Assembly: GCA_002269645.1 (NCBI GenBank)
Contig: NIVC01001115.1
Span: 1 to 62,157, forward strand
From: Macrostomum lignano
Lineage: Eukaryota
Direction: 5' to 3'
DNA length: 62,157 bases
Translations under genes and position numbers: made by a program
Notes under the pieces: generated by a model
The model's database searches: none
What the model saw: the letters and a program-made list of their open reading frames with translations, nothing else
What the model was told of the DNA's origin: nothing
Part shown: piece after piece, positions 1-62,157 of the stretch
Layout: the number at the start of each line of letters is the position of its first letter
How positions within the stretch are numbered: position 1 is the stretch's first letter

Positions 1-536
1 GGGTTTTGGATTAGGGGTGTTTGTTGTTATCTGTTTACCTACTAATTAAATATATGCTTCTTGCACAATTGCAGTCAGCGGCCGCTCGCTCTCTCGCCCT
101 TCCCTCCTCGTTGCTTCGTTCTCGCTCTACGCGAACCCTTAATTATAGCTATACGGCCTCCTTGCTTCAACTCTTCCGCCGCCTACCTCGGCCCAATTAA
201 TTAATCAAGTGATCCCGATCCTAGCAATTTTCTATATATCTACGAGCGTAAATCTAAGTTGTCTTAAGCAAAACTATAAGTCTAAGGGTGGAAGCGGCCT
301 GCCGATCTGCTAAACTAAATCGTGAACTATCTAATTACCGCTACACAAAACCGTCTTCCCGCCTTTATTCGTCACACCTAAAATTTTCCAAAATGTTTCC
401 CGTCCTTACTTGAATAGTCCTTGCATGGACAGCTGCCAAGTGCCAAGCCGCATAAGTCTGAAAAGCTTATGTACATGTATGGATATTGAGCCTGACAAAC
501 TGGATGTTGCTACTCAGCTGGTAAAAATTGCGCGAC

Positions 537-2748
537 TGATGTAACCGCCCTTGTCGCCTGTCCGCTCCGTAGAGAGACGAACGCATGGCTAGAGGGGCAA
601 TGACCGTAGGCTGCCTATGACCGGGCAATGACCTGACGGACCTCCAGCACCAGACTGTCCCGCCCACATGATTAGTAGCTTTGGTAGCGCTTCGTGACCA
701 GAGGGCCAAGGACCCACATGGACCCCACCTGTAGCCAAGGTGCAATAGTTGGTCACTCGGTCATGGTATGACCGAGTGGCTGCCACCACTCTATGTGACC
801 TGGCGCACCTGGATCTTTCTACCAGACCTCTCGAGGCTAGAGCCCCGCCTGGATTGGTTACCAGGGGATTTAGGCTAACAGGGGAGACGCATGCAGCCGA
901 GTACAGGGACTCTGCTTGGGGCATGATCGGGAACTCTGGGCTCAATCCTGGAGGATTTCTCAGCAGGGGATCCTTTGTGGCTGTGAGCGAGGCTGACTTG
1001 CGACTTTGATTACTAAGAGTAGTATGAGGCGAACATGTACTGTCTACAGTTTAGATTGCTCAGGGCGAAGGACGCGTTAGCATGGGGTTGCAACCTTCCT
1101 ACTGCCATTCTGTGCCAAGACTCGCTAATCCCTCTACTGCACGCACACGCGGCCCCGCAGCACGCACTCACAGGCGGGCTTTGCACGGGGAGAGGCCATT
1201 AGCTTACCCAAACTTCCTTATGCTTTGCCACCCCGGGAGAAAGGCTTAGCAAGCCATGAGTGAAATGATGGTGAAAGATTGAATAATGATGAAGTTAGTT
1301 AATAGTTAATAATTAGGCCCTTAGGCAAATAAGCAGGCAATTAGGCGGCTTCACTATTGAGTAAAATACAGCAAAAGATACGGTATCACAATTGGCTCAG
1401 CTCTCTAATCAGACAATGGAAAATAGGCAAACCCCGGATAAGCAAAGGCAATTAGAGCACAAATTAGTAGCAGGAACTTACCGGCAGCTGCACAGAGAGA
1501 GAGAGAGGCGGAGTGACCGAGGGCGGCTGTAGGCTGCAGTCAGGCAGACGGTGAAGCGGCGATGCGCTGGAGCGACGAGGCGCTGATGTAGATCAGGCGA
1601 TGCTGATGATGCTGGGCGGTATCAGACCGCTGGCCGATAGGCGAGCTCACTTGGGGAGCTAAGGATAACTTGGCGGTAACAGACCGCGGACCGGCAGGGA
1701 TTCGTCTTATAGACGAATGGGTCAGAACTCAATCTGACAGCAAGTCCAAAGAAGGACGAGGAGAGGAACAGAGATAAACTCAGTTGAGTATTCTCATGCC
1801 GAAATCGCTTCCTTTTATAGACCTCACAGCCGCCTCCTCAAGGTCGTTACCATGGCTCCCTCTCTCTGATTGGCTGCCGGCAGAATGACGTCAGAATGAG
1901 TCATGATGAGAAGCATGAGACCGGCATAGCAACATGAGAAATCGGGAAATTGCGCAATCCGGAGGTGGGGTGGGGGATAATTGGCGCAGCGGGTGGTCGC
2001 GAAAGTGTTGCGCAAGCAAACATTGAGAACAATAGGGCTGGGGTCGAGAACAAAGGAATTGGAAATCGGGGATAATTGGGGAAAACTGAGAACAATGGAA
2101 AAGTAAACATTGGAGAAAAGGTGATAATTAGGTGCGAAAACGAGAACAAAAGAAAGAGAAAATCGGAGAAAATGTGATAATTGGTGGGGGTCGAGAGAAC
2201 AAAAGAAGCAAAAACGAGAACAATAGAAGCGGAGGTGGGGTGGGTGTCACATGAGAAATTTGGGAAGGAGAACAATAGCGTGAGAAAAGGTTGCGCAAGA
2301 GAGGGGGATGAGTCATCGATGAGTCACCGAGGGGGAGAAGGGGTCACACGACTTGCGTCACCGTTTGGGAGTTTGAGAGGGGATGGGGAGACGGTGAGCA
2401 CACAAAGTACTGTAAGTAGACACAGGGAAAGAGGGGACAGCGCAGGAAAAGAGTGCAGAGGGAGACAAAAAAAGGAGGAGGTAGAGAAAGTACAGGAAGA
2501 ATAGGGCGGGAACAGAAGAGATAGGGTAGAGGGGGAGGTACAGAAAGGGGTAGGGGCTCCGGAAAGGCAGGTGTGGCGGCAGGAGAGACGGGACCAAGGC
2601 AGCAGGAGGGTGCAGCAGAGCGGGAGTCTCCAGGCCCGGTCGGAGACCTGGCCGAGTCTCGACAGCTCTGTGCAGAGGGTGCACGGGATAGGAGGCACTT
2701 TCGAAAAAGTTCCCATGCCCTATCCGCGACCAGAGCGTGGTTACATCA
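537..2748 (-). repeat. 3' LTR (2212 bp, long form)
   Basis: Direct repeat of 10647-12417. Contains an extra 444 bp (1242-1685) absent from the other LTR. Confidence 0.95.
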
Positions 2749-2764
2749 CACCCCACTGCCTTTT
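2749..2764 (-). promoter_or_regulatory. Polypurine tract
   Basis: Minus strand AAAAGGCAGTGGGGTG immediately abutting the 3' LTR. Confidence 0.7.
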
Positions 2765-3661
2765 GTGACGGAACTGGTTCCGTCATCATCACTGCCCAAC
2801 ATGGAACCACACAGACGGGAGCGGGATCTCAACCGAACGTGAAATCACAGAATTAACAAACCGCGAGCGGGAATGGAAAAAGGCGATAAAATAGAGGGGA
2901 TAGCAATAAATTCACAAACGAGATACATAGGTTGGAGTGCAATACAGAATTTCAAAAATTTCAACTGTTGCTGTGGCTAAAGTGGGAGGGGGGAAACACA
3001 GACAGCGCAATAGTAGGGAGAAAAATAGCGAATTGTCAACAATAAATTATCATAATTGGATAGAAGCGCAGCTGGGAAAGAGAGGAAACGGGGAAGGGTG
3101 AGGGAAGTGGGGAAAAAGAAGGGGGGAAGGGTTGCTAGCACACAGCCAAGGGCAGAGCCTCGGGGAGAATGACGATTACACAGGGGAAAAATACTAATGC
3201 AGCGCAGTAAATTAATAAGCTAATTTCGCCGGGAGTTCAACCGCACGGAGGCCTAGCGTCCTTGAAGGCTCGGACCCCGCTTCAGCCAGTCAGAGGGCTT
3301 CGGGGCGATCGGTTGTAGGCTGGGAGGCGCCGCGCCGTGCGCTGGCCACTGTATAAAAGGCGCCACTGATAACGGGAGCCGGCTGCCTGCAACCTACACG
3401 GAGTCGCAGTTTCCAACCAAGGCACTCAGCGCGATTTTCCAAACTATACAACTACTCGGTAAGTCCCATCACCAACCTGATTTCTTTTCACCTGTACATT
3501 ATGCGAGATCCACCCATTCGCCATGCCTTTCATGTCAAACTGAGCCAATTGCAGTAGTAAAATATATCTTGTCATACGGTACAGTGCCTAAGGTGAAGTC
3601 ATCGTCCTAATAATGATTCTAATCTCCACGGGGCCAGGGGCTGACCCGCAAGAGTGGCACC

Positions 3662-6600
3662 TCAGGGAGGATCCCAGTCAAGTGACCCACTGATGCTGCT
3701 GTTCCAGCAGTCCTCTGGGTCCGATGGAGGGCCCCAGTCGTAGTCGGAGTCATCTGCCTCCTGGGTCGAATCCAGCCGCCGCACCTCGTAACCCCAACGT
3801 TCTGGGCGCCTCAGGGCAGCCCGAGGGCGCAACACGGGGCCCAACGGTGGCTCATCCAGCGGTTCCTCGTTGGCTTCGAGCTCTCCCGCTGCGGGGGGCG
3901 TGGGCAGTTCGGGGGCTGGCGGGCCCTGCTCTACTGGTTCCTGATCGGCGGCGGGCTCTGGGACGTCAACTGGTTGGGTTGGATGGTTTGCCGGCGGCAA
4001 TGCTACTTCGGCGGGAACCGTCACCGGAGGGAGCCGGTTTCGCAGAGGCCATCTGACATACATTTCCTCTTCTTCCTCCGAATCGGAGTCGGGGAACCAC
4101 TGCGGTGCTTCCGGGGCTCGAGGCGCTGGGCGAACTGGTGGTCGGCCCGGTCCGGCAGGAGACTTGCGGGCAGCTGCCTGAGGCACCTCGGGCTGATATT
4201 GGGCCGGCGCGGGACGGAGCGTATCGCGATGGGTCCGGTATACCGCGGGCCTGCCTGGCTGGGGGTGCACCGGGGCGATGTCGAACACGGCCTGGGACGG
4301 CTGGGCCACCACCTTCCAGGGGCCGGTGAACGCCTTGTGAAACTTAGGAATCTCCCATTCTTCCAGATGAGGGTTGGCCAAGAACACAATGTCACCGATG
4401 TCCAGGCTGCGGCACTTCTGCGGTCGGCGCGCTTGGTGTTGAACTCGGGTCTCGAACTTTTCCTCGATATCTGCGCGCGCCTGATCGAGATACGCCGCCA
4501 GACGGGCCGCGTAGGCAGCATGCCCGGGAGCGGCCTCAGCTGGCTCGAGAGCGACGTCCAAGGGCAGTCGAGCCTCTTGCCCGTACGTTAAGCTGAACGC
4601 GGAATACCCCGTCATGCGGTTCAGGCTGGAACGCATCGCCAGGAGGCATGCCGGCAGCTTCTCATCCCACAAGTCGTGGTCCTGTTCCAGCTGCGCCGTC
4701 AACAGGGCCCGGATCGTGCGGTGCTGGACTTCGGCCTTCCCATTGCATTGAGGATGGTATGGCGTCGTGCGGGTTTTGCGGATACCCAGAGAGTCACAAA
4801 AGCGCTGGAAGTCCCGGGACTCAAAGTGCTGTCCCTGATCCGTGTGTATCCAGTCAGGTACTCCGAACCTCGGTATGTATTCCTGCACCAGCAGACGGAT
4901 GACGGTCTTCGATGTCTGGTCCCGGGTAGGGTAAGCTTCGACCCAGCCGGTGTAGCTGTCCGTCACCGTGAGGATACTGGTGTTCCCCTTCCTTGACTTC
5001 TGGCCTCGACCCAGGGGCCCCACAAAATCCAAGTGAATGCGAGAGAACTTCTCGCTAAGTTCAAGAGATTGCGGCGAAGCTTTGGCCCGCTTGTGCGGCT
5101 TGGACCGCAAACAGCACTCGCAGGCCGCACACATCTCGGCGATCCGTCGGTGCAGGCCGGGGCGCCAGAACCGTTGGCGAAAGCGCTCGTCCACTTTCCT
5201 TCGCCCAAAGTGCCCGGCCAGAGGATCGTCGTGCAGCAACCGGAACACCTTCTGGTCCAAGCTTTCGGGCAACACGATTTTCTTCTTGGCCGCGACCCCC
5301 TCCACATCAATCCTTAGTACGCCCTCGTCCACACTGAGCAAGCCCCAAAAAGGGGCCACCCGGCGCACCAAGGGTGGGCACAATTCCGTCCCAGCTGGCG
5401 GGGCTTTCTCTGCACCTTCTCCTAGTCGTCGCATGATCCAGGCCAAGGCAGGGTCCTTCCTTTGCGCTTCCATGAGCTCCGCCTTGCTGAGGAGGTCCCG
5501 CTGTTCCAGCAGACGCCTCTTTGTCTCCACTCGGAAAGTTCGCAAGTCCTCGTCCAGCTCCCCTGGTGGTCGGGCGTCCTCTGGCGGTCGGCAGATGGGA
5601 CAGTCCCCATGCTGGTGTGCAGGCCGGCGACTGAGCGCGTCGGCGTTGGTGTGTAGCCGCCCAGGGCGGTATTCCACTTCGAAATCGTACTCAGCGAGGT
5701 GAGTAAACCAGCGAGCGATCAATCCGGTCGGCTCCTTGAAATTTCTTAGCCACGTCAGAGAGCGGTGGTCAGTGCGGACGATGAAGCGGCGACCTAGCAG
5801 GTAATACCGGAATTGTCGCGTAAAGAACACTAGGCTGAGCATCTCCAGTTTGGTGACACAGTGGTTACGCTCACTAGACACCAGACTTCGGCTCCCGTAG
5901 GCGATGACCCGCTCACTTCCGTCCGCTTGCCTCTGGCTGAGGACTGCACCCAGGGCATTCAAGCTCGCGTCGCAGTCGAGCACGAAGATGCCCGCCTGAG
6001 GCCCGAAATCTGGGTGGTGCAGCACCGGGGCGGTAACCAAGGCGCGCTTTAACTTCTCGAATGCTTGTTCCTGCTCGGGCCCCCAGCGACCCGGGATGTC
6101 CTTCGTCCCTTTCTTAGTCAGGGCGTGCAGTGGTGCGGCCACCTCACTGTAGTCGGGAATAAACTGCCGATAATATCCGGCCTTCCCCAAGAATTGGCGG
6201 ACCTCCGTGACGCTCTGGGGCCGCGGCCAGGTGTCAATGGCACACGTCTTGTGCGGGCAGGGTGCGACGCCCTCTCTCGAGACCACATATCCTAGAAAGG
6301 TGACCTCGGATTTGGCGAAAGCACACTTGGACGGCTTCAGCCGCAGGTTTGCTGTTCTTAATTTGTTAAAGACAAGTTGCAGGTGATTCAGGTGGGTGCT
6401 AAAATCGCGAGAATGCACGATGACATCGTCAATGTAGGCCATTGCGATTGCGGGTTGGAGCTCGGCCAACACCAGGTTCATCAGCCGAGAGAAGGTACTT
6501 GGGGCGCCCTTCAGTCCGAACGGCATTACGTTCCATTCAAACAGCCCCATATTGGGCACAGCGAATGCAGTGTAGGGGCGGCATTCCGGCTGGATGGGCA

Positions 6601-8293
6601 CTTGGTGGTAACCGCTCCGCAGATCGAGGGACGTGAAGTACGCCGACCCGCCCAGCGAAGCCAGCAGCTCATCGATTCGAGGCAGAGGGGTTACCTCGGC
6701 CACGCTGCGCTCGTTGACCTCCCGGAAATCGATGCACACTCGTAACGATCCATCGCTTTTGGGGACCAAGACCAACGCGGAGGAGTAAGGACTCTTGGAG
6801 ACCTTTACCTTGCCGGTCTCCAGCCAGCCCTGCACCTGGTGCCGCACTTCTTCCTGGTAGGCCTGAGGGAGGCGTCTTGGATGCATCTTGACGGGCCTCG
6901 AGTCCGTCAACTTGATTTCGTGTGTGACGACGTCGGTGACCCGCAGGTCGTTCTCCTCCTCGGCGAAGACATCGGTGTTGTCGTTGAGTAGGCGTAATAG
7001 CCGTTGCCGCTCCTGGGGAGAGAGTTGACTGCCCATCTCCAGGTCTTTCATCCAGTCCGGCGGCTTCCTGGCAGCTGTTGAATCCTTTGGAGTGGCTGTG
7101 GGGCCGGGCCCGGTGTTGCCCATTGGCGTAATCCGGTTGACCAGGGCCACTTCCTTTAAGGCGCTCGCCTGCGCTACTACCGTGCCAGCGGGCAGCTGTA
7201 CCGGTTCTTCGGACCAGTTGATGAGGCGAACTCGGACCCACCCGTCTACGGCTTGGTCCAACGAGCGACTGACCGCGATCTCCGGGAAGGCTTCCATGTC
7301 GACTCCCTCCACCAGACAGTCGCCTTCCCAAGGTCGCCCTCGCACTCTGACGGTAGTCTCCGACCACGGTGTTAGTTCCATATCGCCTCCCGTCGCCACC
7401 CACCAAGCCTTCGGAGGAGACGGCGGCGGTGGCGAAGGTAGAGACGGTGTTGGCTGGTCGGGTTCGGTTTCTTCTGGCTGGGCCGGCGAGTCGGTGTCGA
7501 AGGCCTCCGCCAACTGTACGGCTTCGCTCAGCTCCTGGTGACGAGTCACGAGAGCGGTCACATCGGGGAACTGTCGTTGCGCCAGGAGCTGAATTCGCAC
7601 ATCTCGCGGCATCCGGGCCTTGGACATATAGGCAAGTTGCGCTTCCAGATCAATCTCGTCCGGCGGCCGGCCACGCATGGTCCACTGGAGGGTGCGGAGC
7701 AGGCGGGTCGCGAAGCGGAAGTCACTCTCCTCGGGCTCCTGCTCCAGCGTCTGGTTGAAGCAGTGTCGGGCCATGGGGCTCCACACACTTACGCAACGTT
7801 CCACCAGCATGTCACGCAGCTGAGAATAGGTGCCAAGCCGCCTCGCCTGGCCGACGACGATATCTTGCTGTTCGCCTTGTAGGTGGCTGATTAGGGTGAG
7901 GATTCTATCGGCATCGGTGCTGATGTCCTCCACTTTGAACTTGAATTCGAGCCGCCCCACCCACAGGAAGATGTTGTCCCGTGACTCATTGAATGGGTCG
8001 AGATGAAACTGGGGGCGTACCTTCGGTTCTAGGACGATGACTGAAGAAGGTTGACAAACGGGAGGAGCCGCAACGGCGACATGCCCCCCTGATTCTGGGT
8101 TAGGAGCGGCAGCTCCTATGTCAGGCTCATCAGTAACTACTGCATCTGGAGGCTGGTTGGCCTGATTACCAGCGGCTGCGGCCATTGCGGCTGCGGGGGC
8201 GGCAACTGCTGGGGTGTCAGCGGCCGAGGGTGGTTGACCAGGGGCGTCTGCGCACACAGCTTCTACGACCCTATCTCCACGCGCCCGTGACAT
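3662..8293 (-). CDS. Gag-Pol polyprotein (capsid-like, dUTPase-like spacer, RT, RNase H, integrase); no protease motif
   Basis: 1543-aa uninterrupted ORF. RT motifs LDLRSGYHQ, MPFGL and YIDD. RNase H motifs DCDAS, TDH and NADALSR. Integrase HHCC (HDDPLAGH..CAAC) and D-D-E (IHLDFVG / HTDQG / NGKAE). Confidence 0.95.
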   Translation of the reverse strand: MSRARGDRVVEAVCADAPGQPPSAADTPAVAAPAAAMAAAAGNQANQPPDAVVTDEPDIGAAAPNPESGGHVAVAAPPVCQPSSVIVLEPKVRPQFHLDPFNESRDNIFLWVGRLEFKFKVEDISTDADRILTLISHLQGEQQDIVVGQARRLGTYSQLRDMLVERCVSVWSPMARHCFNQTLEQEPEESDFRFATRLLRTLQWTMRGRPPDEIDLEAQLAYMSKARMPRDVRIQLLAQRQFPDVTALVTRHQELSEAVQLAEAFDTDSPAQPEETEPDQPTPSLPSPPPPSPPKAWWVATGGDMELTPWSETTVRVRGRPWEGDCLVEGVDMEAFPEIAVSRSLDQAVDGWVRVRLINWSEEPVQLPAGTVVAQASALKEVALVNRITPMGNTGPGPTATPKDSTAARKPPDWMKDLEMGSQLSPQERQRLLRLLNDNTDVFAEEENDLRVTDVVTHEIKLTDSRPVKMHPRRLPQAYQEEVRHQVQGWLETGKVKVSKSPYSSALVLVPKSDGSLRVCIDFREVNERSVAEVTPLPRIDELLASLGGSAYFTSLDLRSGYHQVPIQPECRPYTAFAVPNMGLFEWNVMPFGLKGAPSTFSRLMNLVLAELQPAIAMAYIDDVIVHSRDFSTHLNHLQLVFNKLRTANLRLKPSKCAFAKSEVTFLGYVVSREGVAPCPHKTCAIDTWPRPQSVTEVRQFLGKAGYYRQFIPDYSEVAAPLHALTKKGTKDIPGRWGPEQEQAFEKLKRALVTAPVLHHPDFGPQAGIFVLDCDASLNALGAVLSQRQADGSERVIAYGSRSLVSSERNHCVTKLEMLSLVFFTRQFRYYLLGRRFIVRTDHRSLTWLRNFKEPTGLIARWFTHLAEYDFEVEYRPGRLHTNADALSRRPAHQHGDCPICRPPEDARPPGELDEDLRTFRVETKRRLLEQRDLLSKAELMEAQRKDPALAWIMRRLGEGAEKAPPAGTELCPPLVRRVAPFWGLLSVDEGVLRIDVEGVAAKKKIVLPESLDQKVFRLLHDDPLAGHFGRRKVDERFRQRFWRPGLHRRIAEMCAACECCLRSKPHKRAKASPQSLELSEKFSRIHLDFVGPLGRGQKSRKGNTSILTVTDSYTGWVEAYPTRDQTSKTVIRLLVQEYIPRFGVPDWIHTDQGQHFESRDFQRFCDSLGIRKTRTTPYHPQCNGKAEVQHRTIRALLTAQLEQDHDLWDEKLPACLLAMRSSLNRMTGYSAFSLTYGQEARLPLDVALEPAEAAPGHAAYAARLAAYLDQARADIEEKFETRVQHQARRPQKCRSLDIGDIVFLANPHLEEWEIPKFHKAFTGPWKVVAQPSQAVFDIAPVHPQPGRPAVYRTHRDTLRPAPAQYQPEVPQAAARKSPAGPGRPPVRPAPRAPEAPQWFPDSDSEEEEEMYVRWPLRNRLPPVTVPAEVALPPANHPTQPVDVPEPAADQEPVEQGPPAPELPTPPAAGELEANEEPLDEPPLGPVLRPRAALRRPERWGYEVRRLDSTQEADDSDYDWGPPSDPEDCWNSSISGSLDWDPP

Positions 8294-10625
8294 GTGAAAG
8301 CCGGATAGCTGGGGGAGTACCCACTACCGGGAAGGAAAAGAAAAGAAAACCGGGGCAACTACAGGTAAAGACCGAAAAGTTGATCCGAAACACACAAACA
8401 CAGACAAAACTCACACACTTGCGGCGTCGAAGAAAACAAATTGAAAAACGGGTGGCTCCACATAATTCCATTTAGGCAGTCCTAACGGCTTCACTCGGCA
8501 AAGCACACTGACTCAAACTGCGGCTACCACTACCAGTTGTCTATGGCACATCCTGACAGGGAAAAATTGGCTATTCAGAGAGACTTGACCTTCATTTTGC
8601 GGCCATGCTAGGGAACCCAAATGCCGACCGTAAACGGACTTACGGCACCTGTACAAATTCTCCCCTAGGGTTGCGCGCCGGACCCCATTTCCTTAAGAAA
8701 GCTACTACGAAGAAGCGTTGGCGCCTGGACCCAAAAACCCAAGTGGCGGGAGCAATCCCCATGGAGGTCCTCCCACTTTACTGCCCTTGCACAGCCGGAA
8801 AACCGTCGGAGTCCAGTGGGGCTTCCACCTCAGGACTACCAATCTTGTACACGCAGCTTCACAAAAGGCGGGAATCCAGCTCCCCTACGTCTAGCAGAAT
8901 CCACAAAAACCAAGACCTCCCCCTTCTGTTCAGAGCGAAGGCGCGCAGCGGGAGTCCAGACTAAACTGTCCCCGAAGTTTTCAGGTTAGGCGGATTACAA
9001 GCCTGAAACTCTCGCCCGCTTTCCTAGGATAAACAGACCTAAGTGAGTATCTTCCTGAAATGCTTGCCCCTCCGATACTCCACCTTTGCTGCAGCTCGAA
9101 ATAGCATACTTGGGACCTTTATCTGATGGCGGAGAAAGTCCTACAGTTGTCAGCCTCTCCACTTTACTGTACTTGAACGCCCGGTTCTACCAGGAGACAG
9201 CGGTACCTCCATCTAGGTTATTCCAAGTTGCCAGAGACGTCAACCCGTCTTATTGACCTTGCGGGGCACTGGGGTGGCACTCTATGTACCGGGGCTTTAC
9301 ATTAGGGGACTGCATGCAACCCTGCGTCTAAGCGCTTAGTGGGCTGCAGTGGCCAGAGGGGAAAAGAGTTGCGCAATAGCGCCTTCCTGGGCCAGGCTGA
9401 CAAGTCGGGCAGGAGCGCCGTTCTACCGGGTCGGGCTGATTGGCACACCCACCTCCCCTATCAGACTGACAGCAGGGGGGAGGAATTACTAAAGGAGGAG
9501 AATGCAGCAGGAAACATTACGAGATCACTGGGGGCCACCAGACTTCCAGTACACCATTCCAATACTCACTGAACTCCACTATCAATAGGATACTATGGGA
9601 TCTACTATTTCCAGCCACTGCACCAGCCCAAATGCAACCAAAGCAGTTACTACCGGGTCTGCAATACAGTGGGGAGAGTCAGCAGACACGTTGGGATCGA
9701 ATCCCAGCCATGAAGGCACCAGGGGTTACCGCAGAATTCAGGTCCGGGCTGATCGCAGGTATTCCATAGGAGGTGACACTTTTTTTAGCCCGAGATTTTT
9801 GAGTCACACTGATACCCTACAGAGATACAATCACACCGCTATTCCCATTCCTGCGAGACTTTGGTATCCCCCAATGTTTCCAAGGCCATGACTACTGCTT
9901 CCCTTACTATGCATATATAGCGAGTTCCCCATAGCCCTTGATAGCTGTTCATTCTAATGGACAAACAAAACACGCTCCGGTCTCTACGCATTTCTAGGAT
10001 TAACTGAGCGATCAGGGAGAGCGACTGTTACACTCCCCCGAGTAAAAGAAAGAGGTAGGACAAAGGAAAGAAATGCTTCGCTTCCAGCTTCCCTGTGCTT
10101 GCGTGATGAGGCTTCCGTACCTGGCTGGCTGTCCACCTCAACACTCACACAGTTCTGCTGTAGGCTAGGCGAGAGAAAGAAAGGGAGGGGAAATAAAGCA
10201 TATTACCATGAAATAGAAAGTGAGTCCGGAAAATTCACTTTCGCAGTTCTTCACACACTCCGTTACCAGGTAGCTATTCTGATTGTAATCAAATCCGCTC
10301 GTCTACCACTTCACACTTTCTAGCGCTGAAACTGATCGGCTAAATTAATTTTAAATTGAATCAGGGGCTTTTGGCGAATGAATGAATTTGGAAATTTCGA
10401 ATGAATTGAACGAATTCGCAGCCCGAAAAATTTGAAAAGTTACATTAATATTTTTGGATTTTGTTGCCTCACGCCATGGGAGAAGAGAATGACGATTGGC
10501 GATTTTTACGATTGGTAGATTTAGACATGGCACTCTTTGCGCTTCGGCCACCATTCTGAGGGATGCCACAGGTGCGCTTGTCACATCTAAACCACCAGTC
10601 CGAAACTCAGCGCTGTTTGCACCAG

Positions 10626-10643
10626 ATCCCACCGCTGCCACCA
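10626..10643 (-). promoter_or_regulatory. Primer-binding site complementary to the tRNA-Leu 3' end
   Basis: Minus strand TGGTGGCAGCGGTGGGAT, 3 nt inside the 5' LTR. It is the complement of ATCCCACCGCTGCCACCA, the 3' 18 nt of eukaryotic tRNA-Leu (AAG/TAG type) including CCA. Confidence 0.9.
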
Positions 10644-10646
10644 TTT

Positions 10647-12417
10647 TGATGTAACCGCCCTTGTCGCCTGTCCGCTCCGTAGAGAGACGAACGCATGGCT
10701 AGAGGGGGCAATGACCGTAGGCTGCCTATGACCGGGCAATGACCTGACGGACCTCCAGCACCAGACTGTCCCGCCCACATGATTAGTAGCTTTGGTAGCG
10801 CTTCGTGACCAGAGGGCCAAGGACCCACATGGACCCCACCTGTAGCCAAGGTGCAATAGTTGGTCACTCGGTCATGGTATGACCGAGTGGCTGCCACCAC
10901 TCTATGTGACCTGGCGCACCTGGATCTTTCTACCAGACCTCTCGAGGCTAGAGCCCCGCCTGGATTGGTTACCAGGGGATTTAGGCTAACAGGGGAGACG
11001 CATGCAGCCGAGTACAGGGACTCTGCTTGGGGCATGATCGGGAACTCTGGGCTCAATCCTGGAGGATTTCTCAGCAGGGGATCCTTTGTGGCTGTGAGCG
11101 AGGCTGGCTTGCGACTTTGATTACTAAGAGTAGTATGAGGCGAACATGTACTGTCTACAGTTTAGATTGCTCAGGGCGAAGGGACGCGTTAGCATGGGGT
11201 TGCAACCTTCCTACTGCCATTCTGTGCCAAGACTCGCTAATCCCTCTACTGCACGCACACGCGGCCCCGCAGCACGCACTCACAGGCGGGCTTTGCACGG
11301 GGAGAGGCCATTAGCTTACCCAAACTTCCTTATGCTTTGCCACCCCGGGAGAAGCGGACCGGCAGGGATTCGTCTTATAGACGAATGGGTCAGAGCTCAA
11401 TCTGACAGCAAGTCCAAAGAAGGACGAGGAGAGGAACAGAGATAAACTCAGTTGAGTATTCTCATGCCGAAATCGCTTCCTTTTATAGACCTCACAGCCG
11501 CCTCCTCAAGGTCGTTACCATGGCTCCCTCTCTCTGATTGGCTGCCGGCAGAATGACGTCAGAATGAGTCATGATGAGAAGCATGAGACCGGCATAGCAA
11601 CATGAGAAATCGGGAAATTGCGCAATCCGGAGGTGGGGTGGGGGGATAATTGGCGCAGCGGGTGGTCGCGAAAGTGTTGCGCAAGCAAACATTGAGAACA
11701 ATAGGGCTGGGGTCGAGAACAAAGGAATTGGAAATCGGGGATAATTGGGGAAAACTGAGAACAATGGAAAAGTAAACATTGGAGAAAAGGTGATAATTAG
11801 GTGCGAAAACGAGAACAAAAGAAAGAGAAAATCGGAGAAAATGTGATAATTGGTGGGGGTCGAGAGAACAAAAGAAGCAAAAACGAGAACAATAGAAGCG
11901 GAGGTGGGGTGGGTGTCACATGAGAAATTTGGGAAGGAGAACAATAGCGTGAGAAAAGGTTGCGCAAGAGAGGGGGATGAGTCATCGATGAGTCACCGAG
12001 GGGGAGAAGGGGTCACACGACTTGCGTCACCGTTTGGGAGTTTGAGAGGGGATGGGGAGACGGTGAGCACACAAAGTACTGTAAGTAGACACAGGGAAAG
12101 AGGGGACAGCGCAGGAAAAGAGTGCAGAGGGAGACAAAAAAGGAGGAGGTAGAGAAAGTACAGGAAGAATAGGGCGGGAACAGAAGAGATAGGGTAGAGG
12201 GGGAGGTACAGAAAGGGGTAGGGGCTCCGGAAAGGCAGGTGTGGCGGCAGGAGAGACGGGACCAAGGCAGCAGAGAGGTGCAGCAGAGCGGGAGTCTCCA
12301 GGCCCGGTCGGAGACCTGGCCGAGTCTCGACAGCTCTGTGCAGAGGGTGCACGGGATAGGAGGCACTTTCGAAAAAGTTCCCATGCCCTATCCCGCGACC
12401 AGAGCGTGGTTACATCA
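10647..12417 (-). repeat. 5' LTR (1771 bp, internally deleted form)
   Basis: Matches 537-2748 apart from a few substitutions, 1-nt homopolymer indels and a 444-bp deletion at junction 11353/11354. Confidence 0.95.
11480..11571 (-). promoter_or_regulatory. LTR core promoter cluster (TATA, CCAAT, CRE, AP-1)
   Basis: Minus-strand TATAAAAG 11487-11480, CCAAT 11541-11537, TGACGTCA 11554-11561, TGAGTCA 11565-11571. Same cluster at 1812-1903 in the other LTR. Confidence 0.65.
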
Positions 12418-12977
12418 CGACGCTAAATCAGTGATGAGTCAGGACTGTTTCGCGCAAATTATTCTTCTATTCATTACTAGAGTTATCAGTTATGACTTAT
12501 GATTAACCAATGTTGGTGGAGACCAAACGTGAAATGTACATAATGTTCGTACGGCAAAATTGCATGTAGATATTTAAGAACGTATATTCCTAAACTCACA
12601 CACCATGGTTAGGTCATCCATGTCCCATGGGTCCATAAACTATCATGGATGGCTATGGTGCTTTCATGCATGGACCGTTATTTCGTTCAAGTTTAAAAAA
12701 TAAGAACTTTGAAGTACATATAGCTACGCACCGTTTAAAGTGGTGGTTGCAACATAGTTTAACAAACAGACAAATGTTCCTTCGTGTAAAAGGCTGCTTT
12801 ATGTTTAGTGCAGCTGTTAAATAGCTTTTAATATAGAAAAAAATTCATCTCGTTTTTGAAACCTTTGGTAATACATACCCAAAATTTGTACCTCACACAA
12901 TTTTGTATTTTTGCGAAACATGGAATATGGATCGAAATCTATAAATGACCCGCATTCGAACTCCAACTCCAACTATA

Positions 12978-13616
12978 TACATTTTAGTGCATTTACAGTA
13001 TGAAACCAAAAGTTTAAAAATCTGGGCTGCACTCAAAACTGAAAACTAATTTGGAGTTGAAGTAAAAATCAAAAATAACAAAAGAAATCTACATTTCTGT
13101 GCAATTTCTGCAAGATTCATGCATCCAGCTCGGAGTTATTGACCTCTAGTTTTAAATGGACGCGTTTAAATGCATACATTTTAGTGCATTTACAGTATGA
13201 AACCAAAAGTTTAAAAATCTGGGCTGCACTCAAAACTGAAAACTAATTTGGAGTTGAAGTAAAAATCAAAAATAACAAAAGAAATCTACATTTCTGTGCA
13301 ATTTCTGCAAGATTCATGCATCCAGCTCGGAGTTATTGACCTCTAGTTTTAAATGGACGCGTTTAAATGCATACATTTTAGTGCATTTACAGTATGAAAC
13401 CAAAAGTTTAAAAATCTGGGCTGCACTCAAAACTGAAAACTAATTTGGAGTTGAAGTAAAAATCAAAAATAACAAAAGAAATCTACATTTCTGTGCAATT
13501 TCTGCAAGATTTATGCATCCAGCTCGGAGTTATTGACCTCTAGTTTGAAATGGACGCGTTTAAATGCATACATTTTAGTGCATTTACAGTATGAAACCAA
13601 AAGTTTAAAAATCTGG
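12978..13616 (+). repeat. Left subterminal array, about 3.2 x 197 bp
   Basis: TACATTTTAGTGCATT recurs at 12978, 13175, 13372 and 13569 (period 197). Confidence 0.95.
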
Positions 13617-15780
13617 GTATGAATTGCTGAGGTATGAATGCTAATTCATAGTGCAAATTTAGTAGTTCTTTTCTAGTAAACACATTTGTATTGCTTTTTA
13701 CGCAATTATATCAATGGATTCGTCAGTTAACTGATTTTTTTGAATTGCAACCTCTCGTATATGATTACTACTTTAAGAGAGCGAATAACAACAATATTAC
13801 AACAATAACAAGATTTGCTTTGATTTGAAATCCCCTCTGTCGCATCCACAGGTGGTGATATACAGTATATATATATATATACAGTATATATATATATATC
13901 ATTCGCAATTCAGAGTATAGTCCACGATCGTGCTACACGCTACACTCAGTATTGTTTGGGATGCAAATTACTGCCCTATACATGTGTCGTAGCTGGCTCC
14001 CCGAATTTCGTGACATCGCATAATGATGTGACTATTATCAAAACTGATTCGTCTATTGAATTCACTGGAATCCATGCAAGGCGCTAATTAATAATGAACG
14101 ATAATAACGTTACGAATACATCATATGTTTAAGTTTGTTTTACTGCACCAGAGTATTTGGTATAAATATCGCGCGCACCAATTGTTAATTATCGCGCTCT
14201 TGTTTGTCAGTGGACCGCTCTCGTTTGGCCCAGGAATTGACTCCTTTTTTTGGTCCCGTACTTGGCTCAAATGTAGCCCCATGCAGTCTCGTGTGTCAGT
14301 TAGGCCGATAGTTAAGTTAGCATCAAAGCTTCACATGTTAATTGAACTCAGTTAATATGAACAGTTTCGAATATTAAAATGCTAGAAAAGGTCTTGGTTG
14401 GAAACCTCGATCGATTTATTGTACTCTAACAGACTGTGCTGGTAAGGGCACAGGAGGCCGAGTACATATTTTATGTTTCGTTAACTATTTCAATGTCAAG
14501 TCTTCTAGCCAGTTTATAGTAGCTGATCTGTTTGTGTGCTATAAACTGTTTTCGCTAATACAAGCTGGATGTATTGGTCATACATGTAAAACTAGTGATC
14601 CTAAGGTTATTCACAAGTTATTAAGTTTAAACTAACGTAAACCTTTGAAGTCGAGCAATTGTCTCTCAGTCCTTTTAATCATTATTTGGTGGCAGCGAGC
14701 TACCTTTCGTATTTATATAGTAGTATATTTGGGATTAATCAACAGCATCGGGAGGGTACGCAACAATTCAAGAAATATCAGCCTTCTCTATAGACTACTC
14801 AGCAGGGTATAACGCTCATCGGCTGGTGCAGCATAACAGTAGCCCAGGCCCAGTTTCTCGCAGCACCGCAACATAAGTTATGTAGGATATTTTCACTGGA
14901 AATAGAGATACCTATTGTATTCAGTAGTTTAAGGAGTTGGATGACAGTTAAAGGCCATTGAATATTAGCCGACGCTAAGTTCCTCTGCTTAAGAGAGGAC
15001 AATTAGCCTATTATAAACAAACAGCCAGTGAGACATTTAGCCCCGGAAATCTAGGAATCCGGCGAGACGTTTAGGCATTTTTCGATCGGTGTTTAGACTG
15101 CGTAGTCACGAGATACTACTCATTAGTAACAAATTGTAGCTGCACGGAATTTAAAGCCGGAACTTTTAATAAATTTTAAACCTATAACAATTGGTATCAG
15201 CGTTGGGATTATCGTAGAGGTTTTAATTAATTTGAGACCCATTATGATCCGTTTACAGCGGTGGAATTTAATAAGTAACTTATACATGCATATTTTTAAC
15301 TTCATATAATTTCACACCCGTTGCATTTGGAAGCATCGAGTAGGATTTAAATCGCATTTTTAATTAACTTTTGTTTCTACAAACATGTACATAACTGATG
15401 ATGAAGAACAAAGTGAAAGAGCAATAAAAAAGAGACAAAACAAAGAGTCAACAGAATTTATAGAAACATCCGCGAATACCTAAAGTGCAAAACACGGTTT
15501 TGCACCAAAAAACAAAGAAACATTCAAAGCAAAAAATAAACTAACAGAAGAATTGCCAATTACATGTACATGTGTAAATGTGCGAAACCAAAATAAATCT
15601 GTGACTTTTGATCCACCAAGCTTTCAACTGTTAAGCATTTGATCATCATATGTTATGAACGCGCGAACAATTTAATAAAAATAATCATGTACAACTTAGC
15701 AGCTCTTTCATGCATACATATGTAGCTGACAACCGGATTGGATCGTAACTCATAATTCAAAATTCTTAGTCCGAACTGCA

Positions 15781-18700
15781 TTACTCTTCGCGCTCGTGCC
15801 TATAGAGAGACAGGCAGATATTGCACACGAAGAAGCGGTTCGACTTCTTCACTACGTCAAACTGTCGAGGGGACAAGCCGACGCAAAAAGCGTGGTACCA
15901 CGCGTCACAAAGGTCACATTTTACCTACATGGAATCAATTTTAAATATGGGGTCTGATATGAATTCTGAAGGAAATTAAAGATTTGTCGCTTATGTATTA
16001 TATACTTAGCTATACTGAAGCCTGCACATAATTTTTACCACACTTTCAAATAGATGAGCTCACCCAATTGCGCAGTGAATTCGCTTGTGATGTTTCATGG
16101 CAACTGCTGCATCTGCTTGAGTCTGGAGTTTGTTGGACGCGATTGTACTGTAAAATTGTCTGCAATATACGCAATCTGGCACACGACAAAAAGTGCTCAT
16201 CTGTGCGGAAGAGGTACGGAAGTCCCAGCATCAGGCATTTCGCGTACAGGCAGATTATGACACCGCAGTTGTAGTCGTCTGTCTGCACAGCTGCGGACGC
16301 CGATTGTGGCTGATAGACTCCCGTAAGTCGCCGAACGGTGAGATTGCTAGCGAGCCGGCTAGATGATCATAAAAATTTAGAAATATGAGTGAAATACATT
16401 TTTGCATGCACAATGACGTTTGACGTTTGATTATGCAATTGTAACACGCACCACCATGAAGCGCTCCATGTATCCATACCACGCAGTGGATCGAGAAATG
16501 TTGTCTGCTTTTTTTCTGTATCGACAACCAAGCAGACAAAGTGGGGTGGATTTTCTTGCCAGATTGGAAAGAAGAAGTAGCGGACCTGAAAGCAAATTGT
16601 AGTGATTTTTATTTATTACTCGTGGGTGTATGCACAACATAATAAATGCGTTGTCCGCGCATATAATAAAAAAACTCAAAGAGAGTATGCCTAAAGCCCA
16701 CAACCCCTTTATTAATGACTTACACGTGTCGCTGAAAAGCGTCGATTTAGGTCCCTGCGTTCATGATGTGCCTTCTTATCTTGAGCCGTTGTGAGATCAG
16801 TATAGCAAAAGCTAGTGCATTGTGATCCCTCAAATATTGCCTCGAGGTAAGCATTAATGATCTGAATGCTGATCGCCCTATTGTCGCGAAGTGAGGCGAA
16901 GTCAGAGGCGTCAATCATAGACCTTCGACTTGTTGTAAACCACGGCCATTTCATAATCTGGAATGCACTTAGTTCTACCTGTGCGCGACTACGTGAACTT
17001 TCCTTATCATCCTTATGTGCACGACGTTGTCCTTCTTGGTGTTCGTTTAATGACTGAGTTAGGACTTCCTCATCTGTGATCGAGACTGCTTTATCACAGG
17101 TTTCTTCGTCGGAAGATTGTGCTTCAGTCATATTTGCGAACGATCCAGGTCTGGCGTCAAGGTAATCGTGCGCGACGATCGTGATCTTGCTTGGACCAAC
17201 GTACTTTGCCTTTTTTCGTGGACGCCAAACGTCCTCAGCCCACGATGGATCTTCCGATCGCTTCTTGGTATTAATATAGCTTCGTGGCATACCAAATTGA
17301 CACCGCTTGTTAATTTCTAGATGTTGTCTAGTCCGCTCTAAAAGTGCAGTCACGAAGTCTGGTGCACGAAGTCCTTTTTTGCCGTGTAGCACATCATACT
17401 TAATACTCCTAAAGTAATTTTCGGCTGTCACATTCGAAAACCATGATTTCCTTAACTCAAATTGGCTTTGGTTCTCAATCACAAAATGACCCCAAATAAG
17501 AGCCAGAGGAAGCCACTTTTCAACAAGGAGCGCAGTCAACATTTCAGAATACTGCGGATTCGTGGTTGGGCCGTCTGTGGCGTCATGGCAAACACTGCCG
17601 ACAAACTTGGCAAAAAATGGCGATTTTTGACGAATGCTAGAAGCATTAATTACGGTTTCCTTGAGCAAAAACTTGCTAGACGCCTTGTCGGCATCCCTTG
17701 GATTAGAGTCTTCTGGAACATCAATTGTTCGCCAGAGAGCAACTCGTTCAGCTAGCGATCTCAGCACATGTGGGACTGAACGTCGTGAACTAAATAGTTT
17801 AACAGCTAGTTCAGCTGAGCTTACAAAAGCAGTATACGACTTGCTGTATATCAACAGTACGAAAACACGGATGAAAAAATGTCTCGTTCGAGCGTCGATA
17901 CTTGCAAATTTCGGCTTTTTTAATGTTCGACATACTGTTGCAATGACGTGATTCGTACACAAGAAAGGCATTGACTTGACGGAATCGGCTGAGTTTTCGA
18001 AATGTTCAAAATGACGCTGAAGTAAATCACTAATGTCCATTCGGCAAAAGCTACCACAAACAGCAAAAATAAGTGCCCAGGAAAAATCAGTAACGACAAT
18101 CCCAACAGGGGGAATTGATCGAGCATGGAGCCTGTTTATAGCGTAGAAAACTTGCAACAAGAAATTGTGCACATTTTCTGTGTTATGTGACGTTAGGACA
18201 GCATCAGCAATGTTGACTGGAAGTGATTCATGCGGACTCTCGAGCGTCAACGAGTAGAGAAATGGCTGGCCTTTTACGTAGTGCACTTTTTTACAATACC
18301 ACCGGTGGCATCAAAATGCAACACATGACTTTTGCCTGTGCACTCGAGCAGAGTTCTGAGTTGCTCCTCACAAAACATTGTGAATTGAAACGGACGAGCA
18401 GTCACTGTTTGAATGTACCCTTTCAGGGTCTTCTCTGAGGTGGCACTATCAAAGGCTTCCTTGTAGTTCAAAAGGGTAAGTAGTACACGTTCCCCAAAGC
18501 GTAGCACCGATGAACGATCCGAACCCGCTAACATGCGATTCCGCCTGTGCCGATTTTTGGTTCCGACTTGTTTGAAGTTTTTAGCGTTCAAAAGAGACGC
18601 ATCTGCACGGAGAAGTTTTTCGTTAAAAACTTGATTGCCAGTTTTTGATGGCGATGGATTTTTGTTTAGTTTGTTGAGCATTTCTTGTGTTTCCAAAGCA

Positions 18701-20448
18701 GAACTCCGTCGACACAGCGAATTCAGGTGATGCTCCTCATCAACTTCGTATACATGCACTGTTCCAGATGCAGTAGAATCTAAGGCTGACTTGAAAATTA
18801 CGGCTTGGAATGTTTTACATGATGGGTGCTGGCAGTGCATTGTCTGCTTTATCCAAATTGGACCATTGCGGGACCTTGAGTATACGTATCTTTTGTCGAA
18901 GATAATGATACAGTTTGTTCGTCGTTCCAGTTCGTTGCGCAGGAAGTCCCTCCAGTAGTTGGCAAGCTGTTCGGGAAATGACTTTGCTTCAAATCCAGAC
19001 TTGAGAATAGAATGCCACAGTTGTGGGTCAGAAATTTCAACGGCACACAAGTGCTTATGGTTCTCTTCTTGGAGCGAATTTTTGCCTTGGCAGCCAACTG
19101 TATTGTTGCAGTCATTATCCGCCTCCTGATTGTCCTTTTCACTGCAATCCCCGATGGTACTCTCGTCGCTGATTTCTCTAACTAGGCTTTCACTTATCGG
19201 GTTGTCATCTGTGCTGCTTTCACTTGTCTGAGCGTCATCCGTGCTGCTTTCATTAGCCTCTGTCTCTGTGCGATCTCCGCAGCCCTTGCTGCCATTGGCG
19301 GTGCCATCTGCGCTGCCTTCGCTGCTATTGGTGTCATCTGCGCAGCCTTCGCTGCCTTCGCTGCCATCTTCGCTGCTTTCACTACCATGAGTGTCATCTG
19401 CACTGCCTTCGCTGCCATCGTCGCTGCTTTCACTACCATGAGTGCCATCTGCACTGCCTTCGCTGCCATCGTCGCTGCTTTCACTACCATGAGTGCCATC
19501 TGCACTGCCTTCGCTGCCATCGTCGCTGCTTTCACTACCATGAGTGTCATCTGCGCTGCCTTCGCTGCCATCGTCGCTGCTTTCACTACCATGAGTGTCA
19601 TCTGCGCTGCCTTCGCTGCCATCGTCGCTGCTTTCACTACCATGAGTGCCATCTGCACTGCCTTCGCTGCCATCGTCGCTGCTTTCACTACCATGAGTGT
19701 CATCTGCGCTGCCTTCGCTGCCATCGTCGCTGCTTTCACTACCATGAGTGCCATCTGCACTGCCTTCACTGCCATCGTCGCTGCTTTCACTACCATGAGT
19801 GCCATCTGCACTCCCTTCGCTGCCATCGTCGCTGCTTTCACTACCATGAGTGCCATCTGCACTGCCTTCACTGCCATCGTCGCTGCTTTCACTACCATGA
19901 GTGCCATCTGCACTGCCTTCACTGCCATCGTCGCTGCTTTCACTACCATGAGTGTCATCTGCGCTGCCTTCGCTGCCATCGTCGCTGCTTTCACTACCAT
20001 GAGTGCCATCTGCACTGCCTTCGCTGCCATCGTCGCTGCTTTCACTACCATGAGTGCCATCTGCACTGCCTTCACTGCCATCGTCGCTGCTTTCACTACC
20101 ATGAGTGCCATCTGCACTCCCTTCGCTGCCATCGTCGCTGCTTTCACTACCATCAGTGTCATCTGCGCTGCCTTTGCTGCCCTTTGAATCATCAAGTGTG
20201 CCATTTGTGCAACCATTGGCATCTTTGCGGATGTTGCAGCAATTCTTAAGGCTTTTCTGGCATTGTGACACAGAAGCTTTAAACCGAAGGGTGGCAGTTT
20301 GAATCCGCATTCGATTTTTTGCGTTGTTTACTGTTCTGAGTTTGCGGCAGATTTTCCCCCAACAACTGGAACTACTTCTCCAGCTACATGTAAGGCATGG
20401 TGGGTTCTGCAGCAAGACTTGCTGTAGCTGTTCCTGCAATTTGTTCAA
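15781..20448 (-). CDS. Spliced MULE transposase fused to Ulp1/C48 cysteine protease and PHD finger (5' end uncertain; 1-nt frameshift at 18286-18292)
   Basis: DDE: HFDATGG (about 18310), VTDFSWAL, CxxH LCTNH, TAENYF. Phase-0 GT-AG intron 16723-16586 joins ..ATR to VRYFFFPIWQENPPHFVCLVVDTEKKQTTFLDPL (protease His and Asp). QTDDYNCG gives Gln/Cys. Phase-0 intron 16063-15925 joins CSSC..W to VKCDLCDAWYHAFC..CNIC (C4HC3 PHD), stop at 15781. The small intron near 16360-16420 is not precisely placed. Confidence 0.85.
19335..20170 (-). repeat. Coding 51-bp tandem repeat, about 16 copies (GSESSDDGSEGSAD[G/D]TH)
   Basis: Unit gccatcgtcgctgctttcactaccatgagtgccatctgcactgccttcgct, in frame within the 724-aa ORF. 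Confidence 0.95.
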
Positions 20449-21393
20449 ATAGTATTTAATCCATATTAACTTTTAACACAATTTGATGACATTGTTCGAA
20501 AATGCTTACAATGAATCATACTTTTTAGGTTCACAGCAAAAATGGATTTAACTGAATATATTATATGACTCGAAGTAGACCCAAAGGTTGCAAAAAAGTA
20601 CTCACATTCAGCAGTGATCTTTGCTTCATTCAAGAGGAATCATATCAGAAAGAAAGAAATTTCAAGCAAAATAATATAATTCTTTTTAAAAGGAATGCTT
20701 TTCCACATGTAAAATAAATGCACAAATAATACGTTGATGAGCAAAATACTTTGCAATAATAGTCAATGCTATTGGGTATAAATCAACATTTAATTAGTCT
20801 TCTTACACATCAGATAAAAACTCTTTTCAGCATACATTTGTGTAAACTGTAGGCCCTGTAGCTTGTGACAAAATTGAATGGTTGAAAGAGACTTGAGTGC
20901 AGAGCAGCTCATATCTCTGATAAATAGCTAGCTATTATAGAAAAATTATCCTTGGTTACACAAAGTAATGGTATTAAATAAAATGAGCTAAATATTTCTA
21001 ATTATATAAAAATAACAAAACAATGAACTAAAAAGAAAAGAGACAAAAGAGCTCTTCCACATTATTTCTAAGTGTGTGTTATATAGAAACCCACACACTG
21101 TACAAACAGTGACTGTCAAAAATGTATTTCTGACTTCACAATGTAATGGTCAAGGTTGTATCGAAGTATTTTATTCCAATACCCTAGAATACTAGAGAAT
21201 CAAGTCCGTGTAACTGAAGACTTCAATTTCATATTCCCGCCACTTTCATTCATCGTGGAGAGGACGCACAAATATGTAGAAAACTATTTGTAGATTTCCT
21301 TTGTAAAATGTTTGTAAAATGTAAAATGTTTGTAAATGTTTGTAAAATGTTTGTAAAATGTTTTGTAAAATGTTCTTTGTAAAAACTATTTGT

Positions 21394-22170
21394 AAAATGT
21401 ATGCATTTAAATGTCCATTTCAAACTAGAGGTCAATAACTCCGAGTTGGATGCATGAATCTTGCAGAAATTGCACAGAAATGAAGATTTCTTTTGTTATT
21501 TTTGATTTCTACTTCAACTCCAAATTAGTTTTCAGTTTTGAGTGCAGCCCAGATTTTTAAACTTTTGGTTTCATACTGTAAATGCACTAAAATGTATGCA
21601 TTTAAACGCGTCCATTTAAAACTAGAGGTCAATAACTCCGAGCTGGATGCATGAATCTTGCAGAAATTGCACAGAAATGTAGATTTCTTTTGTTATTTTT
21701 GATTTTTACTTCAACTCCAAATTAGTTTTCAGTTTTGAGTGCAGCCCAGATTTTTAAACTTTTGGTTTCATACTGTAAATGCACTAAAATGTATGCATTT
21801 AAACGTCCATTTCAAACTAGAGGTCAATAACTCCGAGTTGGATGCATGAATCTTGCAGAAATTGCACAGAAATGTAGAATTCTTTTGTTATTTTTGATTT
21901 CTACTTCAACTTCAAATTAGTTTTCAGTTTTGAGTGCAGACCAGGTCTTCAAACATTTTAATAGAGTCTGTAGATGTACGGAAATTGTTGAATTTATTTC
22001 GTCTATTTTAAACTGAAGATCAATAGCAACTAGATGGATGAATGAATGTGACTGAAAAGTCACAAAAATGTAGAAAATAGTTGTTATTTTTTATTTTTAT
22101 CATCTGATTATCCCAGTTTTAGACATACGGTTAGCTTTTGAAGGATTTGAAAATTTGTTTATCTTTTCCC
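21394..22170 (-). repeat. Right subterminal array, about 2.8 x 195-197 bp plus one degenerate unit (inverted relative to left)
   Basis: Reverse complement of the left unit recurs at 21394, 21589 and 21786. A diverged unit occupies about 21950-22170. Confidence 0.9.
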
Positions 22171-22584
22171 GAATTTGGAGTTGGAGTTGGAGTTGGAGTT
22201 CGAATGCGGGTCATAATCTATAATAAAATTTAAATCTATTTTCGCTTAACAACCAAGTCGACATCGCCTTATGTAGCATTAGCTAGGTCAGAAGACCTAG
22301 TTTTTGTTTATTAGACCATGTATCCTGCAAACAGCTAGGGCCTAGTACTAACCAGTCACTTATGTAATGATGAGTCATCACTAAAATGATTTGCCAAAAT
22401 TATAGGCCTATACCAGTCAGGTGAAAAAAATGGTTAGGCAGCACCCCTCATTCATGAATATTAATGCATGAAATCCTTGTGAATTTTTTTCTTGGGTTTT
22501 TTTTCAAAATTGACTGCTAGGCCTACTACCTACAGATATCAATGTAGACTATTGTAGCTAGTATCTTATAGACTAGGCGGCTAT

Positions 22585-22683
22585 CCTGTAGTTTCGCACA
22601 TTTAATTATTTCCAGAATTATTTCGCCCTCTATTCAAGGGTGGTGGGGGGTGGGGGTTGGAATTAAACGTGCGAAACTACAGG
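22585..22683. mobile_element. 99-bp MITE-like foldback element
   Basis: 23-bp inverted repeats CCTGTAGTTTCGCAC(A/G)TTTAATT, 22 of 23 matching. No clean TSD. Confidence 0.45.
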
Positions 22684-24339
22684 TTAGCCCTAGGGTAGGC
22701 CTCTATCATGAAGTGAATGAATCTAGTTTGGCCCTATCAGCTAATGCCAATGGTCTAGGCTATCTATAGAGCCTAATTAGCTATTGTAGACCTATACTAT
22801 AGTTATTTATTAATTTATATAATAATATGGACTTCTGTGAGAATTTTTTATTTTTTATTTTTAATAATTATTTAGTCTCGACTATATGATAAATCTCATT
22901 TGTCTAAGTAAAAAATATTAGGCTTAATAAATCAAATCTCTTTGAATGAAGCCATTATAATTATTTGGCTTATGTTAATGTAACAAGGATTTTGTTCTAT
23001 CTCAAGAGCTATCTCACTGCTAATACTAAGTTGTCATAAGCTTATGCTTTTTTTTCTAGACCTATTTGCATTATATTAACCTTAGTCAGGAAAGTGCACC
23101 ATGTAAGCCACAATAAATCCTTAGTCAAATTTTTATCTATAGGCCTACACTATGTGCCTGGATGGAATTCTTGCAAAAAAATCACAACACATTATGCGAT
23201 TACACAAAAAAATGCGATTTTGCATCAAAAAATATGGAAAAAATGCGTTGCAGAATTTCAGACAAAATTGCTTATTGCTAATTTTTAATATATGCAGAAG
23301 TGTGCTTGAGATATTGGATTTTGCAAAAGATAATCCTACTAGCTAAGATCACAAAGAAAAAAAGAATGAAAAGTAAAAACTAAAGAAGGCACAAAAGTAA
23401 AAATTCGAAAAAATTCTATAAAAAGTAGAAACTCGTAACATTCTCTAACATATGTATTTGGACGAAAATTCAAATCACTACATTTTCTTAGAATGCATTT
23501 TTCATTATACTTCTTTTTTGTTCTTTCTTTTTCGTTTGTATATTTACCAAAACAAATATTTGGTAAAAAAACAAGTTTTTACCATTTTGCCACGTGCTAA
23601 GTACCAAAATAAAAAATGTGACCAATAAAAAATATTTTGCGCACCATAAAAAATTGCATAATTCTATTTGACTTAAGAAATACAAGAATTCCATCCTGGA
23701 CTATGTGCCAAGTAAAAAAGTGATATGCACCAAGAAAAAAGAAATGTATACTTTGTACTAGGCCACTTTAAAAAATATGCAACTTAAAGATTAAAGAAAA
23801 TAAGAATCATATTTTGAATTTTTTTAATGGAAATAAAATAATGATTGTCATAATATTTAAATTTTTTAGTACAAAATGTATTGTTTGTATATTTGGAAAA
23901 AACATTTTTGTGCTATTTGGACTAATTTTAATATTTGAAAAAGAAGCAAGTATGTTTACATGTCATACTTTATGTTTGGACTAAGATTTTACTATATAGA
24001 CTGTGTGCCAAATATAGCGTGCCATGTGCACCATATTGCACTATTTATGCTAGAAAATTCTGTTGCAATTATACTATAGTAAAAAATTGATAAAATCAAA
24101 TAACTGATATATGCGGAGTTGATTGCAACAAAACAGATATATAGGCATATAAAGGTAGGTTCATGTTTAAATATTAAAGGCAACAATTAGCAATAAGGTG
24201 CCAATACAATAAGGTGCAATAGTTAGTTCAATTTACTAGACTCAAGTAAATTTTCATGAGTTTAGCAAGTCACAATAGTAGGGCCAGCCAATCTAGGAAA
24301 AAAAACCAATTGTATTCCTTGTCTAACATCATGACTGTC

Positions 24340-25140
24340 TAGTTTATATAGTCCCTTAATGCCAATGGCCAATGTCTTAGAAGGTTGCTACTGCCTTGTA
24401 GTGGTTGAATTGCTCTCTTAGGAATTTCCAATGTGGCCAAATCTCTGAGCTTCACAATTAGGCCATTATTCTTGCCTAAAAATGTGGTGCATATACATGC
24501 ATAAATAAATGCAGCTGTGATTATGGATCTAGAATTTATATTCATGAGCCCTTGATATGCCTTACCTTGCATTGTATTGCATAAGTTTGTCATTGCAGAA
24601 ACAATGCCTTCAGAAAGCAATTTAAAGCAATAGAGAATTATTTACACAATATACTTTATGCCTTCAGCCATAGCATCTATCAACTCCTCAGCTCCAAGAA
24701 AGAGCAACTACAATAGCAAAGAGCAAGAGCCTTCTCCAATGATAAGTTGAATGATAGAGATAGCACAATTAACCATGATTGGTCATGCTTTGTCCCTTTG
24801 TCTAGAAAGATTGAGAATGGGATAAGATTAGTCTGATTAGACATCTTATCTGTGACACAGAACACTTGGTCCTTTTTTGCCACTAGTGCAGAGAAACATA
24901 TGCTTTCTTCCATTGATTTGGCATTGACTTTATTGCACTTCTTGGTCTATTAATTGGACTTGGATTTGAAAAATCCAGTAATTGATAGTCTTTGCCCAAC
25001 TCAATGGCCAACTAGTGCTTCTTGGTAGCAGAGTACTATTGTAAAGCAGTGATTTCATGTTGCTTAATGGATATAACTCCACAGAAAATGCACTTGGCAA
25101 CATCTGGCATTGTGGCTTTTTTGCACCATGAACTAATGAG
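24340..25140 (-). pseudogene. Heavily decayed transposase-like remnant (BED-type zinc-finger-like start)
   Basis: Manual minus-strand translation near 25130-25020 gives SWCKKATMPDVAKCIFCGVISIKQHEITALQ*YSATKKH*, resembling hAT-type C2H2 fingers, with stop codons. Resemblance only. Confidence 0.3.
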
Positions 25141-27089
25141 CTGATTATTGGCAACTATCTTTGTCTTTCAACAGCCAGTCATTGCACCAGGTAGTATTTT
25201 GAGACATTTATAAATTGCTAAAACAGTATATGATTAATAAAATTTTGGATGATTAATGGCACTTGTACCTGCACTCTGTCTCATATTATTAAGCAATTAA
25301 AAAACAGCAATTAGCAACAGTGGTGTCCAAAAAAGTTAAACAGTTTATTTCAATCTGACAATGTTAGAATAATGAACAAGGACAAGTTGCATTTACCATA
25401 TCACCTATTTCAATGGCTTAATTTATGCATAAATATAATCTGTAGAGTCAAAATGGAGGTGATGATTAGAATATTTTTAGTGTAATTTTTTAAAAAGTAT
25501 AGGTTTTCAGTGCAGTTTCCAAAATAGCATAGTGCATTGAAACAGCGCAATAGCAGTCACATTACCTAGCATAGCCTTGACCATGTATGAATAGACCAGT
25601 GCCATTGCCTGCATCACTAGCAAGGCAGCCCACCTATGCTCTAGGCTATTTATCTTTAGTTGTTGACAAAGGTGATATTTTTGGTCTTTTATTGCTTCCA
25701 CTTGGTGCCTTTGGCTGTGTTGGCAATTTATTAGTGCTTTATTTTTGTCTATGCCTGGCCCTAGCTGGAGCTTCCTTTTTTCAGATAACTTGCCAATCAG
25801 ATCTTGCAGAATATCCATAGAATGATCCATTGTATTTCTCTTTGGATAGCTCTTAAAAGTTTGTTGAATTATGTTATTGCAAGGGGTTCATATTTATAGG
25901 TGGGCTAGCAGGGAATTGGACTGCATAAATGTGTTCCTCCTTGCACCTTGGGTGGGATTGGGATATGCCAGAAATGACAGATTTGCACTATTGTTTCCGT
26001 TTTCTTTTTTTATGTTTTTTATTTTTGAGATATTTTCTTGAGTAATATGTCAAATTAAAGATTGCATGCATATATATTGTATGTATTTCTTCTAGTCTTG
26101 GGTGTTCCCAAGATTAGAGGGTTATAACCTTGGGTATTCTATAAGTATGCTTTAAAATCTACTATCTACTTTGTCTCCTGTTACTTTAGTTTTCTACTTA
26201 TCAGTAGTATATATGGTACACATTTTTTCTACTTCACTTCACTGAAAAATAAACCAAAGTTGAATTGAATTCTCAAAGTTTTTACTTAGAACAATTTTAA
26301 TAAAAGTTTTGAAACAAAACTAAAAAAAATTAAGACTGATTAAAAAATTAAGTGCAGAAAAGATTTCAAGAAATACAACACATTTAAACAAAAAAGTTTC
26401 ATTAGATTTGTACAGAAGGCTATTATCACAAGTACTAAATTTAAGCATGTTAATTGTTGTTATTCAATAAAAATAACAGAACAATTCTTTAGCTAAATAA
26501 AACATCACTAATTTTTTGTTTAAATGGCAAATTAGGCAAAAGTATGAGGTTTTTAATGGTTCAAATGCATTCAAAAAGTTGTTTTTTAGACTTTTTATCT
26601 ATAAAAATATTCTTCCATAAGCTCAAAAGGAAAATTGTATCTTGTCAGTAGAATTATATAAAGTGGGCTGGGCTTATTAAGTATTTAATTTTTCATTAGT
26701 AAATATTAATAGATGTACAATATCAGAATTTTAATATGTAGTATATAGATAGGCCATTTGCAGTATATCTTTACTAATCTTAGCATATTGACATTAATGT
26801 TGGACTTACGGTGTTTTAGGTACACAACTGAGTCAATCCCCATGATAATCAGCATAATTACCATAGTGATCAATCAACTATACTTGCAGAGAGCATAGGG
26901 CGTTCCTTGGAACTTTAGAAATCTTTATTATTGATTATATTGTGAATGTTGCGAAAAATGACAAAATTTCGTCCTCTTATTTAAAAATAGCTAAAAACTC
27001 TGATTTTGCGACTGATATAAGAGTAGATGAGCATATATTTTGCGAGTAACATATCTAGCTAATTGTCGTCGCTGTATTGACCGCTGCAG

Positions 27090-29826
27090 TCGTCGGATTC
27101 GCGTCACACTGGCATCAGCTGCGACGGCTGCGGCCAGCGCGCCTTCACCGGGCGGCGCTACAAATGCCTTCGCTGTCACGATTTCGACTTGTGCGGCCCC
27201 TGCTTTGACACCGCCAATTTTGGCGCCTCGGAATTTCGGCGAGCGGCGCGCGGCATTCCAGGCGGAGAGCACGAGGCCTCGCATCCGATGCAGTGTGTCC
27301 TGAGTCCGCAGATGCTGCGAATCTACTACTGTGAGGATTTCAGCGATCCCAGCGGCGGTGGCATTGTTCCCGGGGGTACTGGCGCCATGTCTTTCACCTG
27401 TCCATTGTGCGGCCGGCTGGGTCTGTCCGAGAATGGCCTGGCGGATCACGTTGTGTCCGAGCATGCGGACGATTCCGTGAGTTTTCTGAACTGCATTCTG
27501 CTCAAGTTTTTAGTTGCGGGTCAAAGATTTGGGATTAGGGATCTAAGATTGGAATTGGGGATCTAAGATTGGTATTTAATGGATATAAGATGCGGATTTT
27601 ATGGATCTAAGATTGGGATTGGGGATCTAAGATTGGTATTTTATGGATCTAAGATTAGTATTTTATGGATCTAAGATTGGGATTTTATGGATCTAAGATT
27701 GGGATTTTATGGATCTAAGATTAGTATTTTATGAATCTAAGATTGGTATTTTATGGATGTAAGATTGGTATTTTATGGATCTAAGATTGGGATTTTATGG
27801 ATCTAAGATTGAGATTTTATGGATCTAAGATTGGGATTTTATGGATCTAAGATTGGTATTTTATGGATCTAAGATTGGTATTTTATGGATCTAAGATTGG
27901 TATTTTATGGATCTAAGATTGGGATTTTATGTATCTAAGATTGGGATTTTATGTATCTAAGATTGGTATTTTATGGATCTAAGATTGGTATTTTATGGAT
28001 CTAAGATTGGGATTTTATGGATCTAAGATTGGGATTTTATGTATCTAAGATTGGGATTTAATGGATCTAAGATTGGGATTAGGGATGTAAAATTGAGATT
28101 TTATGGATCTAAGATCGGGATTTTATGGATCTAAGATTGAGATTTTATGGATCTAAGATCGGGATTTTATGGATCTAAGATTGGGATTTTATGGATCTAA
28201 AATTGGGATAAGGGATCTAAGATTGGGATTTTATGGATCTAAAATTTGGGATAAGGGATCTAAAATTAGGACTTCTTGCCCCAACGTCCCCCAACCCGCC
28301 AGGCCGGTCCGGACGTTGTCTGCCCAGTCTGCGCCTGCGTGCCCAGCAGCGGCCCCTGCCCGCGCATGCGCAGCCTTGTGCGCCACCTGCTGCGCGACCA
28401 CGCCGCCGACGCCGCCGCAACAGCCGCAGCGGCAGCCGCTTCAGGCGGCGCCTCCTCCGCTGCCGCCGCAGCCGCCGCGGCGAACCGACGACGCCACCCC
28501 GCCGGCGACCCGATCACGGAGCTGCTGGCTCAGCTGGGCGGCAGGGCGCCGTCCAATTTGGAGTTGCAGCTGCGCAGGTCGCGCCTTCTCGAACGGCATC
28601 CGATGATATCCGGCAGTTCCACGGCGACGGCTACGGCGACGGCTACGTCTACAGCGACTGCGGGCGCTGCTGCATCGGCGCCGGCTGCAGAGACAGCACA
28701 GGCCGTGGCTAGTAAAAAACAGCAGCAGCAGCAGCAGTCACATAGCCAGCGGTATCCGCTGCTGCACGCTCTGGCTGCCGCTGATGCATCGGCCGCAGCC
28801 AACTCCGAAGCTGCTGCTGCCCTTGATGCCCAGGTAATTGGCGGTTTTCGCTTTTGAAATTCAGAATTTCGGGTTTCCAGATGCGGGGTATTGGGATTCT
28901 GAAATGGGGTATTGGGATTCTGAAGGGGGTATTGGGATTCAGAAGTGGAGTATTGGGATTCTGAAGTGGGTATTGGGATTCTGAAATGGGGTATTTGGAT
29001 TCTGAAGTGAGGTATTGGGATTCTAAAGTGGGTATTGTGAATCTGAAGGGGGGTATTGGGATTCAGAAGTGAGGTATTGGGATTCTAAAGTGGGTATTGT
29101 GAATCTGAAAGGGTATTGGGATTCAGAAGTTGGGTATTGGGAGTCTGAAGGGGGTATTGTGAATCTGAAGGGGGTATTGGGATTCAGAAGTGGAGTATTG
29201 GGATTCTGAAATGGGGTATTAAGATTATGAAATGGGGTATTGAGATTCAGAAGTGAGGTATTGGGATTCTGAAGTGAGGTATTGGGATTTTGAAGTGGGT
29301 ATTGGGATTCAGAAGTGAGGTATTGGGATTCTGAAGTGAGGTATTGGGATTCTGAAGTGGGTATTGGGATTCAGAAGTGGGGTATTGGGATTCTGAAGTG
29401 AGGTATTGGGATTCTGAAGTGGGTATTGGGATTCTGAAATGGGGTATTGGGATTGAGAAGTGAGGTATTGGGATTCTAAAGTGGGTATTGTGAATCTGAA
29501 GGGGGTATTGGGATTCAGAAGTGGGGTATTGAGATTCTGAAATGGGGTATTGGGATTCTGAAGTGGGGTATTAGGATTTAGAAGTGGGGTATTGGGATTC
29601 AGAAGCGTGGTATTGGGATTCAAAAGTAGGGTGTTGGGATCATATATTGTGGTTTGCAATTGCGATTCGGGTTAAAAATCTTGGGTGAATTATTAAATGA
29701 CCTGACAAAGCCTGCAGTAGAGATAAGATGACCTTTCTTTTCCCGATTCACCAGGTCGCCAGTCGCCTTGCAGCTCAGCTGACCAACGGATTGCTGCAGC
29801 TTGGCGACTTTGATGACGCCGCGTGA
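27090..29826 (+). CDS. KCMF1: KCMF1-like E3 ligase (ZZ zinc finger + Di19-type C2H2 fingers); exons about 27090-27476, 28303-28833, 29755-29826
   Basis: [62 protein letters not shown] | [20 protein letters not shown] parallels KCMF1. Phase-0 GT-AG junctions. Start codon not found; last exon less certain. Confidence 0.85.
27525..28270 (+). repeat. Intronic minisatellite, 22-bp unit GGATCTAAGATTGG(G/T)ATTTTAT
   Basis: Direct tandem array inside the KCMF1-like intron. Confidence 0.95.
28880..29640 (+). repeat. Intronic minisatellite, about 21-bp unit GGGGTATTGGGATTCTGAAGT
   Basis: Direct tandem array inside the next intron. Confidence 0.95.
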
Positions 29827-30049
29827 CTGATGCAGTTTTGGCACGCCTGATTTTACCTGGAACTGTCGTCAGCTTATAGAGATTGTAATTTAATTTGAAG
29901 TAAGATCGTTTCAAAATATTTTGTTTCTGTTAGGTGAGACTGTTTCCTGACTAAAATGCTGTTCATTCTCTTAGCTGGTCATGCTCTCGTATCGGTATGA
30001 CCTCATCCTGTCCTGTAGTACAATCCTGATCATCAATCATTTTTCAGTA

Positions 30050-30490
30050 TTATGACCCTCTCAATCTGCTCATTGTTCAGTAGCAGCATGACCCCCTCAA
30101 TCTGCTCATTGTTCAGTAGCAGCATGACCCCCTCAATCTGCTCATTGTGACATGGGCATGACGCCATGACCCCTAATCTGCTCATTCTGACATAAACATG
30201 ACCCCTAATCTGCTCATTCTGACATAAACATGACCCCTAATCTGCTCATTCTGACATAAACATGACCCCTAATCTGCTCATTCTGACATGAGCATGACCC
30301 CTAATCTGCTAATTCTGACATGAGCATGACCCCTAATCTGCTCATTCTGACATGGCATGACCCCTAATCTGCTCGTTCTGACATGAGTATGACCCCTAAT
30401 CTGCTCATTCTGACATGGCATGACCCCTAATCTGCTCATTCTGACATAAACATGACCCCTAATCTGCTCATTCTGACATGACCATGATCA
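30050..30490 (+). repeat. Minisatellite, about 32-bp unit CATGACCCCTAATCTGCTCATTCTGACATAAA
   Basis: Direct tandem array. Confidence 0.95.
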
Positions 30491-30954
30491 CAAGTTCCCA
30501 TAATCTGGTCATGCACAACCCCAGTCTGTCCTTCATAAGGATTAAAACTATTATTAACAATTTGATATCACGGCGCTTTCACACTCAAGTTAGCCGGCGT
30601 TACGTGTGCTCTGATTGCTAATATTTACCTTCAGCCCTTATGGAGTACCCTGCTCTGCTCATATAAATCAATTTAGTGAAGTTCGGAAATTCTGTTAGAC
30701 AAAGCAGTGTGTAAATTATTATAATATTTATTATAGAGATGTGTTAGTCTTTCTGCGACCCCATTATCTCTGATTCTATCTATAGAATCAACTTCAAGAT
30801 AATTGTATTCTAACTAACATTGCTGACAATAATAAATTATTATTGACATTTTTATAGCTATTAGTTAATATGCTGCTTAATTCGTTATTTCTCTATACTC
30901 TGCAGTTTTTTACATGTTATTCAAGCTGTCATTTTAAAGAGGAATCTTACTTTG

Positions 30955-32030
30955 TGTATGCACCCTTATATCTAGATCCTTATTTTAAGTAATAATCACC
31001 CATATATCTAGATCCTTATTTTAAGTAATAATCACCCATATATCTAGATCCTTATTTTGAGTAGGCACCCTTATATCTAGATCATCATTTTGAGCATATC
31101 TAGATCCTCATTTTCAGTAGGCACCCTTATATCTAGTTTCTCATTTTGAGCATATCTAGATCCTCATTTTGAGTAGGCACCCATATATCTAGATCCTCAT
31201 TTTGAGTAGGCACCCTTATATCTAGTTCCTCATTTTGAGCATATCTAGATCCTCATTTTGAGTAGGCACCCTTATATCTAGTTCCTCATTTTGAGCATAT
31301 CTAGATCCTCATTTTGAGTAGGCACCCATATATCTAGATCCTCATTTTGAGTAGGCACCCTTATATCTAGATCCTCATTTTGAGTAGGCACCCTTATATC
31401 TAGTTCCTCATTTTGAGCATATCTAGATCCTCATTTTGAGTAGGCACCCTTATATCTAGTTCCTCATTTTGAGCATATCTAGATCCTCATTTTGAGTAGG
31501 CACCCATATATCTAGATCCTCATTTTGAGCATATCTAGATCCTCATTTTGAGTAGGCACCCTTATATCTAGTTCCTCATTTTGAGCATATCTAGATCCTC
31601 ATTTTGAGTAGGCACCCTTATATCTAGTTCCTCATTTTGAGCATATCTAGATCCTCATTTTGAGTAGGCACCCATATATCTAGATCCTCATTTTGAGTAG
31701 GCACCCTTATATCTAGATCCTCATTTTGAGTAGGCACCCTTATATCTAGATCCTCATTTTGAGCATATCTAGATCCTCATTTGGGCATATCTAGATCATC
31801 ATTTTGAGTAGGCACCCTTATATCTAGATCCTCATTTTGAGCATATCTAGATCCTCATTTTGAGCATATCTAGATCCTCATTTTGAGCATATCTAGATCC
31901 TCATGTTGGGCATATCTAGATCATCATTTTGAGTAGGCACCCTTATATCTAGATCCTCATTTTGAGCATATCTAGATCCTCATTTTGAGCATATCTAGAT
32001 CCTCATTTTGAGTAGGCACCCATATATTTC
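30955..32030 (+). repeat. Minisatellite with mixed 33-bp and 23-bp units (core ATATCTAGATCCTCATTTTGAG)
   Basis: Long (..TAGGCACCCTT..) and short variants often alternate as 56-bp dimers. Confidence 0.95.
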
Positions 32031-33049
32031 ATCTTATTTTTTGAGTAAGCACCGTCCTTATTCTTAGGTTAAAAATAGGAATTATTTAATTATTGTTTTC
32101 AACTCGCGCTAAAGGCTGTACCGCTTTCATCTCGCTAACATTGATTGAACGCCAAAACTGTGTGTTGAAATGTGTATTATACCCCGATTCATAAAGCCAA
32201 GCTAGACTAAAACTTGTCTGTTTAATTTGTCTTTTGCCTGTCCGTAGATCAATTATTAATAGCAGAGTTGTACGTGCACATGCATGTACTTTAAGTTCGT
32301 AGTTGCTTTGTTAATTGCTGTGTTAGCTTGTGTGCTTCAGATTCTCATTGGTTTCCTTCTGTATTCAGCATTACGGTGCATTGAAGATAAAAAATTAACG
32401 AAAATAATTTTAACATATTTGATTCAGTTTCCTATATACTAAAAATGAGTTGTCTGTATGTATGTGGGTAGGTATGCGATAGATTTCAGAAAAATTGGCT
32501 CAACCGATTTTCTTCAAACTTGCACCATTCGATCAGAAATTTTCCTGGGACGGTACATGCATCTGGGCTAAGAAATTGCTCAATGATAAAGGGATTAAAT
32601 ATTCGAAAAACATGCTTTTTTGCAAAGGTCAAGCCAAATTTTTGACTTGAATTGCATTGTAAGAATGCTAGAGAAAAAAACTGACTGACTGAATTCTGAT
32701 TGTGATAAAGATTGCATCACAACAAGTTGAAAACAGTGTCAAAGAAATGCACACACGACTTGAATGAAATTGCGTAACCATATTGGCAACTTAAATTGAG
32801 ACTGATTCTGGCTGACTGAGAAATTGATTATGTCATAACTTTTTACTCCAATTGACTTGCTGTAAGAATTGAATTATATAAGGGCCACAATTTATGTTCT
32901 CCAATTGAAAAAGATAGCCCAGATGCGAACAGACTGGACTGCTAATGTAGCGACTTGGGTTCGAATCTTAGTAGGGCAAAAAAGATTTTTTTTTATTAAA
33001 ACACCTTAAAAACACAAAACTTCTAAACATAAAAGAAGCGCAATGTCAA

Positions 33050-36000
33050 ACATAGAAGAGCCACCATGTCGAACATAAAAGAGCTAACATATCGAATATT
33101 AAAGAGCCACCATGTCAAACCTAAACGAGCCACCATGTCTAATATTTAAGAGGCACCATATAAAACATATAAGTGACTTTATGTCAAACATAAAAGAGCC
33201 ACCATTTCGAACATTAAACAGCCACCATTTCGAAATTAAAGAGCCACCATGTCGAAAATAAAAGAGCCACTATTTCGACCATTAAAGAGCCACCATTTCG
33301 AACATTAAAGAGCCACCATGTCGACCATAAAAGAGCCACTATTTCGAACATCAAAGAGCCACTATGTCAAACATTTAGGAGCCACTTTTTCGAACATTAA
33401 AGAGCCACCATATCGAACATAAAAGAGCCACTATTTTATACATTAAAGAGCCACCATTTCGAACATAAAAGAGCCACCATGTCTATCATTAAAGAGCCAC
33501 CATGTCAAAAATTCAAAAGCCACATTGTCAAACATTAAAGAGCCACTATGTCAAACATTTAGGAGCCACTTTGTCGAACATTAAAGAGCCACCATGTCAA
33601 ACATAAAAGAGCCAACACGTCAGACTTTAAAAAAGCCACCGTATCAAATATAAAAGAGTTACCATGTAGAACAAAAAAGAGCCACCATTTCGAACGAAAA
33701 CGAGCCACCATGTCAAACATAAAAGAGCCAACATATCGAATATTAAAGAGCCACCATGTCGAACATTAAAGAGCTACCACGTCAAACCTAAACGAGCCAC
33801 CATGTCTAATATTTAGGAGGCACCATGTAAAACATATAAGTGACTTTATGTCAAACATTAAAGAGCCACCATGTCAAACATAAAAGAGCCAACATGTCAA
33901 ACATAAAGAGCCACCATGTCAAACATTTAAGAGCCACCATGTCAAACATATATGTGACTTTGTGTTAAACATTAAAGAGCCACCATTTCGAACATTAAAG
34001 AGCCACCATGTCAAACATGAAAGAGCTATAACATGAAGAATATTAAAGAGCCACCATGTCGAACATAAAAGAGCTGCCATGTAAAATAACAAAGAGCTAC
34101 CAAGTTAAACATAAAAGAGCCACCATGTAAAACATTAAAGAGCCACCATGTGAAACATTAAAGAGCCACCATGTTAAACATTTAAGAGCCTTCGTGTCAA
34201 ACCTAGAAGAGCCACCATGTCGAACATAACAGAGCTACCATGTCAAACATTAAAGAGCCACCATGTCAAACATTCAAAAGCCACATTGTCAAACATTGAA
34301 GAGCCACTATGTCAAACATTAAAGAGCCACCATTTTGAACATTAAAGAGCCACTATGTCAAACATAAAAGAGCCAACATGTCAGACATTAAAAAAGCCAC
34401 CGTATCAAATAAAAAGAGTTAACATGTAGAACAAAAAAGAGCCACCATTTCGAACATAAAAGAGCCAACATGTCAAACATAAAGAGCCACCATGTCAAAC
34501 ATTTAAGAGCCACCATGTCAAACATATATGTGACTTTATGTCAAACATTAAAGAGCCACCATTTCGAACATTAAAGAGCCACCATTTCGAACATTAAAGA
34601 GCCACCATTTCGAACATTAAAGAGCCACCATTTCGAACATTAAAGAGCCACTATTTCGAACATTAAAGAGCCACCATGTCAAACATGAAAGAGCTATAAC
34701 ATGAAGAATATTAAAGAGCCACCATGTCGAACATTAAAGAGCCACCATGTCGAACATTTAAGAGCCACCATGTTAAACCTAAAAGAGCCACCATGTTAAA
34801 CCTAAAAGAGCCACCATGTTAAACCTAAAAGAGCCACCATGTCGAACATTAAAGAGCCACCATGTCAAACATTAAAGAGCCACCATGTCGAACATTAACG
34901 AGCCACCATGTCAAACACTAAAGAGCCACCATGTCAAACATAAAAGAGCCACTATGTCAAACACTAAAGAGCCACCATGTCAAATATAAAAGAGCCACTA
35001 TGTCAAACATTAAGGAGACACCATGTCAGACATAAAAAAACCCCGAATCAAACATAAAAGAGCCACCATGTCAAACATAAAAGAGCCACCATGTAGAACA
35101 TAAAAAGCCACCATGTAAAACATAAAAGAGCCACCATGAAGAACATTAAAGAGCCACCATGTCGAACACTAAAGAGCCACAATGTCAAAACATAAAAGAG
35201 CCACCATGTCAAACATTAAAGAGCCACCATGTCAAACATTAAAGAGACACCATGTCAGACATAAAAATCCCCGAATCAAACATAAAAGAGCCACCATGTC
35301 GAACATAAAAGAGCCACCATGTAGAACATAAAATAGTCACCATGAAGAACATTAAAGAGCCACCATGTCAAACATAAAAAGCCACCATGTAAAACATAAA
35401 AGAGCCACCATGAAGAACATTAAAGAGCCACCATGTCGAACACTAAAGAGCCACAATGTCAAAACATAAAAGAGCCAGAATGTCAAACATAAAAGAGCCA
35501 CCATGTCAAACATTAAAGAGCCACCATGTCAAACATAAAAGATACACAATTCCAAACTTAAAAGTAAGCGTCATGCCAATTTTAAAGGAGCCACTATAGA
35601 GCTAAGGAAATTGTTGTACTAGCTACTTATTGTCTGGTGGATGCTTACTATTTGGGGATGCTTGCTATCTCGGGGATGCTTGCTATCTGGGAGGGGGAAT
35701 GCTTCCTATTTGGGGGATGCTTACTATCTGGGGGATGCTTGCTATCTGGGGGAATATTAAAGAGCCACTATGTCGAACATTAAAGAGCCACCATGTCAAA
35801 CATTAAAGAGCCACTATGTCAAACATTAAGGAGACACCATGTCAGACATAAAAAAACCCCGAATCAAACATAAAAGAGCCACCATGTCAAACATAAAAGA
35901 GCCACCATGTAGAACATAAAAAGCCACCATGTAAAACATAAAAGAGCCACCATGAAGAACATTAAAGAGCCACCATGTCGAACACTAAAGAGCCACAATG

Positions 36001-36400
36001 TCAAAACATAAAAGAGCCACCATGTCAAACATTAAAGAGCCACCATGTCAAACATTAAAGAGACACCATGTCAGACATAAAAATCCCCGAATCAAACATA
36101 AAAGAGCCACCATGTCGAACATAAAAGAGCCACCATGTAGAACATTAAATAGTCACCATGAAGAACATTAAAGAGCCACCATGTCAAACATAAAAAGCCA
36201 CCATGTAAAACATAAAAGAGCCACCATGAAGAACATTAAAGAGCCACCATGTCGAACACTAAAGAGCCACAATGTCAAAACATAAAAGAGCCACAATGTC
36301 AAACATAAAAGAGCCACCATGTCAAACATTAAAGAGCCACCATGTCAAACATAAAAGATACACAATTCCAAACTTAAAAGTAAGCGTCATGCCAATTTTA
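33050..36400 (+). repeat. Large 23-bp satellite AAAGAGCCACCATGTC(A/G)AACAT(T/A), interrupted at about 35560-35755
   Basis: Period 23 measured at 34561/34584; more than 100 degenerate units. Confidence 0.95.
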
Positions 36401-36444
36401 AAGGAGCCACTATAGAGCTAAGGAAATTGTTGCACTAGCTACTT

Positions 36445-36790
36445 ATTGTCTGGTGGATGCTTACTATTTGGGGATGCTTGCTATCTCGGGGATGCTTGCT
36501 ATTTGGGGAATGCTTGCTATCTGGGGGATGCTTGCTATTTGGGGATGCTTGCTATCTGGGGGATGCTTGCTATTTGGGGATGCTTGCTATCTGGGGGATG
36601 CTTGCTATTTGGGGGATGCTTGCTATCCGGGGGATGCTTGCTATCTGGGGGATGCTTGCTATCTGGGGGATGCTTGCTATTTGGGGGATGCTTGCTATCT
36701 GGGGGATGCTTGCTATCCGGGGGATGCTTGCAATCTGGGGGATGCTTGCTATCTGGGGGATGCTTGCTGTTTTGGGATGATTTCATCTTG
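36445..36790 (+). repeat. 17-18-bp satellite GGGGATGCTTGCTAT(C/T)T(G); partial copy also at 35630-35755
   Basis: Direct tandem array. Confidence 0.95.
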
Positions 36791-37084
36791 CATTGCACTT
36801 TATTTGAGCAGTTTGTCTGTTGTCTTTGAGAAGGCTTTATCTGGCTGTCTTTTTGTTGCCTGTAGAGAGCAGAGATTCTATCCAGATGTCCCCCAACGGG
36901 GGGCGAAGATTGCTAGTATTGTGCTAATTTCAACAGTAACTTGATTCTATTCATTTTTTATTTAAAATCTTTTGTTCAAATGGGTTCTTTTTACAAACAT
37001 TGCGTTAGCCAGCTTTAAGATTCGTTTGAATTATAGCCAGTGCCGTACACACAATTTTATAAGTTTGAGTACCATTTATGCCTA

Positions 37085-37360
37085 TTGAGTTCCAAGGTTA
37101 TCGATTCGTTTCAAGGCCGTCTATTGAGTTCCAAGATCGTCAATTGAGCTCCAAGGTCGTTTCAAGGTCGTCAATTGAGTTCCAAGGCCGTTTCAAGGTC
37201 ATCAATTGAGTTCCAAGGCTGTTTCAAGGTCGTCAAATGAGCTCCAAGGTCGTTTCAAGGCCGTCTATATTTTCAAGGTCGTCATTTGAGTTCAAAGGTC
37301 GTTAATGAAGTCCCAGTTTCGTCAATTGAGTTCCTAGGTCGTTGATTGAGTTCTTGTGTA
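37085..37360 (+). repeat. Degenerate about 31-bp repeat (GAGTTCCAAGGTCGTTTCAAGGTCGTCAATT)
   Basis: Recurrent TTCAAGG/TCCAAGG and GTCAATTGAG motifs. Confidence 0.8.
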
Positions 37361-37728
37361 GCTAATTTAAGTTCCAGTGTCGACACACCCAGTAACCCAG
37401 TAAGGGATTAATTTGAGCTTTTCTAAACTAAAAGCAGCGTACAAAAATAGACATCTGATTACGAGAGTAAGGGAAAATACAAACACTAGTAGTAATAATT
37501 AATGATTTATGCAAAATGGTTCAGCTGTCTACTTGCAGTAGTAGCCGGAAAACACAAGCAATTTGTCCGCAAATATAAAAACCGGCATCGATTTGCAGAG
37601 TTCACTATTTAATAAATATTATGCAAAAATACACTATTCGCTCTACTCTACTTCCAGTAGACAAATAAAAATCCTAAAACATGCTGAAATGATTAGCGTG
37701 CTATGCATCGCATCTGTTTATGTAACTG

Positions 37729-40459
37729 TCAGGAGATTAAACACTTTTTGCCGCCACCTGACGAATCCATTTTGTCCTTCGTTGTTGCCGAATTGCAGCC
37801 TGCCTGGTCTGCTGTCGGGTTCTCGGTGAATGTGCGAATCGCTGTGGTGAATACGGTCTCCAGGGTGTCCTTGAATGCCAAGGGTTGGGTTGGGGAATGC
37901 CAAGAGAGCATGTCGCTAAGGGAGAGCGTGGCACCAAATGAAAGACATGGCGCTAAATGAGAGACAGCATGGCGCCAAATTAGAAACAGCATGGCGCTAA
38001 ATGAGACAGCATGGCGCTAAAGAAGAGACATAAAATGAGTCATAGAAGGGGAACAAGGTGAAATCTCACTCCCATTTACCTTATCCATACTTGAGCACTC
38101 CAGGTACTGATAAGCTCGAATCTTCTTAGCCAACTTGGCTCCCATCTTGCTGCTAATCTCTGTTTCGCTGATTCGCTTAGCAGAATTTCGGCTACCGACC
38201 TCTTCGTCAACTACCGCCGACAGCTTCGCGCTGGCGTCCTGTGGCTGCTTTCGCAGGTCGGTCTTTGTTCCAACTAAGAGCAGAGCAGCGTCTGGGCACG
38301 TGCGCGCCATGAACGGCAGCCAGTGCGACTCCACGCTGTTGTAGGACTCCTTGTCCACCACGGAGAAGCAGACTAGCAGGCAGTCGGCGCCGGTGCAGTC
38401 GTAGGCGCGCAGCTCTTCGGCTTCTGGCGCCCCGCGCGTGTCCTTGATTGTCAGGGTGATGCAGGTGCCGCTGTCCCCGCTGGGAACGATGAACGGTCTG
38501 TCAAGGAGCGGCGGCGGTACGTGTTATGAATTTCTCGAGTTGGATCATCAGGCAGGGCCTCCGCCAGCCTCCCAGATCCTCGTTGAGCCACACCCAGATC
38601 TTCGTTGCCGGTATTTATACTACTGATCTCCGGGTCTTCCACTCTCCCCCGGAGATTGGGAAGTGCTTTGGAAACTTTGCTCGGAGATCCGAAAAAAGGA
38701 ATTCCTGAGATGCTTTTGCGATCTGAACTCGGCGCGCGATCTCCTGGGGGTGGGGTGGGAGGTTCTAAGCTGCGCTGCTCTCTCAGGCCCGTTTCCAGAA
38801 TTCTAAGTGAAACCGAAATATTCATTTCAGAAACAGATTCGCTGTAGTAAATCGGGCTACTGATCTCCTGGAGTAATTTCTGATGAGCTGTACAAAAGGT
38901 GCAGGATGGTGAAAAGACCAGTTTTCTACGTTCAATGATAAATTTTAGGAAGCACGAGAAAAAACCATCCTCCGATTATTTTCTGCATGATTTGGCCAGT
39001 TTCTAGTTTTAGTAGTCCCTGGGTTGTCACTGCAGTAAATTCAAATAAACTTAAAGATCTCTGAATTTCTAAGAATCTCTTGACAAGAAGAGGCTCGCTT
39101 GTTGACTACTTCGCGATCCTTGAGCACGATGAAATGACAGTCTTTGCGATTGGCGTCAGCTTTAAATTAGCTTTTTCACCTGACTAAGAGTTTTTGGGAT
39201 GCTGATGCATTGCGGAGTTAACACGTATGCAAAATCTTGCGTCAGAGATTAACCCCACATGGCACTTTGGGCAGGTCCTATTCTCGTAGGGGATCATTGG
39301 TCTCGCAGTCATCATTGTTTCGCACGCTAGTTAATGCTTTGATAATCTAAACTGTGACGGGTGCACTTTAATTCTGGATTGAATATGAACATGCGTAGCC
39401 TATTGGCTTGCTTGCACAATGTTACAATGCACATTGCATTAACCATCGGGGAGATCGATAACCAGCGGAGATTGCAAGGCAAAACATTTCTGGTGCTCTG
39501 AGTTTTATGTTTTTTTCTTTGTTCTACGGATGGAGAACGAATAACGAAGCATTGGGGAGCCAATAAAGAAAATGGAACAAATATTCTTGAATAAACTACA
39601 TGTAGCTTCTGACTTCTCAGCCTTGACAACTCAGCAATTCCTTCCTGTAAGCCTTGACATCTCAGCAATTCCCCCCGTAAGCCTTGACATCTCAGCAATT
39701 CCCCCGAAAGCCTTGACATCTCAGCAATTCCCCCCGAAAGCCTTGACATCTCAGCAATTCCTTCCTGTAAGCCTTGACATCTCAGCAATTCCCCCCGTAA
39801 GCCTTGACATCTCAGCAATTCCCCCCGAAAGCCTTGACATCTCAGCAATTCCTTCCTGTAAGCCTTGACATCTCAGCAATTCCCCCCGTAAGCCTTGACA
39901 TCTCAGCAATTCCCCCCGAAAGCCTTGAAATCTCAGCAATTCCCCCCGAAAGCCTTGAAATCTCAGCAATTCCCCCCGAAAGCCTTGACATCTCAGCAAT
40001 TCCTTCCTGTAAGCCTTGACATCTCAGCAATTCCCCCCGTAAGCCTTGACATCTCATCAATTCCCCCCGAAAGCCTTGACATCTCAGCAATTCCTTCCTG
40101 TAAGCCTTGACATCTCAGCAATTCCCCCCGAAAGCCTTGACATCTCAGAAATTCCTTCCTGTAAGCCCTGACATCTCAGCAATTCCCCCCGTAAGCCTTG
40201 ACATCTCAGCAATTCTCCCAATCAGATGCTCAAGCCTTGGAACGCACCTGTTAGGCACATAGATGCCCGGAATGAAGCCTCTGTTCGGCTGCCAGCCTTC
40301 CACGCAGTAGGCCATCAGCATGGACGTCTTGCCAACGCCCGCGTCGCCCACAGCGCAGCATTTGAAGTTCATAAAAGACGACGAGGTGCGGCTGTTCCGC
40401 GTAGACGTCGACGAAGCCTCCAGATTGGCGCCGCCGCCGCCGCCACTGTAGCGAAGCAT
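37729..40459 (-). CDS. Atypical Rho-family small GTPase; exons about 40459-40248, 38487-38080, 37869-37729
   Basis: KCCAVGDAGVGKT (G1), DTRG (G3), LVGTKTDLR (G4), a Rho-insert-like helix, YLECSS (G5) and a C-terminal CAAX (KKCLIS*). GT-AG junctions are in frame. The exon 2 acceptor is uncertain. Confidence 0.85.
39605..40225 (+). repeat. Intronic minisatellite, about 30-bp unit AGCCTTGACATCTCAGCAATTCCCCCCGTA
   Basis: Direct tandem array in intron 1 of the Rho-like gene. Confidence 0.95.
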
Positions 40460-41079
40460 CTCAATGAAATCTTACACGAGGCTTACGGAGCGCAAGAATT
40501 TGTTGTTTTTTGGTCTCGTTCTCAGTTTCCTGTTGCGTTTCGCTTGCGAAATTTAGATGGACTGGAGTGAGGCGGAGCCGCACCTGCCCCGGTGCAGTGG
40601 TTTGGTAAAACTGTTTAGGCTGTGAAGTATTTTCTATTTTCAAATGCGCCTTTAAACGAAGAATCTCATTGATGTATTGTGCATTTTCCTTCTCTTTTCT
40701 CTCTTTCCAAGTCTACGAGTTTCGTGCCTGCGCCTTTCTATTTGCATCTAATCTCGATAGTCTGTCTTCCTCTCTCTGCCCCTGCGCCTGTCTTTACGGG
40801 TGGCAAAAACACGTTGAGCAAAAAAAATTTACTCATGCGTGTGCTGTAGCTATTTATAGCACTGGATTGACTGCACCGCTCCGCAGAACGTATTTGACAG
40901 GGCCTGCTTTTTGCAGTGAACAAACTTTTAACAAAAATATTTTCCAATTGCTCACTCAGTTCGACGAGATAAGATTGGAAGAACTAGAACTGACTGTATG
41001 TAAGGCTGTTTGGCTAAGTTTTCACTATTGGTCAATTCTTAAGACTTTTCTGGTGTTCCAGTCAGACTACTGCGACACA

Positions 41080-42807
41080 ATGGCATTCCAATATGACAGC
41101 AGTAGCAGAGGCGGCCTGTTGACCTACTTGGCGTGGACCTCTGCATCGTCCATTGGCATCTACTGGCTGTTAGCAATATTGTTCGGCATAGCGGACCTGT
41201 TCCAGGTGCCCAGGTGGTTGGCTCAGTTCAAAGTTCAACCTGGCCAGAATGCCCCAGTAAGCAAAACCTCTGAGTACGCTATTCTCTCAAAATTCGCTAA
41301 TTTGCCTTTTTTCACAGCGCTGGCTGGGCGGACCAGTTCTGACCTGTCCCAGGCCTGTGTGGCCACTTCAAGAGTTTTGCAAACGGCGGCTGGGGGGGGG
41401 GCAAGGGCTGCTGCATTTGTGTCACAATTCCCGAGCGCTTCTAACACGAAAGGGCCACGAAAAGCGTGTGTACAGAGACTACTTTCAGATTTAGTAGTAT
41501 TCGATCAGTTGGTATTCGCCTGCAGCACTTGCTGTGGTGAATCTGGGATGACCTACTGAGTTCTATAATATGTTCTAAAGCAATTTGCAACGCAAATGCA
41601 CCCACAGACCACCCAGCAGCTGGGCGAATGCACCCCACCAATGCAAATGCCAACCTAACAGCTTCCTCCATTGTATCGCCGTCTAGCTGAATAACTTTAC
41701 CGATTGTCACATTTAGCGATTTCCTGTACTTGTACTATATAGTAGGACGTTGAAATAAAAGATTTTGTTATATTTTTGGAGCCGAATTTCTTGGCAAAAA
41801 GATACACTTTTTATATAGTTGTGTAGTGAAAGTTAAGTGAGAAGGCTCTAAGTTGAATGCTGTGTATGTATGTGCGAACTATTGTGATTTAAAAAATTGA
41901 AATGAAACTATGCCTACAATAATGGCTTAAGTTTACCTGCACGCAACATTTCTATTACAAATATATCTATTTCAAGAAGGAATTAAAAAAATTAGGCTAA
42001 TGCCACTTGTGAGTAGTTGCATCTTTCATATGAAACTGAAACTTTCACTGCACAACTATATACTTCAAAGTAAAATATAACAAAATAACATGTTGATTTT
42101 TTCGAAGAAATCAGCCTTTAAAATTGCACGATCGTTGAGTTTTACGAGCGTACGTCCTGTTATATGCTACAGAGGTCCTTGGTGACCACATACAAGCTGT
42201 TGTTTCTCTATTTCAGGTAGACAAGAGTCGCCTACTAAAAGCAATGTCCTACGCACTTGGCAACCAGCTGTTCCTGGGCCTGCCCGTCTCTGCCCTGCTG
42301 TACCAGCTGAAGCCGCTATCCACTGAGCAGCTGTTCGCGGCGCCCAGCTTGATTCGGCTGCCCCTTGAGCTGGCCGGCTGTTCGGCAGTCACCGAAGTTC
42401 TGTTCTACTATTGCCACCGCTGGCTCCACTCGCCCAGCCTGTACAAGCGGGTGCACAAGCTGCACCACGAGTGGCAGGCGCCCGTAGCCGCCGTTGCCAT
42501 GTACGCCCACCCTGTCGAGTTTCTGCTATCGAACCTGCTGCCCGTTCTGGCCGGTCCTCTGCTGCTCAACTGTTGCCTAGCAACCGAGTGCGTCTGGCTT
42601 TCCATCAGTGTAGCCACCACTGTGATCCACCATTCCGGCTATCGGCTGCCGCTGCTGCCGTCGCCAGACTTTCACGACTATCATCATCTGAAGTTTGTCG
42701 GCAATTACGGCGTGCTGGGCGTGCTGGACCGCCTGCACGGCACCGACTCCGCGTTCAGGACTTATTTGGCGAAAGGGCGGGTTGACACTCAGTCTGCGGG
42801 CCCCTAG
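41080..42807 (+). CDS. FAXDC2: Fatty-acid hydroxylase/sterol desaturase family protein, FAXDC2-like; exons about 41080-41256 and 42217-42807 (start uncertain)
   Basis: His boxes [21 protein letters not shown] and [16 protein letters not shown]|VDK junction is a phase-0 GT-AG intron. Confidence 0.8.
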
Positions 42808-42932
42808 TTGCCCTCTCGGGTTCTATTTTGAGATTCGATCCCCATCGCAGATTGGTCTCTGCTCAAAATTTGGTTGATATTTTATTAATAGGGAATTTTT
42901 CTGGGTGTGATTTCCTCTAAATAATGATTAGC

Positions 42933-43141
42933 ATCGTCTCACAACCAGCACTGGTGGCAATTCTGCTCATTCCGCCGGCTCCTGAGCACAGACAAGTGCT
43001 CCAATACTGTACTCATACACACGCTCACACAGGGTGAACAGCGGCCCTGACTTTCTAATCGTCAGGCCCTCATGGTTGTGAATCTTACAAAAACCCCTTT
43101 AAGCCATCGAAGCAGGGGTTGTCAGAGTCAGATGCGTTTAA
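42933..43141 (-). mobile_element. Diverged SINE copy (same lineage as 53160-53383 and 56070-56426)
   Basis: Shares CATTCCGCC..CTGAGC..CACACAGG..AGCGGCCCTRAC..ATCGTYAGG with the 56.2-kb copy, and GTTAAACGC..ACTCT..CACCCC and GATTCACA..ATGAGGG with the 53.2-kb copy. Confidence 0.55.
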
Positions 43142-43650
43142 CCCCCCCCCAGGTATTCTCATTTTCACCTACGAGTATTTGTCTCTCTGTTTTAGATTCA
43201 AGGTTTATTTTGGTTTCCATCTGGCATCTGCGTCCAGAATTCAGTTGAAAATACTTGTTGCTGAGTAGCTGCGTAATTTCTATATTAATACAAAAGTACG
43301 AATAACTTTAGCCAATGCCAATACAACTGATGGTTTTGAGACGCAAAGAATACTTGTAATTGCAACGGTAATACAGTATCATCCAGAAAACAAAACACTT
43401 GTTTATAATTTTATGCGAAATCTTTCACTTTGTATATCACCGAACGAATTTTCGACAAAAATCAAATAGCTACTGCATAAATCTGTTCGCTAAACTTTGC
43501 TTTGTTTAAAAATTTGTCAAAAAATCTGTTAACCAGCTTCCGGTCCCGTTGGTTTGCGCGTCAGAAATTCAATGCATTTAGTAGGGCCTCGATTGAAGAT
43601 GCTTAACTATTTCGGATCAACCTTATAAAGCATTCCATTCGTTTTATCTA

Positions 43651-46014
43651 ATGATCAAAATGGTGCTGTCAAAGATGGCGCTGCCTCGCTTATTGTTGCT
43701 CTTTGCCTTGCTCGGTACGACTGGCGTCTCAGCCGATTTGGCGAAAAATTTCACCACGACTGCCCTCGCCGATGACACCCAGCCAGCCGCCTGCCAGACG
43801 CCTGCATGCCTGTCCTTGGCCGCCCAACTCACCCGCCACATGAACCTGTCTGCCGATCCCTGCGAAGACTTCAACGCCTTCGCCTGCGGCAACTACGCTG
43901 CCAGCAGCCTGTACGACCCCGGCACCGTGACTTGGTCTGAGTACACCGACGAGCCCAGCGCCATGCACTCTGGGGTCGAGTCAATCCGCAGCCAGATGGA
44001 CAGGCGCGTGTTCGAGCTGCTGTACGCTCGCCAACGAGTGAACAGCTCCGACCCGGACGTGAATCTGATGTACGATTTGGCCAGGGACCTGTTCAGCAGC
44101 TGCAGCATCTGGGTCAGGCGGCGCGGCAAACTCTTCAAAGATCCCAACAGCGGTCGCGAAGCGTCGAAGGACTTCTTCGACGGCCTGTTGGCTCACCTTT
44201 TCGACGATATCAATCGCCAAGAGAGCAATGCCTCGTTTGAAACAGCGCTGGCCAAAATGGTTCGGCTGGGTGTGTGGCAACTGATCGAGGTGGGTTCCGC
44301 GTTCAGCTCGCCCTATTTCAACCCCGGTGGTTCGAGCAGAGCCACCGAGCGCAACGGCAGCAAAGTTCGTCTAACCGTAAACTTGTACCGCTACTCAGAG
44401 GATGTCAGCTTCAATGACTACTTAAAATTCTTCTGGACAGTGCCATCGGCGTCTGTGCTGAGTTTTCAGAGTGCTCAGATATTTTCAAGCATTTTGGACG
44501 AGCTGAAGGCCAATTTTACTCTCGAGGAGGACGTGCCGGAAGAGGAAATCAAGCACAGATGGGCCAATTGCAGTGTCGCTGAGGAAATTCTGGAAAATGG
44601 TGGCATGGATGTGACTGTAAGCCAGTTGGACGGCTTAAGCAAGTGCGCTTCTCCCAAAGATCCCTTCTCGTGGTCGTCATTTTTTGACGGCGTCCTTGAC
44701 GGTAGTGTCTCTCCCGAGACGCCAATCCAAATCAGAGCCGGTCGGATGAGCGTCCTCGCCTACGCTGGCAACGTCATTGACACGGTGACTTACTTCAAGA
44801 CGCGAACATTCATAGTTGATAGTCAATATTCTCCGCATTTTTCATTTCTGATACTGAACTGGTTGCTTAGCTTTGCTAAGTATTTACCGGCTGACTTGCG
44901 AGTCAAGTGGTTGAGCCAGCACAGAGCATCCTCCGATGTGATGGAACTAAATGAAGACCCGATTAGCTCGTGCATGCAGCTGACAAAGGTTGTGCTCGGA
45001 CCGGTGATCGAGCGGATGTATCAGCAGGCCTACCATTCTGAGTATTTCGACGACGTACGCAGTCTTGTTGAATTGGTTCAGAACGCCACAATCGAAAATG
45101 TACTCAAGCAGGAATGGATCACACAGAACGCCAAGGACTCAATTGTTGACAAGGTGCTGGCGATGCGTCAGGAGATTGGATTCAATGCGGTACCAGCTGA
45201 TCAAATAAAGGAATTTTACTCGTCAACCATTCGATCGCTTCGGGTGAGCAACAATTCCAAAACCTTCGGTGCCACAGTTGCGCTATCGCTGTGCGCCCAC
45301 GCTGGGAGGCTCAATAATCTGCTGTCGCGCGGTGGTGACAATTCGGCAAGCTTCTTTCGCTTGTTCAGCGGTCTCATAGTCAATGCGTTCAGCCGAGCTA
45401 CCAGCAACCAGATCATCTTCCCGATGGGCATTCTGGCTCCGTTTCTCTATCACCGCAGCTATCCTGACCACTTCAACCTGGGCGGCATTGGCGTAGTGAT
45501 CGGCCACGAGATCGGGCACGGCTTTGACAAGCTCGGCCACAGGCTGAATAAGCAGGGCGCGCGTGGCCACTTCTGGGACAATGTCACGGAAGCTGGTTAC
45601 GTTGAGCGAATGCGCTGCGTTTCTGAACGCTACAGCGGCTACGAATTCCTGCCAGGCATACCGCACAACTCGAAGCTAACTCTCAGCAACGACATCTCTG
45701 ACCTGATGGGCATTCAGTCTGCGTTTGCCGCCATGCAGATGCGGAGGCGCTTGAACGGCGACCGAACCTCGCTGCGGCTTCCGAACCTGCCAGTCAGCCT
45801 CACTCCGGATCGGTTGTTCTTCGTCCAAGCTGCTCAGGCCTACTGCACCAAGGCCGAGCCAGAGGTGCTCCTCCGGAAGTTCAGGACCTCTAGGCACAGT
45901 CCACCGCACATCCGGATCCGAGGCATGATGGAGAACAGCCTCGACTTTGCCAGAGTCTTCCAGTGCCAACCGAACCAGCCAATGAATCCAAGCAAGAAGT
46001 GCGTATTCTGGTAG
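43651..46014 (+). CDS. Intronless M13/neprilysin-like metallopeptidase with signal peptide
   Basis: 787-aa ORF. CxxPACxxLA..DPCEDFNAFACG N-terminus, VNAF, GHEIGHGFD (HExxH, 45505-45519), HSPPHIR, and a KKCVFW end. TATAAA at about 43623 and AATAAA at about 46073. Confidence 0.93.
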   Translation: MIKMVLSKMALPRLLLLFALLGTTGVSADLAKNFTTTALADDTQPAACQTPACLSLAAQLTRHMNLSADPCEDFNAFACGNYAASSLYDPGTVTWSEYTDEPSAMHSGVESIRSQMDRRVFELLYARQRVNSSDPDVNLMYDLARDLFSSCSIWVRRRGKLFKDPNSGREASKDFFDGLLAHLFDDINRQESNASFETALAKMVRLGVWQLIEVGSAFSSPYFNPGGSSRATERNGSKVRLTVNLYRYSEDVSFNDYLKFFWTVPSASVLSFQSAQIFSSILDELKANFTLEEDVPEEEIKHRWANCSVAEEILENGGMDVTVSQLDGLSKCASPKDPFSWSSFFDGVLDGSVSPETPIQIRAGRMSVLAYAGNVIDTVTYFKTRTFIVDSQYSPHFSFLILNWLLSFAKYLPADLRVKWLSQHRASSDVMELNEDPISSCMQLTKVVLGPVIERMYQQAYHSEYFDDVRSLVELVQNATIENVLKQEWITQNAKDSIVDKVLAMRQEIGFNAVPADQIKEFYSSTIRSLRVSNNSKTFGATVALSLCAHAGRLNNLLSRGGDNSASFFRLFSGLIVNAFSRATSNQIIFPMGILAPFLYHRSYPDHFNLGGIGVVIGHEIGHGFDKLGHRLNKQGARGHFWDNVTEAGYVERMRCVSERYSGYEFLPGIPHNSKLTLSNDISDLMGIQSAFAAMQMRRRLNGDRTSLRLPNLPVSLTPDRLFFVQAAQAYCTKAEPEVLLRKFRTSRHSPPHIRIRGMMENSLDFARVFQCQPNQPMNPSKKCVFW

Positions 46015-46959
46015 CGACCTTCTTCTCACGGAAACGTGCTTAGATCAATAATTATTTCGGTTTAACTGCTACAATAAAAAGCAATAGTGCGTCTTTTATT
46101 GCAATAATTATATGAAGTTATTTACACGTTGCTCTAGGCTAGGCAAAAAATCCCTTTAATCAGAGATAACGCCTGTGAAAACACAAGCAAATTTTTTGTC
46201 AAGATCTCATATTATAGGTAGAAAAGTTGCAGCGCAAAGTTGGCATAGCAGTATGTATGGAACGTCAAGCATGCGAAACTCGACAGAAACCAGCTCTTAC
46301 AGTTCTTATCAATATTTTTGCAAGGATCTGGCGTTGCAAATGTTTTGTCTAAAATACGAAATCTAAACCAATACCAATAAAATACAATACATTGGTATAG
46401 CTACTGACTCAAAAGCTGCTGAATCCAGTGTCTTTGTAAACTTGGTTTGCGTTTATATGCATTAAATTTAGCTAATTTTATTACCACAGTGTGGAATAAT
46501 GGAATAATGATAGGAAAAACAAAGTGACGAGCGTAAGCGGTGATTTCTTTTAGAATTAAAACTCCGTGCAATACATCAAAAACAAACGGATTTCATTTTA
46601 CGAGCGTACAATGTCAATTTTTTATTCGATTAAAATTTCATCCCATAACACGAAATTTAACTGAAATCGTTTAGAAAACACTTTGAGTAGACAACAGAGA
46701 ATGTTTGTCAGATTTTTAATTTAAAATTTACAGGCGAAGAAAATTTTTCTGTTTCTTCGTCGAAAAACTTCACGTTTGTACTGATTAAAATAAAGCCGAA
46801 TTAGAAACTGATTAAGGAGATTAACTTCAAAGAAAATTATTCAAAATGAAAAGCAAGACCAATTTAAAAATTTGGAAACAAGTTACAAAAAATGATGGCT
46901 AATTCGTGCTCTTGCCGTTTAAAGTGAGTGGCAGCTAGATGAAGGTCTCAAATTTTTTT

Positions 46960-48291
46960 CTACTTGTTAAATCCGGAATTTGTCTGCCCGCCACTGCCGC
47001 TAGCCGTCACTGCAGCATCGTAGCTCGGAGGCGCGGCAGTGTACTGCGGGTACTGCGAATACTGCGGGGCCTGTGGGTACTGCGGCTGCGTCGGGTACGG
47101 CTGAGACACCGCCGGGTACTGCGGCGCAGCGGGGTAGCTGCCGGCAGGCGGCGGGACCGTCACCTGACCGGAGCTGACCACGACGGAGCTGGCGCCCTGG
47201 GCCCGTCGGCGCGCCCGACTGCGCATGCCAGAGTAAATGCCGACCACGATGAGGCCGAACAAGAACAGGCCGCCGCCGACTAACGCGTAGACCCAAATGT
47301 TACTGCTGGTTGAATAGTAAGGAGTGTAGGTGTTTGGCATGGCGTAAAACGTACTCGTGCCGCCAGGAGGTGCGGAGCAGGCGAATTTGTTTCGATCGCT
47401 GCAGTTATCCATAAAAATTGCGTAATACGAGCTTTTGTCGTTGAAAGTCCCACAGCGTTCCCACGATAGGCAGCTGGACGAAGAGCCACCTGAGTAGCAG
47501 CTGATCTCCGACGTCCTAAAGCACGGGTGGTTCTGGAGTCAAACGCACGAGAAATAGTATGCAAATGTAAGACAAAAGGAAAAGGGATCTAGACATTAGC
47601 AGAATTGTCGCCTTCCACTCAGCCAGTAGTGCGAGAATCGAGCTGAGCGGTCGGTCAGTCCGATCCAGGTGTAGTAGCGCCTCAGGCTGGTCGGCAGCAT
47701 CCGCATGAACGAGCCAATGTTGCTTTGGTACGTAACCGGAACATGTAGGAGATTCGAACGCATGCTGTTGCAAGCTCGCTGAGCGTCAAGGTAGTTCCGG
47801 CTGCTTTCGATGCTGTCAGTACCGTAGCAGGTGCCGCTGATGTATGTCCAGCCGGGAATGCAGCCGTTGAGGTCCATTGCTCGAACTCGGACTGTGACGC
47901 CCTCGCTGTTCGACTGGTCTCCGGTCGCATCGAAGCGGACCTTCAGCGACTTCGACGGCGTCAAGATGTTGTGTTGGTAGTCCGGGATGCTGGAGCCGCT
48001 AAACAGCACCTCATCACCGGAGCTGATGGTGAACACTGCCGAGCTGACCTTGAACGACTTGAATTCGACGAAGAATGCTCGGTTGGGCGACTCCGCGTTG
48101 AACTCGCAGCTCAGGTCGGAGGAGTAGCCGGCTTCGTTCTGGCGTCTCGTGGTCAGGTAGAAGTCCGTCAGTGACGCGCTGACGGTAGTAGGCGAGTCCG
48201 GGCTGCAGTAGAACTGCTGCTGGGCCGTGGCCGCCGCAACGAGGCAGGCCAGAAGGACAAGCAGTCTGTGCAAGCCGACTCTGTGTTTCAT
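46960..48291 (-). CDS. CUB + C-type lectin + TM + PY-rich tail protein, copy A (splice donor GT mutated to CT)
   Basis: Signal LLVLLACLVAAATA, CUB-like YSSDLSCEF..FVEFKSFKV, CTL CIPGWTY..DAQRAC..WIGL. Exon 2 47515-46960 has a TM (IWVYALVGGGLFLFGLIVVGIY) and a YPQ/PPSY tail. Donor at 47599-47598 reads CT. Confidence 0.75.
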
Positions 48292-50823
48292 GTTTCTGTT
48301 TCCTATGGGCTTGTGTTCTGCCTCACTATCGGATTGAGTCTCATTTGCTGGCCTTTTTACTGGCAATATATTGCTTCGCAGGACGAGGTTGCCGAGAGAG
48401 CTCTGATAAGATATGCCAAGTTATATTTAGTTTCTGGCTACGTGCATCTGCGCTGACGAATGACATCGGCTGAAATTTAATGCTTGACAATTTGCTGAGC
48501 CACTTTCGATGTTAATAATGATAAGACCGCACTTGATGATAAAATCGGAGTGACTACAAACTAAGGCTGGACGCACTTGCAGTAAATTTTTGTTGCAGAG
48601 ACCAACGTGCGTTGTCTTATCACAATCAGTTTGCGTGTTTAGGCTGCTGCTTGGAAACCTGCATTGCCGAATCGCTGAATCGCTCGACATGCCCTGTAGA
48701 GAAATGTAAGAAAAACTTTCTATCTTGAGTTGAAAATGAAAGACAGTAAGAGAAGCACATGGCTCAAACGGGTAGATTTGTGTCATTAAACTAAGGGGGT
48801 TGAGTGCAAAGTAAGAATTAGAAGGGGGTGGAGAGAGCGACTGACGAAAGAGGCGGGATTAAAGAGCCAATCAGAAGGCAGCGAGGGATAGAGAGAAAAC
48901 AAGATTGAACCAGACAGAGAGGGAGAGAAAACAGTGTAAACAAATACGAGTGCAGATGAACTAAGAAATGACTAAGAAAGTCGGGACATGCCAATTAATC
49001 TGATTTCAGTCCAAGCACATTCGGCCTGCGCATGAAATCGAGCTCCGGGGGGACTTTGACGTCAGACTCGGACGTGTTATAAGCTCCACAAGTCCATCAA
49101 GGACTACTAAGCCCTTCTATTCATAGTATTTCGTAATCAGCTGTCCCTGTAACCACTAATTCTGCCGCGAGGTATATCTGTTCAGTAACTTTAGTCAAAA
49201 TCTGTGCGTGTGCATTTTTACATGAATATTAAGAAGTGATTAGCAGGATAAGTAAAGCAGCAATAAAATTTGCTCAAAAATATAGTCTGAAAAGCAAAAA
49301 GCTGTAGCTACATTTAAAAAACACCCGTTGTTTAGCGAGTTGAGTCTCACATTCTCACTTTCAAACTGGGAATATATTCCTTCGCTGGACGAGTTTTCCG
49401 AGGGAGCTCTGATAAGATATGCCAAGTTATATTTAGTTTCTTTTAGTTTCTGTCTACGTACATCTGCGCTGACGAATGACATCGGCTAAATGTCATGCTT
49501 GACAATTCGTCGAGCCACTTTCGATGATAATAATAATTATCGCACTTGATGATAAAATCGCAGTCGATCCAATCGTAGTACGACCTAAGCTTCATAGTTC
49601 ATTCATTAGAAACTATTCTTCAGTTCCGAGGAGTGCTCTCGAAGGCGTATTCAGCATGCCAGTGAATTATGAGACAGACTAGGCCTGCGGCTACGGGCTA
49701 CGGTCTGTGATGCTTCACATCTGCCCCTTTTTCTTCAGCAGGTAAAGATTGATGGGAGGTCTGCACCATCTATTTGCTTCTGGCAACCGCAGACTACCCC
49801 ACGCTGTCCCGCAAGTCGGCCCAGGGGTACTAGTCCCCGCGATTGTTCAAGGCAGACCCTGTCTGAAGGACAGACTGCTCTCCAATGCTGGCGACCCAAC
49901 CAGTGGCTCTACCGAGCTTGACTGTGCTGGTCTGGCTCGGCTGTCCGCAGAACGTGGTACTGCTCAAACGTACCCTCTGATGCCTAAGGCGTTTGACCGT
50001 GCCGATGGGATGGAAGGCCGGGGAGTAGTCCGGTCGCAATTAAGCTGTCCCTTTTGTTAGCCGGCTGGCTAGGGGTGTCGGCCAGCCGAGTACAGCTCAA
50101 CTCGGTATCGAATAGCCCCCTCCCGCTTCCATCTATAGCATCTCATGCCAATTTTAACGAAGCTGACTCGGTCGCCACTGGTCTACCGGGGATCAGCTGG
50201 TCCAGAAGCTACCACTGCTGAGATGTCCCTGAGGTTGAGTCCAAGCGGGGCCCTACAGCGGGTAGAGGAGAGGGGAGCCGCGCAGGACTCCGGCAGTCGT
50301 TGCGTTGGCCCACCCCTCCCTGTGCTTGGATGGCACCCACTGATTTTCCGAATGGTGACAACTGCCGTTGTGGTGAGTACCAGTAAAAAACTCAGTCATG
50401 ACGGCCTTGTCTAGGCGATTGAAGTAATTGGAACAATTATGCAATTTAAGCAAAACTTTTGGCAATAAGTATAGCTTTGTAATATTTTTCAAAATCAACT
50501 AGAGAGTCAGGCAATGTAATATTTTTATGATTCCAACACAGCTTAGTAAATGTTATGAGCTTTCGCTTTTTACAGGCTTGAATCTCAATCGATAAAAGCT
50601 ACAAGTATCTGCATTCCATTGCACAGCTTATAAATTTATTCAGTGATCGTAATCTGACAATCAACGATGCAACTCATTTGAGGTTTAAATTTTGTTTTAT
50701 CACAGTAAAAATAAATTATTAGCAGGATAAGTACAGCAGCATAAAAATAGCGAATAAATATAGTCAGAAAAGCAGAAAGCTGTACTTTAAAAACTGCCCG
50801 TTGTTTAGCAATCAGCAGTGTCG

Positions 50824-52122
50824 CTACTTATTAAATCCCGCATTCACCTGGCCGCCACTGCCGCTAGCCATCACTGCAGCATCGTAGCTCGGAGGCGCGG
50901 CAGTGTACTGCGGGTACTGCGGGTACTGCGGGTACTGCGGGGCCTGTGGGTACTGCGGCTGCGTCGGGTACGGCTGAGACCCCGTCGGGTAGCTGCCGGC
51001 AGGCGGCGGGACCGTCACCTGACCGGCGCTGACCACGACGGAGCTGGCGCCCTGGGCCCGTCGGCGCGCCCGACTGCGCATGCCAGAGTAAATGCCGACC
51101 ACGATGAGACCGCCGACGAACAGCACCGCGATACGACGCCCCAGACCCAGGCCCTGCTGCTTTGCAGCACATAATTGTTGGGCACGGTGTAAAACTGACT
51201 GGTGCCGCCCGGCGGTGCTGAGCAGGCGAACTTATTCCGGTTGCTGCAGTTGTTCATGTAGATTGCGTAATACGAGTTTTTGTCCTTGAAAGCGCCGCAG
51301 CGTTCGGACGAATAGCAGCTGGACGAAGAGCCGCCGGAGTAACAGCTGATATCCGATGTCCTAATAAAATTACAGGTGGGTCAAAATTAAACCCTTGAAA
51401 ACAGGATATGCTATGTAAGATGAAAAGAAAAAGGGATCTAGACATTACCAGAATTGTCGCCTTCCACTCAGCCAGTAGTGCGAGAATCGAGCTGAGCGGT
51501 CGGTCAGTCCGATCCAGGTGTAGTAGCGCCTCAGGCTGGTCGGCAACATTCGCATGAACGAGCCAATGTTGCTCTGGTACGCAAGCGGAACATGTAGGAG
51601 ATTTGAGCGCATGCTGTTGCAAGCTCGCTGAGCGTCAAGGTAGTTCCGGCTGCTTCCAATGCTGTCAGTACCGAAGCAGGTGCCGCTGATGTACGTCCAG
51701 CCGGGAATGCAGCCGTTGAGGTCCATTGCTCGAACTCGGACTGTGACGCCCTCGCTGTTCGACTGGTCTCCGGTCGCATCGAAGCGGACCTTCAGCGACT
51801 TCGATGGCGTCAAGATGTTGTGCTGGTAGTCCGGGATGCTGGAGCCGCTAAACAGCACCTCATCACCGGAGCTGATGGTGAACACTGCCGAGCTGACCTT
51901 GAACGACTTGACTTCGACGAAGAATGCTCGGTTGGGCGACTCCGCGTTGAACTCGCAGCTCAGACCGGAGGAGTAGCCGGCCTCGTTTTGGCGTCTCGTA
52001 GTCAGGTAGAAGTCCGTCAGTGAAGCGCTGACGGTGGTAGGAGAGTCTGGGCTGCAGTAGAACTGCTGCTGGGCCGTGGCCGCCGCGACGAGGCAGGCCA
52101 GAAGGACCAGCAGTTTTTGCAT
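50824..52122 (-). CDS. CUB + C-type lectin + TM + PY-rich tail protein, copy B (1-nt deletion at about 51130)
   Basis: Near-identical exon 1 to copy A. Intact GT donor at 51448 and AG acceptor at 51361, in frame (QF-W-TSDISC). The frame breaks at the start of the TM segment. Confidence 0.75.
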
Positions 52123-53159
52123 GTTTATTGCGCGCATCGGTTATGAGCTTATCGTTCGAATTTGCTTGGGTACAGCGCGCTGTTTGCGTCGCTCACGGCC
52201 AAAGCCTGCGTTTTATATGTCCTTGCGATAAGATAAGCGAGTTCAATTTTTTCTAGCATATTATTCAATAATTTTGTGCTTTTGTAGTTGCTAGGTTTAT
52301 TTAGGCAAACGCACAATTTATCAGTGACTAGTTGGGCTTTGCAATAAGTCTACGTTGCCAGGGTTATGAGATCGAGCCGTGTCTGAGCTCACGTGAGGAT
52401 TGAGCAAGTCGGAGTAGATTGAATATGAGACTCTTCGTGTCGAAAGAGTCTTTAAGATCACTATACTCGATCCAGATCAGCATTCTGCAGCTCAGGGGAA
52501 GTCCTAAAAATTGAGAATTCGTCCTGTAGCTGTGGGCTGTAATTTTTGTCCTTTAAATAGCAAATAGGGTTAAAGCATAGTACATACTGTAATGTTCGCA
52601 CGGCATGCAATAAGTTAATCCCTCGTATGCTAAAAACAGAGAGAGGCTCATCGATGCAAGCAAGTTAACTGGAAGTCGGCTATAATTTTTTTGATTTTGT
52701 GCTTTCTTCAAAGAAAGGAGATTTCCCATAGACTATTCGTGACTGACTGGTAATTGAGTAAAATGGGGAACGCACAATTCATAAGTGTTAAGCTCAGGTA
52801 GTTGGCGTCTTCTGGGCGTTTCTGCGTAATTCGACACACTTGGTCACATTTGAACAGACTGATGCTTCAGGTAAGCAGCCGGTGTGTTCTGTCTTTTCTT
52901 TAAAAAGCTTTTTTCATTGCAAAACCAAATTCGATTATAAAATTCTGTAACAAATCTTCTAATATTTCTACAGTTATGATTTAAAGCCATCTAATAGCCT
53001 GTAGTTCACATGGAGGATGACTAATTAATGATTTTCTCCACATCTGGTGTCTCAAAAGTGCGATTTAAGCACCGGCTCTCTGTTTTATGACCTTTAGCTT
53101 CTTTAACACTGCTTTGCGCCTCATAGCTAGCCAAAATGTCGCTTAATATCTGCTTTGAA

Positions 53160-53383
53160 AAGCATCCGGGGTCAGAGCAGCTCTGCGTTAAACGCGTCCA
53201 ACTCTCGCACCCCATGACCCATGGTTCCATTCCGTGTACAAAAATTGGCCCAGGGTGTTGTCCTGCGATTCACACCTATGACCTATGAGGGAAAACTCGC
53301 GAGGCACAGAGAGTGTACATGCCTAACGATCAGGAGTCACCGGAATGGGCAGAATTGCATGCCATAGCGTTGTATGAGACGAT
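53160..53383 (+). mobile_element. Diverged, internally deleted SINE copy
   Basis: B-box-like GGTTCCATTCC (about 53223). GTGTACATGCCTAACGAT and GGAGTCACCGGAATGGGCAGAATTGC match two separated parts of the 56-kb copy. Confidence 0.5.
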
Positions 53384-53469
53384 ATCGCCGAAGACTTGGT
53401 GTTGGAGTGTCCGCAACCCTCCTGCAGCTATTTTCTTTCAAAACCATCTTTAAAACCCACAGTGTTGCT

Positions 53470-54156
53470 ATGGACGTCCTGGCGAGCCTAGATAGAATTT
53501 TAATCAAGCAGAAGAAGGAACTACTCGAAGTTGTCTCCTCGTTCGAGACCAACAACCAATACGAGATCCGCGAACCCAACGGTCGGCCGTTCCTCACTGC
53601 TCAGGAGGACACGTCCTGTTGCAGTCGGCAGTTTTGTGGCAAGGACCGGCCGTTTGTAATCAACATCTTCGACTACCAAGGCGTGCCGCAGATCCGGATC
53701 ACTCGCGAGTACAAAGTGAACTGCTTCTGCCAGGGCTGCAGCTGCTGCAGCTGCTGCAAAGACCGAATCCAAGTGGAATGCCCGGTAGACCGCTGTGTGG
53801 GCTTCGTCACGCAGGAATGCGCTTTTTGCAGCATCAGCTACGGAGTCTTCGACGCCCAGCACGAATGTTCATTTCACATCAAGGGTCCCAGTTACTGCAT
53901 GTGCACCTGCCCATGCTCCGATAAAGTTTTCAGCCTACAGACACCGGACAGGTCCACCGAGGTTGGCCAGCTGAAAAAAGTCTGGGGCGGCCTGCTCACG
54001 GAGATGATGACGGACGCTGACAGCTTTGAGCTGCTGGTGCCGGCGCAAATGCCAGTTGATCAGAAAGCCGTTCTGCTGGGCGCGGCATTTCTAATTGACT
54101 TCATGTTCTTTGAGGACAACGCTGGCAAGTCAAAGAATGACTTCCATAGCTCATAG
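53470..54156 (+). CDS. Phospholipid scramblase (PLSCR family), copy 1
   Basis: KQKKELLEVVSSFETNNQY, CCSRQFCGKDRPF, Cys-rich CQGCSCCSCC, KVWGGLLTEMMTDADSF, KAVLLGAAFLIDFMFFE. An upstream exon is possible. Confidence 0.9.
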   Translation: MDVLASLDRILIKQKKELLEVVSSFETNNQYEIREPNGRPFLTAQEDTSCCSRQFCGKDRPFVINIFDYQGVPQIRITREYKVNCFCQGCSCCSCCKDRIQVECPVDRCVGFVTQECAFCSISYGVFDAQHECSFHIKGPSYCMCTCPCSDKVFSLQTPDRSTEVGQLKKVWGGLLTEMMTDADSFELLVPAQMPVDQKAVLLGAAFLIDFMFFEDNAGKSKNDFHSS

Positions 54157-54689
54157 TAATTAGTAATTCTAATGACAATATAAACGTAATGAGATGAGTT
54201 TATGTTTCAGCAAACCCTGTCCCATACAGACGGCAAGCATTACTGCTTGAACTTTATCTAACCCGATCATTGTGAACGCCACTCACTAACTTACTTTTGC
54301 AGAAGTTGTTAATAAAGATGTGAAGCGAATATCTTTCGACCATAGACTAATTGTGAGACAGCATTAGCTGTTGATTTTGTTGAGTCCTAAGTGTCGGGAG
54401 TTGAGAATATTAATATTTAATGGTTGTTTTGTACCATGGCAGTCAAGTGTTACCAGAAGTTTTGTCATCGCTGAAGCCCGCGCTGCGTCTCTGCTGTACC
54501 TGCCTGATTGACTAGCCGAAGGTAAGCGTTAGGGAAGGCTGCAGTTGTGCATATCTGTCAGATAGAAGGCTCATAGGTATAGCAAGTTTTACATCACTTT
54601 TACAGTCACTTTTTGGGGCTCAGGATGAATTGATTGGGTTTCAGGAGTTGTTGAATTAATAGATTGACTGACTTAAATACATTTCACGT

Positions 54690-55165
54690 TTACAGCGATC
54701 GGGTTCAGGTTCACAGGAATAGAGTTCAGGTGTACGGGAAAAGGGTTCTGGTTCACGGGAATCGGGTTCAGATTTACAGGACGATTATGGTTCATGGGAA
54801 TCGAGTTTAGGTTCACAGGAATCGGGTTCATGTTCACGAGAACCGGGTTCAGGTTCACGAGAATAGGGCTCTGGTTCACGGGAATCGGGTTTAGGTTCAC
54901 GAGAATTGGGCTCTGGTTCACGAGAATTGGGCTCTGGTTCACGGGAATCGGGTTCAGATTTACAGGACGATTCTGGTTCATGGGAATTGGGTTCTGGTTA
55001 ACGGAAATCGGGTTCAGGTTCACGGGAATCGGGTTCTGGTTTACAGGACGATTCTGGTTCACGGGAATTGGGTTCTGGTTCACGGTAATCGGGTTCTGCA
55101 TGGTTCACAGGAATCGAGTTTAAGTTCACGAGAGTAGGGTTCTGGTTCACGGGAATCGGGTTCAG
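54690..55165 (+). repeat. Minisatellite, 21-bp unit GGTTCACGGGAATCGGGTTC(A/T)
   Basis: Direct tandem array between the two scramblases. Confidence 0.95.
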
Positions 55166-55264
55166 TTTTAAAACGGGGTTCAGGCAAGTAAAAGTTGAAG
55201 TTTAGGCATTGATATTGACCTTGTACAAAACCATTGTCAGCTTGGCTGGTGGCAGCGGGCCCCA

Positions 55265-55946
55265 ATGGAAGTGCTCCGCCCTCTGAGCCGAATTCTCATC
55301 AGGCAGAAGATCGAACTGCTCGAGATCATCACATCGATTGAGACGAACAATCGGTACGCCATATGCGACTCAAATGGCCAGCCGGTCCTCATGGCCGAGG
55401 AGGACTCGAGCTGCTGCAGCCGGCAGTGCTGCCGCAACGACCGGCCGTTCGTGTTCAACATCATCGACCTGCGCGGCATGCCGCAGATTCGCGTCGCCAG
55501 ACACTACACCTACAACTGGTGCCAGTGCTGCAGCTGCTTGGGCTGCTGCCAGGACAGCATCGACGTGGAGTGCCCGCCCGGCCACCCCATCGGTTACGTA
55601 ATCCAGAACGGCGCCTGCTGCAACATCAGTTTCAACGTGTACGACGCCAACCTGCAGCCTGTGATGTTCCTGCGCGCGGCCAAACTACTGCCTGTGCACC
55701 TGCCCGGGCACCGTGCACACCTTCAGCGTAATGACCGCCGACCAGACTGTTGAGCTGGGCAAACTGAGGAAAACCTGGGGCGGCCTGCTCAAAGAGCTGC
55801 TCACGGATGCGGACAATTTCGAGCTGCTGGTGCCGCCCGAGATGCCGGATCACCACAAAGGGCTGCTAATCGGCGCAACCCTGCTGATCGACTTCATGTT
55901 CTTCGAGGACAACGACGCAAAGTCCAATGGAATGCGAATATTTTGA
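55265..55946 (+). CDS. Phospholipid scramblase, copy 2 (frameshift at about 55672-55684)
   Basis: RQKIELLEIITSIETNNRY.. in one frame and NYCLCTCP..KTWGGLLKELLTDADNF..IDFMFFED in the next frame. Confidence 0.8.
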
Positions 55947-56069
55947 TGCAGATCGGAACTCCCTTCCATTGTTTGTTTCATTTTTCATGGACAGTTTTGT
56001 CGACTCTCTGGTTGGATGCCAGATTGCATTTATAAAATGTATTATTTTTCAATTGTCTTTGCTGGCTTT

Positions 56070-56426
56070 TTACTTAGAGGCAGAGGGCTGTGTGCACCTG
56101 GGCTCACTTTAAGCGACATTGTGACACATCCGGCGAGAGGCATTGCTGCCCATTCCGCCGACTCCCCTGAGCAGACACACAAGCGCTCGGATACGTACGC
56201 AGGCACACACTCACACAGGAGTGTAGAGCGGCCCTAACTTTATTTATCGTTAGGCTTGTACACTTCACTGCGCCTTGGGGGTTGGGCCGCAGGGCATTAA
56301 TTGCACAAGCAGAGCCAAGCCGAGATTCCAATTCAGCCCCAAATTAATGTGACTGCACTTGGAATCGAGCCTGGGCCGCTGGCACAGCAGAGCACCGCGC
56401 GAGACCACTGGCTACGGAACCCCTTG
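56070..56426 (-). mobile_element. tRNA-derived SINE with TSD
   Basis: Minus-strand head GGGGTTCCGTAGCCAGTGG (A-box, 56414-56405) and GGCTCGATTCC (B-box, 56371-56361). Short A-rich 3' end. 9-bp direct repeat GCTGGCTTT at 56061-56069 and 56427-56435. Confidence 0.7.
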
Positions 56427-57699
56427 GCTGGCTTTGCATGCTCTCAATATGGGGAAAGACAAATGTTTGCTGCTGTTCTGTTTCTCTGTATTGCCCGGAA
56501 TCACCTGAATCTCCTGGGACTGGGGCTGTCCGCTTTTCACCAAGGACAATTTAAGTAGAAAGACGCAACACTCGGAATCTATGGTAAATGTTTTGAAGGC
56601 AACTTTTCGCCGAAAAATACACTGCAGAGATAGAAGGTTTTATTTTTTTCAGCACAAAAATTGTTTTTGCTTTTGATAGGAGGCAGATCCTGTGTTCATC
56701 TTTTGATATGTTGTGCCTTTCTTATTGCTCTATCGATATTCATAAAGCTTTTCGTTCAGAAATAGTTTTAAAGGCGGGTTTCACCGGAAAAATACACGAT
56801 CATTGTAATTCAAAACATTGAATTCCATAGGCCTTCAAAACATTTACCATAGATTTCGAGTGTAGCGTCCTATATATATGTTTCTTGAGTAGTCCTTGCT
56901 CTTCACTACTAGGAAGGCAGGTGCTGTTGATCATGATGTTGTTTTCGTTATTGTTGTTAAGGATGATGTCGTTGTTGTTCGAATGTTGTTGATAATGTTG
57001 ATGATAAGGATATATTGCTGTTGTTGTTGTTGTTGCTTTTGAAGTTGTTGCTTCTATTGTTTTAGATAGACAAGATGGTATCAAGGAGACTGAAAAGACG
57101 TCTTCCATAATCATATCTTTCTAATTAAGTAGGTCGAAAAAGTAGGTAATTTTTCGCGTTTATTTGCTCATCAAAAAAGTTGTGTATGAATATATTTGAA
57201 ATAAAAATTGCAATATAAAAAATTTGCAGAGCGAGAAATAGAAGGGTATATTAAATTTATTCAATTAGAAAGTACAGGAAACATTGATAAATTTCTTCAA
57301 GTTGATATATATTCTCCTTCATATTTTAATATTTCAGGATAAAATATGGAGATTAAGAATTTTACGGCGATTGAATAAAATCGAAAAACATAGCATTCCA
57401 TGTCAATAAATTAATAAATAATTCAAATTTGTTGGCGCGCCTTTATTTGCTAATATTTAATTTCGACATGCATTTCATTTTCAACGGTAAATGATAGCGT
57501 ACAAAATCCCAATACTAAAAAACTACTTTCCTATGCTTCTTGTGGAGGATCAGCCCGGACTTAGTAAACTCATAAATATTAATGGCATTGTTTGACAGTT
57601 ACTTAAGTGGGATCTGAGGCGGTGGAATTTCAGTCGGAATACGAAAGAATTCCGACTAGGAAATTCCAACTGAAAGGTGGGGAAATCCTGGAGGATTGG

Positions 57700-57950
57700 G
57701 AATCAGCAGAGGGGTAACCCCTACCCCACATGGAATCCCTACCCCAAGGGGAATCCCTACCCCATGGGGAATCCCTACCCCATGGGAAATCCATACCCCA
57801 AGGGGAATCCCTACCCCAAGGGGAATCCCTACCCCATGGGGAATCCCTACCCCATGGGAAATCCCTACCCCAAGGGGAATCCCTACCCCAAGGGGAATCC
57901 CTACCCCAAGGGGAATCCCTACCCCAAAGGGAAATCCCCATCTAAAAAGA
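57700..57950 (+). repeat. Minisatellite, 18-bp unit GGGGAATCCCTACCCCA(A/T)
   Basis: Direct tandem array. Confidence 0.95.
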
Positions 57951-58165
57951 GACTCCTTGGCCAAAAAAGAAATGTTTGTCTATTAATCTAATCTAATCTA
58001 ATAAAAGAGGAATCCCTACCTTAAAAAGTGAGTCCGTTATACTAAAACGTGGAATCCCGAAGGGGAACACAAGATGAGAATCCCCTCACAGGACGAATGA
58101 TGAGCAGGTGAGGAGGCTCTCCTTTCAGCAACACCATCTTGTCTCAGTTTCAGTTTCAAGTTTAC

Positions 58166-61100
58166 TTAAAGCAGAGCAAAATTGCCAACCAGCTCGGCAG
58201 CTGGCCCCAGAATCATCATCGAAGGCATCAGCAGCAGAAGCAGCAGTAGCAGCAGCAGTTCGCCATCGAAACCGCTGCGACCGCATCCGTTGGAGGCTCC
58301 GTCAATGATTTCTTCCACATTGTTACTTGACGTAGCTGTTATAGGTGACGGCGGACCGCACCGTGACACCCGCAGCAGCTGCTAAGATTGCCGCTGACCG
58401 TGCTGTTGAACTGTTGGATAGCGGACTGCAGAACAGACTGGGCCACCATGGCTTGCAGAGCTGCGAGGTGGCGTGAATGAGGAGGATATTGGGGCCTGAT
58501 TTTGGGGGGGTGTTATTAAGGAGAGAAGATACTTGATTAGGGAGAGGAGATACCCCAGTAGGGAGAAAGGATACCCGATTAGAGAGGGGGATACCCGATT
58601 AGGGAGGGGGATACCCGATTAGGGAGAGGGGATACCCGATTAGGGAGGGGGATACCCGATTAGGGAGAGAAGATACCCGATTAGGGAGAGGAGATACCCT
58701 AGTAGGGAGAGGGGATACCCGATTAGGGAGAGGGGATACCCTAGTAGGGAGAGGAGATACCCGATTAGGGAGAGAAGATACCCGATTAGGGAGAGGGATA
58801 CCCGATTAGGGAGGGGGGATACCCGATTAGGGAGGGGGATACCCGATTAGGGAGGGGGGATACCCGATTAGGGAGGGGGGATACCCGATTAGGGAGAGGG
58901 GATACCCTAGTAGGGAGAGGAGATACCCGATTAGGGAGAGAAGATACCCGATTAGGAGAGGGATACCCGATTAGGGAGGGGGGATACCCGATTAGGGAGG
59001 GGGATACCCGATTAGGGAGGGGGATACCCGATTAGGGAGGGGGATACCCGATTAGGGAGGGGGGATACCCGATTAGGAGAGGGGATACCCTAGTAGGAGA
59101 GGAGATACCCGATTAGGGAGAGAAGATACCCGATTAGGGAGGGGGGATACCCGATTAGGGAGGGGGATACCCGATTAGGGAGGGGGGATACCCGATTAGG
59201 GAGGGGATACCCGATTAGGGAGGGGGATACCCGATTAAGGAGAGTGGATACCCGATTAAGGAGAGGGGATATCCGATTAGGCAGGGTATTAGCTTGAGCC
59301 AGCTCACTCACTGGACCTTCTCCGCCTGGCCGCAGGGCACAGGGTGTTCGCAGTCGAGCTGGAGTTCGCGTACACAACCACGCCGAGAAGCCCGACATCG
59401 TCGGTGAACATGTCCTCGTTGTCAAGGTAGCCAACGTCAGCATCGCAATCAGCTCTTGTCCGCCGACGGGGTCTGGCGAGCGGCGGACGGGCAGCAGAGG
59501 GCGAAGTTTGGCCTCGCTGGCTGTGCAGAAGGCGTTGATGGCCTGGGCCACGGCCGGGCGAAGGCGGGACCAGATGGAGGTCTTGAACTGCCGCGGTTTT
59601 CCAATACGGGATGCGGGTCGTTTTAACAATATGGTTTTAAAACTTCATCGTGAGAAAGTTGAGAAAGTTGTGGCTGCTGTACACCGGTGGGTGCGAACTT
59701 CAGAACTTTCTAAAATCCGGTTTTTTCCATAGACAGGCTCGGTGAAATAATTTGTCTTGGAAAAAATCTCACCATAGTCCTGGTCACGGGCACCTGCAGA
59801 CACCGGTCGAAGCGCAGAACTGCTCGGCTATGATGCTCAGCCGCATTCCGTTCAGGTAGAACTGCCTGTACACCTGGCACCTGGGCCGACGAACGTTGCC
59901 GGGCACTGACAGCACAGCTGGCCCCCTTGAGGTCCGTGCCACCGTTCAGGCATGGCGTGGTGAGGTTGCTGCACACCGAGCATGTCGACTTGGAGTCGGC
60001 CACTCGGTCTGAAACGCATGTCAGAGGTTCTTATGCTTAATGGTCCTTGGTGGACTCTTGGGGAATGTCTTGGTGGACTCTTCAGGAATGTCTTGGTGGA
60101 CTCTTGGGAATGTCTTGTGGACTCTTGGGGATGTCTTGTGGACTCTTGGAATGTCTTGGTGGACTCTTGGGGAATGTCTTGGTGGACTCTTGGGGAATGT
60201 CTTGGTGGACTCTTCGGGAATGTCTTGGTGGACTCTTCGGGAATGTCTTGGTGGACTCTTCGGGAATGTCTTGGTGGACTCTTCGGGAATGTCTTGGTGG
60301 ACTCTTCGGAATGTCTTGGTGGACTCTTCGGGAATGTCTTGGTGGACTCTTCGGGAATGTCTTGGTGGACTCTTCGGGAATGTCTTGGTGGACTCTTCGG
60401 GAATGTCTTGGTGGACTCTTCGGGAATGTCTTGGTGGACTCTTCGGGAATGTCTTGGTGGACTCTTCAGGAATGTCTTGGTGGACTCTTCGGAATGTCTT
60501 GGTGGACTCTTCGGGAATGTCTTGGTGGACTCTTCGGAATGTCTTGGTGGACTCGTCGGGAATTTCGTGTGGACTCTTATGGAATGTCTTGGTGGACTCT
60601 TATGGAATGTCTTGGTGGACTATTAGGGAATGTCTTAGTCGACTCTTAGTTTATTGGTTATCAGGAAAGTTTATTGGGTTTTTCAGGATAGTTTAGTTGA
60701 TTGTCTTGATATCTTATCCGTGATAATCCAGCGGATTTTCGGGGCTGTGCGCAGGCAGCTCACTTTCGCATAGGCCCCAGTACCGATGCCGGAGGCGCAC
60801 TTGCAGAGTAGCAGTCGAGAGATCCTGGATTGACTGACTGACTCCGCAGTTTGAGCAGTTCAGCTTGCACTCTGCGATTGCGATGTCGGAGGAGTGAAAA
60901 TCATACGTGGCGTGTGATTAATAATCATCTCGGAAGAATGACTCACCTGTGCTAGAAACTTGGCGCCAGGATTGTATGCCTGCACATCCGACTGGGAGAC
61001 AATGCTGCTGTTCACGCACATGCCGTTCAGGCACAGGCCTCGGTATGAGGGCATCTGATGGGATGTTTGGGGATTCTTGTAGATGTTTGGTGATTCTTGT

Positions 61101-62157
61101 GGGTGTTGGTGCTTCTTGTAGGTGCTTGGTGATTATTTTGGATGTTTGGTGGTTCTTGTAGGTGTTTGGTGATTCTTAGGGTGTTTGGTGATTCTTGTAG
61201 GTGTTTGGTGATTCTTATGGGTGTTTGGTGATTCTTGTAGGTGTTTGGTGATTCTTATGGGTGTTTGGTGATTCTTGTAGGTGTTTGGTGATTCTTATGG
61301 GTGTTTAGTGATTCTTGTAGGTGTTTGGTGATTCTTGGGGGTGTTTGGTGATTCTTGTGGTGTTTGGTGCTTCTTGTAGGTGCTTGGTGATTATTTGATG
61401 TTTGGTGGTTCTTGTAGGTGTTTGGTGATTCTTAGGGGTGTTTGGTGATTCTTGTAGGTGTTTGGTGATTCTTATGGGTGTTTGGTGATTCTTGTAGGTG
61501 TTTGGTGATTCTTATGAGTGTTTGGTGATTCTTGTAGGTGTTTGGTGATTCTTATGGGTGTTTTAGTGATTCTTGTAGGTGTTTGGTGATTCTTGGGGGT
61601 GTTTGGTGATTCTTGTGGTGTTTGGTGCTTCTTGTAGGTGCTTGGTGATTATTTATTTGGATGTTTGGTGCTTCTTGTGGTGTTTGGTGATTCTTAGGGG
61701 TGTTTGGTGATTCTTATAGGTGTTTGGTATTCTTGTAGGTGCTTGGTGATTCTTGTGGGTGTTTGGTGATTCTTGTAGGTTTTGGTGATTCTTGTGGGTG
61801 TTTGGTGATTCTTGTAGGTGTTTGGTGATTCTTGTGGGTGTTTGGTGATTCTTGTTGGTGTTTGGTGATTCTTGTGGGTGTTTGGTGATTCTTAGGGGTG
61901 TTTGGTGCTTCTTGTAGGTGTTTGGTGATTCTTAGGGGTGTTTGGTGCTTCTTGTAGGTGTTTGGTGATTCTTAGGGGTGTTTGGTGATTCTTGTAGGTG
62001 TTTGGTGATTCTGGGGTGTTTGGAGTCTTTTAAGGTCTCTGTGAATCTTGAGGGTTCTGCGTAGCTTGTGACTCACTTGGAGCAGGCGGAGCCTCCCGAT
62101 GTGTACACCTTGCTCCGGAGCTGTACTCGCAAACACCAAATTTGCTGCCCGAACAGA
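58166..62157 (-). CDS. Fragments of a multi-exon Cys-rich/EGF-domain secreted or membrane protein (possibly ADAM-like), with multiple frameshifts; extends beyond the window
   Basis: Exon-like pieces with GTGAGT donors between the arrays: GLCLNGMCVNS (about 61040), CKCASGIGTGA, CSNLTTPCLNGG..CQCPATFVGP(R)C (about 59900-59990, needs frameshifts), and a terminal Leu-rich hydrophobic segment (58166-58260). Confidence 0.45.
58530..59290 (+). repeat. Intronic minisatellite, about 21-bp unit GGGATACCCGATTAGGGAG(A/G)G
   Basis: Direct tandem array, G-rich. Confidence 0.95.
60045..60645 (+). repeat. Intronic minisatellite, 23-bp unit GGGAATGTCTTGGTGGACTCTTC
   Basis: Direct tandem array. Confidence 0.95.
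61070..62025 (+). repeat. Intronic minisatellite, 20-bp unit GTGTTTGGTGATTCTT(GTAG/ATGG)
   Basis: Direct tandem array, with alternating variants forming 40-bp dimers. Confidence 0.95.

What the first reader, a model, noticed from the sequence alone, without database searches (positions are those of the whole stretch)
27050..27135. KCMF1-like gene lacks an in-frame genomic start codon: candidate for an initiator AUG donated by a trans-spliced leader
Seen: a CTAAT branch-like motif (about 27059) and CTGCAG| are followed directly by TCG TCG GAT TCG CGT CAC.. ([14 protein letters not shown]). An in-frame TGA sits at 27078-27080, there is no ATG between it and the exon, and upstream lies the decayed TE block. 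Established: KCMF1 orthologues begin M-S-R-H-E-G-V-S-C-D, and flatworm spliced leaders end in AUG, which has been shown in schistosomes to serve as the initiator Met. Inference: SL addition at 27090 gives M-SSDSRHTG in perfect frame. The second scramblase also has an in-frame AG 24 nt before its ATG (55240).
Basis: partly seen in the sequence, partly recalled or inferred. Interest (0 to 1): 0.7.

Follow-up and report, generated by a model that had tools for sequence, protein, structure and literature searches.

The report
Flatworm KCMF1 gene borrowing its start codon
A Macrostomum lignano ubiquitin-ligase gene (KCMF1-like) has lost its own ATG by a one-base deletion and most likely takes its start codon from the AUG at the end of the trans-spliced leader, a mechanism already known in flatworms.

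Summary
The window is Macrostomum lignano contig NIVC01001115.1. The gene is GenBank PAA72062.1 (Mlig031412.g1, "partial"), a ZZ + zf-Di19 KCMF1 homologue.

Exon 1 starts at 27090, directly after CTGCAG. An in-frame TGA lies 9 nt upstream, and there is no ATG before the ZZ domain.

This is not an assembly error. A homeologous copy, about 10% diverged in non-coding DNA, has the identical 5' end. Both copies keep intact ORFs (dN/dS 0.24), so the gene has stayed functional without its own ATG.

Paralogues and most animal KCMF1s start MSRH(E/D)GVSCD. Here GAT sits where that ATG should be, and the alignment shows a single-base gap (GGATGTC versus GGAT-TC).

The published M. lignano spliced leader ends in ATG. 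CTGCAG fits its published acceptor motif [T/C]TNCAG, and joining at 27090 gives M-SSDSRHTG in frame. In a paralogue, the annotated CDS begins exactly after a CAG that lies 12 nt in frame upstream of its ATG.

No credible upstream coding exon exists in 6.7 kb.

No SL-joined transcript could be examined, so use of the acceptor is inferred (about 0.7). The mechanism itself was shown in schistosomes in 2006, so this is a new example of a known kind.

The parts
26880..27089 (+). Conserved upstream block: putative promoter plus short outron. It includes a TATAAG-like string at 27016-27021 and a stopped in-frame ATG at 27027.
   Evidence: About 97% identical to homeolog L003 with no indels (7 mismatches in about 210 nt), against about 90% for the surrounding non-coding DNA. 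The promoter and outron roles are inferred.
27059..27063 (+). CTAAT branch-point-like motif
   Evidence: Read. It lies 27 nt upstream of the acceptor and is identical in L003.
27078..27080 (+). In-frame TGA that closes the frame 9 nt upstream of exon 1
   Evidence: Conserved in L003.
27084..27089 (+). CTGCAG, the proposed spliced-leader 3' acceptor
   Evidence: Fits [T/C]TNCAG, the top motif at M. lignano SL acceptors (PMC8629364). It holds the only AG between the TGA and the ZZ domain and is identical in L003.
27090..27476 (+). Coding exon 1 (129 codons): SSDS, then [10 protein letters not shown]..., the ZZ finger and the first half of zf-Di19. GT donor at 27477.
   Evidence: PAA72062.1 is annotated from 27102.
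27096..27098 (+). GAT (Asp) codon at the position of the ancestral initiator ATG
   Evidence: MAFFT places a single-base gap here, GGAT-TCG versus GGATGTCC in three paralogue copies. KCMF1 representatives align their residue 2 to query residue 4 and start MSRHEGVSCD.
27477..28302 (+). Intron 1, mostly a 22-nt minisatellite (27535-28252, 33 copies)
28303..28833 (+). Coding exon 2: second C2H2 of zf-Di19 and an Ala/Thr/Gln-rich low-complexity region
   Evidence: The ...HADDS|[10 protein letters not shown] junction matches PAA72062.1.
28834..29754 (+). Intron 2, mostly a 21-nt minisatellite (28885-29640, about 37 copies)
29755..29826 (+). Coding exon 3, ending in TGA
   Evidence: The annotated gene end of 29826 agrees.

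Best explanation
This Macrostomum lignano KCMF1-like gene (Mlig031412.g1) has no start codon of its own. Its pre-mRNA starts a short distance upstream, in a conserved AT-rich promoter/outron block. The 35-nt spliced leader (...TTATTGCATG) is trans-spliced to the CTGCAG acceptor, so the mature mRNA reads ...GC AUG|UCG UCG GAU UCG CGU CAC. The leader's terminal AUG is the first AUG on that mRNA, and it initiates [15 protein letters not shown]....

The ancestral genomic ATG, still present in the paralogues as GG ATG TCC CGA CAC = MSRH, was destroyed by loss of its G. If the acceptor was already there, that same one-base deletion moved the leader's AUG from out of frame (7 nt upstream) to in frame (6 nt upstream).

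Shown here:
- the anatomy of the site;
- the species;
- loss of the ATG in two diverged copies;
- continued purifying selection;
- the frame arithmetic;
- the absence of a good upstream coding exon.

Inferred:
- that the acceptor is used for SL addition;
- that the ribosome starts at the SL AUG;
- the order of evolutionary events.
For: Species and gene:
- 100% match to PAA72062.1 of M. lignano on NIVC01001115.1, at the same coordinates.
- ZZ and zf-Di19 domains.

Spliced leader:
- The SL is CGGTCTCTTACTGCGAAGACTCAATTTATTGCATG.
- About 30% of genes are trans-spliced.
- The acceptor motif [T/C]TNCAG was found at 9551 of 21754 sites (PMC8629364).
- In Macrostomum the SL's terminal ATG is described as a likely translation start codon (PMC10468722).
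- In S. mansoni the SL AUG is in frame in 28% of trans-spliced transcripts, and more than 40 cDNAs need it (Cheng 2006, as cited in PMC9851317).

Not an assembly error:
- Homeolog L003 (NIVC01000092.1) is identical from 27064 through the exon start, while the loci differ by about 10% elsewhere.

Still functional:
- Both ORFs are intact over 990 and 996 nt, with 10 synonymous and 7 non-synonymous changes.
- dN/dS is 0.24, binomial p = 0.0046.

Ancestral ATG:
- Three paralogue copies carry ATG TCC CGA CAC, and MAFFT gives a one-base gap in our gene.
- 12 of the 15 KCMF1 representatives whose residue 2 aligns to query residue 4 begin MS followed by R, H, Q, V or T and then H.

Family habit:
- In paralogue L004 the annotated 5'-partial CDS begins exactly after ccctCAG, 12 nt in frame upstream of its ATG.

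No upstream coding exon:
- There are 102 phase-0 ATG...GT candidates in 20400-27060.
- The best donor score is 5/7.
- None of the 25 best-scoring candidates is found exactly in L003.
- Nearly all of those 25 are AT-rich; the only ones reaching 50% GC are two 6-nt exons.
- No annotated gene lies within 6-8 kb upstream in either copy.
Against: - No transcript evidence could be consulted.
- The GenBank CDS of the two copies begin at 27102 (RHTG) and 3 nt further on (HTG), not at 27090. The annotators' pipeline evidently did not anchor these models on an SL peak. One explanation is that end-to-end read mapping truncates models at SL sites, and other copies are truncated too. That explanation is my inference.
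- The acceptor motif is common by chance.
- With only 17 substitutions between homeologs, selection on the first 66 codons specifically (2 synonymous, 1 non-synonymous) cannot be demonstrated.
- The two protein-database searches found no transcriptome-derived copy with an SL-encoded N-terminus.
Confidence: 0.72

Rival explanations
1. The acceptor at 27090 is a cis-splice acceptor, and an unannotated upstream exon supplies an in-frame ATG.
For: CAG acceptors are shared by cis- and trans-splicing in flatworms (PMC12582326). The annotated models are 5'-incomplete, so an upstream exon could have been missed.
Against: - The 6.7 kb upstream is 20-42% GC, against 55-65% in the exons.
- None of the 102 phase-0 ATG...GT candidates has a consensus donor. 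None of the 25 best-scoring ones is found exactly in the homeolog.
- The one nearby in-frame ATG (27027) runs into stops. The only mini-intron that would skip them (GT at 27046-27047 to AG at 27088-27089) gives the wrong frame (read).
- RNA-seq-guided models of both copies contain no upstream exon.
Confidence: 0.12
2. The mRNA is not trans-spliced at 27090. Translation starts at a non-AUG codon (the in-frame CTG at 27084-27086) or at the first downstream AUG (27288), the latter giving a protein without a ZZ finger.
For: The CTG at 27084 is in frame and downstream of the TGA. Near-cognate initiation is documented in several organisms (PMC9851317).
Against: - The CTG has a poor context (C at -3, C at +4).
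- The ZZ domain upstream of Met67 is fully intact and scores E 4e-13, so it is evidently still translated.
- A conserved acceptor with a branch-point-like motif would be unexplained.
Confidence: 0.08
3. The gene is a decaying or untranslated duplicate whose start codon has been lost, made redundant by the ATG-bearing paralogues.
For: M. lignano is a hidden polyploid with many redundant copies (PMC10468722). Three copies of the paralogue with an intact ATG exist.
Against: - Both homeologs keep a 330-codon ORF with no stop or frameshift, and their only indel is in frame.
- dN/dS is 0.24 (p = 0.005), and dS of 0.04 compares with about 10% non-coding divergence.
- Splice sites of all three exons are intact in both copies.
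Confidence: 0.06
4. The missing G of the ATG is a single-base deletion error in the PacBio-based assembly.
For: The difference from the paralogues is exactly a one-base gap, and the assembly is based on long reads (PMC5730564).
Against: An independently assembled homeologous contig, which differs at many nearby positions, has the same GGATTCG.
Confidence: 0.02

Closest known systems
Flatworm mRNAs that use the spliced leader's 3'-terminal AUG as initiator methionine (Cheng, Cohen, Ndegwa & Davis, J Biol Chem 2006; 'slORFs' of PMC9851317)
   Same: - The organism is a flatworm whose SL ends in AUG.
- The acceptor lies directly in front of an open frame that has no genomic ATG.
- The SL AUG is in frame.
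- The encoded N-terminus lines up with conserved orthologues.
   Different: The species is a free-living macrostomorph rather than a schistosome. Trans-splicing and translation are not demonstrated for this gene. In addition, the ancestral ATG and the single-base deletion that removed it can be identified from paralogues.
KCMF1 (E3 ubiquitin-protein ligase, ZZ + C2H2/Di19-type zinc fingers) of animals
   Same: The ZZ + zf-Di19 architecture and the N-terminal motif SRHxG(V/I)SCD. It is 41-43% identical to the named animal KCMF1 proteins, from a sponge, lamprey, hagfish and a brittle star.
   Different: It has Asp where the initiator Met is, three extra N-terminal residues (SSD) derived from former 5'UTR, and a C-terminal half replaced by Ala/Thr/Gln-rich low complexity. 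It is only 51% identical to the other M. lignano KCMF1 paralogue.
M. lignano paralogue Mlig022772.g1 / Mlig020381.g2-3 (PAA56088.1, PAA61273.1, PAA86907.1)
   Same: The same family. A CAG acceptor lies a few nucleotides upstream of the start, and the SL AUG would be in frame (12 nt).
   Different: It retains its own ATG (MSRHDGVSCD), so the SL AUG is optional there. The acceptor sits at a different distance, and one copy (L002) has CTG instead of CAG.

Membership tests
SL-AUG-initiated flatworm mRNAs | The organism has an SL RNA whose leader ends in AUG | tested here: met
   Species identified as M. lignano. The published SL ends ...TTGCATG (PMC8629364). No SL RNA gene lies in the window itself.
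SL-AUG-initiated flatworm mRNAs | The mRNA is trans-spliced at an acceptor immediately upstream of the ORF | not testable with these tools
   Only sequence-level support is available. CTGCAG fits [T/C]TNCAG, a CTAAT lies 27 nt upstream, and both are conserved in the homeolog. No RNA-seq reads were available. The annotated model starts 12 nt downstream.
SL-AUG-initiated flatworm mRNAs | The SL AUG is in frame with the ORF, with no intervening stop | tested here: met
   A junction at 27090 gives ATG|TCG TCG GAT TCG CGT CAC..., open for 330 codons.
SL-AUG-initiated flatworm mRNAs | No genomic AUG is able to start the conserved protein | tested here: met
   The in-frame TGA is at 27078 and the first ATG is codon 67, after the ZZ cysteines. 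No credible upstream coding exon was found.
SL-AUG-initiated flatworm mRNAs | The protein begins with the SL-encoded Met | not testable with these tools
   This needs N-terminal proteomics or ribosome profiling.
KCMF1 family | N-terminal ZZ-type zinc finger followed by a C2H2/Di19-type zinc-binding region | tested here: met
   PF00569 E 4.2e-13 (residues 6-44) and PF05605 E 4.4e-10 (residues 101-162). The best named hits are KCMF1 proteins of sponges, echinoderms and vertebrates.
KCMF1 family | E3 ubiquitin-ligase activity | not testable with these tools
   This is a biochemical property. It is inferred only from homology.

The most novel reading that the evidence does not exclude
This paralogue family captures a 'start-codon handover' in progress. 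The paralogue has both a genomic ATG and an in-frame SL AUG 4 codons upstream, which looks like a redundant intermediate. In this gene a single G deletion erased the genomic ATG and at the same stroke put the SL AUG in frame, turning 6 nt of former 5'UTR into codons. The gene then became obligately dependent on trans-splicing, and has been kept that way under selection through the genome duplication. If this pattern is general, SL-AUG dependence could be a ratchet that locks monocistronic flatworm genes into trans-splicing.
Probability: 0.5. Interest if true: 0.4.

Novelty: new member of a known kind. Interest (0 to 1): 0.27.

Why it matters
There are three practical consequences.
- Annotation: the GenBank "partial" CDS is probably complete once the leader's AUG is counted. 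Gene finders that require a genomic ATG will systematically truncate or mislabel such genes in M. lignano and other flatworms.
- Transgenesis in M. lignano: a reporter built from this promoter needs either the acceptor or an artificial ATG.
- Evolution: it is a clean, datable example, with ancestral state, mutation and selection afterwards. It shows how a monocistronic gene can become dependent on SL trans-splicing, which bears on the debated question of why such genes are trans-spliced at all.

It does not reveal a new mechanism.

Tried and rejected
- **Assembly-error hypothesis.** Rejected, because the homeolog has the same sequence.
- **Mini-intron from the in-frame ATG at 27027.** Tested with GT at 27046-27047 and AG at 27088-27089. 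The 19-nt exon puts KCMF1 out of frame, so this was rejected (read).
- **Upstream coding exon.** Nothing convincing among 102 candidates.
- **SL RNA gene in the window.** None, even allowing up to 2 mismatches.
- **Per-gene trans-splicing information in the literature.** There were no full-text hits for Mlig031412 or Mlig016194. The only paper mentioning KCMF1 together with M. lignano is an unrelated abalone study. Nothing was found in the supplements held for PMC8629364, PMC5730564 or PMC5173321.
- **Transcriptome-derived proteins carrying an SL-encoded N-terminus.** The first database search returned only the two GenBank copies.
- **Second search with exon 1 alone.** It collected only 9 candidates and missed even the identical GenBank protein, so it is uninformative.
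- **Representative-library search.** It gave no closer relatives, only the canonical N-termini of distant KCMF1s.
- **Cheng et al. 2006.** The paper is not held, so its numbers are quoted second-hand from PMC9851317.
- **Collection scans.** Metagenome and bacterial-genome scans were not used, because they cannot contain flatworm transcripts.
Full report
**What is there**

The window is the first 62 kb of Macrostomum lignano contig NIVC01001115.1 (assembly Mlig_3_7, GCA_002269645.1). The three-exon ORF that I assembled (27090-27476, 28303-28833, 29755-29826) is 100% identical to GenBank PAA72062.1, "hypothetical protein BOX15_Mlig031412g1, partial". Its gene range in the record, 27102-29826, coincides with window coordinates. 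Pfam finds a ZZ finger (E 4e-13, residues 6-44) and a zf-Di19 region (E 4e-10). The best named relatives are animal KCMF1 E3 ligases.

**The observation**

- CTAAT at 27059-27063;
- CTGCAG at 27084-27089;
- exon 1 from 27090, reading [14 protein letters not shown];
- an in-frame TGA at 27078-27080;
- no ATG until codon 67 (27288), which lies beyond the zinc-binding cysteines of the ZZ finger.

The AG at 27088-27089 is the only AG between the stop codon and the ZZ domain. Any functional mRNA must therefore be joined there to something that carries an AUG, or use a non-AUG start.

The acceptor hexamer on its own is weak evidence. YTNCAG occurs 317 times in the window against 298 expected. The chance of one landing on one of the roughly eight admissible in-frame junctions is about 2%.

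**Is the missing ATG real?**

Yes. M. lignano is a hidden polyploid, and a homeologous copy exists on NIVC01000092.1 (PAA91248.1, locus L003).
- The two loci are collinear but about 10% diverged in non-coding DNA, and L003 has a roughly 5.8-kb larger intron 1.
- Even so, the sequence from 27064 through the start of the exon is identical, including the TGA, CTGCAG and GGATTCG.
- The 210 nt upstream of the acceptor are about 97% identical with no indels. This suggests a constrained promoter/outron block.

**Is the gene alive?**

Both copies keep an uninterrupted ORF of about 330 codons and all splice sites. Their only length difference is an in-frame 6-nt Ala indel.

Nei-Gojobori counts give 10 synonymous and 7 non-synonymous changes. 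That is dS 0.040, dN 0.0097 and dN/dS 0.24. The binomial probability of so few non-synonymous changes under neutrality is 0.0046.

The ATG-less state predates the split of the two copies. The gene has therefore been maintained by selection without a genomic start codon. The substitution count is too small to show constraint on the first 66 codons separately.

**Where did the ATG go?**

A second KCMF1 paralogue is 51% identical in protein and present in three copies (L002, L004, L005). It reads GG ATG TCC CGA CAC GAC GGC GTC AGC TGC GAC = MSRHDGVSCD.

A full HMMER scan of 1.8 billion representatives shows many KCMF1s whose residue 2 aligns to our residue 4. Of the 15 such representatives I inspected, 12 start MS followed by R, H, Q, V or T and then H, most of them MSRHEGVSCD. 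The ancestral Met is therefore our Asp3 codon, GAT at 27096-27098.

MAFFT aligns CGGAT-TCGCG with CGGATGTCCCG, a single-base gap. One deletion is far more parsimonious than three substitutions in one codon. The residues SSD are thus former 5'UTR.

**The proposed source of the AUG**

- The published M. lignano spliced leader is CGGTCTCTTACTGCGAAGACTCAATTTATTGCATG.
- About 30% of genes receive it.
- The top motif at SL acceptors is [T/C]TNCAG, which CTGCAG satisfies (PMC8629364).
- Authors of the sister-species genomes describe the terminal ATG of the SL as a likely translation start codon (PMC10468722).
[quoted passage not shown] 2006, quoted in PMC9851317; also PMC5832876, and PMC12582326).

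Joining the SL at 27090 gives AUG UCG UCG GAU UCG CGU CAC, that is M-SSDSRHTG, in frame.

Before the deletion, the same acceptor would have placed the SL AUG 7 nt upstream of the ATG, out of frame. After it the distance is 6 nt and in frame. This holds only if the acceptor pre-existed, which I cannot show.

**Support from the paralogue**

In L004 the 5'-partial GenBank CDS (AGRRMSRHDG...) begins on the base after ccctCAG, 12 nt upstream of the ATG and in frame with it. That is what a transcript model cut at an SL peak by the annotators' TBONE pipeline would look like (PMC5730564). L005 has the same CAG. L002 has CTG there. Trans-splicing just upstream of the start therefore appears to be a habit of this gene family, although the two acceptors are not at homologous positions.

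**Rivals**

1. *A cis-spliced upstream exon with an ATG (0.12).*
   - The 6.7 kb upstream is 20-42% GC, against 55-65% in the exons.
   - None of 102 phase-0 ATG...GT candidates has a consensus donor. None of the 25 best-scoring ones is found exactly in L003.
   - Neither copy has an annotated gene or upstream exon within 6-8 kb.
   - The nearby in-frame ATG at 27027 is followed by two stops. The only mini-intron that could skip them gives the wrong frame.
2. *Non-AUG or downstream initiation (0.08).* The CTG at 27084 has a poor context. Starting at Met67 would discard an intact ZZ domain.
3. *A silent decaying duplicate (0.06).* This is contradicted by the intact ORFs and by dN/dS.
4. *Assembly error (0.02).* This is refuted by the homeolog.

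**Weak points**

I could not see any RNA. The annotated CDS of the two copies start 12 and 15 nt downstream of the acceptor, so the annotators did not place an SL boundary at 27090.

I attribute this to end-to-end read mapping, under which SL-bearing reads do not map. Models of the other copies are also 5'-truncated: L002 starts 6 nt after its ATG, and L005 starts about 30 nt after. This is an inference. Literature supplements held here carry no per-gene information.

**Verdict**

The mechanism is textbook for flatworms, so this is a new member of a known kind. The modest added value is a readable evolutionary history: the paralogue looks like a redundant intermediate, and a one-base deletion looks like the handover event.

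Noticed in passing
L004 2989-3015; L005 about 2950-2975; L002 5977-6000: In the ATG-bearing KCMF1 paralogue, a CAG acceptor lies 12 nt in frame upstream of the ATG. The GenBank CDS of PAA56088.1 starts exactly after it (AGRRMSRH...). If that mRNA is trans-spliced, the SL AUG would add MAGRR to the N-terminus. Copy L002 has CTG instead of CAG, so that copy may have lost the acceptor.
   Followed up: partly
window 53422-53472 and 55238-55267: Both tandem scramblase genes (Pfam PF03803) have a CAG acceptor upstream of their ATG with an open, in-frame stretch between. For the first it is CTGCAG, then 42 nt, then the ATG at 53470. For the second it is TGTCAG, then 24 nt, then the ATG at 55265. If they are trans-spliced there, the SL AUG would extend both proteins. 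By chance this is not unlikely, about 0.2 each.
   Followed up: partly
window 592-12422, minus strand: A Ty3/gypsy-type LTR retrotransposon with an uninterrupted 1553-codon pol ORF (3665-8323; RT, RNase H and integrase domains). It is flanked by near-identical blocks of about 2 kb (592-2828 and 10610-12422) that look like its LTRs.
   Followed up: partly
window 27535-28252, 28885-29640, 30037-32027: Large minisatellite arrays fill both KCMF1 introns (22-nt unit x33 and 21-nt unit x37) and the DNA downstream (32-33-nt and 56-nt units). They are shared, with length differences, by the homeolog.
   Followed up: partly
L003 8816-14646 versus window about 27946-27971: Intron 1 of the homeologous KCMF1 copy is about 5.8 kb longer than in the window. 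This is an insertion or expansion of unknown content.
   Followed up: no
window 46939-48420 and 50809-52140, minus strand: Two tandemly duplicated GC-rich ORF pairs (for example the 274-aa and 231-aa ORFs) that end in near-identical C-terminal sequence. They have no Pfam match. One ORF contains a signal-peptide-like stretch (LLVLLACLVAAATA).
   Followed up: no
window 16715-20472, minus strand: Two long adjoining ORFs (532 and 732 aa) without Pfam hits. The 19200-20200 stretch is a GC-rich, strongly skewed repetitive coding-like region. This may be another mobile element.
   Followed up: no
window 38020-38523 (-) and 43597-46011 (+): A Ras-family GTPase exon, syntenic with the Ras gene downstream of the homeolog in L003, and a single-exon M13 (neprilysin-like) peptidase ORF of 805 codons.
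   Followed up: partly
(tool behaviour): The word-indexed protein search with the 129-aa exon-1 peptide collected only 9 candidates. It did not return PAA72062.1, which is identical over 125 residues. Negative results from that tool for short queries should not be trusted.
   Followed up: no
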